Shown here: positions 1 to 64,000 of the stretch, in pieces
How positions within the stretch are numbered: the first letter of the stretch is position 1
How the letters are laid out: every line of letters begins with the position of its first letter
Assembly: GCA_023230565.1 (NCBI GenBank)
Contig: JALNXD010000015.1
Location: 7,410 to 71,409 of the forward strand
Direction: 5' to 3'
From: Syntrophales bacterium
GTDB lineage: Bacteria; Desulfobacterota; Syntrophia; Syntrophales; UBA2210
DNA length: 64,000 nucleotides
The notes under the pieces: model-generated
What the model was told of the DNA's origin: nothing
Database searches by the model: none
The model's input: the letters and a program-made list of their open reading frames with translations, nothing else
Made by a program: the position numbers and the translations under genes

Positions 1-292
1 TGTTGGCCGCTTTCACCGCCTCAGCGGGGATATACTTGGAATCGTAGGAAAAGACCTTCCATTTATACGTTTTTCCATTCACCTTGAAGCCGCCCTTTTC
101 ATTCACCATTTCGGCTCCCATGGAAATCGACCGAAAATTAGGAATACCCCAGGGTGAAGCCGGTCCGGTAAGATAGCTAATAATTCCGAAGTTAATGGTT
201 TCAGCTTTCTCTGCAACCGCGGCTTGCGGGGCTAAAATCAGACCAAAAGCAAGAAAAAAAATACCAATTGCTGCAATACACTTTCCCTTCAT
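1..292 (-). CDS. ABC-transporter periplasmic substrate-binding protein, Leu/Ile/Val-binding family (N-terminal part only; gene runs off the window start)
   Basis: Not in the ORF track because there is no stop in the window. Reverse translation from ATG at 292 gives MKGKCIAAIGIFFLAFGLILAPQAAVAEKAETINFGIISYLTGPASPWG...NEKGGFKVNGKTYKWKVFSYDSKY. It has a signal peptide, and the LTGP and NxxGG(F/I)xVxGK motifs are typical of Peripla_BP_6-type binding proteins. A GAGGAG RBS lies 8 nt upstream. Confidence 0.6.
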   Translation of the reverse strand, partial: MKGKCIAAIGIFFLAFGLILAPQAAVAEKAETINFGIISYLTGPASPWGIPNFRSISMGAEMVNEKGGFKVNGKTYKWKVFSYDSKYIPAEAVKAAN

Positions 293-610
293 AAACTCAT
301 CTCCTCATTTTAATTAAGCTTTGGGACAGTCCGCCACAAAAAAATCCCGGCTATAAAAAATCAAGCCGATCCGAAACTGATCAACTTGGTATCTTCAATA
401 ATTTCCCGTGTATACGAGGTCCCGGTGAAATTACTACGGCTTCAACCCACGTCCCGCTTATTGCAGGGCTATTATAAGAATACGCCTTATCTGTCAAGCC
501 AATCTTCAGCAAAAAATGCAGATATATACTCCAAACAACAGTTGTCACAACGCCATAGTCCTATGAGAATTTCGGTTAATTCGCACCGTGACTCTGAACC
601 CCGGAATGAT

Positions 611-2104
611 TCAGTAATAATCGGCAAGACCTTTTTTATGTATCTCAAAGCGCTGTAAAGCAAAAATCGTGTTCCACACCCCTTTTTTCATATCTTCGCG
701 TGCGCTTGAAACATCCTTACCCTCCGGATCTTCATTGATAAAAGCCTGCCTGAAAGCTTCTATTTCACCCTTTTTGAGTTCTATTTCCGGTCCCAGAGGC
801 ATACGTTCTATATATATTCTTTTTCTTTTGTTCAGCTCTACTTCCTTGAAAACGTATCTGTAAGAAATTGCCTGTTTAATTGCCGTTACATCATATCTGA
901 CAAGAAGCGAAAGCTCCGCACAATCCATATGTTCCATAAGAGAAGAATGAATGTACAGCCGGTCCCTTGACGCCCCAAAAGCCCAGAGGTCCTTCTTACT
1001 CGGCAAAGTATCAAGGACACGTACGCAGGCAGCTAATTTTTCAGTCTCTCCCCTTACGGAAATATTTCTGATCAGCCCTGTCCGCGTGAGATCTTCATAA
1101 GGCTTCTTGATCATTTCAGCTCCCCTTCGTCTGGCTGCTGCTTTTTGATACATATTTTTATATATAAATGAGCAATAATTTACAGGCAGATCTATCTTTT
1201 TTTCGAAAATATGATGCATCACCTGCAACGCAGTGAGCTCGGATTCAAGAACGGTTACTTTTGGACCATGCAGAAACGTATAGTTTCGTTTTTGAAGTGC
1301 ATCGAAATTGTATGGAGTCAGTCGCAACTGGTGCAGATTAAGATAGCCGACACCTGCGTTTTTCAGAGTTCCTGCAAGCTCGCACAGGGTTTTCAAATCT
1401 TCCGGTATTGCGGGAATTTCTACCGTAACTGCATCAAATATTCCCGCAGCCAGAATCACCGGCTTCAGCCGGTATCCGATGGCGCCGATATCAAAGCGCA
1501 CTTCGTCTACTCCTTCTGCATGAAGTGCTGAAAGCCTTTCTTTCGTAGCCAGGGTACCGTTCGTATACATCCATATATATACGCGGTCTCCCATACGTTT
1601 TCTCACCGAACCTACAAAGCGGAGAGTTTTTTCATACGTCAGTAGCGGCTCTCCACCGCTCATGCTCACTCCTTCAAAACCCAGCCGCTCCACATAATCG
1701 GCATAGTCCCGTGAATCCGAAAAGGAAACCGTATTCGTTTGAGGGACATCTTCGGAATTCTGTTCGGCCGGGCAGTAAAAACAGTTCATATTACATATCC
1801 CGTTTACAAAAAGACAGGACCACTTTCCGTTTCCGCAGGCGCGGCAACCCGGAGACAGCCGGCGGACATCAAGCTTGCTGTCTCCATGACTTAAAAGCGC
1901 ACCGCAGGAGATAAGAGTTTTCATCAGTTCCGAACGCAAGACCTCCGCTCTTTCAGTCTCATCTGGTTTGATCCATTTTAATTGATTGTACGTATTCTTA
2001 TATTCACTTCTGTTTTTTTCTATATTACTCTCTCTTTCAGCCGATTCATTTATTTCGGCGGCTGCCTGCACTGGCGCTTTGCCATCTTCAATACTAGTTT
2101 TCAT
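611..2104 (-). CDS. Radical SAM domain protein (activase/PflX-like, function unknown)
   Basis: 497-aa ORF with a CNMNCFYC (CxxxCxxC) cluster motif. A second Cys-rich patch SPGCRACGNGKWSC precedes it, and the SGGEPLL SAM-binding motif follows. It is divergent from the sigma-54 regulator gene. Confidence 0.8.
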   Translation of the reverse strand: MKTSIEDGKAPVQAAAEINESAERESNIEKNRSEYKNTYNQLKWIKPDETERAEVLRSELMKTLISCGALLSHGDSKLDVRRLSPGCRACGNGKWSCLFVNGICNMNCFYCPAEQNSEDVPQTNTVSFSDSRDYADYVERLGFEGVSMSGGEPLLTYEKTLRFVGSVRKRMGDRVYIWMYTNGTLATKERLSALHAEGVDEVRFDIGAIGYRLKPVILAAGIFDAVTVEIPAIPEDLKTLCELAGTLKNAGVGYLNLHQLRLTPYNFDALQKRNYTFLHGPKVTVLESELTALQVMHHIFEKKIDLPVNYCSFIYKNMYQKAAARRRGAEMIKKPYEDLTRTGLIRNISVRGETEKLAACVRVLDTLPSKKDLWAFGASRDRLYIHSSLMEHMDCAELSLLVRYDVTAIKQAISYRYVFKEVELNKRKRIYIERMPLGPEIELKKGEIEAFRQAFINEDPEGKDVSSAREDMKKGVWNTIFALQRFEIHKKGLADYY

Positions 2105-2236
2105 ATTTCGTCCGCCTTTTCGGATTCACTCGAAATCGCAGGCAATTATATTGAAAAACCTTTAATTATCCATTAAATTTTTACTTGTCCTAACGAACAA
2201 AGAGGCATAAAGAAAGCCATTAGTTTTAAAATCTTT

Positions 2237-3667
2237 TTGAATCAAAAGGCCGTAATGAAGAAATTTCTTGCAGTGACAGAAGAACAGACAGTTTTCCAGC
2301 AAATCCAGACAAGTTTCAGATCGAAGAAAAGGGTCGATCAGGCACCGGATTTACAAAGCGCACTTGAAATGCTCCGGAAAAATCATTACGATTTTATTTT
2401 CATAGATCTTGAGATTTTGCGCCGATCTGCAGTTGACGTAGGGTATAAAGGAGCGCTTCAGTCTTTGTGGCTGGTGTATCCTGATGTGGAAGTAATTGTA
2501 ATGACTAATCAAAACATGATCAGAGAGGCTGTACTGGTTGTTAAGGCGGGAGCCAGCAATTATCTGACATATCCGCTGAACACGGACGAAATAAAGTATG
2601 TGGCTGAAAGTATTTATGAATCGATTATCGTCCAGTCCGCCCTTGATTATATGAGAGACAAATTCTGGGAGGGAGAGTCTCTCGAGATTGTGCAGACAAA
2701 AAGCCCTGCAATGAGAAAAGTCTTCGATAAAGTACGTTCAGTCGCGACGACTAAAAGCACTGTTCTGTTAGAAGGTGAAACAGGTACGGGCAAGGGAGTA
2801 CTGGCAAAACTTATCCACAAACACAGCAGCAGAAAGAAAGGGCAATTTATCAGCATTCATTGCGGTGCGATTCCGGATACTCTTATCGAAAGCGAGCTCT
2901 TCGGACATGAAAGAGGCGCCTTTACAGGTGCCGTGAGAAGGCAGATGGGAAAGTTTGAAATTGCAAAAGGCGGAACTATATTCCTTGATGAAATTGGAAC
3001 CATAACCCCTTCCGCACAGATAAAGCTTCTGCAGGTGCTTCAGGACGGTATTTTTCAGAGGGTAGGAGGAGAGGAAACGATAGAGGCTGACGTAAGAGTA
3101 ATCGCGGCCACCAATATCGACCTGAAGCTGCTTATACAGGAAGGGCGGTTCAGACGAGATCTTTATTACCGTTTGAATGTTTTCCCGATCGAAATTCCTC
3201 CTTTAAGGGAACGAAGCGAAGACATCCCCCTTCTGATAGAAATTTTTCTTAAAAAACTGAATAAGTTTTCGGTAAAAGAAATCCATGATGTACATCCCGA
3301 TGTAGTGACGGCCTTCCGCCGTTACGAATGGCCGGGGAATATCAGGGAGCTCCAGAACCTGATCGAGCGCGCCCACATAATAGAAACCTCATCGGTATTG
3401 ACACCCGAGAGTTTTCCGAGTGAGCTTTTCGATTCACTTATTCCATCACCCTCCTTCGAGGTTGATACTTTAAAAACTCTTGCCGAAACACGCCAGATTG
3501 CCTGGGAAAAAATAGAGAAGAAATATCTGAGAGAGATATTGGAAGAGGAAAAGGGAAGCATTAAAAAATCTGCTGAAAGAGCCGGGATTACAACACGGCA
3601 ATTATCAAAATTGATGAATAAATATAATCTGCAAAAAGAATTATTCAAATCTCCCCGCCATATTTGA
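2237..3667 (+). CDS. Sigma-54-dependent response regulator (NtrC/bEBP family: receiver + AAA+ + Fis-type HTH)
   Basis: Walker [15 protein letters not shown] loop ([15 protein letters not shown]), [10 protein letters not shown], and a C-terminal HTH ([20 protein letters not shown]). The receiver keeps a D in FIFIDLE but has TEE where the usual acidic DD pair sits. The start is TTG 2237 or ATG 2255. Confidence 0.9.
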
Positions 3668-3809
3668 TCATACTGCACTGCCAAATAAAAAAACGGAATT
3701 ATCAGTTCGTCTGCAGGTTAAAACGGAATTTTTTGTTCCGTTCCTGAAAAAATAATATTTACGGATAATTACTCTTTCCTTTCTTCCGACACCATAAAAA
3801 AGGGAAAGT

Positions 3810-3834
3810 AAACAGGAATCAGAAATTCCTGTTT
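3810..3834. promoter_or_regulatory. Perfect inverted repeat AAACAGGAAT-N5-ATTCCTGTTT, candidate enhancer (UAS) site for the adjacent bEBP
   Basis: Read directly from the sequence. The centre lies ~63 bp upstream of the -24 GG, about -88 relative to the predicted start site. That is within the usual bEBP UAS distance range. Confidence 0.5.
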
Positions 3835-3883
3835 TATCAGAGTGCTTAAATTGTATATCCCTGGTTTCAATGACTTATACGCA

Positions 3884-3898
3884 TGGCACATACATTGC
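3884..3898 (+). promoter_or_regulatory. Sigma-54 (RpoN) -24/-12 promoter
   Basis: TGGCAC-ATACA-TTGC is an exact match to the TGGCAC-N5-TTGC consensus. It lies 57 bp upstream of ATG 3955 and immediately downstream of a sigma-54 activator gene. Confidence 0.8.
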
Positions 3899-3954
3899 GT
3901 TTGACCTGCATCATATCGAATACGATCAGGCGTATATGTGCGCAAGGAGGCACG

Positions 3955-4254
3955 ATGAAAAAAAACAAATTAGCAATATACTTGATCCTTTCTATTTTTT
4001 TTCTGGCCATGAGTAATCAAAGTATCACGGCGGCGGAATCGATCACCGGCGAAGTAAATGATGATTTCCAGATAATTTCGGAAACCGGTGAGGCATATAA
4101 TGTCTATTCCAGTGAGGCAGGAAACGAAGTAGTCGAGCATGTCGGTGAAAAAATCACCGTCACAGGAGAAGTAGAGATTATCGAAGGCGAAAAATGGATA
4201 AATATAATTTCCTACACACTTCTGGAAGATAGAAGCGATAAAGATACACAGTAA
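3955..4254 (+). CDS. Small exported protein (99 aa, signal peptide), function unknown
   Basis: Internal ATG at 3955 is preceded by AAGGAGG. MKKNKLAIYLILSIFFLAMSNQSITAAES is a Sec signal. The ORF-track start 3883 lies inside the sigma-54 promoter and is unlikely. Confidence 0.6.
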   Translation: MKKNKLAIYLILSIFFLAMSNQSITAAESITGEVNDDFQIISETGEAYNVYSSEAGNEVVEHVGEKITVTGEVEIIEGEKWINIISYTLLEDRSDKDTQ

Positions 4255-4305
4255 TAATTCTGAAAATGATCCTGTATGTGCACGCAGAAAACGGGGAGGA
4301 GAAAA

Positions 4306-5616
4306 ATGGAGCCTGATTACATCATCGAAGAAACGGAGCCTCCCGGTAGTCGTTACCGGGGACATCGATTCGAACAAAAGCTAAGCCCGGAAAATGTATT
4401 TCCGTCAAAAACAGCGAAAGAGATCCTGAAACCGGCGCGAGGTCCTGGGTTTTTCATAAGTCCGGAAATACGGAAATTCAAACGACATTATTATAAAGGA
4501 GTCACAGATGCCGAATGGAATGACTGGCACTGGCAGATACGTCACAGAATTGCATCGGCCCCGGACCTTGAAAGAATCATCGAGATATCGGCAGATGAGA
4601 GTGAAGCTCTTTCTCATCAGACCGGCAGATTTCCTTTCCAGATAACCCCTTATTACGCAAGCTTACTTGATCCCGTTGATCCGCATCATCCGTTACGGCG
4701 CACAGTTGTTCCGGTCACTGCCGAAGAATTTCATTCCGCCGGAGAAGAAGATGATCCATTGGGAGAAGAAGCGGAAAGTCCCGTTCCCGGGATCGTACAC
4801 CGCTATCCTGATCGTGTGCTTTTTCTGGTATCTGATCTCTGTTCGACCTACTGCCGTTACTGCACAAGATCAAGACTCGTAGGAAGGACGCACTGCCAGG
4901 GGAGTATTCAGGAACGGATTGCCGGCGGAATCAAATATATAGCAGCAAACCGCCAAATAAGGGATGTGCTCGTTTCCGGAGGAGATCCACTTATGTTTTC
5001 CGACGAGAGGCTGGAATGGATTTTGGTGAATCTCCGCCGAATACCGCATGTAGAAGTGATCAGAATAGGGACGAAAACCCCGGCGGTGCTGCCTCAAAGA
5101 ATTACCGCAAATCTGGTCCGTATGCTCAGGCGATACAATCCCTTATGGATGAGTCTGCACTTTACACATCCTGAAGAGCTGACGGATGAAACAAATCAGG
5201 CATGTGAGCGACTTGCGGACGCAGGTATTCCTCTTCAGAGCCAGACTGTTCTTCTGTCAGGAATAAATGATTCGGCTGCCGTCATGATGGAGCTGTTTCA
5301 CAAACTGGTAAAAATCCGTGTAAGACCGTATTATCTCTATCAGTGCGATCCCATTTCAGGATCGTCTCATTTCCGCACTCCCGTGGCAACGGGAATTTCG
5401 ATCATTAAAGACTTAAGAGGGTATACGAGCGGATTCGCTGTTCCTCTCTATGTGATCGATACCCCCGGCGGAGGCGGCAAGGTACCGGTCATGCCGGAGT
5501 ATGTAATGGGACATGAAGGAAACACAATTCTGCTTAAAAATTATGAAGGAAAGATTTATCGATACGAGGATAATCCCGGACTTTCGAAAGCCATCTGCGA
5601 AAAGCCGCAGGAGTGA
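4306..5616 (+). CDS. kamA: Lysine 2,3-aminomutase (KamA-family radical SAM, beta-lysine forming)
   Basis: CSTYCRYC radical SAM motif, PYYLYQCD motif and GGGGK near the C-terminus. The length (~436 aa) fits KamA rather than the shorter EpmB. ATG 4306 has a GGAGGA RBS; the ORF-track start 4276 is an alternative. Confidence 0.85.
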   Translation: MEPDYIIEETEPPGSRYRGHRFEQKLSPENVFPSKTAKEILKPARGPGFFISPEIRKFKRHYYKGVTDAEWNDWHWQIRHRIASAPDLERIIEISADESEALSHQTGRFPFQITPYYASLLDPVDPHHPLRRTVVPVTAEEFHSAGEEDDPLGEEAESPVPGIVHRYPDRVLFLVSDLCSTYCRYCTRSRLVGRTHCQGSIQERIAGGIKYIAANRQIRDVLVSGGDPLMFSDERLEWILVNLRRIPHVEVIRIGTKTPAVLPQRITANLVRMLRRYNPLWMSLHFTHPEELTDETNQACERLADAGIPLQSQTVLLSGINDSAAVMMELFHKLVKIRVRPYYLYQCDPISGSSHFRTPVATGISIIKDLRGYTSGFAVPLYVIDTPGGGGKVPVMPEYVMGHEGNTILLKNYEGKIYRYEDNPGLSKAICEKPQE

Positions 5617-5618
5617 AA

Positions 5619-6620
5619 ATGAAAATCGGAATGACATATGATCTGAAAGATGATTACCTTAAGTCCGGGTACAACAAGGAAACCGCGGCGGAATTCGATA
5701 GTGAAGATACAATCTTCGCAATAGAAAACGCCCTTCGGGAGCAGGGACACCGGACCGATCGCATAGGCAATATAAAAGCCCTTACACGAAGACTCGCGGT
5801 GGGAGACAAGTGGGACCTGGTGTTCAATATTGCCGAAGGGGCAGCCGGCTTCGGACGGGAGGCCCAGGTGCCCGCTCTTTTAGATGCATACGGAATTCCC
5901 TACACCTTTTCCGACCCTCTCGTTTTGTCAATTACTCTTCATAAAGCAATGACAAAACATATCGTACGCGACCTCGGAATCAATACGCCTGATTTCACAG
6001 TTATTGAATCTGAAGCCGATGTAAAAAAAATCGGCCTGCCTTTTCCGCTTTTCGTGAAACCCGTTGCAGAAGGAACAAGCAAAGGAATTTCGGCTACTTC
6101 TATAGTTTCAGATATTCATGCACTAAAAAAAGAATGCACAAGAATTCTCAATTTATTTCATCAGCCGGTGCTTGTTGAAACGTACTTGCCGGGACGGGAA
6201 TTTACTATCGGCATTATCGGAACAGGTAAAAAGGCCGAATGTCTCGGAGTGCTGGAAGTTCTTCTCAATGGAAATGCTGAAGAGGGTGCCTATTCTTATC
6301 AAAACAAGGAGCACTTCAAGGAGCGTGTGATATACCGGCTCGCGAATGATTCAGGTGCACGGGAGGCAGCCCGCCTTGCCATTGACGTATGGCGAGGGTT
6401 GGGATGCCGCGATGGAGGACGTGTGGATGTGCGCAATGACGGCAATGGTGCACCGTCTTTCATAGAAGTAAACCCCCTGGCAGGCCTGCATCCTGAAAAT
6501 TCCGATCTTTGTATCCTCGCTTCCCATGCGGGAATTACTTACGGAACACTCATCGAACGGCTTGTGCGCGCAGCCCTGGACCGGATACCTTATAATTATA
6601 CTTGTAAAGAAGTCGGATGA
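5619..6620 (+). CDS. ATP-grasp ligase, D-alanine--D-alanine ligase-like (copy 1)
   Basis: Ddl-like layout: N-domain, then FPLFVKPVAEGTSKGI, LVETYLPGREFTIG and the C-terminal RVDVR...FIEVNPLAGL metal/ATP motifs. The start is GTG 5613 or ATG 5619 and overlaps or abuts the kamA stop. Confidence 0.8.
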   Translation: MKIGMTYDLKDDYLKSGYNKETAAEFDSEDTIFAIENALREQGHRTDRIGNIKALTRRLAVGDKWDLVFNIAEGAAGFGREAQVPALLDAYGIPYTFSDPLVLSITLHKAMTKHIVRDLGINTPDFTVIESEADVKKIGLPFPLFVKPVAEGTSKGISATSIVSDIHALKKECTRILNLFHQPVLVETYLPGREFTIGIIGTGKKAECLGVLEVLLNGNAEEGAYSYQNKEHFKERVIYRLANDSGAREAARLAIDVWRGLGCRDGGRVDVRNDGNGAPSFIEVNPLAGLHPENSDLCILASHAGITYGTLIERLVRAALDRIPYNYTCKEVG

Positions 6621-6624
6621 ATAT

Positions 6625-7641
6625 ATGCACATGCCACGGATAGCACTTGCGCATAACATACCTTCTGAATCGAATGATTCCCTTGATGTGCTCGATCAGG
6701 TGTGCGCCATTGAAGAAGCTCTTGACGATCTGGGGTTCGCCTCCCTGCGCATTCCCTTTACCAGGAATTTAAATTCTTTTTTGACTCAGATCAGGAAATC
6801 TCATGCGGATATTATTTTCAATCTCGTTGAAACTGTTGATGAAGAAGCAGCCCTGGCTTCACATCCAGCAGCGGTATTCGAACTGTTAGACCTGCCCTTC
6901 ACCGGTTCTTCAGCCTCTGCTCTGGCTTTGACCACAGATAAAGTCACGGCAAAGAGACTTATGCGGGCATGTGGAATAAGGACGCCCAATTATTTGATTT
7001 ATGAAGGAGCAGCATCCTTTAATGCCTCTCACCTCACGTTTCCGGTAATTTTGAAACCCCGCTTCGAGGATGCAAGCATCGGAATCGATCAGGACTCTAT
7101 ATACGAAGATGAACGGCACCTTCGAAAAAATATACAAAACCACTACGCCCGATACGGAAGTCTTCTTGTAGAAGAATATATTGACGGCCGGGAATTCAAT
7201 GTTTCGCTATTCGGCTACCCCGTTCCTCAGGTACTTCCCCTTACTGAAATCGATTTTTCTCATTTTCCGCATACATTATATCCCATTGTAGGCTATAAAG
7301 CGAAATGGGACACTTCATCCTTTGAATATACTCATACGCCGCGCCTGCTGTCGCGCGAAACAGAACCTTCGCTTGCCGGCGAAATAAACAAACTGGCGTT
7401 TGACTGTTTCCGTCTCTTCGGCCTGCGGGATTACGCAAGAGTGGACATACGGGCAACTGCGCATAATAAACCTTACGTACTGGAAGTAAACGCGAACCCC
7501 TGCCTCAGCCCCGATGCGGGCTTTGCAGTCGCAACGGCCAATGCGGGATTTTGTTATGCCGATATGGTGGATAAAATTGTTCGTTTCGCTCTCGCGCGCT
7601 CGAAAGACAAGGCTCACCATGGAGAAACAGGTTGTGCATGA
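6625..7641 (+). CDS. ATP-grasp ligase, D-alanine--D-alanine ligase-like (copy 2)
   Basis: FPVILKPRFEDASIGI, LVEEYIDGREFNVS and ARVDIR...VLEVNANPCLS motifs. ATG 6625 lies 5 nt after the previous stop; the ORF-track start 6526 would overlap copy 1 by ~95 nt. Confidence 0.8.
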   Translation: MHMPRIALAHNIPSESNDSLDVLDQVCAIEEALDDLGFASLRIPFTRNLNSFLTQIRKSHADIIFNLVETVDEEAALASHPAAVFELLDLPFTGSSASALALTTDKVTAKRLMRACGIRTPNYLIYEGAASFNASHLTFPVILKPRFEDASIGIDQDSIYEDERHLRKNIQNHYARYGSLLVEEYIDGREFNVSLFGYPVPQVLPLTEIDFSHFPHTLYPIVGYKAKWDTSSFEYTHTPRLLSRETEPSLAGEINKLAFDCFRLFGLRDYARVDIRATAHNKPYVLEVNANPCLSPDAGFAVATANAGFCYADMVDKIVRFALARSKDKAHHGETGCA

Positions 7642-8182
7642 CGCCGGACTCTTTAAGATCACACCTCTTTTACACTCCGATAAGGAAAAGATCCGCCGCA
7701 TTATCGAAAATACAGGCGTTTTCAACATATATGAAATCAATGTGGCCCTGGAGCTGATCGATTCTGCCCTTGCGCGAAATGAAGGGGATGATTACCGAAT
7801 TTACTGTCATCGAATCGAAAATGATGTAATTACCGGCTATATCTGCTTCGGTCCCATACCCATGACTCAGCAGTGCTTCGACATCTACTGGATTGCTGTT
7901 GATACAAAAATGAAAAGACATCATATAGGGACAAAACTTTTAGAATTCGCCGAATCTGAAATAGAAAGTGAAGGAGGAAGAAAAATTTTTATTGATACAT
8001 CTTCCACGCCGCCGTATGAGGCAGCCCGAAGCCTTTATGCAAAATCTGGATATATCCCTGTTGCCACATTCGAAGATTTTTACCGCCCCGGTGACGACAA
8101 GATCGTTTTCATGAAGGATCTCAAAAAAAACAGCCGACTTTTTTGCGTTTCAGAATTCCTAAGCACCTGCACAAATTATTGA
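7619..8182 (+). CDS. GNAT-family N-acetyltransferase
   Basis: IYWIAVDTKMKRHHIGTKLLEFAE is the GNAT motif A (acetyl-CoA pyrophosphate loop). The protein is 187 aa from ATG 7619 and overlaps the preceding gene by 23 nt. Confidence 0.7.
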   Translation: MEKQVVHDAGLFKITPLLHSDKEKIRRIIENTGVFNIYEINVALELIDSALARNEGDDYRIYCHRIENDVITGYICFGPIPMTQQCFDIYWIAVDTKMKRHHIGTKLLEFAESEIESEGGRKIFIDTSSTPPYEAARSLYAKSGYIPVATFEDFYRPGDDKIVFMKDLKKNSRLFCVSEFLSTCTNY

Positions 8183-8234
8183 AAGAAAAAGCGCATTAAT
8201 TACCTGTAAGTGATCGTAAAAAATGGGAAGTATT

Positions 8235-8912
8235 TTACTCCGAGGCTATGCGCATAAGAGCGTCGTAATCGCGAATAATTATTATTTTCCCTTCTACATC
8301 AAGAATGTTCTGAGCGGCAAATTTTTTGAAGACCCTGGAAAGACTCTCGGGAGTGGTCCCCATTATTTTCGATAATTCCCGATGAGAGAAACTCAGTTCG
8401 ACTACATAGCCGTCTTTCTGCAATATAGCGGAACGGGCCAGGAACGTTGCAAGCCTTTGAGGAAGCTCTTTTAATGAAATAGATTCAACGAGAGTGAGCA
8501 CTTCCTTAAGTCTTCTCGAAAATAATGACAGAAGATTAAAAAGAATCGACGGTTCCTCTCTGACTACCTTCTCGAGTATGCCCGCCGGGAAATAAATGAT
8601 TTTGGTATCATCGAGGGCCATTGCGCTCGCAGGAGATACTTCGTCCGTAAGCGCCGTCAGACAAAAAGGTTCACCCGGTCCAAAAATAAAAATAGTCTGT
8701 TCCTTGCCTTCGGCTGAACTTTTAAAGATTTTCACTTTTCCCCACACAATTACATAAAGAGACTTCGCCTCCTGCGAATCGAGAATAATCATTTTTCCCG
8801 CAGGAAAGTTCTTTTCTTTTGCGCTGACGGCAAGAATTTTTTTCTGCCCGGGAGGCAAACCCCGAAAGAGCGGCATATGTTCCAAAGCCCGAAGAATATC
8901 CATTTGATCCAT
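8235..8912 (-). CDS. Crp/Fnr-family transcriptional regulator
   Basis: N-terminal cNMP-binding-type beta-barrel (LFRGL...FPAGKMII...LYVIVWGKVKI) and a C-terminal HTH (SHRELSKIMGTTPESLSRVFKKF). No N-terminal Cys cluster of true FNR is evident. The start is moved to ATG 8912 because the ORF-track start would bury the TTGAT-N4-ATCAA box in coding sequence. Confidence 0.8.
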   Translation of the reverse strand: MDQMDILRALEHMPLFRGLPPGQKKILAVSAKEKNFPAGKMIILDSQEAKSLYVIVWGKVKIFKSSAEGKEQTIFIFGPGEPFCLTALTDEVSPASAMALDDTKIIYFPAGILEKVVREEPSILFNLLSLFSRRLKEVLTLVESISLKELPQRLATFLARSAILQKDGYVVELSFSHRELSKIMGTTPESLSRVFKKFAAQNILDVEGKIIIIRDYDALMRIASE

Positions 8913-8931
8913 TTCTGATTTGTTGATTTTG

Positions 8932-8945
8932 TTGATGTAGATCAA
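8932..8945. promoter_or_regulatory. FNR/CRP-type operator TTGAT-GTAG-ATCAA with downstream -10 (TACAAT 8967..8972)
   Basis: Perfect palindromic half-sites read directly. With the -10 at 8967..8972, the box centre sits about 41 bp upstream of the predicted start site, which is class II activator geometry. It faces the Fe-S gene at 9040. Confidence 0.6.
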
Positions 8946-9039
8946 TGCATTTTCTTATATCATGCATACAATGCTATTTAATTAAATACATACTATCTCA
9001 TGAGCCTCATGAATTGAAATAAATTATGAAGAGGAACAA

Positions 9040-10050
9040 ATGAAAGATAATCAAGGAAGCTTTTCGAGAAGGTCTTTTCTGAAAGTGACAGGCGGTCTTG
9101 CCCTTATGGCCGGGATACACATTCCGAAACCGGTTCAGGCAAGAAGCACGGGAATGTTGGCAACACTTATCGATCTGAGCCTTTGCGACGGGTGCCCTGA
9201 CCTCGATATTCCAGCGTGCGTCAAAGCCTGCAGAGCAAAAAACATGGCCGGCATACCCGATCCGGTCGATCCCATGCCGGCACTGCTTCCGCGGGGAGTA
9301 AGAGAAGATTGGTCAAAAAAGAAAGATGTCACTGACAGGCTCACACCTTACAATTGGATTTTTTTGCAAAAGGCGGAAGTCGAAAAGGACGGCGATACGA
9401 AGACTTTATTCATACCGAGAAGATGCATGCATTGTGATAATCCTGCCTGTGCGACGATCTGCCCTTTTTCCGCCAATCATAAGCACACAACCGGTGCGGT
9501 TATCATAGATAAAGATCTATGTTTCGGAGGCGCAAAATGCAGAACCGTGTGTCCCTGGAACATTCCCCAAAGACAATCCGGCGTGGGAATCTATCTGGAC
9601 ATCCTGCCCGAACTTGCAGGCAACGGTGTCATGTTTAAATGCGACCTCTGTCAGGACAGGATTCTCAACGGCGAAACGCCTGCCTGTATAGAGGCCTGCC
9701 CCAGAGGGGCGATGAGAATCGGCAGGCGCAATGAAATGTATGAAGAAGCCGAGGCAAGAGCGAAAGAAATAAATGGTTTTGTGTATGGAAAAAACGAAAA
9801 CGGAGGGACATCGACATTCTATATATCGCCGGTGTCATTCGAAACAATCGATGCCGCCATACATGCCAACCCGGGAAAACCTCATTTGAAACCGGTGAAA
9901 AGGGCACTGGCAAAAACGGATGGAACAGGCAAATCGGTTCTTCTTTCACCCGCTATAGGACTTGTAGCGGGTATTGCCGCTGCTGCAGGCACCCTGATGA
10001 AGAAGAGAATCGTGCGTGTAGAGGAGGAAAGAAAAAATGGGCGATCATAA
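9040..10050 (+). CDS. Tat-exported 4Fe-4S ferredoxin-type electron-transfer subunit (FdnH/HybA/DmsB-like) with C-terminal membrane anchor
   Basis: Twin-arginine signal SRRSFLKVTGGLALMAG, several CxxCxxCxxxCP-type clusters (CMHCDNPACATICP, CDLCQDR...CIEACP), and a hydrophobic C-terminal helix. Confidence 0.8.
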   Translation: MKDNQGSFSRRSFLKVTGGLALMAGIHIPKPVQARSTGMLATLIDLSLCDGCPDLDIPACVKACRAKNMAGIPDPVDPMPALLPRGVREDWSKKKDVTDRLTPYNWIFLQKAEVEKDGDTKTLFIPRRCMHCDNPACATICPFSANHKHTTGAVIIDKDLCFGGAKCRTVCPWNIPQRQSGVGIYLDILPELAGNGVMFKCDLCQDRILNGETPACIEACPRGAMRIGRRNEMYEEAEARAKEINGFVYGKNENGGTSTFYISPVSFETIDAAIHANPGKPHLKPVKRALAKTDGTGKSVLLSPAIGLVAGIAAAAGTLMKKRIVRVEEERKNGRS

Positions 10051-10813
10051 CCCGCAAGAAAAAGAAACGGTAGTGCGGCATGGCATCATTGAACTGGCGG
10101 AACACTGGATAATCGCTTTCTCCGGCATTTTGCTTGTCCTCACAGGCATTTTTCAGCTTCCCGTTGCAAAGAGGTATTTTATCACGGACATCCCCGGAAT
10201 GGCCTGGTCGGGAGACTTCATCTTTACACTGGAACTTCATTATGCCGCATCAATTCTTTTCATTGCAGCGGCTGTTTTCCATATCATCTATCATGGCATC
10301 CTGGGCGACAGGGAATTGATCCCCCGAAAGGGAGATGTCAGGGAATCGATTGCTGTAATAAAAAGTTTTTTTGGCAATTCAAAGGAACCGCCCTTTCACA
10401 AATATCTGCCGGAACAGCGTCTGGCCTATGCAGGCATGGCGGTTATCATTGCAGGCCTGATCATCTCCGGACTTGTTAAAGTCTATAAAAACATCTACTC
10501 CCCCGGCCTTTCGCCAGCAGTATTATGGTGGGCAACAACGGCACATAATATTTTCTTTGTTCTTTTTGTGCTTGCCATTATCGCTCACATCGGCGCGCTG
10601 ATTCTGAAACCTAACAGGCCAATGATACGTGGCATTTTTACCGGAAGCGTAAGCCGTGAATACGCACGAAGCCGCCATCCGCTGTGGATAAGGGAAACCG
10701 AACAAACAAGTGAACCTTCCGGCTCGGAAGAAGCCCGCCCCGAAAGCAGAGATCCTGTAACTGCGAATGAAAGCAGTGTACAGGACGGCAATGAAGAGAA
10801 TGGCGAAAAATAA
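10037..10813 (+). CDS. Membrane b-type cytochrome subunit (FdnI / Ni-Fe hydrogenase cytochrome b-like)
   Basis: Four predicted TM helices with conserved His (HWIIAFSG..., HYAASILFIAAAVFHIIYH, AHIGALI). It overlaps the Fe-S gene by 14 nt and has an acidic low-complexity tail. Confidence 0.6.
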   Translation: MGDHNPQEKETVVRHGIIELAEHWIIAFSGILLVLTGIFQLPVAKRYFITDIPGMAWSGDFIFTLELHYAASILFIAAAVFHIIYHGILGDRELIPRKGDVRESIAVIKSFFGNSKEPPFHKYLPEQRLAYAGMAVIIAGLIISGLVKVYKNIYSPGLSPAVLWWATTAHNIFFVLFVLAIIAHIGALILKPNRPMIRGIFTGSVSREYARSRHPLWIRETEQTSEPSGSEEARPESRDPVTANESSVQDGNEENGEK

Positions 10814-10850
10814 TGCAGTCCAGGCAATTACATTGATGCTTGAAAAATAA

Positions 10851-10878
10851 TTGGGTCAGCCGTTAACGACTGACCCAA
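10851..10878. terminator. Hairpin between convergent genes (possible bidirectional terminator)
   Basis: TTGGGTCAG-N10-CTGACCCAA is a 9-bp perfect stem. There is no strong T-run, so factor-independence is uncertain. Confidence 0.4.
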
Positions 10879-10909
10879 TCTGATGCGCAGATTTAATTAA
10901 ATAATTAAT

Positions 10910-11722
10910 TTATTCTTCCGATGCGTCCAGACCGCCTGAGAGCAAAACCCCTCCGTCCACTACAATTTCAGCTCCGGTGGTATAGCTTGACGCCTCTGAT
11001 GCCAGATAGAAGGCTGCTCCTACTATTTCATCGGGATCACCGATTCGCTTCATGGGAGTAATGCCGGCCAATTCTTCTTTCTCTTTCTTGGCCTCTTCTT
11101 CCGAAAGGTGGAACCAGTGAGAGTCGAGCATTTTCGTACTGATCGGTCCGGGAGCAATTGTATTCACCTGGATGTTATATGGCGCCAGCTCCATGGCAAA
11201 TGCCTTTGTAATCATCCGGACTCCGGCTTTCGAAATACTGTAAACGCTCACGCCCGGTTCCGGCTTGAACCCGTCGACGGATGCGACATTAATGATTTTT
11301 CCTCCGCCCTGGTTTTTCATGATTTTCGCAGCGGCCTGGCTTAAAAAATAAAGCCCCTTGATATTCAGGTTCATGATAGTATCCCAGAGCCGCTCATCTG
11401 AATCAAGAACAGTGCCCATGGCAGGGCTTGCGCCGGCATTATTGACCAGAATATCAATCCTTCCGTATTTTTCCATCACGGTATCGACCACTTTGCTGAT
11501 TTCTTCCATTTTGCCTAAGTGGGATTGAAGGGCAAGGGCTTCCCCTCCGAATGACTTGATCTCAGCAACGTTCGCCTCAAGATCGTTTATCTTGCGGCTG
11601 GTCAGTACAACCTTTGCGCCCGCCTTGGCAAACCCCAGGGCTATTGCTCTTCCAATCCCCCTGCTGCCTCCGGTGACAATCGCCACTTTTCCCTGTAAGG
11701 AAAACTTTGAAGCATCAAACAT
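10910..11722 (-). CDS. Short-chain dehydrogenase/reductase (FabG-like SDR)
   Basis: TGGSRGIG cofactor motif, NNAG, and the YSISKAG catalytic Y-x-x-x-K. ATG 11722 has an AAGGAG RBS. The ORF-track N-extension to 11839 is not SDR-like. Confidence 0.85.
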   Translation of the reverse strand: MFDASKFSLQGKVAIVTGGSRGIGRAIALGFAKAGAKVVLTSRKINDLEANVAEIKSFGGEALALQSHLGKMEEISKVVDTVMEKYGRIDILVNNAGASPAMGTVLDSDERLWDTIMNLNIKGLYFLSQAAAKIMKNQGGGKIINVASVDGFKPEPGVSVYSISKAGVRMITKAFAMELAPYNIQVNTIAPGPISTKMLDSHWFHLSEEEAKKEKEELAGITPMKRIGDPDEIVGAAFYLASEASSYTTGAEIVVDGGVLLSGGLDASEE

Positions 11723-12114
11723 AATTTTCAATCTCCTTTCATCTTTCTTATTTCTAAAAAAATAGTGCCATTTTTGAAAAGCAGAAACCAAATCTGCCTG
11801 AATACCGGATTTTGTCAAGCACAAATAATGAATGAGCACAAAATCGTCATTTATAAAACTATATGTGCTGTGTGCTCGTTTATTTCTCTACAGCAGAACT
11901 TTTCCCTATTTTCAAATCCAGCCTGCTTCGCGTAAGACTTCCACCGATACGGTATTGTATCTAATAGCCTACCGCTCTTACAGGGGCAATGAAAAAATGG
12001 ATGCAACCCGCAATTTTAATGTAAATAATCTGCCGTTTTTAACGCTGCTTGATGACTTCTATCAGATATTGATGCGAGTTACAACTTCTGACAATAAGAT
12101 TTTATAAAAAACAG

Positions 12115-12972
12115 CTACTGCGAAAGAATGTCTTCAAGAGCTTTCGGGATATGATTGATGATATCGCGGATCTGGGTCGCCGGTGTCGGTCTTGCATATG
12201 AACCCGCAAGACGGTTGGTTTTCATTGCGATGCGTGCCGCATCTTTTACATCCATTCCCGATGATATCAGTGCGGAAAGTATACCGGTCAAGGTATCCCC
12301 AGTCCCGCCGATCGCTTCCATTGCCTCCTCGACAGGACTATCGACTTCACAGAGTATTCCTTCACCGTCGGAAAGACAATCCTTGCGACCTTTTACCAAA
12401 AGAAAACGGGCTGCATTGCTATTTTTATAGGCCCGAGTGATGAGATCTTCAATCCGGTTTTCCTCATGAAGAATAAAACCCCGGGTATAAAACGGATGAG
12501 GCGCTGCTTCATCCGCCAAAAAGGCGAGCTCTCCGATGTCCGGTGTAAACAGATCATACATTCGGGCATACCCGCTCATTTTGGCCACATACATGAACCC
12601 GGCATCGGCTATCGTAAATGGTTTTCTTTTCATATCGCGTATAACATGCTGCAAGCGCGTATGACAGTGAACAATGGGCTGAAGATAATGAAAAGTGAAG
12701 GTATTAAAATACTCTTCGGAGAATACATCTATCATATATTTATACAGGCTTCTGCTTCCGAGCCCTCGACCGGTATCACCAGCTATATATGCTACGGGGG
12801 CGGGTATTCCAATCACTTCCGACGTTTTTGCCGCCGCACCGATCAAGGCCGCCGTTCCCCTTTCCACAGGAACATATTGATCATCGACAGTCAGGCGGCC
12901 GTCTCTCATCATGGCTCCGCCTCCAACAGTCGGCATGTCCTCTTTCGGTATAGTTCCCATTATTCCGAACAT
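12115..12972 (-). CDS. YjeF_C / NAD(P)H-hydrate dehydratase-like carbohydrate-kinase-fold protein
   Basis: C-terminal GGTGDTLTGILSAL motif, TPDIGELAFL (matching the family TPHxGE motif), and a VKGRKD strand. It is the last gene of the yeeE operon and overlaps the upstream gene by 13 nt. Confidence 0.5.
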   Translation of the reverse strand: MFGIMGTIPKEDMPTVGGGAMMRDGRLTVDDQYVPVERGTAALIGAAAKTSEVIGIPAPVAYIAGDTGRGLGSRSLYKYMIDVFSEEYFNTFTFHYLQPIVHCHTRLQHVIRDMKRKPFTIADAGFMYVAKMSGYARMYDLFTPDIGELAFLADEAAPHPFYTRGFILHEENRIEDLITRAYKNSNAARFLLVKGRKDCLSDGEGILCEVDSPVEEAMEAIGGTGDTLTGILSALISSGMDVKDAARIAMKTNRLAGSYARPTPATQIRDIINHIPKALEDILSQ

Positions 12973-13517
12973 CTGCGCTGTACCTCCTCATATGCCAACT
13001 GCAGTGCATATCCGCAAAGAGTGTGTCCGATCGAACGAGGGCTGGGGGCTTCGTTGAGATTACGCCCTACCATCCGGCTTGCCAGGAAAGGAACATCGGG
13101 GCATCCTCCCCCGGAAATATTTACTATTATTCCTGTTTTTTTCTCAACAGTGAGTTTCATATTGGCCGCTCTGACCATTATATAATCACCAAAATCCTTA
13201 GTATGAAATAAATTGACAGGCTGCAGGAGGGGGCCTGTGACGGGAACAATCCCGATGGGAATTATTCTTTCATTCTCAAGAACTCTGAGGATGTTCAATT
13301 CTTCAATGAGAGGGAATTCTATAACAAGATCGCACCCGGTACGGATCTCGGGCGGAGGTCCCATGACGCGAACCTCCCATCCCCCCTTTCTCAAGATATC
13401 CTCAGCTTGAATTACATCACCGGTATGATCGAACACCATTATTCCCCGGTCGGCGCATTCATTTGCCCCGGGCAAATTCCCCTTTTGCTTCCTTCTGAAT
13501 AAATCCTCTAAAAGCAT
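12960..13517 (-). CDS. DUF3343-like putative S/Se carrier domain protein with extra C-terminal domain
   Basis: The N-half MVFDHTGDVIQAEDILRKGGWEVRVMGPPPEIRTGCDLVIEF matches the DUF3343 pattern (beta-alpha-beta ending in P-x-P-x-x-x-x-x-C-G/D). The family is known as a YedE/YedF neighbour. Confidence 0.45.
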   Translation of the reverse strand: MLLEDLFRRKQKGNLPGANECADRGIMVFDHTGDVIQAEDILRKGGWEVRVMGPPPEIRTGCDLVIEFPLIEELNILRVLENERIIPIGIVPVTGPLLQPVNLFHTKDFGDYIMVRAANMKLTVEKKTGIIVNISGGGCPDVPFLASRMVGRNLNEAPSPRSIGHTLCGYALQLAYEEVQRRCSE

Positions 13518-13520
13518 TGT

Positions 13521-13748
13521 CTACTTCTTCCTGATTTTGACTCTGAAATTTCCTTCCTCTTCAAGGATATCTATCACACTCCAACCCTGACGTGCGGCGG
13601 AACGGACGACATTTTCCTTCGATGTCTCCGTATCTGTCAATATCTCGATTTCGTCCGCTTTCTCAGTTTTTATCGCATGGAGGGTCATCAGGACCGGCTG
13701 GGGACACGAAAGCCCTCTTGCATCGATCTTTGCGCTCATACTTTTCAC
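13521..13748 (-). CDS. TusA/SirA-family sulfurtransferase
   Basis: 75 aa with the canonical LDARGLSCPQPVL (CPxP) active-site motif. Confidence 0.85.
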   Translation of the reverse strand: MKSMSAKIDARGLSCPQPVLMTLHAIKTEKADEIEILTDTETSKENVVRSAARQGWSVIDILEEEGNFRVKIRKK

Positions 13749-13751
13749 TCC

Positions 13752-14837
13752 TTATATGTGTTTTCTTCTCATCGTGAATCCGATGAAAAGGCATACGATC
13801 ATACCTGTGATTACTGCCTCGATACCGTAGATACCGATACCTTCCGGCGAACTTGCCAAACCAAAGTTATGGGCAAAACCCGCCCCGACAACCATTCCAA
13901 TCACGAAGACGGCGGCATCTCCGTCACCTTCCCCCGCAAGAAAGAGCTGGCGTCCCGGACAGCCGCCCGCAAGGGCGAAAGCCAGGCCTGCCAGCGTCAT
14001 GCCGGCAAAATTCCAGAAATGCATGGTGTGAGCTATCGGCTGTTTCTCAAAGCCGGGATGAAACTGACCGAAAATGAGGTTGGTTGCAAAGGCCGCAGCA
14101 ATGAGTGCCACAACTCCCGACAGGAGATGCGCGTGCCGAAAGAGGATGAAATCGCGGAATGCTCCCATAGTGCAAAAACGGCTCCTTTGGGCTAAAAACC
14201 CGACAGCAAGTCCGATAATCAAGGCGATAACGAGCGGCGCATGCATAGACCCCGGACCTTTTACGCTATAGAAGAGAATACCGCTTTTATTCTGGCCGGC
14301 CACCTGAGGAAACGATATGAGAAGTGCCAAAAGACCCGCCATCATGAGCGGCATCATCAAGCCCGCGGTCCGGCCGGTTGTCTGCGTGCGTCCCAGATTG
14401 TATCCTTTCTTCAGAAACAGGGTCCCGATCCAGATTCCGAATATCAGACCGGCAATACCGAGAACGGCATTCCCGTCTCCGCCTGCAAGGCGCAGTGCGG
14501 CGCGCCAGGGACAGCCCAGAAAAACAAGCGCGCCGATCATTGCAAAAACACCTAAAACAAAACGGACAACGGGAGCGGAACCGAGGCGCGGGCGGAACTC
14601 TTTGAAAAGATACGCCGCAATGAGCGATCCCAGGACAAATCCGATAATCTCAGGACGGATATATTGGACGACTGATGCACGATGGAAGCCGACCCCCCCC
14701 GCAATATCACGTTCGAAACAGGCAACGCAGATTCCCATATTTCCAGGGTTGCCTAACTTCTGCAAAAGAGGGGCAAGAACACCGATTACGGCTCCTACAC
14801 CAATAATCCCGTACCTGGTGGCAAAAATATTTTTCAT
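13752..14837 (-). CDS. YeeE/YedE-family sulfur/selenium-compound transporter
   Basis: 361-aa polytopic membrane protein with two internal halves, each carrying a conserved Cys motif (GICVACF; SRFCTMGAF). It lies directly upstream of tusA. Confidence 0.75.
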   Translation of the reverse strand: MKNIFATRYGIIGVGAVIGVLAPLLQKLGNPGNMGICVACFERDIAGGVGFHRASVVQYIRPEIIGFVLGSLIAAYLFKEFRPRLGSAPVVRFVLGVFAMIGALVFLGCPWRAALRLAGGDGNAVLGIAGLIFGIWIGTLFLKKGYNLGRTQTTGRTAGLMMPLMMAGLLALLISFPQVAGQNKSGILFYSVKGPGSMHAPLVIALIIGLAVGFLAQRSRFCTMGAFRDFILFRHAHLLSGVVALIAAAFATNLIFGQFHPGFEKQPIAHTMHFWNFAGMTLAGLAFALAGGCPGRQLFLAGEGDGDAAVFVIGMVVGAGFAHNFGLASSPEGIGIYGIEAVITGMIVCLFIGFTMRRKHI

Positions 14838-15235
14838 TCCTCATATCCTTTCTTTTCGTTCCCTGCAATTCGTACCCGCATCCCCTCACATCCGATCTGA
14901 CTGACTTAAAGTTCATTTTGTTGCCTGAGGAATCTCAATAATAACCGATTTCTTTATCGGTCCTTGTATACCTTTAAATCCACAACCCAAGCCGTTAATA
15001 GTAAGTATTTGGTTATAAGTCAAATTCATTATTTGAATATAGCAAGAAACCGTATAAACGATGACCGGTATGGGTATCGCGTGATAGCAAGTGGTGTCCG
15101 AAACTCTCTTTTCTCGGCGACATCATAGAGCGAAACGTCATGTTCCATTCAACGTGACCGGTTATGATTGCATCCAAAAGGATTGTATGAGGACTTATGG
15201 CTATAACAAATGTATTGATTCCATGTTCATAAGCC

Positions 15236-15937
15236 TTGAAACAACAGAAAGATGGGTGTCGATTGGATCATTCGGTCTTTAAGGAGCTTGCAAAGATCGT
15301 GGTGTTTATCGCGATCTCGGCAACAACATTCTTCCTCTGCGCCGGCCGCGTGAATCTGATAATGGGATGGATCTATATAGGAGCGATCTTGGTCAGCACA
15401 TGTACAGTTTCACTATTGGTGGATCCGGCGTTAATTACCGAGCGCGCAAAGATTGGCAAAGACACCAAGTCATGGGACATAGTACCTGCATTTCTCATAG
15501 GACGGATTGGCCCGGTCGCCATTCTTGTTGTAGCTGGTCTGGACGTGAGGTTTGGATGGTCGCCGCAGGTTTCGCTTGCCCTTCAGATCGTCGCATTTGG
15601 TATAGCCCTTATCGGGATACTCGTAACCGACTGGGCGGTCATTTCAAATAGCTTTTTTTCTGGGGTAGTCAGAATCCAGAAAGATAGAAGCCATACTGTA
15701 GTCGACACCGGACCATATCGCTACGTCCGCCATCCGGGTTACGTCGGATCAATTATGCATTTTCTTGCAGCACCCGTGATTCTCGGTTCCGTGTGGGGCC
15801 TCTTTCCTGCCGGGATCGTGATATGCATTACAATTATACGTACGGTGCTTGAAGACGGGACATTGAGGGAAGAACTTGATGGTTACGCGTACTACGCAGA
15901 GCGAGTTCGCTACCGCCTAATGCCGGGTATCTGGTGA
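15236..15937 (+). CDS. Isoprenylcysteine carboxyl methyltransferase (ICMT/PEMT)-family membrane methyltransferase
   Basis: Multi-TM protein with the DTGPYRYVRHPGYVGS signature of the ICMT/PEMT family. The TTG start is uncertain. Confidence 0.6.
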   Translation: MKQQKDGCRLDHSVFKELAKIVVFIAISATTFFLCAGRVNLIMGWIYIGAILVSTCTVSLLVDPALITERAKIGKDTKSWDIVPAFLIGRIGPVAILVVAGLDVRFGWSPQVSLALQIVAFGIALIGILVTDWAVISNSFFSGVVRIQKDRSHTVVDTGPYRYVRHPGYVGSIMHFLAAPVILGSVWGLFPAGIVICITIIRTVLEDGTLREELDGYAYYAERVRYRLMPGIW

Positions 15938-15957
15938 CTTGCCGCAACTTATGATGC

Positions 15958-16644
15958 TTGTGTTCGCCAAGAAAGAAACTGAGAGGCGGGACCGTGGGTC
16001 TGAAGCCGACCTACGGCCTCTTGCCGGCTGAGGGAATTTTCCCGCTTGCCTATACGATGGATCATGTGGGACCGATGGCACGGACCGTCGAAGATGTCGC
16101 CTGCCTGTTCAAGGCCTTGCCCGATAGCCGCTCGAGGGCCTTGCTCGAAGAGAAATACCGGTCCCGAAATGAGATTGCGAAGGGAAAAATCCGGCGGCTT
16201 GAAGGCGTACGGGCAGGAATACTCAAGGATCATGTCATCAAAGAGTTGTGTCATGAAGCCATATGGAAAGGCTACCAGGAGGTTTTAAAGGCCGCTGAGG
16301 ATGAAGGGGCTAAGATCGTTGAGATTGCATTTCCCGATTTTGACGCGGTCTACACCACGGCTTTGATCCTTACCCTCGCACAGGCGAGTCAAATCCATCG
16401 TACGCGCATGGCGGATCATCCCGGGGGATTCGGTGAGGACGTGCGGTTGTTATTGGAAGCAGGGTATCTCGTTTCCGCCGTCGATTATGTGCAGGCGCAG
16501 AAAGTGCGCGCCAAACTGATTGAAACGGCACTTCTGTTGACGGAGAAGACCGAATGCTGGGTTATGCCGACCACGCCCAATCCGGCGATTCCCGTCGGCG
16601 GAACCGATCTTACCATAGCGCTTAACACTGCGCATTCCAGATAG
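15958..16644 (+). pseudogene. Amidase-signature (GatA-like) enzyme fragment
   Basis: It starts inside the AS-family core at GGTVGLKPTYGLLP...MDHVGPMARTVEDVA. The N-terminal ~1/3, including the Gly/Ser-rich signature, is missing. The C-terminus ends abruptly where methyltransferase homology begins. Confidence 0.65.
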
Positions 16645-17287
16645 GGGCCGGTTCCGGAATCGCCGATTTCGGCTGCGGGCCCGGACTGTATGCGGCGGCG
16701 CTGGCGAAACAGGGCGCTCAAGTGACGGGCATCGATTTTTCGTCGAGATCCATCGCATACGCAAAAGAAGCTGCGGCCCGCGAGCGGTTGAATATCCGTT
16801 ATGTGAATAGGAATTACATGGACTTCGAAACGGAAGACCGTTTCGACCTTGTCCTGATGATTATGTGCGATTTCTGCGCCCTCGGCCCGGCGAACGGAGA
16901 GAGCTTCTGAATAAGTTCCATGGAATTTTGAAACCGGATGGTTCGGTCCTTCTCGATGTATATTCGCTTGCGACATTCGAGCAAAGGGAAGAGGCCGCGA
17001 CATATGAGGCGAACCAGCTCGACGGCTTCTGGTCACCGAATAGCTATTACGGTTTTCTCAACACTTTCAAATATGAACAAGAAAAAGTAGTATCGGACAG
17101 GTACACCATTATCGAGCCCGGGCGCACCAAGCGGATATATAACTGGCTTCAGTATTTTGCGCCCGAAGATCTCGAGAGGGAATTTGAAGAGGCACACCTT
17201 TCCGTCAAGGCAGTAGATTCCGATGTCGCGGGTACGCCCTATGACCGGCAATCCAAGGAATTTGCGGTCATTGCCGGCAAAGTCTGA
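16641..17287 (+). pseudogene. Class I SAM-dependent methyltransferase, 5'-truncated and frameshifted
   Basis: An open frame without a start codon reads GAGSGIADFGCGPGLYAAALAKQGAQVTGIDFS (motif I). The frame is lost near 16890-16905, and the sequence continues as ...RRELLNKFHGILKPDGSVLLDVYS in ORF 16865..17287. Confidence 0.65.
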
Positions 17288-17361
17288 ATCGGCAGAGCGG
17301 GAAGGAAGACCTGGAACTGAATGCCGGCAATAGGGCAAAAAACCGGAAGGAGGGGAGCAAA

Positions 17362-17829
17362 ATGGGAGAGGTTGTTCATACGTCACGGATCAAAATATTC
17401 AAGGAACAGGGGCCGACCCGCAGGGCCATCATCGAAGGGTTTTCGGAACCGGTCTATTACGGCGTCCACGGCGGTATCAAGAAATTTTATAAAGTGGAGC
17501 CGGAAAAGGAGCACGCGGCGACCCTCGATCATATCGTCGCCGCGGTGGGCGGGTGAATGATGGGGACACTGGCCACGGTGCTGGCCGGAAAAAAGATTCC
17601 CACGCCGCAGCCCGATTACTGGGCCGATGTGGAAGGGGACATAGAAAACGTGGAGGGAATCCTCAAGATCGCCGCCATTCGTGTTCGCTACCACCTGAGA
17701 ATCACCGAAGACAAGGTTCGAGATGCGAAAGAATGCTTCCTGAACTACATCCAGTTTTGCCCCGCCGCCCAGACGGTGATCGGCTGCATCAAGATCGAAG
17801 ACGACCTGTGCTTTGAAGAAAAAAATTGA
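17362..17829 (+). CDS. OsmC/Ohr-family peroxiredoxin-like selenoprotein (in-frame UGA 17554..17556 read as Sec)
   Basis: ORFs 17362..17556 and 17557..17829 are in the same frame, separated only by TGA. The joined sequence reads ...LDHIVAAVGG-U-MMGTLATVLAGKK...VEGD...IRVRYHL...YIQFCPAAQTV. This matches the OsmC pattern LLxALxxC....tl and the second Cys in CP. A GGAGG RBS precedes ATG 17362. Confidence 0.7.
17569..17588 (+). promoter_or_regulatory. SECIS-like hairpin 12 nt after the UGA
   Basis: CUGGCCA-CGGUGC-UGGCCGG forms a 7-bp stem (one G-U pair) with a 6-nt loop containing GGU. Spacing and loop content resemble the bacterial SECIS upper stem-loop. Confidence 0.55.
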
Positions 17830-17914
17830 TGGAATTACTTGGAGGAGAGTATGCCTCTTGTGATAACCACGTGAACAGCACAGAAAGAGACTTCCCGGGA
17901 GAAAGGAGTCATCG

Positions 17915-18238
17915 ATGAATGTGTTAAAATAAGCCCTGGCAATCATCCTAATCCTTACCGGCATAATCTTCGTAAAGGATACCTACTCGGCCGGCCAGTT
18001 CGTTTCCAACTACTTCGCGGCGGGCGACTTTGCAAAAGGCGTGTTTGCGGCAGGTAATTTTTCGGCGGGCGTTTTCGCCGCCGGCACTTTCGCGATAGGG
18101 GCCTTCTCCGCCGGGATTTTCTCCGTCGGCATATTCTCTATCGGATTCTTTTCAATTGGGTTGTTCGGGCTCGGTTTCTTTGTGATAGCACTATACAAAA
18201 AAATCTTCTCCTCCAATGAGATACAGTGGCGCCCCTAA
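17915..18238 (+). pseudogene. Small hydrophobic (A/S)xGxF pentapeptide-repeat membrane protein with in-frame TAA at codon 6
   Basis: GAAAGGAG RBS, then ATG 17915, MNVLK, TAA (17930..17932), then the same frame continues as ALAIILILTGIIFVKD...FAAGDFAKGVFAAGNFSAGVFAAGTFAIGAFSAGIFSVGIFSIGFFSIGLFGLGFF. A single AAA-to-TAA change would explain the stop. Confidence 0.45.
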
Positions 18239-19011
18239 CCGACAAGGCCGGAGCGAGTCTTCGGCTCCAGAGGATCTTCGTTCTGATTGGAGTCCAATCG
18301 TCTTCGTGGCAGCCTGGATGCGAAAGAAAACGTGCAGCCGCTCTACCGGACGCGATATAGCTGCATGACTTCGTCAGCCATATGAACCCCGCACTATCGG
18401 TAGCCATACCCGCTCATAATGAGTAAAAGTACATCGGGAGATACATAGAAAGCATATTCGATTCGGCGCGCCTGTCGATGAGTCGCTTGTCAGCGTTGAT
18501 GACATGGACTTTGCGTTGCGCCTCAAGGCGTACGGCCGGGCCTGCGGAAAACGGTTCGGGACGATCAGGCACGCCGACACGACCTCTTGTCGGAAATTCG
18601 ATCAATTCGGCGACTGGTACCTCTTCCGCAACCCGCGCCTCGTAAGGGAAATCTTCGAGGGCACTAACAGGCGAGCGGCCGACAGCTTTTACTACGACAT
18701 CGAGCGGTGAGATGACAAAACTGCCGAAGTCAGCCGGCAAAGAATCGGCAATCAGATTTATGATTAAATAAAATAAAGTAATTGCAAAAAAGAGCTCTTT
18801 TTGTCATAAATGAGTCCATCCTGCCTAAAAGTTCGGACCCTCGCCGGTAAAGAGGGATAGGCTGTAAGATCATAATGGTGTCCGAACCTCACATACCTCG
18901 ACGACATCGGAAATATAAGAAGCCTTGTGAATTGTCGGCTAATGAGAAACCCGTCATCTCTTAAAGCAGTTGTATATCCAAAAGCGCTGCGAATAGAAAG
19001 GAGAAGGAATA

Positions 19012-19878
19012 ATGGAAATGAGCACCAACTATCCTGCACTTCCTTTAGAATCAGATATTCTTTTTTCGAATCATAAGAATGTGTACAAAAAAGGGATAGA
19101 AAAGCGGCAGAAAAAATTTATTCAGCAAATTTCTTTCCTTAAACCGTTTCTGAAAGAAGATGAAAAAATATTCCTTATAACGACAGGGTGCTCTCCCATG
19201 TCCTTTCTTGAGCAATTTCTGATGGGCTGGATTGTCTACTATCTCAAGAGGTCTCTATTTATTTTCACGAACAGGCGCATTTTTCACATTCCGTCGACAT
19301 TCAACTACAAGTACCGAAATTCGATCGCTCAAATCTTGTATTCCGATTGCAGGAATATAGAAATAAAAGGACGATCCCTTAATATTAAATATAAAAAGGG
19401 AAAAAAGGAAAAATTTTTCTATATTGCCAGAAAAGAAAAGAAAAAGGTGAAGACGTTGCTATCTGCTATTGCATTCGACGGTTCTCCGGGGAAATCGGGC
19501 GGAAGAGTCCATCTCTGCCCGCGTTGTGCCGAAGAATTAGTCCAAGATGAATATACATGTCCGGGATGCCGCCTCGAGTTTAAAAATAAAGCTGCCGCAA
19601 GAAAGATTTCTCTCCTATATCCAGGCGGCGGCTATTTCTACACAGGGCATTGGTGGCTCGGAATTTGTGACGCTTTTAGTGAAGCCATTCTTTTGGTTCT
19701 CGTAATCGTGTCATTGGTCGAAGTCATTCAGGGGGTAGAAGGCGGTATCGAATCGCTTGTGACCTTTGCAATAATATTGACACTTGAAAAGGCTCTTACG
19801 GTATACCACTCCAATCATTTCATAAAAGAGTATATGCCGGCCGCTAAGGAAATAGTTCCGATCCTTGCAACAAAGTAA
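19012..19878 (+). CDS. Hypothetical membrane protein with zinc-ribbon (CPRC...CPGC), possible bacterial PH-like N-domain
   Basis: 288-aa ORF in an AT-rich, Lys-rich stretch. It has two CxxC pairs 16 residues apart and C-terminal TM helices. No confident family assignment. Confidence 0.4.
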   Translation: MEMSTNYPALPLESDILFSNHKNVYKKGIEKRQKKFIQQISFLKPFLKEDEKIFLITTGCSPMSFLEQFLMGWIVYYLKRSLFIFTNRRIFHIPSTFNYKYRNSIAQILYSDCRNIEIKGRSLNIKYKKGKKEKFFYIARKEKKKVKTLLSAIAFDGSPGKSGGRVHLCPRCAEELVQDEYTCPGCRLEFKNKAAARKISLLYPGGGYFYTGHWWLGICDAFSEAILLVLVIVSLVEVIQGVEGGIESLVTFAIILTLEKALTVYHSNHFIKEYMPAAKEIVPILATK

Positions 19879-20187
19879 TTGAAAGGATTTTACAAGTATC
19901 ATCTTTTGACCGCCCCTGCCGGTAAATAAAATCGTCTTATCTTTACCCGGCCACTGGTTCCGCTTTTTCAGTCGTGCCCGGTACCACGTTTTTCATACCC
20001 AAATACACTCTCCCATTTATAGTCTTTCCTGCCGCGACTCATATACAATGTGAACGGTATCGGGAATTGTCCCCCTATAAAATCCAAGGCGAGTGTATCC
20101 TGCGGTTACCTTCTATTAACATTCCCATAATTTTTCTTTATCAAATTTTTCCTTCAGGATCCGTATAGATAAAATTAATCTGAACCC

Positions 20188-20222
20188 GTCCCCGATTTCT
20201 CCCCGATTTCTCCCGATTTCTT
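20188..20222. repeat. Short tandem repeat (CCCCGATTTCT x3, imperfect)
   Basis: Read directly. It lies just 3' of the stop of the truncated LamG paralogue. In an alternate frame it still aligns with the Ig-like domain 7 coding sequence of the long paralogue. Confidence 0.6.
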
Positions 20223-20223
20223 A

Positions 20224-21618
20224 TCAATAGTGCTCAAGGCAGCATTGATCGACGACCTTGCCAGCACGGACGAATTGTCCTTTTGTGAGGACCCGTGGCG
20301 CCGATTTCAGACTGACAAGAGGATGATAATAGGGTGATTCGGGCGGCAGGAAACAATCACTGCCTATTCTGTAAAGAAGATCAAGAGGATCCTGACTTCG
20401 AGCGATACCTTTCGATATGCGAATTTCATCAATATAGCCTTTAAAATAATTCCCACCATCCTGATCTACTCCGATTCTTAGATCACGGTTTCCATAAGAA
20501 TAGTAAGAACAAGTCCATGCGCAGATCTGGTGTATGCATTGTCCATTTACATAAAACCGCCATTGGCATTGCATGCGGGTGCTGTCAAGACGATACAGAC
20601 CTGTACGCTCAACTGCCAGATGTACCATTTCATCATGAGGAAGCGGCCATTTAATACTTTTACTAAAACCTACTCCATATTGCGTAAATATCAGACTGAA
20701 ATTGTAAGGCGCATAGAATGCTCTAATTTCGAATCCATAAGGATAATGCTTGTCTGAACGACTCATAAGACATCTTTCCGAACTACTTTCATCCGACCTA
20801 AACCATAGGTCAATTGTATAATTGAATGCGCCTGGTGAATTTAAGCTGCCGATGAAATCAAAATCAGATGAACAGGGAATTCTCAGGCAATCACCCTCTC
20901 CATCAAAATAAATTGAACTGCATCCGTATCGTGCCTTTGCAGTAGAGTGGTGCACATTGCCGTATCTGTAAATTGGATGTCCCTTTAAATCGGTAATAGT
21001 TGTGCTCCCGTCGACATCATCTGAATGAATGAGAAGCTTCGCATGTGAATCGATGATTGGGCTTGTCACATATACGGTTTCGGTATCCTGACCGGGCGGA
21101 TCCGTATCCGCAGCAGTAATGGTGTAGGTCGTGGTACCTGAGGGGTAAATCAGTGCAGTTCCCTGCGGACTGACTAAAGAGCCCTTCCCCGGTTCGTGCT
21201 CCGGACCTAGAGCAGGATCAGCTGGTTGTATATAGCATAATTCGGAATTTCCGGCATTCCAGCTCAGTCTTGCAGGCCCACCGGTCCGTGCATTGCTGCA
21301 CTTTAAACTCACTGCAGGGATAATTTCGATCTCTACACTCTCAATTGCCGTACCACCAGGACCTCGTGCCGTGATTGTATAAAGAGTCGGCTCTCTTACC
21401 GAAACCGTGCATGAACCACTGATATCTACATCGCCGATTCCAGGCTCTATCGAACAAGATGTCGCATTTGACGCGCTCCAGGTCAGTGTCGCCGACCCGC
21501 CAGGCAAAACAGCTGCCGGATAGGCGCTTATGCTTACCAGGGGCATACTTGCAAAAGAAGAAACAGCAATGCATAGAAGTGTTACTACAACCGGGATACC
21601 GAAAACCTTTTTTTTCAT
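20224..21618 (-). CDS. Secreted Ig-like x2 + LamG/ConA-like protein, truncated paralogue of the 1,442-aa surface protein
   Basis: Signal peptide MKKKVFGIPVVVTLLCIAVSSFA and two Ig-like repeats (SATLTWSASNATSCSIEPGIG...TLYTITARGPGGTA). LamG motifs are LIHSDDVDGSTT, FNYTIDLWFRSDE and GYIDEIRISKGIARS. It aligns with residues ~350-770 of ORF 34773..39146 at roughly two-thirds identity by eye. The frame is lost near 20275. Confidence 0.75.
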   Translation of the reverse strand: MKKKVFGIPVVVTLLCIAVSSFASMPLVSISAYPAAVLPGGSATLTWSASNATSCSIEPGIGDVDISGSCTVSVREPTLYTITARGPGGTAIESVEIEIIPAVSLKCSNARTGGPARLSWNAGNSELCYIQPADPALGPEHEPGKGSLVSPQGTALIYPSGTTTYTITAADTDPPGQDTETVYVTSPIIDSHAKLLIHSDDVDGSTTITDLKGHPIYRYGNVHHSTAKARYGCSSIYFDGEGDCLRIPCSSDFDFIGSLNSPGAFNYTIDLWFRSDESSSERCLMSRSDKHYPYGFEIRAFYAPYNFSLIFTQYGVGFSKSIKWPLPHDEMVHLAVERTGLYRLDSTRMQCQWRFYVNGQCIHQICAWTCSYYSYGNRDLRIGVDQDGGNYFKGYIDEIRISKGIARSQDPLDLLYRIGSDCFLPPESPYYHPLVSLKSAPRVLTKGQFVRAGKVVDQCCLEHY

Positions 21619-21834
21619 AATGTCTCCCTTCATTAATAACAATTAAGAATCGTTTCTGCCTGCAGAATCGGATCAGAGCCGCCTCTTCTTCATAATGCCT
21701 CATGGCATTTCAAATTCTTCTCACAGATAATGCAGTGTCGATAATTTCAGCCCACTGGGGGAAGCGGACAATACGCGCCTGCAATCCCTTTCGATCATCA
21801 CCAACAAAAACAAGGGCTCTGCGCAGCGTTTCAC

Positions 21835-22025
21835 AAACAAAAAATGAAATAAGGAGGATTAAGTGAAGAATACTTCGAAGTTTAAGTCGCAGAAGCAATC
21901 TTTAAAAAAAGCAGGATCGAAAACTCCTGGGATTGAAGATCGCTTTATCGTTAGAAACCAGTATATTCATATAAGTCAATTGTCAAGATAAATTACACTG
22001 CAGAAACAGGAATTTCCTATCTCGA
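21835..22025 (-). promoter_or_regulatory. Conserved ~190-bp upstream element, copy A (promoter/5' leader of the short LamG gene)
   Basis: It aligns with 39385..39600 at clearly higher identity than the flanking non-coding DNA. Shared blocks in gene sense are GGAAATTCCTGTTTC, TTGACA, the inverted repeat GCRATCTT...AAGATTGC, and ATTCTTCAC..AATCCTCC. Confidence 0.55.
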
Positions 22026-22061
22026 AGAAGGAAATGAAATTATAAATATGGGCCGCCGCCG

Positions 22062-22375
22062 TCAGGCCGAACATGGAGAACTGCTATGAAGCGTTTCAAT
22101 AACACTTCGCAGGGTAATGGGATCGAAGTCGCGTTCCACTTCGATGGAAAGCAGCGGCCCCATCTAGATGCGAATGCCAGCATACTCGGCTTCCGAGGAG
22201 GCAAGTTCGATAAACCCATGTTGTCCTTGCGGTTCACTGAGTTTTCGGCGCCACGAGTAGAAACTTGCGGTATTGATCTGATGCATCCGAACCAGGGCAA
22301 CCTACTCATCCCGTTTGCCGCCTGCCACTCTACGATGGCCGACCAGTGGGCGGTGCGCTCTTATTGTGTCATGTG
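22062..22375 (-). pseudogene. IS66-family accessory TnpA (orf1)-like remnant, frameshifted with an in-frame stop
   Basis: The minus strand reads RTAHWSAIVEWQAANGMS, then (after a frame change) VALVRMHQINTASFYSWRRKLSEPQGQHGFIELASSEAEYAGIRI, a stop, then MGPLLSIEVERDFDPITLRSVIETLHS. This fits the IS66 orf1 pattern (W..I..W..SG.S; FYxWRRKL; FxEL; final ...L..V...L). Confidence 0.45.
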
Positions 22376-22541
22376 TCATCCTCCAGCTATGAAAATTGGT
22401 TCATGGCTGGAGGGTATAATCGGAATCGCTTCTAAGGGAAAGATGACTTGGTGGTGCGGTTACTGACAACAGTCATTTCCCAATCTGAAGATTTTTAGAA
22501 GTGCAATTTTGTACCCAAAACTGAAGTTCTCCGGTCGGTCC

Positions 22542-23603
22542 CTATTCCGTCCAATCAGGATAGCTATCCGTAGACCATACTTTTCCTACATTGGTGGCGG
22601 GCAATACCAAAGACTCGTCGCTTCCATCCACATTTATTACAAAAAGTTCGGAATAGGCAAAGGGAAGGCCCTGTCGAAATCCCGTATAACAGATCTGCTT
22701 CCCATCAGGGGACCAGCACATCGCTCCTTTAGGAAAGTTACTTTCCGTCACTCTCATGATTTTGCCACTTTTAACCTCCTGTACATAGATTTGATTAAAT
22801 TTATCTCCTGAATTAAATGTAAGGAAAGCAATGAAGCAGCCATCTGGTGATAATGTGGGATATTGTTCTCCTGATACACCGTTTGTAAGCTGAATAATTT
22901 GGGGGTCATCTCCGTTTGCAATAGAATAAATATGTAGCTTTTTTCCTATTAAAGACATACCTTTCACCCAGCCAAATATTAAATTTTGCCCTTCCGGGGT
23001 AAAAGGTGATGGCCCAATGTATAAGGTGTGCCCGGCATGACTGTCATCGAGAATTCTTTTTAAACCCGTGCCGTCTCTATTTATTAAAAAAAGGCTCTCT
23101 ACAAGATCGACATGCATTCCCATATTCGATGCAAAAACTATTTTGTTACCATCCAGGCTGAAGGCAGGATAAGATAGTGTGTCTTTCGTCTTCAATATCT
23201 CTCGAACGAATGAACCTTCTTTATCAAGGATAGTAATGGTTTTGTAATTAGAATAAGGTATGACAGTCTTACAGACAATATATTCCCCATCAGGGGACCA
23301 CCGAGCACTGATGACATTTTCACGCAAGCGCTTTAATTTGCCTTGATTCAGCAGGTAAAGTTTCCTACTACTATCCTTCCCCTCTTCAATCCGATCGGAT
23401 ATGAAAAGGATTTTACCTTTCACAGGTGTCACTTTGTTGATCTCCATTCTCAAAGTTCCCTTTATTTTATCAAGGAAACTATTTTGGGCAAATGCATTTC
23501 CAAAAAACAAGAAGAGTATGCATAATGCGCTGAGCAAATACCGCAGAATTGTCGTCAGTTTTTGTTTATGGTTCAAAATCGACTCCCCATATATTCCGAG
23601 CAT
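22542..23603 (-). CDS. Periplasmic TolB-like beta-propeller (PD40 repeats); candidate immunity protein for the orphan toxin upstream
   Basis: N-terminal signal/anchor (LLSALCILFLFFGNAFA). Repeated SPDG motifs (ARWSPDGEYIV, AFSLDGNKIVF, TLSPDGCFIAF, CWSPDGKQICY). The start overlaps the last 38 nt of the toxin ORF. Confidence 0.6.
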   Translation of the reverse strand: MLGIYGESILNHKQKLTTILRYLLSALCILFLFFGNAFAQNSFLDKIKGTLRMEINKVTPVKGKILFISDRIEEGKDSSRKLYLLNQGKLKRLRENVISARWSPDGEYIVCKTVIPYSNYKTITILDKEGSFVREILKTKDTLSYPAFSLDGNKIVFASNMGMHVDLVESLFLINRDGTGLKRILDDSHAGHTLYIGPSPFTPEGQNLIFGWVKGMSLIGKKLHIYSIANGDDPQIIQLTNGVSGEQYPTLSPDGCFIAFLTFNSGDKFNQIYVQEVKSGKIMRVTESNFPKGAMCWSPDGKQICYTGFRQGLPFAYSELFVINVDGSDESLVLPATNVGKVWSTDSYPDWTE

Positions 23604-25062
23604 CGTAAAGATCGGCAGGTGAAATACGAACGTCTCTTTCTACACCCGGCAATAAATAACCAATGTTACTAAATGTATGCCATTGTAATTCACTGCAGAT
23701 AGCTCCATGATTAAGCGATTGGTTAAACAAGCCAAAAAGACCCCAGATATTATATCTTAATCCCGCAGGACTTAAGATGAGTTCACTTTGAATCCCCGCA
23801 GCTTCTTTGCCACCCAAAAGAGGCCTCACCCAAAATATATCATCATACCTTTTTGCAAAATCAGAAACATTAACGAATTGTCCTCCAGCACTGCCATAGG
23901 ATTCTGACAGACTATTATCTCCTTGATACATTCCTACATGATTAACAGTGCTTGTCGTCGCCCACTTTATCATAAGCGAAATAAATTCACGACCACTTCC
24001 GAAGAGTAGATCGCCTGGTTCACCATATATTTCCAGACCTATTAGAATTTTTTGTTTATGTGCTTCGATGACGGCTCCCGATCTCCGTCTTTCACCAATC
24101 AGAAGATGGAATAGTTTATTGATAACCGAGCCTTCATCATCCATAACAATCCAAGAGTTATACATACCATCGGCACTCGCAGCCTCTTCTGAAGGTGCAT
24201 AGCAGGGATCGTACAGCTGCCATAAACTCTTAAACATTTCCGGACCTTTATATATTTCACCCATCATGTTTGTGGTAAAATCGGTCGGATCAAATTTTCC
24301 ACTTACTGCCGTCAACCCCTCCGGATCAAGATACCGCAAGGGATTGTTCCTCACATAGGCGTAGAGGTTCAATCCATCCACGTAGCCTGCCGGATCGCAC
24401 TGCATGAAGCGGCCCAGTTTTGCAGAGTACATGCGGCTCCGGTAGTACCAGAGGCCCGATTCGCCATCCCAACGCCTGCCTGTGTAGCCGTAGGGGTTAT
24501 CGACTGTACTTTCACCGATCATAACTCCCTGGCCGTCCAAGATCGTCATCAGGCCGAAGGCGGTGTATTCGTAGGTCTCGACGATGTTCCCGTTCTCGTC
24601 AGTCAGGGCCGTCATACTGTACTGCCGGTCTTTGAGGTAGTAATATCGATTTCCGGCATCGTCTTCCATCATGATCGGGTCGTCGATGTAGAGGCCATAG
24701 ACGAAAGACCGCTGGAATTGGCTGTCTTCGTACTCTTCGATCACCTGGCCGCCATCGTAAATATAGGCAGTCGTGTGACCCCCATATGATTTTGTAACCC
24801 GCCTGTTCAGTGCATCGTACGTATATGTCGCAATAACAGATCCTGACAAGCCCTTGACCGCAACCAGCCGATTCGCCCAGTCATACTCGTATCGTTTGGA
24901 CGCATCACGCGTCATGTTACCCCTGTCGTCATAGCTCGGTTCGAAGCCTGCAATGTTTGTATATTCGTTCACTCCATTTGCCGTGCGCGATTCCTGATTT
25001 CCGTTCTGATTCGTGTATGTCCAGTTCCCCTCAGGATCATGCTGCCACTGAATCGTATCCAT
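23566..25062 (-). CDS. Orphan Rhs C-terminal cassette: last ~250 aa of Rhs core + DPxGL + 248-aa permuted papain-like (YiiX/C92, NlpC/P60-superfamily) toxin domain
   Basis: Residues 1-250 are ~90% identical by eye to the end of the main Rhs core, up to PLRYLDPEGL. Similarity ends there. The tip has GEPGDLLFGSG...STVNHVGMYQG followed later by AICSELQW, which is the His-before-Cys order of permuted papain-fold amidases. Confidence 0.75.
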   Translation of the reverse strand: MDTIQWQHDPEGNWTYTNQNGNQESRTANGVNEYTNIAGFEPSYDDRGNMTRDASKRYEYDWANRLVAVKGLSGSVIATYTYDALNRRVTKSYGGHTTAYIYDGGQVIEEYEDSQFQRSFVYGLYIDDPIMMEDDAGNRYYYLKDRQYSMTALTDENGNIVETYEYTAFGLMTILDGQGVMIGESTVDNPYGYTGRRWDGESGLWYYRSRMYSAKLGRFMQCDPAGYVDGLNLYAYVRNNPLRYLDPEGLTAVSGKFDPTDFTTNMMGEIYKGPEMFKSLWQLYDPCYAPSEEAASADGMYNSWIVMDDEGSVINKLFHLLIGERRRSGAVIEAHKQKILIGLEIYGEPGDLLFGSGREFISLMIKWATTSTVNHVGMYQGDNSLSESYGSAGGQFVNVSDFAKRYDDIFWVRPLLGGKEAAGIQSELILSPAGLRYNIWGLFGLFNQSLNHGAICSELQWHTFSNIGYLLPGVERDVRISPADLYDARNIWGVDFEP

Positions 25063-25121
25063 CGTACCTTGCTGTTCAATGATCAGACGGTTTAAATCGT
25101 CATATTCATATTGCTTTTCAA

Positions 25122-25964
25122 TTAGTTCTGACGTGAGAGAAGGTAAGGTAAGGTAGTAATGGCGCGTTCAATAGTTTCTGAAAATATGTTGCCTCTTCCA
25201 GTATAGTCTGTTTCCATGGCATAAAGGGTGGTATTGTTAATGTCCGTATAGATCCGATTCCCTTCCATACCACAATCATTATAAGAAAGGCTTTTTTCTA
25301 TCCCATTGCCCAATGTCATGGCGGCAACGCGGCCGTTCAGGTTGTAGGTAAAGTCGGCAATACTGACTTCGGACTGATCCTTGATCGAATCGGGAAGGTT
25401 AAGGCCGTTGTATGTGCGGTGAACCACAAATCCTCCCGTATCGGGGTATACGAGGTCTTCCGGATTCCCGTTCGTATCATAAAATTTTTCAACCCGTTTC
25501 CCGTCCTGCATCTCAGCCGTCACTTCATTGAATGCGTTGTACTCGAATAACACGGAATGCGTTGCATTGCCTTCATTGTAATCATCGGCAACAATCATTC
25601 TGGAAAGCGAATCGTATTCAAAATGCCGGACTTCCTGATTATTCGCATATACATCCGTAAGTCGATTCATATCGTCATACCATTTAGTTATCATGCTCCC
25701 GTCGGGACGTGTTTCCTGAACTATATTACCTGCCTCATCATAGTCGTACGTTGTCACATCGCCTGCCGCATCTTCCACGCCCACGGGACGGTTCAGGGCG
25801 TCGTAATAGGTGCGCGTCTCATTGCCCCGGAGATCTATCACGGCGGTTACGTTGCCATTCGCATCGTAGCGCCATGCCGTTGTGTGTTCCAATGCATCGA
25901 CGGTCCTGATACGGCGTTTGGCCATATGTAAAAATGTTTTATCACTCTCCCTTGTTAGTGTCAT
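25122..25964 (-). pseudogene. 5' portion of the same orphan Rhs cassette (YD repeats), separated from 23566..25062 by a frameshift
   Basis: AKRRIRTVDALEHTTAWRYDANGN...YYDALNRPVGVEDAAGDVTTYDYDEAGNIVQETRPDG is near-identical to main Rhs residues around KRRIKTIDALEQ. Reading ~25063..25140 in another frame restores LIEKQYEYDDLNRLIIEQQGTMDTIQWQ. Confidence 0.75.
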
Positions 25965-26166
25965 TTGTCTCGACGATAAGATGAAAATGGTTGTTCATGA
26001 GGACGTAGCCATGAAGTGACACGTCGAAGTTTTTCAGGCTTGCACCAAGAATATCGAGAAATTTGTAGCGATCAACATCATCCTGAAAGATGAGCCTGCG
26101 CTCATTTCCCCGGCAGGTTACATGATAAAAGGCACCGGGGTATTCTATGCGAATCGCTCGTGCCAT
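25942..26166 (-). pseudogene. Y1 (HUH) transposase fragment, IS200-like/REP-associated type, N-terminal 74 aa only
   Basis: MARAIRIEYPGAFYHVTCRGNERRLIF...NNHFHLIVET carries the HUH motif. The catalytic Tyr region is absent. The 3' end is cut by the start of the orphan Rhs cassette. Confidence 0.65.
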
Positions 26167-26216
26167 AGTGTCCGTATATACACCCCCTTCTCAGTCAATA
26201 GACAACGACTGTCCCC

Positions 26217-26462
26217 TTACTGACTCCTTTCATTAGCTGCCAGGCTGCCTTCCTCAATGCCGGGATCGACAATGAGGTGAATATGATTCGTCATCAGGCA
26301 ATAGGCATAAACCCGGCAGCCCAGCTTCTCTTTCCATTCCCCCAGATTGTCAAGGTAATACAAATAGTCGTCGTCGGAAACAAAGACAACCTGCCTGTTG
26401 TGCCCTCGCTGTATTATGTGGTGTGGGTATCCGCTTATGACAATACGGGATTTTCTGGACAT
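26217..26462 (-). pseudogene. Second Y1 (HUH) transposase fragment, N-terminal 81 aa only
   Basis: SGYPHHIIQRGHNRQVVF...TNHIHLIVDPG carries the HUH motif. It is a divergent paralogue of the neighbouring fragment and is truncated before the Tyr motif. Confidence 0.65.
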
Positions 26463-26510
26463 GGCACCTTCATTATCACAGCAACTTCTATTTCTAAGAA
26501 TAAATAAATC

Positions 26511-26558
26511 TGTCCCCTTTTACTCTCCCTTTTACTCTCCTGTCCCCTTTTACTCTCC
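26511..26558. repeat. Tandem repeat TGTCCCCTTTTACTCTCC / CTTTTACTCTCC / TGTCCCCTTTTACTCTCC
   Basis: Read directly. A related single copy TGTCCCCTTACTGACTCC is at 26210..26227. Each lies ~45 bp upstream (gene sense) of one Y1 fragment start. Confidence 0.7.
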
Positions 26559-26810
26559 GAGAAGAGCAAAAATTATCCCCCAAATGCCTGACAAAAGGAG
26601 TATGCTTGAAAACACTTTCAAAACGAATGGCGGCATCCAATTGAAATCGACACCGAATCGATTGCTCCATGAAACTATCCTAGCTTTCCATAGTTCAGCA
26701 CCTTTCCTAAAACATACCCAATACCATCCAGCGAATACACAGATGAAGTAAGCTATTGCAAACACTAAAGGCGGCGTACTCATAAGTCTCGACGATGTTT
26801 CCGTTCTCAT
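26550..26810 (-). CDS. Small two-TM protein, possible remnant immunity gene of a deleted toxin tip
   Basis: Hydrophobic helices FAIAYFICVFAGWYWVCF and SILLLSGIWGIIFALLG. It sits where the third Rhs fragment loses homology. The real start is unclear and it may be an N-terminally truncated remnant. Confidence 0.3.
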   Translation of the reverse strand: MRTETSSRLMSTPPLVFAIAYFICVFAGWYWVCFRKGAELWKARIVSWSNRFGVDFNWMPPFVLKVFSSILLLSGIWGIIFALLGE

Positions 26811-27480
26811 CGGTCAGGGCCGTCACACTGTACTGCCGATCTTTGAGGTAGTAGTAACGGTTCCCGGCATTGTCTTCCATCATGATCGGGTCATCGATGT
26901 AGAGGCCATAGACAAAGAACCGCTGGAACTGACCGTTCTTGTACTCTGCGATCACCTGGCCCCCGTCGTAAACGTAAGTAATTATTTGACCGGTATTTTC
27001 AAGAAACTTTGAAACCAGCCTGTTCAGGGCATCGTACCTGTATGTCGCAATGACGGATCCTGACAAGTCCTTGACCGCAACCAGCCGATTCGCCCAGTCG
27101 TACTCGTAGGTCTTAGCGCCATCTGAAGTCATGTTGCCCCTTGCGTCATAGCCCGGGGTCATGCACGTAACATTTGAATATTCGTTTACCTCGTTCGGAA
27201 CCCGCTCCTCCGGACTGCCGTTCTGATTCGCATAGGCCCAGTTTTCCACAGGATCATGCTGCCATTGCACGGTATCTGCAGTTCCTTTCTGTTCAAATGT
27301 CAGACGATTCAGGTCGTTTTAGGTCTTTTCGATCCGCCTGCCGTCCTGCGTTTCGGCAATGACCCTGTGGAGCGGGTCGTATTCGAATGCCGCGGCATGG
27401 GTCTGACGGCCTTCATTGGCATTGGCGGCGCCCGTCATACGGGAGAGCGCATCGTACTGGCAAAAAGCAAGACCTGACCC
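26765..27480 (-). pseudogene. Third Rhs core fragment (internally deleted, 3'-truncated, contains a stop)
   Basis: ORF 26707..27270 reads QWQHDPVENW...YEYDWANRLVAVKDLSGSVIATYRYDALNR...YYYLKDRQYSVTALTDENGNIVETYEYAAF, then homology stops. Upstream, 27270..27480 encodes YDALSRM...FEYDPLHRVIAETQDGRRIEK, a stop, then NDLNRLTFEQ. This implies a deletion relative to the main gene. Confidence 0.7.
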
Positions 27481-27866
27481 TAACTGCTCTCCGGCTTCGG
27501 TTTTTTTCTGAAAATCGTCGCCCTGTTGCCAGCAAACGCAGGATTGACAACCCGCTTACGCCAGTTTTTATCAAACCGCGAATCCTGCGTAAATTGAGAG
27601 ACAAGATCCGAAAATCCCTCCATTTCTTCATTAACCTCGACATTCTGACCACTTTCAAGCGTAATTTCAAAACAGATCAGATCAACTGTTCCAAGATCTC
27701 TTTTGAATGCCGAAATTTTTTTTACTTCAACATAAGGAATCGAAACTATGATATTACCATTTTGAGAAATGGCGAACATCTCTCCCTTAACTTGAATGCA
27801 TGTTTGACTCAATTTGAAAACCCTACTAGCAAAGTGGTATAGTTTGCTTATCAATTTCGTTAGCAT
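27480..27866 (-). CDS. Candidate cognate immunity protein of the main Rhs toxin (128 aa, no recognised family)
   Basis: It is the first ORF after the Rhs stop (18-nt gap), on the same strand, and AT-rich like the toxin tip. The call is positional only. It has no TM segment. Confidence 0.45.
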   Translation of the reverse strand: MLTKLISKLYHFASRVFKLSQTCIQVKGEMFAISQNGNIIVSIPYVEVKKISAFKRDLGTVDLICFEITLESGQNVEVNEEMEGFSDLVSQFTQDSRFDKNWRKRVVNPAFAGNRATIFRKKPKPESS

Positions 27867-27884
27867 AGAATGACTTTCATAAAT

Positions 27885-30800
27885 CTAAGGGTTGTTGATA
27901 AAATCGTAAATCGCTATTCCAAGTTTTCTACCTAAATAACCGCCCGCAGTTGCCCCAGCAACACTACCAGCTGCAGTTCCTGCAACTGGCGTGACAAAAC
28001 TACCCCCAATCGCACCAACAATTCCACCACCTACACAACCCAAAAGCCCAATGCTTACTTCAGCAAGTTCTCGATAAGGATTCGGCGAAGCGTATACTTG
28101 ATAAGCATCGTATCCTACACCTGCTATCAGAAGAACCGGACCAGCAATTCTAAATGCACCCCCTACACTGTTTACAATATTATTGCTGATATTCGCCGAC
28201 CCCAGAGAGTTCGGATGGGGGCCAAGGCCCGGACGGATGGCCTCAATTGGCCTGCGAACTAAGGGTGGTGTTTGTTCTCGAATTGCCTGTTTGAGTGCTG
28301 TCCGTCCTAATGAGTCATTTGGATCAAGCAAAGCTACTCCAGTTTCATATCGAGCTCTTGCAAGGCCGGCATCGCTGATTTGCTGTCCAATTGAAATTGC
28401 AATATCGGCAACTGCATCAAGAGCTATATTTCCAGTTAATGATTCTCTATACTCATCATTCCAATATAAAGATTGATATTCATTCACCGCCGTCAACCCC
28501 TCCGGATCAAGATACCGCAAGGGATTGTTCCTCACGTAGGCATAGAGGTTCAGTCCGTCCGCATAGCCTGCGGGGTCGCGCTGCATGAAGCGGCCCAGTT
28601 TTGCCGAGTACATGCGGTTCCGGTAGTACCAGAGGCCCGATTCGCCATCCCAGCGCCTGCCCGTGTAGCCGTAGGGATTGCCGACTGTACTTTCAATGAT
28701 CGTACCTCCCTGGCCATCAAGGATCGTCATCAGGCCGAAGGCGGTGTATTCGTAGGTCTCGACGATGTTCCCGTTCTCATCAGTCAGGGCCGTGATGCTG
28801 TACTGCCGGTCTTTAAGGTAGTAGTAACGGTTCCCGGCATTATCTTCCATCATGATCGGGTCATCGATATAAATGCCATAAACGAAGGACTGCCGGAACT
28901 GGCCGTCTTCGTATTCCTCGATCACCTGGCCGCCGTTGTAAATGTAGGCGGTCGTGTGACCCCCATATGATTTTGTAACCCGCCTGTTCAGTGCATCGTA
29001 CGTGTATGTCGCAATGGTCGATCCATACAAGGTGTTTACCTTGATCAGTCTGTTGGCCCAGTCATACTCGTATCGTTTCGACGCATCCCGTGTCATGTTA
29101 CCCCTGTCGTCATAGGTTGGAGTTGCGGCCGTTATGCTCGTATATTCATTTACTGCGTTTGCCGTGCGCGATTCCTGATTTCCGTTCTGATTCGTGTATG
29201 TCCAGTTCCCCTCAGGATCATGCTGCCACTGAATCGTATCCATCGTACCTTGCTGTTCAATGATCAGACGGTTTAAGTCGTCATATTCATATTGTTTTTC
29301 GTATTGTTCTATCCCAATGAAGGGTATTGTGGAAATAGCACGTTCAATAGCTTCTGAAAGTATGTTGCCCATGCCGTCATAGGTTGTTTCCATACTGTAA
29401 AGGGTGGTGGTGTCAATGTCCGCATAGATCCGATTCCCTTCCATGCCCCGGTCATTATAGGAAAGACTCTTTTCTATCCCGTTGCCCAATGTCATGGCGG
29501 CAACGCGGCCGTTCAGGTTGTAGGTAAAGCCGGCGATACTGTTTTGGGACTGATCCTTGATTGAATCGGGAAGGTTAAGGCCGTTGTATGTGCGGTGAAC
29601 CACAAATCCTCCCGTATCGGGGTATACGAGGTCTTCCGGATTCCCGTTCGCGTCATAAAATTTTTCAACCCGTTTCCCGTCCTGCACCTCGGCCGTCACT
29701 TCATTGAATGCATTGTACTCGAACAATACGGAATGCGTTGCATTGCCTTCATTGTAATCATCGGCAACAATCATTCTGGAAAGCGAATCGTATTCAAAAT
29801 GCCGGGCTTCCTGATTATTCGCATATACATCCGTAAGTCGATTCATATCGTCATACCATTTAGTGATCGTGCTCTCGTCGGGACGTGTTTCCTGAACTAT
29901 ATTACCTGCCTCATCATAGTCGTACGTTGTCACGTCGCCTGCCGCATCTTCCACTCCCACGGGACGGTTCAGGGCATCGTAATAGGTGCGCGTTTCGCTA
30001 CCTCCAGGATCGATCACTGATTTCAGATTACCGTTTGCATCATACGTGTACACTGTCGTTTGCTCTAATGCGTCTATCGTCTTGATCCGGCGTTTGGCCA
30101 AATCATAAAAATGTTTTGTCACTCCGCCCTCCTGGTCCGTCTCCATAACCAGATTGCCAACCCAATCGTATGCGTAACTGCTGCAATTACCGGCAGGATC
30201 GCATTCGAAAATCTTTCGGCCTAGTGCATCGTATTCAAACAGCCACTCTCGTCCTTCGGCATCTTTTCGCTTTTTCAGCAGATTGCGTGAATCATATTCA
30301 TAGGACTTCTCGGCCATCTTTATCCCATCGCTGCCGTACATTTCGACTTTTGTTTTGTTTCCGTTCTTGTCATATTGATTTACTGTGTAATTTCCCTTGG
30401 GTTCGATGAATTCAACGAGTCTGCCCAGCGGATCATACCGGTATTGATAGGTCCGAGCGCCGGTGACGCCATAGTCGAGAGTCTTGGCAACAGGACGGTT
30501 CAGGTTATCATATTCATAGTGCGTTACAACAGGAATGTCGCTGCTCGCATCCTTCAAGGTTCGTATTTCATCGGTCAGGTTGCCGTTGGCATCGTAGAGA
30601 TAGCTGGTGGTGGCGCCTTCCGCATCCGTAATGCTTGTCTTGCGGTTGGCCGCATCATAGGTGTAACTCGTCCTGTTGCCCCTTTTATCTTCTTTCGCTT
30701 CGAGGTTCCCATTTCCATCGTAACTATAGAGGATGGAGTTCTGGTAAGGATCCATCTCCTCGACGAGCCGGTTCATCCCGTCATAGAAGTATCGGAATAC

Positions 30801-33800
30801 GTTGCCGTTTTTATCTTTTTTTCTGATCATGTTGCCCGCCTCGTCGTAGTCGAAGTACTCGCTGCTTCCGAGGGAATCGATTTTTTCGATTACTTCGGCC
30901 CCAGAAACGATGTCCCGGGCCGTATCGTAGATGTTTTCCGTAACGGCACCGTCTGCTGTCACGGTTCTGATCAGTTTCCGGTTCGCGTCATAGTCAAAGA
31001 TCGTTTCATTGCCCAACGCATCGATCACCGCCGTTTTTTGGTTGTAATTATTATACTCGTAGTTCGTCATATACCCAGCGGGGTCTTTTTTGCTTATCAG
31101 ATTGCCATACTCATCGTAACTGAAATATGTCACTTTTCCATTCTTGTCCCTATAGAAGTAAATATTTCCGGAAGAGTTGAACGCTTTATATATCGAGGTG
31201 TATTCATATCCGTAATCGATATTGTAATTATTACCGTATGAATCGTAGGAAAGAGTCGTTATGTTGCCGAGCGCATCGGTTATTATCGTCGGGCTTCCTT
31301 TGTCATTGTAGGCAAGCGATGTGGTGATACCCTTCGGATCGGTAATGGAAGTTGGCTTGTTGATCGCGGCGTCGTATACATAGGTCCAGGCTTCCCCCAG
31401 CGCATTGGTTTTTGAAGTCATGTTACGGTGTGCGTCGTACGTAAAGACAGTAGTGTTGCCGTTCGCATCGGTATGAGAGATCACATTGTGGTTGACGTCA
31501 TAGTCGCTGCACTCGATTGTCCCGTTTTCATTGGTTACCCGGATCACGTCATGCGAGCCGTTCCAGAAAATCTTACGATAATAGCCCTTTTCATTCCAGG
31601 TTTCGGCATAACGGTTGAACCGGCTATATTGAAAATTGAAAGTATTTCCTTTGGCATTGGTATGGTAAGCAACCGTGTCGTTCTTATAGTATCCGATTTC
31701 CAGAAAGTCACCCTTCGGTAGGATGTATTTAATCATATTGTGGTTGTTCGAAGTATTTTCCTGATTCATTAGATACTGATATTCGGTCGTGTTCTCTTCC
31801 AGATCAACAAAAAATCGCAGATCGTCGCCATTACCGTAGGCATCCACGTTATAGTAGTAATAACAAGATCGCCCCGTGAAATCGGTCACGCATTCGATCT
31901 TTCCCCGGGGATTGTAGGCAAAGGTCAATGTGCGGTTAAGTGAATCCTTTATTGCCGATAACCGGTCCGGATGCGCCGCATTGTGATATTCAAAAGACAG
32001 TGAATTGCCATAAGGGTCTTCCTTCTTCACCAACAACCCATCGGCGCTGAACCGATACTTAATCATCGATTTAAAGGCTATCTCAAAGGTACTGTCAACA
32101 TTTTTTACGAGCCTGAAGGTAGTGCCGGCCGGGTATGTATAGCTTCCATCAATAGCCACGGTGCAATAGTGGGGTGCAAGATCCTCATCAAGATACACGA
32201 CATCGCCGTTAACCAGCAGAATCAACGTATCCGCATGATTCCACGCCCACCCGTAACCAAATGGTCCGTTGTAGATCAGCTTACTCATATATTTTCTTTT
32301 CACGGAGAGATCAAAACCACGGGATTTGATTTGAATGTCGGGTTGCTCGTCCTGGTAGAACTCGCCGGTAACGAGATCGACGGGATCGCCCCAGGGCGAC
32401 TGCAGGGCCTCCACGTTTTGATTTACTATATCGATTTTCGCAATATTTGTGCAATCCTCAATCCCGTGTATATTCAGCATATTTTCATGCAAATCTAAAA
32501 TTTCCATATCATTATAAAAGATGCCTTCACTGCTGACGATTTCAACTGGCTCCGCACCGTAATTCGAATCATAGAAATATTCATTTCCCAATAGATCAGT
32601 ATAATTATCAATATAGTATAAATTATCTCCGGCTCCACCGCCGTTATCTCCCCCGAAATTGTAGGCATCGTAATCAGGTCCATTACTTATAAAAAGATAT
32701 CTGTCAATCCCATTGCAAAAAACAGTCTGCACGGGAGTTATAACTGTGGCCCCTCCTTGTAATTCCGAAATTACCGCATCAATGGCAGCCATTTCTGCCC
32801 CGGTACGGTCGGAACCTGTATTTTTATGATAAAAATTCGCAATACTACTCAATTGATTGACATCCGTTAGCTCAACAACCTGAATCCCCTGTTCACGCGC
32901 AAGCATGAGACCTTTTACCGTGCTCAGACTCGGTGTATCCTGCCAATCCTCAAAAATTCGAGCTTCATTATACGAGGAGGGATACATTACGAGGTCCCGG
33001 AAAAAACGATTGAGAGGATCATCCCAGCAAATCTTTTTATAATCCATTATTTTTATAGGCCATCCGGTATTTCCATCATTGTATTCGGCTAATTCAGCCT
33101 TAAAAAAATTCCCAAAGGATTGGGTATCTATACTCCAGCGGGGGTGTACAAGAAATTTTGACTCGCTATCGGAAGAAAATGAATCGGGAGACACATAGAT
33201 CATGGTTGGAGAAAAAGACCAGTTAATTCTTCCATGGAGAAATCCGGTCGATTTCATGACTGCTTCCCGATGCCGCATGAGATATGTCTCCGCCAGAATC
33301 GCCCCTGCGGGCCCCAAAAATGCTTCCCGCATACTCCCCGGCAATGCACCGGAGTCGGACGCCTGAAGGGAGGAAACTGTTTCAAGAGCTTGTTTTAATT
33401 TTGTGACAGTTTTTTCAGATGCGGCGAGCGGGTCGAAGGCCAACGTCATAAAAGTTCCGGCTTTTCTTGACGGCCTGGGACAAAATGCATTGTTATTGTG
33501 ATCAGGCCAATTACAGCCCGGGACAAAAGATTCATTGGATGAAATAGGCTGCCCTTCGGTATCTTGTATATCACCATCAACCATCAGAACAGGTTTGAGC
33601 TGGGCTACTGCCGATATATCGCCACCACTGAAGGCTGCCTGAATTCCTGAGATTCCTCCATACCATGTGATCAGATCTGCATCATTTTGAGTCGCAGGGA
33701 TAAAATCAAGACAAAGGCGCTTCCCGGCAATTTCCGGAAGGTAGAAGATTTGTTGCACTAGAGGGTTCGTGTAACCGGTATCACTCTGGCGATATATGGA

Positions 33801-34688
33801 GAACGTTATGTGGGCACGATCATCATTCCCGATAACCTGCAAATCTTCTTTATTCAAATTATAATTGAAGGAAAAAGGTAAATTACCCGGCAGGATAGAT
33901 GACAGTCGTTTTTCCATATTTTCTTCATAACCTACATCGGCCAATGTTTTACCGGGATGATTCGAGTTCAGGTAAGTCTGAATCTGTTCTTCGTAACGTT
34001 CAAGGGCATTCTTTTGATAATCAACCTCGCCGGCTTTTACCGACCAGTCGCTGTTAAACCCCAGATATCCTTTAAAATCGAAATTGACGTCTATTGGTAT
34101 TTTCCAGCCTGAAGGGGTGGCCCAGACGTTTTGGTCCTGTGTCTCTATCAGTGTTACCGGGAAAAGGTCGATTCCTTGCCCATACCGGATTCTTTTATAC
34201 CATGGCGCCAGGGGAACCCAGCCTTTTCCCTTGTCTCCGCCGTCATCAATCCCCCGATAATTTACCAGTGAAACCCAGGCAATTGCATACGTGCCGCAAT
34301 AGACAACTGAGCCGCTTCCATCAAGAAAGGTCATTTTTACATAACGAGCCGGAATATTTGATATACGAAAAAGAGTTATAATGAGCGAGGAAATATCCCA
34401 ACTGTTACCCCTCTTAGTGAGATATGTCCCGTAAGCACCCAACCGCGAATAATCATATCCATCTTCATATTCTATATTTTCATAGACCCAGTTATAAATC
34501 TTGACGGGATCATTTTCCAATTCCGCAGCCAGCCCTTCAAGTTCCGGGGTAAATTGGCACTCTACGGTTTCCTGAGTATCGGCAGCATCAGGGGGCAAAA
34601 AGGCGAAGACTATTGACGGCATGAGACATATTACTAATAGAAGCGCCACGATTGATACCATTTGTGCATGCAGAAAAAGTTTCCTCAT
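27885..34688 (-). CDS. Rhs/YD-repeat polymorphic toxin, 2,267 aa, Sec signal peptide, degenerate transglutaminase-like N-domain, glycine-zipper C-terminal tip
   Basis: Signal peptide MRKLFLHAQMVSIVALLLVICLMPSIVFA. A transglutaminase-like core lies at ~aa 58-165. The Rhs plug GDPVDLVTGEF (~32350..32405) is followed by many YD repeats (YxYDxxGN/R) and PLRYLDPEGL ending at 28494. The 202-aa tip (27888..28493) ends in GLLGCVGGGIVGAIGGSFVTPVAGTAAGSVAGATAGGYLG. Confidence 0.9.
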   Translation of the reverse strand: MRKLFLHAQMVSIVALLLVICLMPSIVFAFLPPDAADTQETVECQFTPELEGLAAELENDPVKIYNWVYENIEYEDGYDYSRLGAYGTYLTKRGNSWDISSLIITLFRISNIPARYVKMTFLDGSGSVVYCGTYAIAWVSLVNYRGIDDGGDKGKGWVPLAPWYKRIRYGQGIDLFPVTLIETQDQNVWATPSGWKIPIDVNFDFKGYLGFNSDWSVKAGEVDYQKNALERYEEQIQTYLNSNHPGKTLADVGYEENMEKRLSSILPGNLPFSFNYNLNKEDLQVIGNDDRAHITFSIYRQSDTGYTNPLVQQIFYLPEIAGKRLCLDFIPATQNDADLITWYGGISGIQAAFSGGDISAVAQLKPVLMVDGDIQDTEGQPISSNESFVPGCNWPDHNNNAFCPRPSRKAGTFMTLAFDPLAASEKTVTKLKQALETVSSLQASDSGALPGSMREAFLGPAGAILAETYLMRHREAVMKSTGFLHGRINWSFSPTMIYVSPDSFSSDSESKFLVHPRWSIDTQSFGNFFKAELAEYNDGNTGWPIKIMDYKKICWDDPLNRFFRDLVMYPSSYNEARIFEDWQDTPSLSTVKGLMLAREQGIQVVELTDVNQLSSIANFYHKNTGSDRTGAEMAAIDAVISELQGGATVITPVQTVFCNGIDRYLFISNGPDYDAYNFGGDNGGGAGDNLYYIDNYTDLLGNEYFYDSNYGAEPVEIVSSEGIFYNDMEILDLHENMLNIHGIEDCTNIAKIDIVNQNVEALQSPWGDPVDLVTGEFYQDEQPDIQIKSRGFDLSVKRKYMSKLIYNGPFGYGWAWNHADTLILLVNGDVVYLDEDLAPHYCTVAIDGSYTYPAGTTFRLVKNVDSTFEIAFKSMIKYRFSADGLLVKKEDPYGNSLSFEYHNAAHPDRLSAIKDSLNRTLTFAYNPRGKIECVTDFTGRSCYYYYNVDAYGNGDDLRFFVDLEENTTEYQYLMNQENTSNNHNMIKYILPKGDFLEIGYYKNDTVAYHTNAKGNTFNFQYSRFNRYAETWNEKGYYRKIFWNGSHDVIRVTNENGTIECSDYDVNHNVISHTDANGNTTVFTYDAHRNMTSKTNALGEAWTYVYDAAINKPTSITDPKGITTSLAYNDKGSPTIITDALGNITTLSYDSYGNNYNIDYGYEYTSIYKAFNSSGNIYFYRDKNGKVTYFSYDEYGNLISKKDPAGYMTNYEYNNYNQKTAVIDALGNETIFDYDANRKLIRTVTADGAVTENIYDTARDIVSGAEVIEKIDSLGSSEYFDYDEAGNMIRKKDKNGNVFRYFYDGMNRLVEEMDPYQNSILYSYDGNGNLEAKEDKRGNRTSYTYDAANRKTSITDAEGATTSYLYDANGNLTDEIRTLKDASSDIPVVTHYEYDNLNRPVAKTLDYGVTGARTYQYRYDPLGRLVEFIEPKGNYTVNQYDKNGNKTKVEMYGSDGIKMAEKSYEYDSRNLLKKRKDAEGREWLFEYDALGRKIFECDPAGNCSSYAYDWVGNLVMETDQEGGVTKHFYDLAKRRIKTIDALEQTTVYTYDANGNLKSVIDPGGSETRTYYDALNRPVGVEDAAGDVTTYDYDEAGNIVQETRPDESTITKWYDDMNRLTDVYANNQEARHFEYDSLSRMIVADDYNEGNATHSVLFEYNAFNEVTAEVQDGKRVEKFYDANGNPEDLVYPDTGGFVVHRTYNGLNLPDSIKDQSQNSIAGFTYNLNGRVAAMTLGNGIEKSLSYNDRGMEGNRIYADIDTTTLYSMETTYDGMGNILSEAIERAISTIPFIGIEQYEKQYEYDDLNRLIIEQQGTMDTIQWQHDPEGNWTYTNQNGNQESRTANAVNEYTSITAATPTYDDRGNMTRDASKRYEYDWANRLIKVNTLYGSTIATYTYDALNRRVTKSYGGHTTAYIYNGGQVIEEYEDGQFRQSFVYGIYIDDPIMMEDNAGNRYYYLKDRQYSITALTDENGNIVETYEYTAFGLMTILDGQGGTIIESTVGNPYGYTGRRWDGESGLWYYRNRMYSAKLGRFMQRDPAGYADGLNLYAYVRNNPLRYLDPEGLTAVNEYQSLYWNDEYRESLTGNIALDAVADIAISIGQQISDAGLARARYETGVALLDPNDSLGRTALKQAIREQTPPLVRRPIEAIRPGLGPHPNSLGSANISNNIVNSVGGAFRIAGPVLLIAGVGYDAYQVYASPNPYRELAEVSIGLLGCVGGGIVGAIGGSFVTPVAGTAAGSVAGATAGGYLGRKLGIAIYDFINNP

Positions 34689-34772
34689 CGCTTACCTCTT
34701 CGTGATGTTATTGGTTTTGATCATTTTTTAAAGATAACTTCTTATATCTCACTGGTTTGTAGATGATGTTAT

Positions 34773-37700
34773 TTAATCAATTGCCGACAAAATGGCTTCG
34801 AGGCAAAGGCTCGTCACATAAGAGTCATTGTTCCAACTGCCGTTTAAATCCTGATGAGCGATCAAGTAATTGCAGGCATAATTTTTTTCATAATGATCGA
34901 GACCGATGATCCATGAATATAAAGACAATAGCTCGTTATCACTTAATGGAGGATCGGGATTCATCATGGCGCGTAATATGTCTGCCGGTCCCTCTGTTAC
35001 TAAATATTTAATCCACAAAAGCACTGCTGCGGTATCAATCAAAGAGGTCGCAGAGTTTATTGCCTCCTCGCTGCAATAGTATATCTCCGTAGCGGTTACT
35101 TCGTGCTTTTGATTTGCTATCCATGCATCAATACCTGTTAACGCCGAGAGCACCACATTTCCTATCAGCCCTGAAACCAGCGAAGAAACATATACACTGG
35201 GGGCATCGCCGGGCATCCAGCCGTAACAGTCGGGTTCGGTGCTTTCCAATATATTTTGGACCATATTGAACCGGAAATAATCAGTATGTTCAATATCCCG
35301 TGAAGTACACTTAAGGGCCATCGATGCCAGAACCGTATCGATCGGATCCGGGGCAAAATGTATCTGCGTTCCCCATACCCGGGTCGGTATAGGATCGGAA
35401 TCTGGAATATGGACATTATGCAGCTGACCCATTGACTGCAATCGATAGACAAAGTCATCTACATTCTGTCCGTATTTGTGGAGTGTTAAAATCTTCCTTG
35501 CCAAATAATCGTTGTTATCTGCAGGAGTTCCCCTTAAGTAGAGGAGGGCCTGGCGCAGGGCAGGGCTGATTGACCCAGCCGCATTGAATGCATTTAGCGC
35601 CTGACTGGTACTGAGCAGCCTTCTGCTCTCTTTTTCATCCCAGTATCCCTTCTTATTCTGAGTCATCTCCAGATAGGCCTTTGCTCTTGCGATTGCCTCA
35701 TTACATGTCTGTGCGGGGCTGGTTGCGTCTATAGAAACACTGACCAGTTCCGATACAGGGCTTTCTATGCCATTATCGGTTACATAGGTAGCTCCATACC
35801 AATACGTGACACCAGCCATGGCAGTCCCATCAGAAAAGCTGGTTCCGGCTAAAGGGTTCTGAGATATTCGCAGACGTGATGGTGGCGCATAGCCGCCTTG
35901 ATGGCTCTTGTTCAGGATTTCACGGTCGAAATCGCTTATGCATCGGTAGATATAATAGCCGGTAACAGTAGCGCCAGTGTAATCCTCAGGAGTCGTCCAA
36001 GTAAGGTCGACCTGGTGTGTTTGTTCGTTGTATATGGACGCAATGATGGCAGCCAGCCACTCCGGCTGTCTTTCACCAACCAAATATATTTCGCTCTTGA
36101 TATTTTCCCTGTTTCCGGCTGCATCCAACGCAAAAAACTGAAGATTGGTGCACTTATCAATCACCAGTTGAATAGGTCCTTTAAAGGCAATGGTGTTCGG
36201 GGCACCCTCATAGGGCGGATCGCCGTCTGTAGAATAGTAGATTGTGGCGTCTTCTGAACAGGTCAGTTCGACAGTCAATGGAGACGCATATTCTCCCGAG
36301 AGCATACTTGCGGTGGTGACGGGTACGGTCGTATCAGCTGTAAATACAAAAACATAGGTGTTCGTACTTCCGGAACTGTCTTCTACATCGAGGGCATAGT
36401 GATATTCCTTCCCGTCTACGGGGGATGCTATGGTTAATATAACCGCACTTTCTGTAACCGTTGCTTGATCTGTAATATCGATGCCTACTTCGTCGCGGAG
36501 CTTTACCGAGGAAATTCCCGCACCGCCGCCAGGGAGATTGATTGTGAACGTTATCTCTCCCGACCCGCCATCGTCAGTTTTTACAAGCGATCCATATCCC
36601 GGAGTGCTGTTGCTCAAGGTAACAGGTACGGTGATGCTGTCGGATGCATTGCCGTATTGGCCGATCGATGAAATGGTGTAGGTTGTGGTTCCTTGCGGCG
36701 TTAAGACCACCGAGCCTGTTCCATTGGGTCCGACAGTCCCCACACCCTGATCGATGGTAGTTGAGGTAGCATTGCCGGATGACCGCCATACTAGAGTGGC
36801 AGATTCTCCTTTAGCAAGGACCTGCGGCACAGCTTCAAGACTCACAACCGGATGATAATGAGGTGATTCGGGCGGCAGAAAACAGTTATTTCCTACCCTA
36901 TAGAGAAGATCAAATGGATCCTGGCTTCGCGCGATTCCTTTAGATATGCGAATTTCATCGATATAGCCTTTAAAATAATTCCCCCCGAATTGGTCTACAC
37001 CAATTCTTAGATAGCGATCTTGGTAGCTAAGTGGGGAAACGGTTGTATAGGCATATGTTTGATATAGAATAGAACCATTGAAATAAATCGTCAAAAGACA
37101 CATCATTCTGTAATAATCAAGGCGGTACAAGCCTCTGCGTTCAATTGTCAAATGGCCAAATCCACTATTCTCAACAGAATAGTCTGAAGGCACAGATGAC
37201 ATTCCTATCGAAACTGAATATTGATAAAATCTAATATAGATACTACCTGTAGCAGGATTATAAGCGGCTGTGATATCAAATCCATCGGGATAGTATCGAT
37301 TCCCTTTGCTTATAAGACACTTCTCTGAGGTACCTTCATCAGAGCGAAACCATAAATCAATTGTGTAATTGAAGGCACTCGGAGAATTTAAATTGCCAAT
37401 AAAATCAAAGTCGGATGAATAAGGAATTCTAAGGCAATCTCCCTGTCCATCAAGATAAAGAGAACTATGTCCGTATCGTGCTTTGGTAGTCGAGTGATGT
37501 ACATCGCCATACCTGTAAACAGAATGCCCTTTTAGGTCATGTATGGTCGTGCTGCCTTCAATGTCATCGGAATGGATGAGAAGTTTTGTGAAACCATCGA
37601 GAAAAGGTTCTGATACGTAGACTGTTTCGGAATCTTGTGATGGCGGATTCGTACCTGTTGCCGAAACAGTGAAGTACTCAGGGTATTCTAGATAAACGAG

Positions 37701-39101
37701 AGCAGTGCCCTGTGGACTGGCTGAAGAACCTTGTCCGGAGATTTCTTCTGGACCGAACGCAGGATCTGCCGGTTGTATATAACATAATTCAGAATTACTG
37801 GCAGTCCAGCTCAGACGTACCGGCCCACCAGCCCGTGCGTTACTGCACTTGAGGTTCACTGAAGGAATTACTCTAACTTCTTTGCTCTCTGTTGCCGTAC
37901 CACCGGGGCCTCGTGCCGTGATAGTGTATGTAGTAGGTTCTGTTACCGATTCTAGTGTATATGTATCATTTGCATCGACTTCACCGATGCCAGGTTCGAT
38001 TGAACATGAAGTAGCATTTGTTGCGCACCACGTCAGGATCGCCGAACCACCTGACGACACGGCTTCCGGATACACACTCAAGTTCACAACGGGGGGCAGT
38101 TTCACCATCACCGATGCGCGTGTGGTACCACCGGGACCTGTCGCCGTTATTTCATAAGTAGTATTTTCCAGAGGGGTAACATCAATTGTCCCGGACACAG
38201 GGTCCAATTCTGTGATCCCATTGACGGCGGGTTGGATAGAGCATGTATCGGCATTTAAGACACTCCAACTGAGCGTAGCTGAATCGCCAGATTGAATGAT
38301 TTCGGGATATGCGCTAAGAATTATAGCAGGCGCGACAGCAATTGTAACAGAGGCTGTTGCTTCTTGCCCAAAGGCATTTGTTGCCGTTATTAAGTAGGTT
38401 GTTGTTTCGGTTGGCGCAATTTCCCTTGCACCTCTTGCACCGACCGCTCCCAAACCTGGTTCTATAACACAGGAGCTGGCACATCCGGAATTCCACTCCA
38501 ATGTCGTTTTACCGCCGAACGGTATCATTTCATCATCTACGGAAAGAGTAACAGTCGGAATTACGTTTATCTCCACAGTATCGGTCGCTGTTCCTCCCGA
38601 ACCGGTTGCCGTAATCGTATAAGTGGTGCGGCCGCTCGGCGAAATGGACCGTGAGCCACTCTCATCCACCGAACCTATTCCATTATCAATAGTACAGGTA
38701 GTTGCGTTGGTGGAGGTCCACGTCAGCAGCGCAGTATCCCCGCAACTAATAGTGGATGTATTAACAGTAATATCGACTGCAGGTGGTGTAGGTGGCGGCA
38801 GAACTGTTACGGTTACCGTGCGTAAGGCTGGAGCACCCCATATATCATCCACGTGAAGTGTATATGTTGCAGTGGGTATTGTATCAGGATAAACAGTCGT
38901 GGAACCAAACAAAGAAACAGACCCGACATCAGGATAAATATATGCAGTAAAACCACCGGCTGACCAGCTCAAAGTCGTGGGGGAACCCTGCGTTACAGTA
39001 GAAGGACTTGCATTGAAGTAATAAACATCTGCTGAAAAAACAAGGCAGGGAATACAAGATATAAATAGAAAGAATAATATACTCAAAATCGCTTTTTTCA
39101 T
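34773..39101 (-). CDS. Giant secreted/surface protein: ~7 Ig-like repeats + LamG/ConA-like + chitobiase-C-like + FN3-like + C-terminal alpha/alpha-toroid (prenyltransferase/TED-like) repeats
   Basis: ATG 39101 with an AGGGAGGA RBS, then signal peptide MKKAILSILFFLFISCIPCLVFSA. Repeats follow the pattern SATLSW..NA.SC.I.PG.G...TTYTITATGPGGT. LamG motifs are as in the short paralogue. Also present are TIYYSTDGDPP, VDLTWTTPEDYTGATVTGYYIYR, and terminal KKGYWDE / HQDLNGSWNND repeats. Confidence 0.8.
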   Translation of the reverse strand: MKKAILSILFFLFISCIPCLVFSADVYYFNASPSTVTQGSPTTLSWSAGGFTAYIYPDVGSVSLFGSTTVYPDTIPTATYTLHVDDIWGAPALRTVTVTVLPPPTPPAVDITVNTSTISCGDTALLTWTSTNATTCTIDNGIGSVDESGSRSISPSGRTTYTITATGSGGTATDTVEINVIPTVTLSVDDEMIPFGGKTTLEWNSGCASSCVIEPGLGAVGARGAREIAPTETTTYLITATNAFGQEATASVTIAVAPAIILSAYPEIIQSGDSATLSWSVLNADTCSIQPAVNGITELDPVSGTIDVTPLENTTYEITATGPGGTTRASVMVKLPPVVNLSVYPEAVSSGGSAILTWCATNATSCSIEPGIGEVDANDTYTLESVTEPTTYTITARGPGGTATESKEVRVIPSVNLKCSNARAGGPVRLSWTASNSELCYIQPADPAFGPEEISGQGSSASPQGTALVYLEYPEYFTVSATGTNPPSQDSETVYVSEPFLDGFTKLLIHSDDIEGSTTIHDLKGHSVYRYGDVHHSTTKARYGHSSLYLDGQGDCLRIPYSSDFDFIGNLNSPSAFNYTIDLWFRSDEGTSEKCLISKGNRYYPDGFDITAAYNPATGSIYIRFYQYSVSIGMSSVPSDYSVENSGFGHLTIERRGLYRLDYYRMMCLLTIYFNGSILYQTYAYTTVSPLSYQDRYLRIGVDQFGGNYFKGYIDEIRISKGIARSQDPFDLLYRVGNNCFLPPESPHYHPVVSLEAVPQVLAKGESATLVWRSSGNATSTTIDQGVGTVGPNGTGSVVLTPQGTTTYTISSIGQYGNASDSITVPVTLSNSTPGYGSLVKTDDGGSGEITFTINLPGGGAGISSVKLRDEVGIDITDQATVTESAVILTIASPVDGKEYHYALDVEDSSGSTNTYVFVFTADTTVPVTTASMLSGEYASPLTVELTCSEDATIYYSTDGDPPYEGAPNTIAFKGPIQLVIDKCTNLQFFALDAAGNRENIKSEIYLVGERQPEWLAAIIASIYNEQTHQVDLTWTTPEDYTGATVTGYYIYRCISDFDREILNKSHQGGYAPPSRLRISQNPLAGTSFSDGTAMAGVTYWYGATYVTDNGIESPVSELVSVSIDATSPAQTCNEAIARAKAYLEMTQNKKGYWDEKESRRLLSTSQALNAFNAAGSISPALRQALLYLRGTPADNNDYLARKILTLHKYGQNVDDFVYRLQSMGQLHNVHIPDSDPIPTRVWGTQIHFAPDPIDTVLASMALKCTSRDIEHTDYFRFNMVQNILESTEPDCYGWMPGDAPSVYVSSLVSGLIGNVVLSALTGIDAWIANQKHEVTATEIYYCSEEAINSATSLIDTAAVLLWIKYLVTEGPADILRAMMNPDPPLSDNELLSLYSWIIGLDHYEKNYACNYLIAHQDLNGSWNNDSYVTSLCLEAILSAID

Positions 39102-39384
39102 GTGGGAACATCCTCCCTTGAAAAGTTTGAAACATTCCAATTTCACTTCAGACCTATAGAATTTGCATACTGCCCCTTAATCATTTACTTCATTTCATAT
39201 GGCAGATTCATACCAGGCATGTCATTGTATTGACGAAGCTTTCGAAATAAATGATGACATCAGATTCGATGCAGATAACCCGGAATCGGATAAGGGAGTC
39301 ATCTCCCTCAAAAATTAAAATTATAGGCCTGACGTAGCAGGCTCAAATCCTTTCTATTGAAGCGGATTTTTTGCACTGTGCAAT

Positions 39385-39600
39385 CTTTAAGAAACATAAA
39401 AAAATGAATTAAGGGAGGATTCGGTGAAGAATGCTATGAAGTTTCGGTCGCGGAAGCAATCTTCAGGAAAAAGAAAGGATATCGAAAACTGTTGAGGATT
39501 GAAGATTGCGTTTTATTGTTGTTTACAATTCACTATATGTACTACAAATGTCAAGACAATTTTACACTGCGGAAACAGGAATTTCCAAATTGAAAGGAAT
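39385..39600 (-). promoter_or_regulatory. Conserved ~190-bp upstream element, copy B (promoter/5' leader of the long surface-protein gene)
   Basis: Homologous to 21835..22025. It contains AAACAGGAAT (39573..39582), TTGACA in gene sense, the inverted repeat GCAATCTT (39456..39463) / AAGATTGC (39502..39509), and ATCCTCCCTT complementary to this gene's RBS AAGGGAGGAT. Confidence 0.55.
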
Positions 39601-39843
39601 CGTACTGCAGGAATCAGGATATCTCTTCTTTTTTACTTTTAAAGCATGCATTTTCGATTGCGAATGGCACGCAACAAGTATAACATTGGTGCATTCGCAA
39701 AAAGCCCTAAAGTTTCAGTTCGGAGACGCAAAATGTTTTCCAGGGAATACGACCCGCCTCTGTCGAACTAATTAATTTTAAAAGAAGCTTAAAGGTTTTT
39801 TGCATAAATAATTATTTTTGATTACCGGAAAAAAGGAGGAACA

Positions 39844-40863
39844 ATGATGAAAGGCAAAACGAATGCAGGATTGATTATCATTGCGGTTTTTTTCTTGGCA
39901 ATCATGGCCGGTGTGGCGCCAGTCGCGTCCGCCGAATGGTCGAATGTCAAAAACATTGTTGCCGAACCCTGGCTGAAGGTATCTGATGATCCTCATGTCG
40001 CACTCGAGGGATTGGCCTTCGACAGAGAGGGTAATCTTTTTGTGAGCAGTATATGGACAGGAGAAATATGGAAGATTTCTCCTGACAAAAAAATGACTTC
40101 CATCTTTAAAGATCCCCGCGTGCCTCAATGTTCAAGCATTGTCGTCCACAAAGACGGAAGGCTTTTTCTCTGCACCCTTCTTGATGGAAAAATAGTAAGC
40201 ATAAAACCGGACGGAAGCGATTATAAGGAAATATTGACAAAGCTGCCCCTGTTGGAGGCCTTTGTACCCGATGATGGAGTGTTCGATTCGGAAGGAAACT
40301 ATTATTTTACGAATATCGTCGGATCTCCAGCCAAACCGGTGGGCGGGATCTATCGTATTTCCGCAGATTTAAAAAAGGTCGACCTGGTACAGGGCGATCT
40401 CGCCGCACCGAACGGCATTGATATCGCAACCGGAACATACGGGAAAGAAACTCGCCTTTTGGTAACCGAACATGCAGCCAACAGATTGATGAGAATAGAT
40501 CTTCTTCCGGACAAGGTAACGCCGATGATGCACGTGTTAGGACTGGGCGTTGCCGCATATTTTCACGGATACGGCCCTGATTCTGCACGAATCGATGAAG
40601 CCGGCAATCTCTATATCTGCAGTTATAAAGGCGGGCGGATATTCGTTATGGCTACGGCGGACAGTTATTTCGAACCTGTTGCCCAGATTCTCACGCCGGG
40701 AAGAGATAAAGGGGTACAGCGCGAAGTTCCCAGCGTGGTCATTAAGCCCGGGACCGATGAAGGGTATATGACAGTCGCATCTCACGGTAAAGAAGGTGAA
40801 GGCGCCTGGATCATGAAATTCAAGGCCCTTGGCAACGCCCGGACTCCTTATTCGCACCAGTAG
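39844..40863 (+). CDS. Exported SMP-30/gluconolactonase/LRE-like six-bladed beta-propeller protein
   Basis: Signal peptide (AGLIIIAVFFLAIMAGVAPVASA). Motifs LEGLAFDREGNLFV, DSEGNYYFTN, PNGIDI and DEAGNLYI are typical of the SGL/strictosidine-synthase-like propeller. Confidence 0.55.
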   Translation: MMKGKTNAGLIIIAVFFLAIMAGVAPVASAEWSNVKNIVAEPWLKVSDDPHVALEGLAFDREGNLFVSSIWTGEIWKISPDKKMTSIFKDPRVPQCSSIVVHKDGRLFLCTLLDGKIVSIKPDGSDYKEILTKLPLLEAFVPDDGVFDSEGNYYFTNIVGSPAKPVGGIYRISADLKKVDLVQGDLAAPNGIDIATGTYGKETRLLVTEHAANRLMRIDLLPDKVTPMMHVLGLGVAAYFHGYGPDSARIDEAGNLYICSYKGGRIFVMATADSYFEPVAQILTPGRDKGVQREVPSVVIKPGTDEGYMTVASHGKEGEGAWIMKFKALGNARTPYSHQ

Positions 40864-40899
40864 GAAAAAAAGATATTCGAGAGCGCCCCAGGTGATTAA

Positions 40900-41277
40900 A
40901 TGCCTCTTCCAGTTACGATTATTTTTAACGACATCAGTGTAAAAGGCGAGCTTTTCGACTCCCCCTGCTCACAGGCAATTGCGGGACGCCTTCCCATAGA
41001 ATCGGTTTTTGAGCAATGGGGGGACGAATTCTATTTCCCAGTGAACGCGAACTTGTCCCTTGACGAAAGCGCTACGACAAACGTTAACACCGGGGATATA
41101 GGATATTGGCCACCCGGGGACGCTCTCTGTATCTTCTTCGGACCAACACCAATGAGTACCGGGCCGAAACCTGTCCCGGCCGGCAAGGTCAATCTGATCG
41201 GCCGCATATTTGGTGATGCATCCGAACTTAAAAATGCAAAATCGGCGGCTGTAATACGGATTGCGGCAGTTGAATAG
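40900..41277 (+). CDS. Cyclophilin-like fold protein (PF04126-type, function unknown)
   Basis: 125 aa with GDIGYWPPGDALCIFFGPTP, the hallmark of the small cyclophilin-like family. Confidence 0.55.
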   Translation: MPLPVTIIFNDISVKGELFDSPCSQAIAGRLPIESVFEQWGDEFYFPVNANLSLDESATTNVNTGDIGYWPPGDALCIFFGPTPMSTGPKPVPAGKVNLIGRIFGDASELKNAKSAAVIRIAAVE

Positions 41278-41289
41278 TTATCAAAACAA

Positions 41290-42120
41290 ATGAAGCGACT
41301 TACGATTGTCAAAACGGTGGAAGCGGGAGTTTCGGTGACTGCCGTCGATTTAATTGCAGATGCGTCGTGTCTTTCCAGGACACGGATCAAAGATGCAATG
41401 CAAAAAGGAGCATTCTGGCGGACTTCGGGGAACGGGAAATCGATGCGGCTTCGCAAAGCCAAAACCCTGCTTCATCCCGGAGAGCGTATCTCATTTTATT
41501 ATGACGAGAGTTTGCTGGCCGTTATTCCGCCTGAGGCAAAACTGATAGAAGACCGAGGACAGTATTCGGTATGGGATAAACCGGCCGGCATGCTCAGCCA
41601 GGGTACACGCTATGGCGATCATTGTTCATTGCTCCGCCAGGTCGGGCAGTACTTCGATCCTCCCCGCGAGGTCTTTCTCATCCATCGTCTTGACCGCGAA
41701 GCATCAGGTCTGATGATACTTGCCCACAGCAAAAATACCGCGAGCCGTTTTTCAAAATTATGGCATGAGGGAAAAGTGGAAAAGATCTACCATATTCTCG
41801 TGTGCGGAAATCTTTTGAGAGACCGTCCTCAAGGAATTATCGATACTCCACTTGACGGGAAAACGGCGTACACATACTACCATGCTGTTTCTTATATTCC
41901 AGAAAAAAATGCCACTTCTGTAGAAGCGGTAATCAAAACCGGACGCCTTCACCAAATCCGGCGACACTTCGACAGCATCGGGTTTCCGGTTATGGGAGAT
42001 CCCCGTTATGGAAAAGGCAATAAAAATACTGATGGACTTAAGCTTCAGGCGCAAGAGTTGCGATTCGAATGCCCCTTAAGCGGCCGTTTTGAATCTTTTT
42101 CTCTGGAAAGAACGTTTTAA
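41290..42120 (+). CDS. RluA-family pseudouridine synthase
   Basis: HRLDREASGLMILA catalytic-Asp motif, a KxY motif (EKIYHILV), and HQIRRHF near the C-terminus. Confidence 0.8.
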   Translation: MKRLTIVKTVEAGVSVTAVDLIADASCLSRTRIKDAMQKGAFWRTSGNGKSMRLRKAKTLLHPGERISFYYDESLLAVIPPEAKLIEDRGQYSVWDKPAGMLSQGTRYGDHCSLLRQVGQYFDPPREVFLIHRLDREASGLMILAHSKNTASRFSKLWHEGKVEKIYHILVCGNLLRDRPQGIIDTPLDGKTAYTYYHAVSYIPEKNATSVEAVIKTGRLHQIRRHFDSIGFPVMGDPRYGKGNKNTDGLKLQAQELRFECPLSGRFESFSLERTF

Positions 42121-42130
42121 CCAAGAATTA

Positions 42131-42634
42131 TCAAAATTCTCCTATCAATACATCGGCAAGAGGAAGCCTGCTTGGGGCATGTCCCCGATCCGCGGGATGG
42201 CCGACAGCCACGACTGCCATCAGTTCCATCTCACTTCCAACGTTAAGAAGGGAAGAAACTTCTTCAGCCCGATTCAAAATTTCGCCAAGCCATACAGCAC
42301 CCAACTCCAGACCGTGAGCGGCAAGAAGCATATTCTGGAGACAGGCGCCAATGCTTTGATGGTCTTTGGTCTCATGATACATTACTTTATGGTCCAGAAA
42401 AACTGCAATGCATGCGGAAGCAGTTTCTATAATTTGCCTGTATTTTGTTAAAGCCGAAAGCCGGAGACGCATCGTCTCATTCTGAACAAGCACAAAACGC
42501 CACGGTTGATTATTCAGCCCCGAGGGTGCCCATGTACCGGACTCCATAATTTTTAAAAGATCCTCCCGGCTCACTGGTGCGTCAGTAAAATTCCTCACGC
42601 TGCGTCTCGAGTAAATTCCTTTAATGATTTCCAC
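42131..42634 (-). CDS. Nitroreductase-family flavoprotein
   Basis: RRSVRNFTDAPVSREDL...APSGLNNQPWRFVLV is the canonical nitroreductase N-terminus; 167 aa. Confidence 0.85.
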   Translation of the reverse strand: MEIIKGIYSRRSVRNFTDAPVSREDLLKIMESGTWAPSGLNNQPWRFVLVQNETMRLRLSALTKYRQIIETASACIAVFLDHKVMYHETKDHQSIGACLQNMLLAAHGLELGAVWLGEILNRAEEVSSLLNVGSEMELMAVVAVGHPADRGHAPSRLPLADVLIGEF

Positions 42635-43063
42635 TGCTTTTTCCTCCCTGATTATACTCTTTTATGGTTTAAGCGGGCACACATACATAGACCCCTATGC
42701 GTTTTTTCATTAAGAAATCGCTATTTTCACTTAACAGCAGGCAAAATCCTTTTAATTTTGTATCCCATTTATGCAGTCTGCGCTTAAATAAGAAGAGGTT
42801 TACTTTACCCATACCCGAGGCAAAACAATTAATCAAGTTTAACTCATTGCTGTTCCCGCGAGAATTGCACTTCAAAGTAAGAAAAGCACCTCTGAAGGCT
42901 TTTCAATCCTTCTCGGTCTTTTGAAAAGATTCATTCGGCTCAGGCATGCGGAACATGTAATTTTTTTACTTTATGCGAGTGAATCAATTTTGATATAAAT
43001 AAGTATTAAAAAATGAATGAAAGTTTCAAAATATGTCACATTATAATATGAAAGGAACAGCAA

Positions 43064-43633
43064 ATGTCTTTTCTTCAAAAGAGCATCAGCCGCCGCTCTT
43101 TTATCAGATGGACATTTTCGCTTGCACTGGCATCACAATTTCCGATAAAGGCTTTGGAGGCTCATTCGCCGGCCCTTCATGTTGCAGAAAAGTCAATCTC
43201 GCTTTTTCATATACGTACAGGGGAACATTTTCATGACCTATATTGGGCAGAAGGAGAATTTATTCCCGAAGCACTCGAGGCAATCACTTTTCTATTTCGC
43301 GATTACCACACAGGAGAAGTCAAGAGCATAGACAACAAATTGATTGATTTCCTCTATGGAATTCAGACACACACGTCTTCCACTGAACCCATACATGTGA
43401 TTTCAGGATATCGTTCTCGAAAAACCAACGAGCTGCTCAGGGAAAAAGGGCGCTGCGCTGTCCGGAACAGTTTTCACTTACATGGCAGAGCGGTAGATAT
43501 CACATTGCCCAGTGTGCTTCTATCTGATTTAAAGAAAACGGCAGCCCGGCTTAAAACCGGAGGGGTAGGCTACTATCCGCATTTTCATTTCGTCCATGTC
43601 GATACAGGCCCTGTGCGGTTTTGGCAGAAGTGA
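43064..43633 (+). CDS. Tat-exported DUF882/YcbK-like peptidase M15A-family protein
   Basis: Twin-arginine signal SRRSFIRWTFSLALA. SGYRSxxTN and HLHGRAVDI metal-binding motifs. Ends in VHVDTGP. Confidence 0.75.
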   Translation: MSFLQKSISRRSFIRWTFSLALASQFPIKALEAHSPALHVAEKSISLFHIRTGEHFHDLYWAEGEFIPEALEAITFLFRDYHTGEVKSIDNKLIDFLYGIQTHTSSTEPIHVISGYRSRKTNELLREKGRCAVRNSFHLHGRAVDITLPSVLLSDLKKTAARLKTGGVGYYPHFHFVHVDTGPVRFWQK

Positions 43634-43695
43634 TAGTTACAAGAGAAAAAACGTTTTTCAAGAACTGATAACCCCTCGTTTCTGGCTGTTTTGTA

Positions 43696-44460
43696 TCAGA
43701 ATTCCACCTCAACCAGATAAGGAAAATGGTCGGATGGGTATGCTCCTTTCTCATTGTCACGAATAATTGCGGCATCTGATATTGTGAAATGGGAACTTGC
43801 CAGTATCCAATCCATTCTGCTTTGCTGCGGAGATCCCTTGAAACCATGGTGAGTGAAGCTTTCCGGTCCTTCACCACCGCCTGATTTCTCCCATGTATCT
43901 ATCAGCCCTGTTTCAGGAGCAGTGAGCATTTTATAAAGACAAGATCCAGGGTTGTCATTAAAGTCGCCCATAAGGATGACCGGCTCTTTTTTTGATCTTA
44001 CCCACTGCGCCAGAAGACGTCCTTGCTCATATCTGGCCTTTGCCCCCACATTATCAAGATGTGTGACAACCACCCATAATGATCTCTTGTTTTCTTTTAC
44101 CTGGAGTCGAGCATAATTCATCATCCGGGGAAATGCACTGCCCCAGTCTTTACTTAGATGAACAGCGGGAGTTTTGGAAAGCCAGAATTCTCCGTTTTCC
44201 TTTACTTCGAATTTGTTTTCCTCGGTAAAGAGTGTAGGATATTGTGAATTATCATCCCACAGTCTGTCTTTTGAACAAAGCCTGTAGCTCGACAGACTGG
44301 AGACAAGATACAAAAGCTGTGACCTTTTCCCCTCCTGCGTGCCTAAAACATCGGGCGTGTATCGATTTATAAGCCGAACAACCTGGGTCCGCCTTTGTTC
44401 CCATCCGTTTGAACCGTCTATTTCATTTTCGTAACGAATGTTAAAAGTCATTACTTTCAT
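43696..44460 (-). CDS. Endonuclease/exonuclease/phosphatase (EEP) family protein
   Basis: MKVMTFNIRY...LGTQEG, VVTHLD, GDFN and SDHFP motifs in the canonical EEP order. Confidence 0.75.
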   Translation of the reverse strand: MKVMTFNIRYENEIDGSNGWEQRRTQVVRLINRYTPDVLGTQEGKRSQLLYLVSSLSSYRLCSKDRLWDDNSQYPTLFTEENKFEVKENGEFWLSKTPAVHLSKDWGSAFPRMMNYARLQVKENKRSLWVVVTHLDNVGAKARYEQGRLLAQWVRSKKEPVILMGDFNDNPGSCLYKMLTAPETGLIDTWEKSGGGEGPESFTHHGFKGSPQQSRMDWILASSHFTISDAAIIRDNEKGAYPSDHFPYLVEVEF

Positions 44461-44806
44461 TTGTATTTCATATCCTCCTGACTATTCTATTCCTTTCCTG
44501 GGATACCTTTTCGGTTTCTGAAGTATTCATTTCAGTTTATTTTTTCATATCTCTTATTTTTTTAGAAGTTTTTTCCTTGACATTTAAAAAGAATAGGTTT
44601 TCTATAGTATTTCTGAGATTTTGTTAGCTCATTTTCCAAAAAACTTTCGGTTCATACCAGCGCTGCTGCAGTTCTTTCAGAAACTCGTTTGCCCTTTGAA
44701 GTCTCTATTTTGGTTCACAAAATCAGTTGCTTAGGAAAGAACGGGTACCCGCGCAGATGTGGCAAGGGGACATTTATTCGCATACGGAGGAAAGGAGGGA
44801 AGTTTA

Positions 44807-45007
44807 TTGGCTGAAGGAGTAGTTAAATGGTTTAGCGATAAAAAAGGGTACGGTTTTATTGAGGGGGAGAACGGCCAGGACCTATTTGTTCATTTTTCAT
44901 TTATTAATGCACAGGGATTTAAGACCCTTTCCGAGGGAGATCAGGTAACGTTCGACATAGAAGAAGGAGACCGGGGCCCGGTCGCAAAGAACGTTACCAA
45001 GGGTTGA
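44807..45007 (+). CDS. Cold-shock protein (CspA family)
   Basis: [15 protein letters not shown] (RNP1) and DLFVHFS (RNP2). The likely TTG start at 44807 lies after AAGGAGGGA. The ORF-track N-extension from 44759 is not Csp-like. Confidence 0.9.
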
Positions 45008-45130
45008 AAAAAAACAAGCACCGGGAGTATACTCCGGGGGCTAGCCATCTATACTGTTTTAGGCGGGAAACCGCCACGTATGCCGATGTCCTTTCGTAAC
45101 CTGACATATATCAGGTTGCACCACATGAAA

Positions 45131-45156
45131 GGCGGGATATACTCCCGCCTTTTTTT
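45131..45156 (+). terminator. Rho-independent terminator
   Basis: GGCGGGA-TATAC-TCCCGCC followed by TTTTTTT. It sits between the convergent csp and gspE ends and touches the gspE stop codon. Confidence 0.65.
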
Positions 45157-46840
45157 AAATCCTCGTTACTCTGAATACTTCCTCGATGGTAGTAATTCCA
45201 TCCAGGACTTTTCTTGCACCATCCTGCACCAATGTCACCATTCCCTCTTTTACCGCCTCCTTGCGTATCTGATTTGAATCGGACGTGCCGAGGACAAGTT
45301 TTTTGAGTTCATCACTGAAAGGCATCATTTCAAATATCGCACTTCTTCCTCTGAAGCCGGTGTTCATGCAGGCGGAACAGCCGGCACTTCTATATACAGT
45401 CGGCAATTCGCTCTCTTTGGCACCTATTCCTATTTTCATGAGAGAATGGCTGTCCGGAACGTATGGCTCTTTGCAATGGGGGCACAGGACCCTTACAAGA
45501 CGCTGGGCTATTACTGCCAATACTGATGACGATACTAAAAAAGGCTCTATTTCCATATCGATGATCCGGGTAATTGCACTTGCCGCATCATTCGTGTGCA
45601 GAGTGGAAAAAACAAGATGTCCTGTAAGTGATGATTGTATGGCAATCTCGGCAGTTTCCTTGTCCCGGATTTCTCCGACAAGAATCACGTCCGGATCCTG
45701 CCGCACGATTGATCGCAATCCTCGGGCGAACGTCAGATCTATCTTAGGATTTACCTGGATCTGCCCGATTCCTTCCATCTGATATTCAACCGGATCTTCA
45801 ATAGTAATGATATTGATCTCCGGATTATTTATTGTCGAAAGTGCGGCATAAAGCGTTGTCGTCTTTCCGCTTCCCGTTGGCCCTGTCACCAGAATTATTC
45901 CGTGGGGAGAAGTAATAAGATCCATAAAAAGAACAAGCCTGCCTTCGTCTATGCCGAGATCATTCAACTTGAAAATCATTCCCGTCTTGTCCAGAAGCCT
46001 CAGCACTACCCGCTCGCCAAAGGAGGTGGGTATTACCGATACACGAATATCGATTGATTTGTCGCCGATTTTAATGTCTATTCTTCCATCCTGGGGAAGC
46101 CTTTTTTCGGCAATATTGAGTTTCGCCATTACTTTGACTCTTGATACGAGCGATGACTGAATCTTCTTCGGAAGGTTGAGAATATTATAAAGAACCCCGT
46201 CTATCCGGTATCTTACAATGAGAGTATTCTGATACGGTTCGATATGGATATCGCTTGCTCTCTCTTTTACGGCGCGGGACAGCATGATATTGACAAGCTT
46301 GACCAAAGGAGCATCACTTGTATCATCAAGAAGGTCCGCCGTTTCTTCGATTTCGGAAATAATGCTGTCCGGTGATTCTTCATTTATATCCTGGATAAAT
46401 TCTTCCGCTGATTGCCCCCCCTGATCATAGGCTTGATTGATAGCGGATAGAATCGCCACCTGTGTCGACAAGATCACCGGTGCCTCTTCCCATTCAAGGA
46501 TATGCCTCAGATCATCGATAGGCTGGAGATCTGTCGGATCAAGTACTGCGATATACTTTTCTTCTGAATTTTCCAGCGGCATCATTTTATGTTTTTTCAG
46601 ATATTGTATGGATACTTTTCTTGTAAAATCAGTTTTAATATCGGACGCGGGAATTTCTTGTTTAACAGAAATCCCGAAACGGCGGCTCATTGCTTTTAAA
46701 AAATCGTGCTCCGACACATTTTTTTTCGAAATAAGTACATCGGCCACACTGATGCCCTGGTTACGGCTGATCTCCCGCGCTTCATCGATTACGGCATCTA
46801 TGGAATTATCAGCTTTTTGCAACTCAATACGTTCCGCCAT
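45155..46840 (-). CDS. gspE: Type II secretion ATPase GspE
   Basis: Walker A GPTGSGKTT, Asp box, Walker B DPDVILVGEIRD, His box, and tetracysteine CPHC...CSAC. The N-terminal GspE_N-type domain is present. Confidence 0.9.
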   Translation of the reverse strand: MAERIELQKADNSIDAVIDEAREISRNQGISVADVLISKKNVSEHDFLKAMSRRFGISVKQEIPASDIKTDFTRKVSIQYLKKHKMMPLENSEEKYIAVLDPTDLQPIDDLRHILEWEEAPVILSTQVAILSAINQAYDQGGQSAEEFIQDINEESPDSIISEIEETADLLDDTSDAPLVKLVNIMLSRAVKERASDIHIEPYQNTLIVRYRIDGVLYNILNLPKKIQSSLVSRVKVMAKLNIAEKRLPQDGRIDIKIGDKSIDIRVSVIPTSFGERVVLRLLDKTGMIFKLNDLGIDEGRLVLFMDLITSPHGIILVTGPTGSGKTTTLYAALSTINNPEINIITIEDPVEYQMEGIGQIQVNPKIDLTFARGLRSIVRQDPDVILVGEIRDKETAEIAIQSSLTGHLVFSTLHTNDAASAITRIIDMEIEPFLVSSSVLAVIAQRLVRVLCPHCKEPYVPDSHSLMKIGIGAKESELPTVYRSAGCSACMNTGFRGRSAIFEMMPFSDELKKLVLGTSDSNQIRKEAVKEGMVTLVQDGARKVLDGITTIEEVFRVTRI

Positions 46841-46841
46841 G

Positions 46842-49079
46842 CTATTTGCCCTTCCGGTTGCTTTTGATTATCCCTTCTTCCATCGTATCGATACTGATCT
46901 TTTTCTCATCATAGATGCTCTTGGCTTCCAAGGGGTTTTCAACAATATGGGGTGTGATGAAGATGAAGAGATTTCTCTTCTCTTTGCGCTCTGAGCGATA
47001 CCTGAAAAGATTACCCAGATATGGAATATTGCCCAGACAGGGAACCTGATATTTCGTATTTGTGACATCATCTCCTATAAGGCCGCCAATGACAATGGTA
47101 TTATTATCTTTGATAGTCACAGCTGTCTTGGCCGTCCGTTTCAAGGTGGTCGGCCTGAATGCCACACTTTCTCCCGACGTAACCACTTTCGTGAGTTCCT
47201 GATAAATATTGAGCCTGACGAACCTCTCCTGGCTTATCTGGGGCGTCAGCCTCAGCGTGACACCCACGTCCTTATATTCGTAAGAACTGTAGTCGACGAG
47301 AGCTGATGAAGTTTCCGATCTGGTTTGATACGGAATATTCTCGCCTACATGTATTTCCGCCTCTTCATTATCGAGGGTCATGATTTGCGGAGTTGAAAGA
47401 ATATGGACATCCTGATCTCTTTCAAATGCCTGAAATATGGCCCCTAAATTCGGAAAAAAAAGATCGCCGATTTTGATAGTCTCTCCAAGAACCCCCAATG
47501 AAAATCCCTGGGGAAAGTTGATAACCCCGGTTGAGTCTGGTTTTGGTATTATGCCTCCGCTTTTGAAGGCTCCCCCGAAAACTTTTGTTCGTCCGTCTGA
47601 ACTCAAGTAGTCGCCGGCGGTCCATTCGACTCCCAGGTCGAAATCCCTGTTTACATTGACTTCCATAATAAGGGCTTCTATGAAAACCATCGGGCGGGGG
47701 ATATCAAGTTTTCTGATTACATCTTCCAAAACGAGGTAATCGTCTCGATCGGCCGTGATAATGAGCGAATTCGTTGACTTGTCGGACACAACGTTCACAT
47801 CCTTCGATACAACAGGAGCCATACCCTTTTCAGCCGTTTTTTCATCCTGCTTCGAAGGAAGATTCATGAGAACCTTCGTCAGTTCTTCCGCATCGGCATT
47901 TTGCAATCTGTATACCCTGATTTTATCTTCTCCTCTGGGGATTTCCCTGTCCAGAAGCTTTAAAAGCTGCCGAATTCTTTCCGTATCGTTTTCGCTGGCA
48001 ACGGCGATAAGGGAATTGGTCCGTTCATCAGCTACAATCTTGACCGGCGGTTCGATCGATCCTTTCTGATCCTTTGCAGTTTTCTGAAATATCTGGTTCA
48101 TCGATTTAGTGATATCTTCCGCCGCCGCATATTTCAGCGGAATAACGGCAATCTGTTCTTCTATCCCTTCAATATCCAGAGCGTCAATGATAGTAAGAAG
48201 CCTTTGTATATTTGAAAGCACATCAGTCACCACCATCATCCCTGTAGGAGGATAAGAAAGAATAACGCTCTCCCTCGAAACAAGAGGAGTCAGAACCTTC
48301 TTCATCTCATTCGGATTCGCGTATTTAAGGGAGATGATCTGGGTCACGACTCTGTCTTCCGGAGTAATCGACCCTTCCTTCAGCCGTGTTTCCACACTTT
48401 TTTCCCGCGCATCTTTCACAGGTATTATCTTAGTAATATCTCCTGCATCGACAGCCGTATAGCCGTGCACCTCCAGAACCGATTCAAATACTTTATATGC
48501 CTCTTTTACTGAAATTTTTCTAGGCGAAACAATGGTCACATTTCCCTTTACGGCTCTGTCGACTACAAAGTTTTTCCCCGCCAATTCGCTCATAAATTTG
48601 ATAAAAACCCGGATATCGACATCGTCAAAATCAATTGTAACAAACTGACCTTCTTTAGATGAGCCTTCGGATACCGTTTTTCCATCATTTTTCCCTGCAC
48701 TTTCACCAGGCGGGGAACTCTTTTTCACCTGCTCAACCGGGGGTTTTGCGAAAGGGGTTACAGGCGCCGTTTTGGCACTCTGAGGAACACCAGGTCTGGC
48801 TGCCGGCCTGGCTGTTCGAGACGGAGGCGGTGCAGGCTGCCTTGAAGTCCTCTCTTTCATTTGAGGTTGTATCTCCGGCGCAACAGATTTTCCTTCTTCC
48901 GTGGTAGGAACAACCGAATCTTCTCCCGTCACCCGCGCGGCTCCTGCATCTTTTACAGTCAGGCAAAAGAAAATACACACCACCGTCACTAAAGAAATCA
49001 GATATATTCTTGTATGTTTACTCACAACATGGGCTCCTGTATGTTTCGTTTTTCGACCGAAGTGCACCATTAAATGCAC
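46842..49079 (-). CDS. gspD: Type II secretion secretin GspD
   Basis: N0 domain (VTIDFDDVDIRVFIKFMSELAGKNFVVDRAVKGNVTIVS), N1-N3 repeats, and a C-terminal secretin core (...TIVIGGLI...VPCLGNIPYLGNLFR). A Pro-rich linker follows the signal/anchor. Confidence 0.9.
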   Translation of the reverse strand: MHLMVHFGRKTKHTGAHVVSKHTRIYLISLVTVVCIFFCLTVKDAGAARVTGEDSVVPTTEEGKSVAPEIQPQMKERTSRQPAPPPSRTARPAARPGVPQSAKTAPVTPFAKPPVEQVKKSSPPGESAGKNDGKTVSEGSSKEGQFVTIDFDDVDIRVFIKFMSELAGKNFVVDRAVKGNVTIVSPRKISVKEAYKVFESVLEVHGYTAVDAGDITKIIPVKDAREKSVETRLKEGSITPEDRVVTQIISLKYANPNEMKKVLTPLVSRESVILSYPPTGMMVVTDVLSNIQRLLTIIDALDIEGIEEQIAVIPLKYAAAEDITKSMNQIFQKTAKDQKGSIEPPVKIVADERTNSLIAVASENDTERIRQLLKLLDREIPRGEDKIRVYRLQNADAEELTKVLMNLPSKQDEKTAEKGMAPVVSKDVNVVSDKSTNSLIITADRDDYLVLEDVIRKLDIPRPMVFIEALIMEVNVNRDFDLGVEWTAGDYLSSDGRTKVFGGAFKSGGIIPKPDSTGVINFPQGFSLGVLGETIKIGDLFFPNLGAIFQAFERDQDVHILSTPQIMTLDNEEAEIHVGENIPYQTRSETSSALVDYSSYEYKDVGVTLRLTPQISQERFVRLNIYQELTKVVTSGESVAFRPTTLKRTAKTAVTIKDNNTIVIGGLIGDDVTNTKYQVPCLGNIPYLGNLFRYRSERKEKRNLFIFITPHIVENPLEAKSIYDEKKISIDTMEEGIIKSNRKGK

Positions 49080-49141
49080 TACACTTACAATTCTTTGGCT
49101 TCATGCGGCCTTCTCAATTTCGACCGCGAAATTCATATCTT

Positions 49142-49840
49142 CTATTCGGCAACCGGCAGATCAACGAGATTTTTAAAATCTTTTGAATCGCGAAATGTTT
49201 CCAGGTCTCTATCATTTCTTGCCCAGTTTTTCACATCATCATTAAGCCGGATTGCCTTTTTTAAATATTCCAGACTTTTTCCCGTATTCCCCGCTCCTGC
49301 ATAAAAACAAGCCAGATTGTAGAAAGGGTCAGCATAATCCGGGTTGAGGCCGATTGCTTTTTCAAAGAGTGCTTTCGCCAATTCCCTCTTTTCCCCTGCG
49401 AGATATACTACACCGAGGTTATTAACCGCAAAGACATGGTCCGGATCTTTTTCAAGGATTTCATTATAGAGAGCTTCCGCTTTTTTCAGGGATCCTTTTT
49501 TATGGCTGGAAAGCGCATTCTGATAAAGTATCTCGACTTCATTTCCGAGATTTTCCCGGTCCATCTTTTCCACCGCCTTATCAGTTTGCCTGCTGATCGC
49601 CGGAGCCGGCACTTGCCCTCCCCTTTCCGTCTTCGCATTCCATTGAAAATGATATCCTAGCAGCCCCAAAGCAGACAAGGAAAGCAAAATAAAAGAAAAT
49701 ACCGAAAGCTTTCGTATAAAATATCTGTGCTTTTTAAACCCCGGTCCCGAAATAATACCGCTATATTCCCCATAGAGACTATCCTTCTCTTTTTGCGCTT
49801 TCTTTAAAGCATCATGAATATAGCTCACGGGCGCCCCCAC
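49142..49840 (-). CDS. gspB: GspB-like N-terminus + TM + TPR-repeat protein
   Basis: The N-terminal SYIHDALKKAQKEKD matches the GspB/ExeB SYILDALKK motif. It has a single TM followed by TPR repeats, and it overlaps gspA by 16 nt. Confidence 0.55.
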   Translation of the reverse strand: MGAPVSYIHDALKKAQKEKDSLYGEYSGIISGPGFKKHRYFIRKLSVFSFILLSLSALGLLGYHFQWNAKTERGGQVPAPAISRQTDKAVEKMDRENLGNEVEILYQNALSSHKKGSLKKAEALYNEILEKDPDHVFAVNNLGVVYLAGEKRELAKALFEKAIGLNPDYADPFYNLACFYAGAGNTGKSLEYLKKAIRLNDDVKNWARNDRDLETFRDSKDFKNLVDLPVAE

Positions 49841-50787
49841 AAGAGAAAAAGAGAAAGCCCGCGTATTATGGCATCATGAAATAAGGTGAAACACAGGGCA
49901 CACAGCATACCTGTCAGGGAAATAAAGAGAACCAACGGTGCTTTTCTCTTTTTGAACCCCTCCCTTCCTAAATATCCCGGGCCGATATCGGCGACTGCCT
50001 TATTGAGCACGTTTTTATCTATAACCGAAAGATTATCTGCATAGGCAATGAGAAGCGCTCTGTCACAGATCACATTGATCCTGCGGGGATTTCCTTGCGA
50101 GTATCGATAGATAATCTTGCGGGCGCTGCCGGCGAAACTCACATACTCTTCTTCTCCGCAGGCCACTTTCATACGATGATCTATATAGGAAACCACCTGG
50201 TCCTTGCCGAGTGCCGTCAATTCATATCGCACGGCAATCCGCTCATTGAGCTGACTGAGAGATGGCGCCCCGAGAATATCCGTCAATTCCGGCTGACCTA
50301 TCAGAACAATTTGAAGGAGCTTTTCACGTTCAGTTTCAAGATTTGAGAGCATCCGGATCTGCTCCATTACGGGCGGGGACAAATTTTGGGCCTCGTCAAT
50401 CAACAAGAGTGCATTTCTTCCTTCTGCAAAATTTCTCAGCAGAAAGCGGTTCAGGGCATCGAGATACCGTTTTCGCGTCGGTTTTCCGCGTCCCATTTTT
50501 ATCCCGAATTCCTGCCCGATCATCCCCAGTAGTTCTATAGCGGATATCGCGGGATTGAAAATGAGCGCCGTATCGACATTTGTATCCATTGTTGCCAGAA
50601 GAGATCTGCAGATAGTGGTTTTCCCCGTACCGATCCCGCCTGTAATCACTATAAACCCTTTTCTTTCTTTAATCCCGTAAATGAGATAGTTCAGCGCATC
50701 ACGATGCTGCGGGCTCAGGTAGAGATACCGAGGATCGGGAGTCAGATTAAAGGGATTTTCTTTTAGACCGAAAAATGATCCGTACAT
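49825..50787 (-). CDS. gspA: ExeA/GspA-type AAA ATPase
   Basis: FFGLKENPFNLTPDPRYLYLS N-terminus, Walker A GGIGTGKTT and Walker B LLIDEAQ, typical of ExeA/MshM. A C-terminal TM is present. Confidence 0.8.
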   Translation of the reverse strand: MYGSFFGLKENPFNLTPDPRYLYLSPQHRDALNYLIYGIKERKGFIVITGGIGTGKTTICRSLLATMDTNVDTALIFNPAISAIELLGMIGQEFGIKMGRGKPTRKRYLDALNRFLLRNFAEGRNALLLIDEAQNLSPPVMEQIRMLSNLETEREKLLQIVLIGQPELTDILGAPSLSQLNERIAVRYELTALGKDQVVSYIDHRMKVACGEEEYVSFAGSARKIIYRYSQGNPRRINVICDRALLIAYADNLSVIDKNVLNKAVADIGPGYLGREGFKKRKAPLVLFISLTGMLCALCFTLFHDAIIRGLSLFLLWGRP

Positions 50788-50797
50788 GAGAATGCTT

Positions 50798-51649
50798 TTA
50801 TTTGTTGAACGTATACTGCAGGGTCTCCTGCCTTCCTCGACGTTTAATATTGAGAGTTATCTCGGAGCCTGTCTCCAGTTTTCCGTACATATCTATTACC
50901 TCCTTCGGGCTGCCCAAAGGATCGCCGTTTATTCCCTGAATAACATCGCCGTTTTGAAGTCCCATCTTTTGGAAGAGGCTTCCCGGCGCGATCCTGCTGA
51001 CCATGAAACCGTCAGGCTTCCCACCCGAAAAATATGGACGCACACGCACCTGGGACATTATTTTTGTCACATCCTTCAGTGCCTCATCAATAACATCTTT
51101 ATCTACTGAAATTTTCCGGGGCACTTCCGATTCCGCCGGACGGCCGCCTGCAGTTTTGGGACGTTCCTTTTTCTGATCTTCCATAGCAAGAATTTCATCC
51201 TTGTCCCCGACCCGAAGTATCACGCGCGTCCGCATTATCTTCTTTATCGTCGCATCACTCACGATATCACCGACTCGAAAGAGCCCCTGGTTCCGTTTAC
51301 CCTGCTCCTCAATTACGGCATAATCGAATTTATCACTTCCCGAAACAGTACCTAAAAGGGCGAGTTTCAGCTTGGTCGGTTCCAATTCGTCCACATCGAT
51401 CGCCGCCTCTTCTTCTTGCGCCTCTTTTTTTTCCGCGGAACCGAACAGATTTCTTGCCGAGATAATTTCAAATGCATCAAGCGGCTCTTTATTAAAAATC
51501 CGGTCGGCAGAGCTCTTTTCAACAATCCTTTCCTGTTTTTTTACCGAAGAAACTGTCCTCAGAATCACGCTATAAAAAATATCCACCGTCAGGTAAGAGA
51601 TTGCCGTGATCGCGAAGAGAATAAATACTATACGATATGACGATTTCAT
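50798..51649 (-). CDS. gspC: Type II secretion protein GspC (TM + HR + PDZ)
   Basis: N-terminal TM and a C-terminal PDZ (GFMVSRIAPGSLFQKMGLQNGDVIQGING...). It lies upstream of gspA/B/D. Confidence 0.7.
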   Translation of the reverse strand: MKSSYRIVFILFAITAISYLTVDIFYSVILRTVSSVKKQERIVEKSSADRIFNKEPLDAFEIISARNLFGSAEKKEAQEEEAAIDVDELEPTKLKLALLGTVSGSDKFDYAVIEEQGKRNQGLFRVGDIVSDATIKKIMRTRVILRVGDKDEILAMEDQKKERPKTAGGRPAESEVPRKISVDKDVIDEALKDVTKIMSQVRVRPYFSGGKPDGFMVSRIAPGSLFQKMGLQNGDVIQGINGDPLGSPKEVIDMYGKLETGSEITLNIKRRGRQETLQYTFNK

Positions 51650-52473
51650 CAGTTTTTCCTTATATTTATCGCAGGCCCGGCCATGGTGCCGCCGACAGAC
51701 AGAGGAATTTTTCTATTCAGAGCAGGCACATGAATAAAGCCTTTCAGAGCGATCCTCGTCCTTTCGGCACTGCCGTCGAGATAGATGTTTCCATTTAATT
51801 CAGCGTTCATGTCATTTCCGATCATTGTAAGCGAATTCACTTTCAACGTCCTCGTCTGCAGATCGCCCTTAGCTTCAATTCGATCGAATGCAACCGTATC
51901 GAAGCCGAGAATATTTTCAATGAGTTCTATATTACCGTTAAAAAGGGTCCCTTCAAAGCGTCCTGAACCGTCAAGCAGGCCACCCGTAACTCCTTCGAAA
52001 TCGCCGGTCCCTTTAAAGTTTCCTTCCAATCTTCTTCCAAAGGCCTTTTGAATCCAATCGCACTTCCCTATGTCGATATTTTGGAAATCGCCCGTAAATG
52101 TAACCGGCCCCGAAAGCGAAAAACGGTTTCTCATTATCATGCGTGCCTTTATGCTGCCGCCGTACGCGCTTCCTTCTATTCTCACAGCAGCTTTCCCTTT
52201 CAGCAGGTTTTTAATCGAAGGCACTACTTTCATGGCATCTATTATTACCGGTGCATGCGTTCTTCCATTAAAGTGTATTTTGCAGTTCTTCAGGCTGACG
52301 GTCGAAGGGAATATGAGTGAGGAGGAATCAATTGTGACGCCGGCATTTATGTATTTCATTGCCGCCGATTCCAGATAACTTTTAAAAAGCCCTGAGGGAA
52401 ATAGAAAGAAAAGAAAAAATACCGTAATGGCAATCCCGTAGAGCGTATATCCGATCCACCCTCTTATTCTCAT
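51649..52473 (-). CDS. gspN: GspN-like type II secretion protein
   Basis: N-terminal TM followed by a Gly-rich beta-rich body (GNFKGTGDFEGVTGGLLDGSGRFEGTLFNGNIEL), resembling the Leptospira/deltaproteobacterial GspN variant. It overlaps gspC by 1 nt. Confidence 0.5.
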   Translation of the reverse strand: MRIRGWIGYTLYGIAITVFFLFFLFPSGLFKSYLESAAMKYINAGVTIDSSSLIFPSTVSLKNCKIHFNGRTHAPVIIDAMKVVPSIKNLLKGKAAVRIEGSAYGGSIKARMIMRNRFSLSGPVTFTGDFQNIDIGKCDWIQKAFGRRLEGNFKGTGDFEGVTGGLLDGSGRFEGTLFNGNIELIENILGFDTVAFDRIEAKGDLQTRTLKVNSLTMIGNDMNAELNGNIYLDGSAERTRIALKGFIHVPALNRKIPLSVGGTMAGPAINIRKN

Positions 52474-52484
52474 AATCAGTCTCT

Positions 52485-52556
52485 TTGTTTCGTCCGGTTC
52501 ACTGTTTCGTCCGGTTCACTGGTTCATCCGCTTCATCTCGTTCATCCGGTTTGTTT
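52485..52556 (-). repeat. Array of four ~17-18-bp direct repeats, gene-sense core A(C/G)CGGA(T/C)GAA(A)C, upstream of gspN
   Basis: The plus strand reads TGTTTCGTCCGGTTCAC x2, then degenerate GGTTCATCCGCTTCATC / TCGTTCATCCGGTT. It sits 12-85 bp upstream of the gspN start. Confidence 0.6.
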
Positions 52557-52712
52557 GAACTTCAAACGGTGCTCCAAAATATTCAGCGTTCCTTGCAAAT
52601 ATCGAGCTTTTAATCAAATATTTTTGTCACCTTATACAAGGAAAGGGTAATCTATGTCAAGGACAGATGGCGGGTGGCAACAGGACCCTGATTCGGGAAG
52701 AAATTCTTCTCT

Positions 52713-55121
52713 TTAATCCCTTATACCGGAGATTCGCTGCAAAATCAGAAGAACGTCGGATAAATCTATCTTTCCGTTGCAGGTAATGTCGATCCGGCCG
52801 GGGGATTGACCGAGAGGAAAGCCCGACAGGAAACGCAACGCTTCAATAGCCTCGGCAAGTCCTACCGGCTCGATACCGGCAAGATCGATATCGAGAAGGG
52901 ATGCGACATCGGATGTATTCATGATCAAATCTGGACATTTGACAAAAAGATAATATGAATCGTTTTCATTTTCAATAAGCTCGTAATATCCGCCGGCACC
53001 GCCCGGGTTTTCTTCAAGCGAAGCTCCGATATTATAGATATCCCTGCTGAAAGGATGTTCAATGCACTCGTCCGCTAGAGGAGAAACAGGTGATATAATA
53101 AATGAATTATCGGATGTTGAAACAGAGCTGTAAAAACCTTGATTTGCATACCCGTTCTTTCCCTTGATCGTAGAGGTGCCTTCCAATATGACCCTGAAGG
53201 TATCGAACTGGTCTCGTGCAGCAAAAAGTCCCCTTAAAACGAATTCGCTGCCGTAGACAGTCTTTTCATCGGACACCATTACCACAAAGGACTTTTCAAC
53301 ACTCTTTCCTCCTGCAGTGGCCGTTACGGTAATTGTCGCCGCTTTATTCAGACTTCCCGTCAGAGGAGTGACAGTCAAGAGATCTCCCGTAAAGGCCGCC
53401 GCAACGGCTGAAGGATTGGTGGAACTGACTTCAAGGGTCAGATCGTCGCCGTTGCAGTCTCTGGCATCGATGCGGATGACCTGAGAGGACGGCGGCTCTC
53501 CGTCCAGGACGATATCGGGCAGATCACTCAGAATTGCGGGCGGGCTGTCCAGAGAGGCATCGATAGTCGCAACTTCTTCGGAAGTCATGGAAGTCGTCGC
53601 AATTTCAACCGTATAGGAATTATTCCCCTGCTCGAAGGGCCAGTAGCTGCTCCCTTCGTGAAGAGAAACGACCATGCGATACTTTCCGGAAGGCAGGGTA
53701 ACCGGGGCGGCGGCGATTCCGGACGCCTGTGTTCCGTCCAATCGAAGGATAAGAGCGCCGTCGAAAAGGTCATAGAGAGAAATGAAAAATCCGACATTGC
53801 CGTACTCCCAGCCGCGCACGGCCGTAATAGCGGTTTCCCCCTTCAGGTACACCTCGAAACGGTCTGCGTCGAGACCGCTGTCAAACTGTCCGGTGACGGT
53901 AAAACCCTCCATTCCGTCCCCATCTTCCAGATTGCGGCAGCAGTCGCCTGCGATTTCGCTGCATGGAATCACATTTGTATAGATTTTCAGAACAGGCGCA
54001 AAATCATACCCTCCGGTCTCCACTACTCTGTCAAGATAGTAGAAGTTGTCATCTGTTCCGCCCCATCCCATATTGACATGTATCTTGTCTCCTTCAGAAC
54101 CGGAGCTGTAACCATCGGCAACGACCATGTGCGCAGCCGGATATTCCGGGGAACCGAGAAAAGACAACAGTACCGGATTATCCCGGCCGATCTCGCTTTT
54201 CAGCGCATTCAGGAATGCTTCTGCATCAGAATTATTAATTTCCGCAACCGCCGAGGAATACCCGAAGTGTTCCTGGAGGGCGGCAATATGGGGAGAGGCC
54301 GACGACCCGGAGATGCCGAAGGATGTTTCATTAATTATTGCAAGATCCAGAAGCAGAAGAGCGATTTCATCGACCTCATGTTCAGGCGTATTGCCTGCAA
54401 TAATCGAGGGCATACGGTCCCAGTCGAAAGACCTGTCGAGGACCGCTTCCAGCGGCTCTCCGTTCCACATATGAACGGCCGCCCCGGACCCGCGCGCTGG
54501 AAAGCGGTAATACCGCATCAGCTGGGCCATAGCGACATTGACGCACCCTGCCGCGACCCGCTCACCTTCTATCCTCGGGAGGAACTTGTTATAGGGATAG
54601 CCCTGAGCCCATTTCGTCTGCAGCAGCCACTGATCGGGCGCCGGGATATAAAGGGGCGACTTCATCAAGTGGTATGTCAAAAGGAAGTCCCATCGCGCCT
54701 CCGTTTCAGTCGATCCTGCGCCCTGCACGGTTACAAGAGAAGCCGCGGCCCGGGCGTTATACTCCATCTCATTTAATAGATACTCGCGGTACCAACCCGG
54801 AAGCTCGGTAAAATTGGCTGAAAGCGAGTAGGCCTTAACAGGCGTGAAATGCCGTGAAGCGGCGACAAGGACATAACCGCCTCCTGCAAGATGCGCGAGA
54901 AATGCCGTCTCTATCTCAGGTAACAATGGGGCTGTTTCATTTCTGAAAATCAGTTCTGCGGCAAGAATTTCCTTGCCGCTTTTTATATAGGAAAGAAAAT
55001 TCTCAACTATTATAGTGTAATCTTCGGATTCGGCACAGGCATGATGAACACCGGAAAAAGAAAAAATAAGAAGTGTAAGAACCGTAGAAAAAATAATCGT
55101 TCTGCGAATCGTGTTCTTCAT
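52713..55121 (-). CDS. Secreted C10-family (streptopain-like) cysteine peptidase with I69-type propeptide, Ig/cadherin-like modules and dockerin-like tail
   Basis: Signal peptide from ATG 55121 (MKNTIRRTIIFSTVLTLLIFSFSG). Propeptide GGGYVLVAASRHFTPVKAYS. Catalytic Cys context WAQGYPYNKFLP...AAGCVNVAMAQLMRYY and His context AAHMVVADGY. The tail is DITCNGKIDLSDVLLILQRISGIRD. Confidence 0.8.
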   Translation of the reverse strand: MKNTIRRTIIFSTVLTLLIFSFSGVHHACAESEDYTIIVENFLSYIKSGKEILAAELIFRNETAPLLPEIETAFLAHLAGGGYVLVAASRHFTPVKAYSLSANFTELPGWYREYLLNEMEYNARAAASLVTVQGAGSTETEARWDFLLTYHLMKSPLYIPAPDQWLLQTKWAQGYPYNKFLPRIEGERVAAGCVNVAMAQLMRYYRFPARGSGAAVHMWNGEPLEAVLDRSFDWDRMPSIIAGNTPEHEVDEIALLLLDLAIINETSFGISGSSASPHIAALQEHFGYSSAVAEINNSDAEAFLNALKSEIGRDNPVLLSFLGSPEYPAAHMVVADGYSSGSEGDKIHVNMGWGGTDDNFYYLDRVVETGGYDFAPVLKIYTNVIPCSEIAGDCCRNLEDGDGMEGFTVTGQFDSGLDADRFEVYLKGETAITAVRGWEYGNVGFFISLYDLFDGALILRLDGTQASGIAAAPVTLPSGKYRMVVSLHEGSSYWPFEQGNNSYTVEIATTSMTSEEVATIDASLDSPPAILSDLPDIVLDGEPPSSQVIRIDARDCNGDDLTLEVSSTNPSAVAAAFTGDLLTVTPLTGSLNKAATITVTATAGGKSVEKSFVVMVSDEKTVYGSEFVLRGLFAARDQFDTFRVILEGTSTIKGKNGYANQGFYSSVSTSDNSFIISPVSPLADECIEHPFSRDIYNIGASLEENPGGAGGYYELIENENDSYYLFVKCPDLIMNTSDVASLLDIDLAGIEPVGLAEAIEALRFLSGFPLGQSPGRIDITCNGKIDLSDVLLILQRISGIRD

Positions 55122-55307
55122 GGGAACCAAGTACCTTTCTTGTAAAACGTGCGCGAATTGAGGCATCTTATGCGGGAGAAGAGGAAAAAGCAAGATATAA
55201 ATCAGGTGTTTATGTAAATGATTATGATGTATTTCACAGTAACTCTCTTTTTCTTTGGCAGTGATCTTCAAGGGATAATCTGGTAAAGTGGCTCTGATTT
55301 TTTATCC

Positions 55308-57707
55308 ATGCCATGCCTTAAAAAGGGAATAAAAGAAATGAAAGATTCAAAAAGAAAAATCATTGCTGCCGGATCGATCAGCCTTATTTTTTCCTTTCTC
55401 CTTTTCTTTACTTCTTATTCAGCTGCTGGCGATAACGGGACAACCTGCCCGGATTTTCAGATTGAAGTATCAAAAGGCCTCATAAACATTGATGTCAGGG
55501 AAGCAGACCTGGTATGTCTTTTAAGGGATATCTCGTACAAATCCGGAATATCCGTCACTTCGGGACCGGAAGTGACGGGCACCGTAACCATAAGGGCGGT
55601 CGATGCGCCTCTGGAAGAGGTTTTAAAAAAAATATGCGCAAATCGGGCGATGGTATTCAAATATAATGAGGAGACGGGCGGCTACAGAATTCTGCGCTTC
55701 GTTGCATTTGAAACGAAAAAAAATTCCGAAAAACCCGATGTTGAAGTAATAATGCGAGACAATGATAACGCCTCTCATGCAAAGGAGTCGCCGGCATTGC
55801 CTGTATTTGCCGATTCGGGAAGTGATCTTCACACTGAACCGGAAATGCAGTCTGCCGGACCAGTGTCGCCGCAGCCACTCGACAGCAAAGGCCGCCCTCT
55901 TTTTAAAGATCGGGAGCTGATAATCGAGTTCAAGGAAACGATTACAGAGGAACAGATAGAGGCGCTCCACCGAAGGGTCGGCATACTTTCGGCAAAAAAG
56001 ATTTTTCATGGCAAATTTCAAAATATTGTCATCCCCTATGGCGGGTCCGAAGAAGCGGTCATGGAGGAATACAGGCGATCGGACATCGTCCGGTTTGTGG
56101 AACGGAATGCCCTGCGGTACCCGCTCTCGACCGTTCCCGACGATTTCCGTTATCCGGAGCAGTGGGCACCGCCGAAGATATCTCTTCCCGAGGCCTGGGA
56201 TATCACCCTGGGAATTCCAGACGTTCTTGTTGCCGTAATCGATACGGGCGTGAATTATCTTCATCCAGATCTTTCTCCCAATATCTGGATCAATACGGCC
56301 GAAGCGGAGGGACTCGCCGGTATCGACGATGACGGCAACGGTTACATCGATGACATATACGGCTGGGATTTTGCCGATAACGATTCAAATCCTGCGAGTC
56401 CTTCCGCTTTAACCGAATACTACGAGCACGGAACTCATGTCGCCGGGATCATTGCTGCAAAAGGAAACAATGGTACAGGAATAACCGGCGTGGCACCACA
56501 CATCAGGATTTTACCGCTGAAAGTGCTTGCAGAAAACAGCAGTTCCATTGCCACAAGTGATGTACTCATGGCTTATGAATATGCGAGAAACGCGGGGGCC
56601 CGCATTATAAATTGCAGTTTCGGAGGATCAGAAGAGAACAATGCCGAATATGAAGCAATTTCAGCGCTTAAAACCGCCGGCATCCTGATTGTATGTGCAG
56701 CGGGAAATGACGGCACGACAGCTCTCGAATATCCCGCAGGCTACGATCTGGAAAATATCATATCCGTCGCATGGTCGAAAAGCGATGACACACTGTCGCC
56801 ATCTTCCAATTTCGGCCTTCCTGACGTGGATCTGATGGCCCCCGGCAATAATATTCTTTCTACTGTTCCTAATTTTTCCGGCTATACCGAGGCATCGCTC
56901 ACTGTATTTTTTCACGACGGTACTGAAACGGCATGCGGCGCATTGCCGCTCGAATACGGCGCAGTGACGGAAAACGGAGGATTGGGCGGACCCCTTTACG
57001 ATTGCGGGCTGGGGTATCCCGAAGATTTTCCGTCCAATATCTCCGGGTATATCGCCCTGATCGAGCGGGGGATACTTTATTTTTCAGAAAAGACGACGAA
57101 CGCCCTCGACCGCGGCGCCTCCGCCGTGGTGATCTATAATAACGAACCGGGAAATTTCGACGGCACTCTGGGTTCAGCCTCTACGGCATGGCCCCCTGTT
57201 ATCGCCGTTTCCCGGGAAAGCGGCCTCGCCCTCAAATCGGCAATGGCAGATGATCCCTTCCCCCCTTCGGCAGCAGTATACAACATTGTAAGCGATTCCC
57301 CGTCATCATACGGACTGCTGAGCGGCACCTCCATGGCTGCACCCCATGTAACGGGCGTGGCCGGACTCATTCTATCCATCCGGCCGGATTTACGATATGA
57401 TGAGGTCAAGTCGGCAATTCTTGATACCGTGGACCGCTTCGACACTCTCTCGGACAAGCTCGTTTCCGGCGGAAGAGTGAATGCATTTGCCGCTTTGAAA
57501 TCAGTCCTCGATACCACAGGAGATATTTCAGGCAACGGAATGCCTGGATTGGAAGATGCAATCCTGGCATTGAGTGTAGCAACGGGGAGTACTTCTTCAG
57601 AAATACGAACGGATTATGCCGGATCCGAAGATGACATCGGGCAAAGCGGCAAAATCGGACTTGAGGATGCCCTGTACATTCTTCAAAAGTCGGCAGGGGT
57701 CAGGTAA
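55308..57707 (+). CDS. Secreted S8 subtilisin-family serine peptidase with N-terminal secretin-N0/STN-like domain, I9 propeptide, PA insert and dockerin-like tail
   Basis: Catalytic triad contexts VAVIDTGV, HGTHVAGIIAA and SGTSMAAPHVTGVAG. PA-type insert (YIALIERG...ASAVVIYNN). The N-domain and tail are described in the findings. The start is ATG 55308 or 55338. Confidence 0.85.
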   Translation: MPCLKKGIKEMKDSKRKIIAAGSISLIFSFLLFFTSYSAAGDNGTTCPDFQIEVSKGLINIDVREADLVCLLRDISYKSGISVTSGPEVTGTVTIRAVDAPLEEVLKKICANRAMVFKYNEETGGYRILRFVAFETKKNSEKPDVEVIMRDNDNASHAKESPALPVFADSGSDLHTEPEMQSAGPVSPQPLDSKGRPLFKDRELIIEFKETITEEQIEALHRRVGILSAKKIFHGKFQNIVIPYGGSEEAVMEEYRRSDIVRFVERNALRYPLSTVPDDFRYPEQWAPPKISLPEAWDITLGIPDVLVAVIDTGVNYLHPDLSPNIWINTAEAEGLAGIDDDGNGYIDDIYGWDFADNDSNPASPSALTEYYEHGTHVAGIIAAKGNNGTGITGVAPHIRILPLKVLAENSSSIATSDVLMAYEYARNAGARIINCSFGGSEENNAEYEAISALKTAGILIVCAAGNDGTTALEYPAGYDLENIISVAWSKSDDTLSPSSNFGLPDVDLMAPGNNILSTVPNFSGYTEASLTVFFHDGTETACGALPLEYGAVTENGGLGGPLYDCGLGYPEDFPSNISGYIALIERGILYFSEKTTNALDRGASAVVIYNNEPGNFDGTLGSASTAWPPVIAVSRESGLALKSAMADDPFPPSAAVYNIVSDSPSSYGLLSGTSMAAPHVTGVAGLILSIRPDLRYDEVKSAILDTVDRFDTLSDKLVSGGRVNAFAALKSVLDTTGDISGNGMPGLEDAILALSVATGSTSSEIRTDYAGSEDDIGQSGKIGLEDALYILQKSAGVR

Positions 57708-57740
57708 GAAGCTAAGCTCCTCATGCCGGCAAGAAACCTG

Positions 57741-58322
57741 TTACTCCGTCCTCTGGCTTCTTATTTCCGGCGGCGGCTGCATTCCTCCTCCGATTGTATA
57801 GGTCACCATCTGCAATACTACAGAAAGATACCCCGAACCCTCCTTACTCTGCTTGACCGAAATTCTTTTCACCGCTACGAGATCGGAAGGTGATTCAACA
57901 CGGTGAAGGTATTCTGTCAGCTGATTCAAGGTAACATTTTCGAGCTTCATCTCCACCGACGATTCTCTGTAAGGCCCCTCAATTTTCGAATCGGAAGGTT
58001 TCATGTATGTAATGTTAGGCTTGATACCGGCATTTCCCGCCTCTTGTTCAAGGAAAGAAAAAAGGGTAAAATCCGAAGGCCTTTGGAGCAGCATCTTCTT
58101 CATCTGGCCCGAATCAGCTTTGATCAGGCGGTATTCTTCGGCTAATAGAGAAATCTCTTTCAGTACTTTTTTATTCTGTGCGATCGACCGTTTTATTTGA
58201 TCCCTGGAATCAAGAAAAGGAAAAATCGCAAATTGAACAATGATGAAAATGGTTACAGCCGAAATACCTGCAATAAGGGAATACCTCTCCCGTTTGTTTA
58301 ACTTTAATTTTATTCCTTTCAT
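57741..58322 (-). CDS. gspM: Type II secretion protein GspM-like
   Basis: 193 aa with a single N-terminal TM after a basic stretch, then a coiled-coil and a ferredoxin-like C-domain layout. It overlaps gspL by 4 nt. Confidence 0.55.
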   Translation of the reverse strand: MKGIKLKLNKRERYSLIAGISAVTIFIIVQFAIFPFLDSRDQIKRSIAQNKKVLKEISLLAEEYRLIKADSGQMKKMLLQRPSDFTLFSFLEQEAGNAGIKPNITYMKPSDSKIEGPYRESSVEMKLENVTLNQLTEYLHRVESPSDLVAVKRISVKQSKEGSGYLSVVLQMVTYTIGGGMQPPPEIRSQRTE

Positions 58323-59848
58323 AATACCGGCTCCATTTTCAAATCGAAGCTGACTCGGCCTCCTGTCTTCATGAGTTTGGCGGAACTGATCGTCACGCTT
58401 TGAAACGTGCGCCCTTTTTCAAGGGCGCTTTTTATCGCGTCCACTGTATTAAAGTTATCCGTTTCTCCTTTAATTCTTATCGAGTCTTCATCATACGTAA
58501 AACTCGTAATGAGGAAAACGACCGATTGCGGCACAAGTCTTGACATATCCCTCAACACCGACAGAACTTTGGTCTCTCCCGCAACCATCGCCCTTCCGGT
58601 TCCAGCCTTTTTCGTTTCCGCAATTTTCGTCTTCATCTGGTGAACGGGATCGACGATCCTCGTTACATCCGGAACCGCCGTTGTAAAAACTTCTCTTATC
58701 TCTCTCCGCAAATCCCCAAGCTGTCTCTGGTCATATCGGTAATCCAGGTAAAAATTCACGAATAACAATATACAGATTACCGCTGCAACGGCTCCTGCCC
58801 ATTTGATCTCGCGCCGGTACTTTTCCATTACGCCCCCTGAATCGGCGCCCTCCGGCAGAAAGTTAAAGCCGGCGTTTCCCTTTGATTCACGAATCGCCAG
58901 AGCCAGAGCTTGATTCATTACCAGCGGTTCCCACGGCTTTCTTGCCGTCTCCCTGAATTGAACGGCACCGCTTTGGACAATATCGATTTCATATGCGGGA
59001 ATTTTTAAAAATGACTCAATTCCTTTCCTCAGCGGGATGAAAAGCGCTCCTCCTCCGGTAATATGCATGCATGGAAATTGTGTGTCCAAATCTCCCCGGA
59101 ATGCAAGAAGATCGAGAGTTTCTTTTATCTGCCCGGAAAAAGATTCGATCAGACCGTCTATTTCCTCCCGGCATTTTTCAATTTCCCCTGCGAGCTTCAT
59201 CCGCTCGGCCTCGGCGAAGTCTACTCCACATACCCGGGCTATTGTTTCGGTTATGCGATCTCCTCCGAAACCGAATGCTCTGATATGGCTGATTCTACCT
59301 TTTAGTATAAAAATGCACTCGGTCTGCTTCGCCCCGATGTCCAGGATAATGGACGATTCCTCGGGACGATCCGCGGCGAATAGCGCCGCAACCGGAACGG
59401 ATCCCGCGTCAATGGCCGCTATTTCTGAAGCCGAAGAATTCAGAATATCCACTCTCTCATCAACGATGTTTCTCGGAACGGCGCCCGCCAAAAGGTCGGC
59501 TTTGCCTGTTCGATCCACTGTCAAGTAGTCCACAACTGCCGCATCTATCGGAAATGGAATCGACTGCTCCAACTCGTAAGGCAGGGTCTGCCGTATTTTT
59601 TTCCTGTCCGTGAAAGGCAGGCGCACCATTCTGAATGAACATTGTTTAAAAGGCAGGGCTGTTATTACAGCACTGCCATGGAATCCGGCTTTCCTGAATA
59701 TTTGTTCAACTGCGGGTTTTATTCCTCCAGCCTCTGCAATATTGACCACCAGTGCATCTATAATGTGATAGCCCTTCAAACCGGCAGATACCGAAACCGA
59801 TTTTATATGGCGTTCTCCTATATCAATTCCCGTTATTTTTTCCGGCAT
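58319..59848 (-). CDS. gspL: Type II secretion protein GspL (actin-like/PilM-type cytoplasmic domain + TM + periplasmic domain)
   Basis: The N-terminal ITGIDIGERHIKSV is an actin-like ATPase fold start. It has a mid-protein TM (WAGAVAAVICILLFVNFYL) and lies between gspK and gspM. Confidence 0.6.
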   Translation of the reverse strand: MPEKITGIDIGERHIKSVSVSAGLKGYHIIDALVVNIAEAGGIKPAVEQIFRKAGFHGSAVITALPFKQCSFRMVRLPFTDRKKIRQTLPYELEQSIPFPIDAAVVDYLTVDRTGKADLLAGAVPRNIVDERVDILNSSASEIAAIDAGSVPVAALFAADRPEESSIILDIGAKQTECIFILKGRISHIRAFGFGGDRITETIARVCGVDFAEAERMKLAGEIEKCREEIDGLIESFSGQIKETLDLLAFRGDLDTQFPCMHITGGGALFIPLRKGIESFLKIPAYEIDIVQSGAVQFRETARKPWEPLVMNQALALAIRESKGNAGFNFLPEGADSGGVMEKYRREIKWAGAVAAVICILLFVNFYLDYRYDQRQLGDLRREIREVFTTAVPDVTRIVDPVHQMKTKIAETKKAGTGRAMVAGETKVLSVLRDMSRLVPQSVVFLITSFTYDEDSIRIKGETDNFNTVDAIKSALEKGRTFQSVTISSAKLMKTGGRVSFDLKMEPVL

Positions 59849-59867
59849 TTCTTCTCACCTTATTTAC

Positions 59868-60836
59868 TTACCCTACGTTCCATGAAATTATTACAGGCAG
59901 TGTATCGCCCGATTCTCTTGTTACCACTGCGGTAATCGTCCGCATCATATTCCCGGTGCGACCGGTAGACTTGATTTCAAAAATACTGCTTGCAGCGGAT
60001 ATAAGGTCCGAATCTATCACAATACCCGCCATTCCCGGAACTGATGTATACCACGAAGGATTCGACAGATCATTATCTTCGCTCTTCCGGTATTCGTCCA
60101 TTTCAGCGACCATTTCTCCGGTGATCTCACCCGACAGCGCTTTCAAGATCGGCAAAGGAGCCGTATTTATGTTTATCCTGCCTTTTCCGTATACCGTCAG
60201 ATATGATGCAATCCCTCGCCTTTCATCAGTTCCGTAAAAAAGTTCGCGTGTGACCCCTTTAACCATCAGAAGCTCTTCAATCCGGTCCATAGGTGCATTT
60301 TTGCATGGATAAGGGTTTTCAAGCCCTTGATAGTAGCTGTTTTCGGCACCGAAACCGGTAATTTCATCATCTCCGTCTATCCAGTCTTTTACTGCATCTG
60401 CAAGATCGTTCGCCTCTTCTTCCGACAAACCGAATTCGGGCAAAAGCAAAAAGCGGATAAAAAGCTCCCGAATTTTCTCATTTTCATGATTATCTTTCAC
60501 GAGATGGTTGACAGGAATCTTGCCCGATTCGTCGGTGATCGTCAGCTCAAAAAAACCCCCATCAAAAAGAGCGGCGGACTGGGCACTGAGTTCACGCGCC
60601 TTTGCCCAGTCTTCAAGAAACGAATCCACTGCGGCATCATCCTCTTTAAGTGCGCTTCTTCCGATATAAATACCGGATTTTGCTATATACTCAAGTTTTA
60701 TACCATCCCGCGCGTTTGCCGATTCGTAGATCTGCATCCGGGACGCACGATTAAATTCGAGCGTAACGGCCACAATTATACTCATAATGAGAATCACCAC
60801 AATCAAGGCAACTCCGTCTTCTTTCCGCAAATCCAT
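59868..60836 (-). CDS. gspK: Type II secretion minor pseudopilin GspK
   Basis: GVALIVVILIMSIIVAVTLEF N-terminus and an RININTAPLPILKAL helix-hairpin-helix-like motif characteristic of GspK. Confidence 0.8.
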   Translation of the reverse strand: MDLRKEDGVALIVVILIMSIIVAVTLEFNRASRMQIYESANARDGIKLEYIAKSGIYIGRSALKEDDAAVDSFLEDWAKARELSAQSAALFDGGFFELTITDESGKIPVNHLVKDNHENEKIRELFIRFLLLPEFGLSEEEANDLADAVKDWIDGDDEITGFGAENSYYQGLENPYPCKNAPMDRIEELLMVKGVTRELFYGTDERRGIASYLTVYGKGRININTAPLPILKALSGEITGEMVAEMDEYRKSEDNDLSNPSWYTSVPGMAGIVIDSDLISAASSIFEIKSTGRTGNMMRTITAVVTRESGDTLPVIISWNVG

Positions 60837-61564
60837 TATTTCTGGGACTCCGATGCAGGAATAAATATTTTTGTTTCAAAACGATACGGGTTTTCCGGAT
60901 TGGAAGGATTCTCGAAATCAATTTGCACACCTGCGACCGAGGGTATACGCCCTTTCTGTTCGGATGCTCCCGATTGCGAATCCCATTTTTCGTATTTCTC
61001 TCCACGGACATCCCAAAAAAACCATTTTACTTCTTTTATATTAGTGCAAATACCATATCCCCCTTCTGAAGAAAGAAATTCCTCTCCGTATTCTTCTTCT
61101 TGTGCCTCTTTTCTCTGAAGAAGTTCGTCTTTTCTCACCAGCAAATACCCTTGATCATCTTCATTTACTGTATAGTAGGAAATTTCGGCGATTCCGCCGT
61201 CCTTGCCATGAAAACCGAGATGACGGGATGATATGAACCGAAGGCTCATGAACAAGTGTTCTCCCATGTCCTGTTCTTCCGAAACGAATGTAAACGCCCC
61301 TTCGAAACTGCACGCCGATTCGAGATCCCTCGTAATCTGCTCAAATGCAGTACGGGCCATGCCGTATATTTCGTCCGCATAATCGGTATCACCGACAATT
61401 CGAAATGTCGCTGTATAGGCGCCGTACACAGTCGCAAGAACGATTCCCATAATCACAATTGCGAGAAGTATTTCAAGCAGGGTGAATCCCCTCCGGCGAT
61501 CAAGCGCGGACACAGAACCTTTAAACATGTAATTTTTTATTTTATTACGCATTGCGGATTTCAT
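60836..61564 (-). CDS. gspJ: Type II secretion minor pseudopilin GspJ-like
   Basis: Prepilin-type N-terminal cleavage/methylation motif RRGFTLLEILLAIVIMGIV. Size and position fit GspJ. Confidence 0.6.
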   Translation of the reverse strand: MKSAMRNKIKNYMFKGSVSALDRRRGFTLLEILLAIVIMGIVLATVYGAYTATFRIVGDTDYADEIYGMARTAFEQITRDLESACSFEGAFTFVSEEQDMGEHLFMSLRFISSRHLGFHGKDGGIAEISYYTVNEDDQGYLLVRKDELLQRKEAQEEEYGEEFLSSEGGYGICTNIKEVKWFFWDVRGEKYEKWDSQSGASEQKGRIPSVAGVQIDFENPSNPENPYRFETKIFIPASESQK

Positions 61565-61666
61565 GAAAATGATAAATTTTCCAAACCGTCCGGTATACCC
61601 GGAAATGGTTCTTTCCCCTTTTATATCAGCCAGATCTCATATCATAGCGGCTTTAAATAAATTTGT

Positions 61667-62095
61667 CTACGATACCGTGGATCTGTAAAGCTCGAGCCGG
61701 TATGTATTGTTTTTTGCCATTCTCTCGTTTCTGACAACAAGTACTATTTTCACAACGTACTCCAGTTCCGTATCCTCCACTTCAGCCTCCCATACGTACT
61801 CCTTGAAATCGTCTCCGAAATCCCCGTTTCCCGATGACAGTTCCCCGGCAGCTACCGCTTCCAACTCGGCCATTTTCAATTTTGCCAGAAATGCCGCTGT
61901 CGTCTCGAAACGGGAACCGGTTATCATTGAGATGCTTTGAGATTGCGACTGGAAAACCGCCGCCATTGTGACCGCAAGCACGGCCATTGCAATCATGACC
62001 TCAAGGAGGGTAAACCCGGACGTACCGGCCTTTTTTACTGTTATTTTATTGAATGTACCGCTCATTACATACATATCCCAACCCTCTCCCCTCAA
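61667..62095 (-). CDS. gspI: Type II secretion minor pseudopilin GspI-like
   Basis: Prepilin motif SGFTLLEVMIAMAVLAV. About 130 aa from an internal Met. It does not match the highly conserved GspG sequence. Confidence 0.55.
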   Translation of the reverse strand: MRGEGWDMYVMSGTFNKITVKKAGTSGFTLLEVMIAMAVLAVTMAAVFQSQSQSISMITGSRFETTAAFLAKLKMAELEAVAAGELSSGNGDFGDDFKEYVWEAEVEDTELEYVVKIVLVVRNERMAKNNTYRLELYRSTVS

Positions 62096-62876
62096 AGGAC
62101 AGGGAGTTTTTTTGTGATCCGTTCCTTTCAGTAAGCAGAAAATCGGTTTCCAGATATTGTCCTGTCACGACTTTCTCCTTTGTCTGCAATACAAACCGGC
62201 TCTTTACCGTTACGGCTCCCGTTTCCGTACTGAGGAAGAGGCGCTCGGTCCGGAGTTCTTTTTCCTCTGCGTTCAGTCGAACATTTCCCTCAAAAAGAAA
62301 ACCGTCCCCCTTCGCACCCGTTTTCGCCTTTGCGGCTTCGATTCCTGCGATATGAGATTTGTCACGGTGCAATCTTATACATACCGGTGCCAGCACACAA
62401 TCCGTGAGCGGATCCTTCAGAATGCCCGGAAGCATGTCATTCCATACCGCAGGCATGATTTTCCCTTCCTTCTGCGAAAATTCACCTTTAGCCCGGAACT
62501 GCAACGGTATTGCGTGCTTCTTATCAAAGCGCGACATCCCGTATATATCCACCCTGGCATTTTCCACGGTTATTTCTTTCAAAAGGCGAATTCGAAAGGG
62601 TCCTATTTTTTTTGTCTGTTTGATAATCGAATCGGCTTTAAGTGAAAATGAAGGGGTTCCATCATTTATAAAATAATATTTCAATCCCTGAAGCTTTATT
62701 TCCCCTTTCCGCATAATGCCCGGATCAATCCTTTCCATCGGCAGCGGGTCAGGAGCGTATACAATATAAATCATTGCCGCGCCGCAACACAGCACAGAAG
62801 CGATAACCAGCGGAATTTTGTAGCACCTTTCATGAAACATGGGGCGAATTGTAGGCGGCCTTAAAAATAAAATCAA
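62046..62876 (-). CDS. Membrane-anchored hypothetical protein, first gene of the pseudopilin operon (weakly LptC/OstA-like beta-rich body)
   Basis: 276-aa ORF with one N-terminal TM (IPLVIASVLCCGAAMIYIVY). It has no prepilin motif. It overlaps the gspI-like ORF. Confidence 0.4.
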   Translation of the reverse strand: MILFLRPPTIRPMFHERCYKIPLVIASVLCCGAAMIYIVYAPDPLPMERIDPGIMRKGEIKLQGLKYYFINDGTPSFSLKADSIIKQTKKIGPFRIRLLKEITVENARVDIYGMSRFDKKHAIPLQFRAKGEFSQKEGKIMPAVWNDMLPGILKDPLTDCVLAPVCIRLHRDKSHIAGIEAAKAKTGAKGDGFLFEGNVRLNAEEKELRTERLFLSTETGAVTVKSRFVLQTKEKVVTGQYLETDFLLTERNGSQKNSLSFEGRGLGYVCNERYIQ

Positions 62877-63178
62877 TGGTTATTTGATGGATCCGTAAAA
62901 AGCGCCTTTTTACCGGTATATCGGCAACATAATAGAAAGAATCTGAGACTGCCGCATTGTTTTTCATCGCGTGTTCAGATAAAGGAACATTGACAAAATT
63001 TCTTTACATGGTATGATCCGCGGCCGAAGGGACTGATTCGGAATACAAATACATCCACCTCGTAATACCCAATCAATGTAAGTAGTGTATTCAAAAATTG
63101 CGGCGCAGTGATGCGCTTTGATGCTCGTTTGGCATTTACTTGATTTTGAGCGGAAAACGCCCAGGGGGAAATAAAACT

Positions 63179-64000
63179 ATGGATCTGAAACGACCGTTCG
63201 TGTTCCTTTTCGTTCTTTTTTGTATTCAGACAGGCTGGACAGGCGCCGTTCATGCTCTGAGTGCCGCAGGATTTATTCAGGAAGGAAGACAAGAGCTTGC
63301 TCTCAATACTATGCCGGGAATCAATAATGCGAAAGCGTGTTTTCTTTCCGCTCTCGATCTGGAGCCTCTGAATCAAGAAGCAAATCTCTTTTACGCCTTC
63401 ACAAGAATTCTGGCGCTTGCTGATAACGATGCTTCCTGCACTTCAGGACCTCCAATTGAAAACATGAGAGAATTCCTTGATGGCTTCGGCTTTTCGGAAG
63501 AGGGGAGAAATATCTTCAACTGGACCTCGGAGGCACCCACTGATTATGAAGGAAACTTGCAGTTGCCCCCGAGTGTTCCCGCCGCAAGAGATGTCCAGGA
63601 TTTTATCAGAACGATTTTAATTGAAGAAATTAACGGTGCTCTTGCAAATCTCGAATGTGTTCAAAGCTCTTTCACTGTTATGCTTCTGCCTTCGGAGACG
63701 GGAGACGTTGCCGAAACAGAGGTGGATTACGGCGATATTCTTCTCTTCCGCTCTTTTCTTTACACTCTGAAGACATATCTTCTTTTGTTTGTTTCTTACG
63801 ATCCGGGCAATTTTAATATTCATGATCTGGTTTCAAAAATTAATCAGGATGCCCTTAACATCAATAATGATATCCTAAATGCCTGTCCGCAGCTTCTGAA
63901 ACTGGCGGAAAACGGCACCATGCGGATCGCTGAAGCCCGAACGGCTCTTGTCTCCGGTATCGATAACTACCTGGCCGCTTCACAGTTCATAAGGAAAGAA
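63179..64000 (+). CDS. Exported hypothetical protein (N-terminal 274 aa; runs off the window end)
   Basis: Not in the ORF track because there is no stop. ATG 63179 is followed by MDLKRPFVFLFVLFCIQTGWTGAVHA (signal peptide) and an uninterrupted frame to 64000. It is divergent from the T2SS pseudopilin operon. Confidence 0.55.
   Translation, partial: MDLKRPFVFLFVLFCIQTGWTGAVHALSAAGFIQEGRQELALNTMPGINNAKACFLSALDLEPLNQEANLFYAFTRILALADNDASCTSGPPIENMREFLDGFGFSEEGRNIFNWTSEAPTDYEGNLQLPPSVPAARDVQDFIRTILIEEINGALANLECVQSSFTVMLLPSETGDVAETEVDYGDILLFRSFLYTLKTYLLLFVSYDPGNFNIHDLVSKINQDALNINNDILNACPQLLKLAENGTMRIAEARTALVSGIDNYLAASQFIRKE

Follow-up and report, generated by a model that had tools for sequence, protein, structure and literature searches.

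The window (the whole stretch of 64,000 nucleotides that was analyzed) carries two neighboring genes, here termed T and Rhs, which are both encoded on the minus strand and separated by 84 bp (Table 1). ORF calls thereby confirmed the gene sizes and arrangement given in the first-pass annotation. The ORF of T reaches back to a GTG at 39146, with the ATG start at 39101. Scanning of the spacer revealed no terminator-like or promoter-like site and, because of this short distance free of such sites, the pair is consistent with co-transcription. By reading of the sequence, the N-termini of both proteins resemble signal peptides. The conserved non-coding block upstream of T has a second copy at ~21825-21916, upstream of a truncated T paralogue (alignment). 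A 17-mer of this block occurs exactly twice (0.05 occurrences expected), and the block has no match in Rfam. Since T2SS genes are present and the closest relatives are Desulfobacterales, the source organism is a diderm.

Table 1. Features of the gene pair and its surroundings, numbered from the first nucleotide of the 64-kb window.
Feature	Position	Strand	Description
T2SS genes	45155-52473 and 57741-62876		Present in window
Upstream non-coding block	39385..39477	-	~90 nt, conserved, 5' of T; alignment
Gene T	34773..39101	-	1,442 aa from ATG; predicted exported partner protein; ORF, translation, Pfam, repeats, AF2
T tandem Ig-like repeats, aa 24-496	37614..39032	-	Variable part; self-BLAST
T LamG (Laminin_G_3), aa 578-722	36936..37370	-	Variable part; Pfam E 4e-10
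T conserved C-terminal module, aa ~821-1442	34776..36641	-	Beta-sandwich, CHB_HEX_C, FN3, toroid
T alpha/alpha toroid, aa ~1125-1442	34776..35729	-	Terpene-cyclase / complement-TED superfamily
T-Rhs intergenic spacer	34689..34772	-	84 bp
Gene Rhs (N-Rhs)	27885..34688	-	2,267-aa polymorphic toxin; ORF, Pfam, motif search
N-module, Rhs aa 30-690	32619..34601	-	Conserved carrier module, ~690 aa
Linker, Rhs aa 691-765	32394..32618	-	Predicted disordered; between carrier module and plug
DUF6531 plug, Rhs aa 767-836	32181..32390	-	Pfam 3e-14
Rhs-associated core, aa 1994-2065	28494..28709	-	Rhs_assc_core TIGR03696, 4e-22
Toxin tip, Rhs aa 2066-2267	27888..28493	-	Variable, 202 aa
Small ORF, 110 aa	27480..27812	-	Directly 3' of Rhs; candidate immunity gene
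Orphan Rhs 3' cassette 1	26707..27270	-	Truncated; begins at QWQHDP junction
Orphan Rhs 3' cassette 2	23566..25964	-	Two ORFs: 25964..25122, 25062..23566
PD40/TolB-like beta-propeller	22542..23603	-	Signal peptide; Pfam PD40 4.5e-18; after cassette 2
Truncated T paralogue	20224..21642	-	Signal peptide, Ig repeats, LamG only; Pfam LamG

The Rhs protein consists of a signal peptide, a carrier module with an inactive transglutaminase (TGase), a linker, the DUF6531 plug, a YD shell (RHS_repeat, Pfam E 1e-91), the Rhs core and the tip. Signal peptide, plug motif, DPEGL and variable tip had already been recognized, and were borne out by Pfam and motif searches. The preceding ~760 aa had been listed as a non-Rhs N-region. 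This region is not anonymous: it is a ~690-aa module opening with an overlooked transglutaminase-like core (aa 59-161; Transglut_core E 9e-12), and inactive TGases belong to a known trafficking class (Zhang, de Souza, Anantharaman, Iyer, Aravind 2012, Biol Direct 7:18; PMC3482391). Alignments to 3isr and to the family revealed loss of the catalytic triad, with Cys replaced by S96, His by Tyr and Asp by Ala. Of 26 family members, 25 lack the nucleophile; in the clade of the window, His and Asp are gone as well. Judged from these residues, the transglutaminase is catalytically dead. The following ~500 aa have no known fold: Foldseek matched the TGase core only, and 3isr was the sole PDB match of the N-module profile. 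The AF2 model of the module reached a pLDDT of 73 and a pTM of 0.77; across aa 683-765 pLDDT was below 50. At E<=1e-30, the N-module family counts 3,974 cluster representatives.

The plug contains an N-terminal autoproteolysis-type motif (PVDLVTGE, aa 769-776), and the Rhs core closes with the C-terminal aspartyl autoproteolysis motif DPEGL (aa 2061). A search for homologues of the 202-aa tip detected none. Hydropathy analysis of the tip showed two glycine-zipper-like hydrophobic segments, and a weak match to Gly-zipper_Omp (E 1.5e-3) was under the cutoff. From its sequence, the predicted tip probably acts on membranes; such a glycine-zipper tip would presumably resemble the C-terminal domain of Tse5. 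Domain searches of the Rhs protein found no PAAR, DUF4150, MIX, FIX or EagR, no SpvB or TcdB-mid, and no Pfam match to NHL or TTR domains. Likewise, no substantial ORF of the 64-kb window gave a match to a PAAR, VgrG, Hcp, SpvB, TcA, MafB or TPS domain, in agreement with the reported lack of T6SS and Tc partner signatures.

Protein T is built from a signal peptide, ~7 Ig-like repeats, LamG, a further Ig domain, CHB_HEX_C (CHB_HEX_C_1/Fn3_assoc, aa 935-1006, Pfam), FN3 and an alpha/alpha toroid. This composition, proposed before, agrees with the Pfam, repeat, AF2 and profile results. Self-BLAST delimited Ig-like repeats at aa 107-181, 182-256, 258-335, 337-412 and 413-496. BLAST with one repeat unit recovered six; a first repeat at aa 24-106, undetected by BLAST, is assumed in the total. 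The repeat region did not align with the partners at loci L002, L003 and L004. In contrast, the C-terminal module of T shares 34-35% identity with the upstream genes at these loci (E 1e-69 to 1e-93), and relatives of it were also found at L008 and L009 (HMM), at L088 and among homologues P0033-P0050.

The final ~310 aa of T are helical in the AF2 model, and QxxxGxW repeats occur in the toroid. A profile of 33 toroid domains matched squalene-hopene cyclase (E 9e-38) as well as the complement C4/C3 TED and alpha-2-macroglobulin (A2M; ~1e-8) in the PDB. Partner proteins match Pfam SQHop_cyclase_C, Prenyltrans and TED_complement, some additionally MG2 and bMG3. Terpene-cyclase chemistry is implausible for this toroid, since T is predicted to be exported. 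The likeness to A2M and TED also has limits: where a TED would carry its thioester, T has no CGEQ, and bait-region features and an A2M receptor domain are missing as well.

The truncated paralogue of T, together with its leader (20180..22025), had been taken as a sign that the surface protein is a recurring partner. The paralogue is real (65% aa identity) and the ~90-nt block is common to both genes. However, its similarity to T is confined to aa 337-766 (Ig and LamG). As it lacks the conserved C-module and toroid, it says little about a partnership.

A scan covering 185,579 species genomes supplied 84 related loci (1.28 Mb) for a survey of the pair. Of the 46 loci that include both flanks, 41 have a toroid ORF no more than 5 kb from the N-module gene, and in 35 of the 46 this distance is at most 2.5 kb. 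The five exceptions each have a large co-oriented ORF cut by the locus edge. At 52 loci, a toroid ORF lay no farther than 2.5 kb from the N-module gene; the two were co-oriented at 49 of these, and the gap was at most 150 bp at 29. Only three toroid ORFs in the 1.28 Mb lay more than 5 kb away. All-vs-all clustering of the 84 loci yielded two conserved neighbor families only, the TGase module and the toroid-bearing gene. A T homologue is found immediately upstream in the three closest TGase-Rhs homologues and at L008, L009 and L088, the latter a 6.5-Mb Desulfobacter contig encoding TGase-DUF6531-Rhs-Tox-SHH. Synteny beside Rhs in other genomes, suggested as a check of the first-pass annotation, was thus strongly supported. 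The recurring element is the toroid gene, not the Ig/LamG "adhesin" array, which is not kept in the partners. Only the toroid is kept across all clades; CHB_HEX_C/FN3 is added in the closest one.

This tight synteny spans Desulfobacterota, Nitrospirota, Gamma- and Betaproteobacteria, Myxococcota, Acidobacteriota and Firmicutes, with Paenibacillus, Thermincola and Acetivibrio as Gram-positive carriers. Methylomonas methanica and Dokdonella fugitiva are among the carriers in culture. Some partners have just 450-520 aa (minimal T, ~450 aa: toroid and one Ig), while many reach 2,000-3,000 aa with VWA, FG-GAP, CARDB or SLH modules; the Acetivibrio T bears three SLH domains. Besides RHS, the N-module fronts DNase_NucA_NucB, NLPC_P60 and GIY-YIG C-termini, short toxins to which it is joined directly in relatives. 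Distance matrices of toroid and N-module correlated with r = 0.84 (reached by 0 of 2,000 permutations). Inheritance of the two genes together, or the phylogeny of the host species, might by itself account for this co-divergence. No T-N fusion was found among 197 family proteins.

With moderate confidence, the pair is best explained as a Sec-dependent, T6SS-independent two-gene system for display and delivery of polymorphic toxins. T and the Rhs carrier-toxin would both be exported through Sec, after which the carrier would dock on the T toroid by way of its dead TGase module, a fold that binds peptides or proteins. T would retain the toxin at or beyond the cell surface, its variable arrays supplying attachment or target recognition. 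Rhs autoproteolysis would ready the encapsulated tip for release upon contact. T itself would be an exported scaffold with a constant non-thioester toroid and lineage-specific beta-sandwich, LamG, VWA or FG-GAP arrays. We infer the physical docking of T and N-module, the surface display of T and toxin and an outer-membrane route by T2SS, lysis or vesicles; the target of the toxin and the activity of its predicted tip are likewise putative. Diderm T and N proteins carry Sec signals only, as read from their sequences, and no conserved outer-membrane transporter was found nearby in the diderm loci. Export by the T2SS, as proposed earlier, is possible, yet synteny adds no support, as T2SS adjacency is conserved at no related locus, and it is doubtful whether the T2SS would accept a folded Rhs cocoon of ~250 kDa. 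The pair looks like an unstudied toxin-presentation system needing no T6SS.

The earlier interpretation is therefore partly supported. Its premise that Sec-dependent Rhs delivery is a Gram-positive route was too narrow, because inactive transglutaminases that directly follow a signal peptide and precede RHS repeats were placed in a "T2SS/Sec-dependent" class (Zhang et al. 2012, PMC3482391, section 19 and Table 1). This route was described as the most prevalent one for polymorphic toxins, and inactive TGase domains were proposed to anchor such toxins at the surface via peptide binding. Since this architecture was already catalogued, Sec-type Rhs in Gram-negatives is not new as an idea. The Rhs protein shares with the class a signal peptide, a triad-less TGase fold, RHS and a variable C-terminal toxin. 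However, Table 1 of that work names no signature neighbor and a toroid/macroglobulin-like partner is unmentioned, whereas here about 90% of the sufficiently flanked loci pair the module with a toroid gene. Moreover, conservation extends over a ~700-900-aa module instead of a ~100-aa TGase core alone, and this module also occurs without RHS. A toroid partner of TGase-Rhs toxins was not found in the searched literature.

Could T and the Rhs carrier instead be released as a soluble complex via lysis, vesicles or the T2SS, with T as a receptor-binding "A-like" component and no display on the producer? As in Tc (ABC) toxins, where TcA accompanies TcB/TcC, a very large partner gene immediately precedes the gene for an Rhs cocoon with an autoproteolytically released tip. 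The lectin-like and Ig-like modules of T, the lack of a recognizable anchor motif in the T of the window and the T2SS genes would fit as well. We nevertheless consider this unlikely: T has no TcA pore-forming or neuraminidase-like domains, Rhs has no SpvB or TcdB-mid domain, minimal T proteins are small, and the SLH-anchored Acetivibrio T favors cell-bound display. The pair also differs from Tc toxins in the missing TcA shell domains of T, the missing beta-propeller gatekeeper of Rhs and the Sec signals of both proteins. Bacterial A2Ms are periplasmic protectors, and T might similarly be a periplasmic or extracytoplasmic helper (chaperone, stabilizer or protease shield) that folds or protects the carrier module. 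Toroid kinship to A2M/TED, the small minimal T, the Sec-only signals and the tight genetic coupling point this way; the missing thioester and bait-region features and the many large T proteins with modules that usually mark surface or adhesive proteins make it rather improbable.

Coincidental co-location of an independent adhesin in the same operon or island is disfavored and very unlikely. The Ig/LamG part is indeed not conserved alongside the toxin and a T-like fragment stands alone in the window, but the toroid gene tracks the N-module over many phyla despite complete domain shuffling elsewhere, and the two co-diverge. Finally, Rhs shares the PVxxxxGE and DPxGL motifs and the DUF6531 plug with T6SS PAAR-Rhs effectors (Tse5, RhsA, RhsP), and our domain search covered 64 kb of a metagenome contig, so that a PAAR, VgrG or adaptor of a T6SS (or eCIS) could be encoded elsewhere. 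This is extremely improbable, as a protein with an N-terminal Sec signal could not be loaded onto a T6SS in the cytoplasm, Rhs lacks the trafficking domains and chaperone of such effectors, and the same pair occurs in Gram-positive bacteria, which have no T6SS.

WapA of Bacillus subtilis and other Gram-positive YD/Rhs toxins resemble the proposed display system in Sec signal, YD shell and polymorphic C-terminal toxin, and the likeness would extend to an immunity gene and to T6SS-independent contact-type competition. Unlike WapA, which is self-anchored by its own cell-wall-binding repeats without a partner gene, the protein here belongs to a diderm and anchoring appears outsourced to T. Bacterial teneurin-like proteins are also Sec-signal YD-shell toxins with polymorphic C-terminal domains. 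They occur in Myxococcota, Thermodesulfobacteriota and Pseudomonadota, contain an FN-plug and have no obvious delivery machinery known (Raoelijaona et al. 2026, Nat Commun 17:2753; PMC13018210). However, they are defined by TTR-(TIP)-FN-plug-NHL-YD, whereas Rhs has a TGase carrier module, and transglutaminase is unmentioned in that paper.

Downstream of Rhs, the product of the candidate immunity gene is not membrane-like and has no Pfam or PADLOC match. The two orphan cassettes share 76-84% (cassette 1) and 86-91% (cassette 2) nucleotide identity with the main Rhs gene. Cassette 2 encodes a DPEGL of its own and a ~245-aa tip that differs from the one in Rhs, and the adjacent PD40/TolB-like protein is a possible periplasmic immunity protein. 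Orphan cassettes were found at other loci too, and a related locus carries an SMI1_KNR4 immunity gene.

The genes for the exported partner protein T and for the Rhs toxin both lie on the minus strand with a spacer of 84 bp, as judged from ORF calls and translations, and the co-oriented pair described in the first-pass annotation is therefore real. No terminator was found in the 84-bp gap. By inspection, both leaders read as cleavable Sec signals (...CLVFS/ADVYY in T and ...PSIVFA/FLPP in Rhs). Features of the locus are collected in the table; the Pfam scan took in essentially every window ORF of at least 120 aa.

Positions of the T-Rhs pair and of other features in the window
Feature	Position	Strand	Size	Remark
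T	39101..34773	-	1,442 aa	
Rhs	34688..27885	-	2,267 aa	
Candidate immunity ORF	27812..27480	-	110 aa	downstream of Rhs, no family match
Orphan Rhs cassette 1	27270..26707	-		nt identity to main Rhs gene
Orphan Rhs cassette 2	25964..23566	-		own DPEGL, different tip
Y1_Tnp fragment	26217-26462	-		between the orphan cassettes
PD40/TolB-like beta-propeller	22542-23603			signal peptide
Upstream block	39385-39477	-	~90 nt	non-coding
Second copy of upstream block	~21825-21916	-		
T2SS block 1	45155-52473			GspE, GspD, TPR protein, ExeA-like AAA protein, GspC
Peptidase C10	55271..52713		852 aa	streptopain-like; between T2SS blocks
S8 subtilase	55308..57707		799 aa	PA and fervidolysin-prodomain modules; between T2SS blocks
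T2SS block 2	57741-62876			GspL, GspK, pseudopilins
Sigma-54 response regulator	2237-3667			
Radical-SAM and ATP-grasp genes	4276-7641			

The N-terminal region of Rhs had been read as non-Rhs sequence. A Transglut_core domain that had been missed is present at aa 59-161 (Pfam, E 9e-12), right after the ~29-aa leader, and this inactive transglutaminase (TGase) is a recognisable trafficking-class domain. Of its relatives only one has a solved structure, the Cytophaga TGase-like protease 3isr, whose nucleophile (GVCRD) pairs with S96 of Rhs (GNSWD) in the alignment. Ala, Ser or Thr stands at the nucleophile position in 25 of the 26 aligned family members, and in the clade of the window the His and Asp of the triad are replaced as well, by Tyr and Ala, respectively. 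Since nucleophile, His and Asp are all lost, the TGase fold of Rhs is catalytically dead. The close Rhs-type relative P0003 (L003, 10001-13228) keeps Cys at the nucleophile (GNCWD) and has altered His and Asp positions. AlphaFold2 with the family alignment modelled aa 30-682 with confidence (pLDDT 73, pTM 0.77) and predicted aa 683-765 to be a disordered linker directly ahead of the plug. Structure and profile searches found no PDB likeness to this carrier module beyond the TGase core. The carrier profile matched 3,974 cluster representatives (50% identity) among 1.84 billion at E<=1e-30.

The remainder of Rhs has the canonical, autoproteolytic cocoon architecture of Rhs/YD polymorphic toxins, with which it shares the YD shell, the PVxxxxGE plug, the DPxGL core with a variable tip, and orphan cassettes. 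The DUF6531 plug lies at aa 767-836 (3e-14) with PVDLVTGE at aa 769, and the shell is matched in nine stretches by RHS_repeat (PF05593, E 1e-91) and by TIGR01643 (1e-64). Rhs_assc_core (TIGR03696, 4e-22) covers aa 1994-2065 and is followed by a 202-aa tip beyond the aspartyl-protease motif DPEGL at aa 2061. Homologues of the tip were not found by search. It contains two glycine-zipper-like hydrophobic segments, with a Gly-zipper match below threshold only, and we infer a membrane-active toxin. Both downstream orphan cassettes are 76-91% identical to the main Rhs gene at the nucleotide level. A weak match to Y1_Tnp (IS200-like transposase) lies between them, beside the abrupt truncation of cassette 1, and suggests insertion or rearrangement in the cassette array. 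The tip of cassette 2 (23566-24300, ~245 aa) carries HVGMY...CSELQWH motifs and could have a papain/NlpC-like fold, a reading that has no Pfam match behind it. The gene for the beta-propeller protein overlaps the end of cassette 2 by 38 nt. Its product could confer immunity in the periplasm, in which case the cassette 2 toxin would act in the periplasm.

Pfam domains of T include LamG (aa 578-722) and CHB_HEX_C/Fn3_assoc (aa 935-1006). When a single repeat unit was compared with the whole protein by BLAST, six Ig-like repeats emerged; a further, first repeat is assumed at aa 24-106, below BLAST detection. For the C-terminal module AlphaFold2 predicted three beta-sandwich domains and, after them, a helical domain. 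A profile of 33 such toroid domains matched squalene-hopene cyclase (E 9e-38) and other class II terpene cyclases. Foldseek matches of the C-terminal module were dominated by tandem Ig/FN3 folds and did not report the toroid, whose assignment rests on the sequence profile. Among 20 toroid partners, Pfam identified SQHop_cyclase_C in 13 and TED_complement (PF07678) in five, besides Prenyltrans and MG2/bMG3. With A2M/TEP thioester proteins T shares the TED-type alpha/alpha toroid, as a weaker match (complement C4/C3 TED and alpha-2-macroglobulin, ~1e-8) than to the terpene cyclases, but it lacks the CGEQ thioester. CGEQ is also absent in 49 of 50 partners, and the single occurrence (L021) falls in a QW loop, off the TED site. 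Covalent tagging by T in the manner of TEP/A2M proteins was rejected, as no CGEQ is present at the TED position. In the model of the window toroid, a stretch of ~80 aa (T aa ~1271-1351, about 35047-35289) has low confidence (pLDDT <50). BLAST alignments also show an insertion at roughly aa 1365-1405, seen as gaps in the partners of L002, L003 and L004, which was counted within the low-confidence stretch.

The proposal that the upstream gene is a recurring partner was borne out by a synteny survey, which found conserved T homologues beside the carrier-toxin gene (N) in related genomes. Rhs aa 1-765, as query of a word-index search, returned 32 relatives. Three of these are TGase-DUF6531-Rhs proteins (34-38% identity), and the others, of ~1,000 aa, are "transglutaminase domain-containing proteins". 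Each of the three Rhs-type loci has, immediately upstream, a gene with homology to the last ~620 aa of T (34-35% identity, E 1e-69 to 1e-93). The match is confined to the C-terminus, and the Ig/LamG part, which the first-pass annotation had taken as a portion of the partner, is not conserved. A search in the opposite direction, with the C-terminus of T as query, identified, on a 6.48-Mb Desulfobacter contig, a 686-aa T homologue directly before a 2,771-aa TGase-DUF6531-Rhs-Tox-SHH protein. Distant non-Rhs carriers, P0032 of Methylovulum among them, are likewise preceded by genes for giant exported proteins that carry SQHop_cyclase_C and CarboxypepD_reg repeats.

Scanning one genome for each species added 80 loci. 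The diderm loci belong to Desulfobacterales, Myxococcota, Nitrospirota, Acidobacteriota, Methylococcaceae, Burkholderiales, Xanthomonadales, Moraxella and Cellvibrio; loci were also found in Paenibacillus, Thermincola and Acetivibrio, and the T-N pair is thus present in monoderms. Carrier-module and toroid HMMs were run on all ORFs of the loci. Where both flanks reach 3 kb or more (46 loci), a toroid ORF lies within 5 kb of N in 41 and within 2.5 kb in 35. In all five exceptions the locus edge truncates a large co-oriented ORF beside N, so that a toroid at its N-terminus would be missing. Where a toroid ORF lies within 2.5 kb (n = 52), it is mostly co-oriented with N (49/52) and often at a distance of no more than 150 bp (29/52). 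Over 1.28 Mb, only three toroid ORFs were farther than 5 kb from a carrier gene. Pairwise divergence of toroid and carrier module from the same loci correlated with r = 0.84, a value reached in none of 2,000 permutations, which shows co-inheritance at least. T-N fusions ('Rosetta stone' proteins) were absent among 197 family proteins. In five loci (L010, L018, L027, L047, L052) we noticed tandem arrays, either N-T-N-T or two N genes running, indicating local duplication of the whole two-gene unit.

Outside the toroid, T is lineage-specific. Its other parts comprise Ig, LamG, CHB_HEX_C, FN3, CarboxypepD_reg, CARDB, VWA, FG-GAP and TSP3 modules, its size ranges from ~450 to 3,000 aa, and the toroid is C-terminal in the clade of the window and N-terminal elsewhere. 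With three SLH domains at its C-terminal end, the Acetivibrio T is a surface protein anchored to the cell wall. The C-terminal 330 aa of 63 carrier proteins could not be aligned (mean column identity 10%); DNase_NucA_NucB, NLPC_P60 and GIY-YIG domains, DUFs or the ends of Rhs proteins are found there. In several clades, many carriers with a length of 2,000-2,700 aa are YD-rich Rhs fusions. In Methylovulum, carrier module and DNase_NucA_NucB (P0032) are followed by an SMI1_KNR4 immunity gene. Displaced carrier or Rhs fragments are found downstream both in the window and at other loci. Judged by these sequence features, the T-N family is a polymorphic toxin system. In Moraxella macacae 0408225 (L080, 13076-16046), and also in L005, L035, L047 and L052, several fragments past complete carrier-toxin genes match the C-terminal part of the carrier module only. 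They are displaced cassettes of the non-Rhs form of this family, analogous to Rhs and CdiA orphans.

Known delivery routes were compared with the locus. Neither the scanned window ORFs (Pfam) nor the two proteins themselves (Pfam, NCBIfam) contain a PAAR, VgrG, Hcp, SpvB, TcA, MafB or TPS domain, in agreement with the first reading of the sequence. A T6SS Rhs effector is not indicated, as Rhs lacks a PAAR, DUF4150, MIX or FIX N-domain and the scanned ORFs of the 64 kb include no VgrG, Hcp or EagR gene. VRP1, TcA_TcB_BD, SpvB and TcdB_toxin_mid, expected of a Tc toxin, had no match in T or Rhs. The Sec signal, present by inspection, would fit a WapA-type toxin, but Rhs carries no cell-wall-binding domain. 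Of a bacterial teneurin-like protein only the plug (DUF6531) was found, with no NHL or TTR match at E<=0.01. CdiB/CdiA two-partner secretion was rejected in view of missing Haemagg_act, POTRA and Omp85 matches, as was MafB membership of both proteins and the window ORFs (no Pfam or NCBIfam match), and a reading as anti-phage defence found no PADLOC match.

Export by the T2SS had been proposed on the basis of its genes in the window, and these are indeed present in two blocks, ~6 kb away (Pfam). However, no T2SS is conserved beside N or T in the clustered loci. All-vs-all clustering of 1,682 ORFs of the surveyed loci left N and T as the only gene families common to more than six loci; the third-largest cluster consists of antisense ORFs within N genes. 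A third conserved gene for an outer-membrane transporter, a T2SS or other machinery was thus not found in more than six loci. In the window itself, the nearby T2SS may contribute to the outer-membrane step. The genes for the C10 and S8 proteases are divergently oriented and split the T2SS gene set (45155-62876); both secreted proteases, encoded within the secretion operon, are probably substrates of the T2SS.

The premise that Gram-negative Rhs toxins normally travel by T6SS or Tc routes proved too narrow. Zhang et al. 2012 (PMC3482391) described polymorphic toxins that open with a signal peptide or TM helix, have an inactive TGase directly behind it, and continue into RHS repeats and diverse toxins. 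Their Table 1 lists this class under "T2SS/Sec-dependent system", the most prevalent polymorphic-toxin route in that study, with "-" for signature neighbour genes. Rhs shares with it the TGase after the leader, the triad loss and the RHS repeats, and its family the diverse C-terminal toxins. The window locus is a further member of this class, already catalogued computationally. Experimental work on the inactive-TGase toxins was not found in the searched literature, nor was any study tying TGase-like domains and Rhs to prenyltransferase or macroglobulin. A conserved toroid partner with a carrier of ~700-900 aa that serves both short toxins and Rhs cocoons appears to be undescribed there.

Protein binding is a known role of inactive TGase folds, as in Rad4/XPC, and on this ground we infer that the carrier module docks on the T toroid. 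The toxin would then be held at, or targeted to, the surface by T, and contact would lead to release of the Rhs tip. Rival readings are a soluble binary toxin of the Tc kind, a helper role of T in the periplasm, chance co-location of the two genes, and a T6SS encoded at a distance. Tentatively, and at slightly less than an even chance, toroid and dead-TGase carrier form a widespread, hitherto unrecognised two-component platform of diderms and monoderms, with the toroid as docking site, that presents and delivers polymorphic toxins with short or Rhs-cocoon cargo without a dedicated secretion nanomachine. How signal-peptide Rhs/YD toxins are delivered is a stated gap in a recent paper on teneurin-like proteins (Raoelijaona et al. 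2026, PMC13018210), and for the route of the Gram-negative ones to their targets the conserved partner gene offers a genetically testable handle. The carrier family is large and spans environmental lineages (methanotrophs, sulfate reducers, nitrifier relatives and some Gram-positives), so a new delivery principle, if true, would be broadly relevant to microbial competition. The two-component platform would also provide a modular scaffold for cargo up to Rhs-cocoon size, and a function for two orphan elements, the exported terpene-cyclase/TED-like toroids and the inactive bacterial transglutaminases.

Other features of the window were noted. The non-coding block, which lies some 300-380 nt ahead of T, recurs upstream of the truncated T paralogue with roughly 85% identity, which exceeds that of the adjoining coding DNA (74-81%). 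Its 17-mer AAGATTGCTTCNGCGAC has exactly two copies in the window (0.05 expected). An Rfam search of the locus including this block gave no match; the block may serve both genes as a promoter, operator or 5' leader. Elsewhere in the window, a gene for a sigma-54 response regulator precedes a lysine-2,3-aminomutase-like radical-SAM gene and two overlapping ATP-grasp genes of the D-Ala-D-Ala-ligase type. The radical-SAM and ATP-grasp genes look like a small beta-lysine/peptide ligation cluster.
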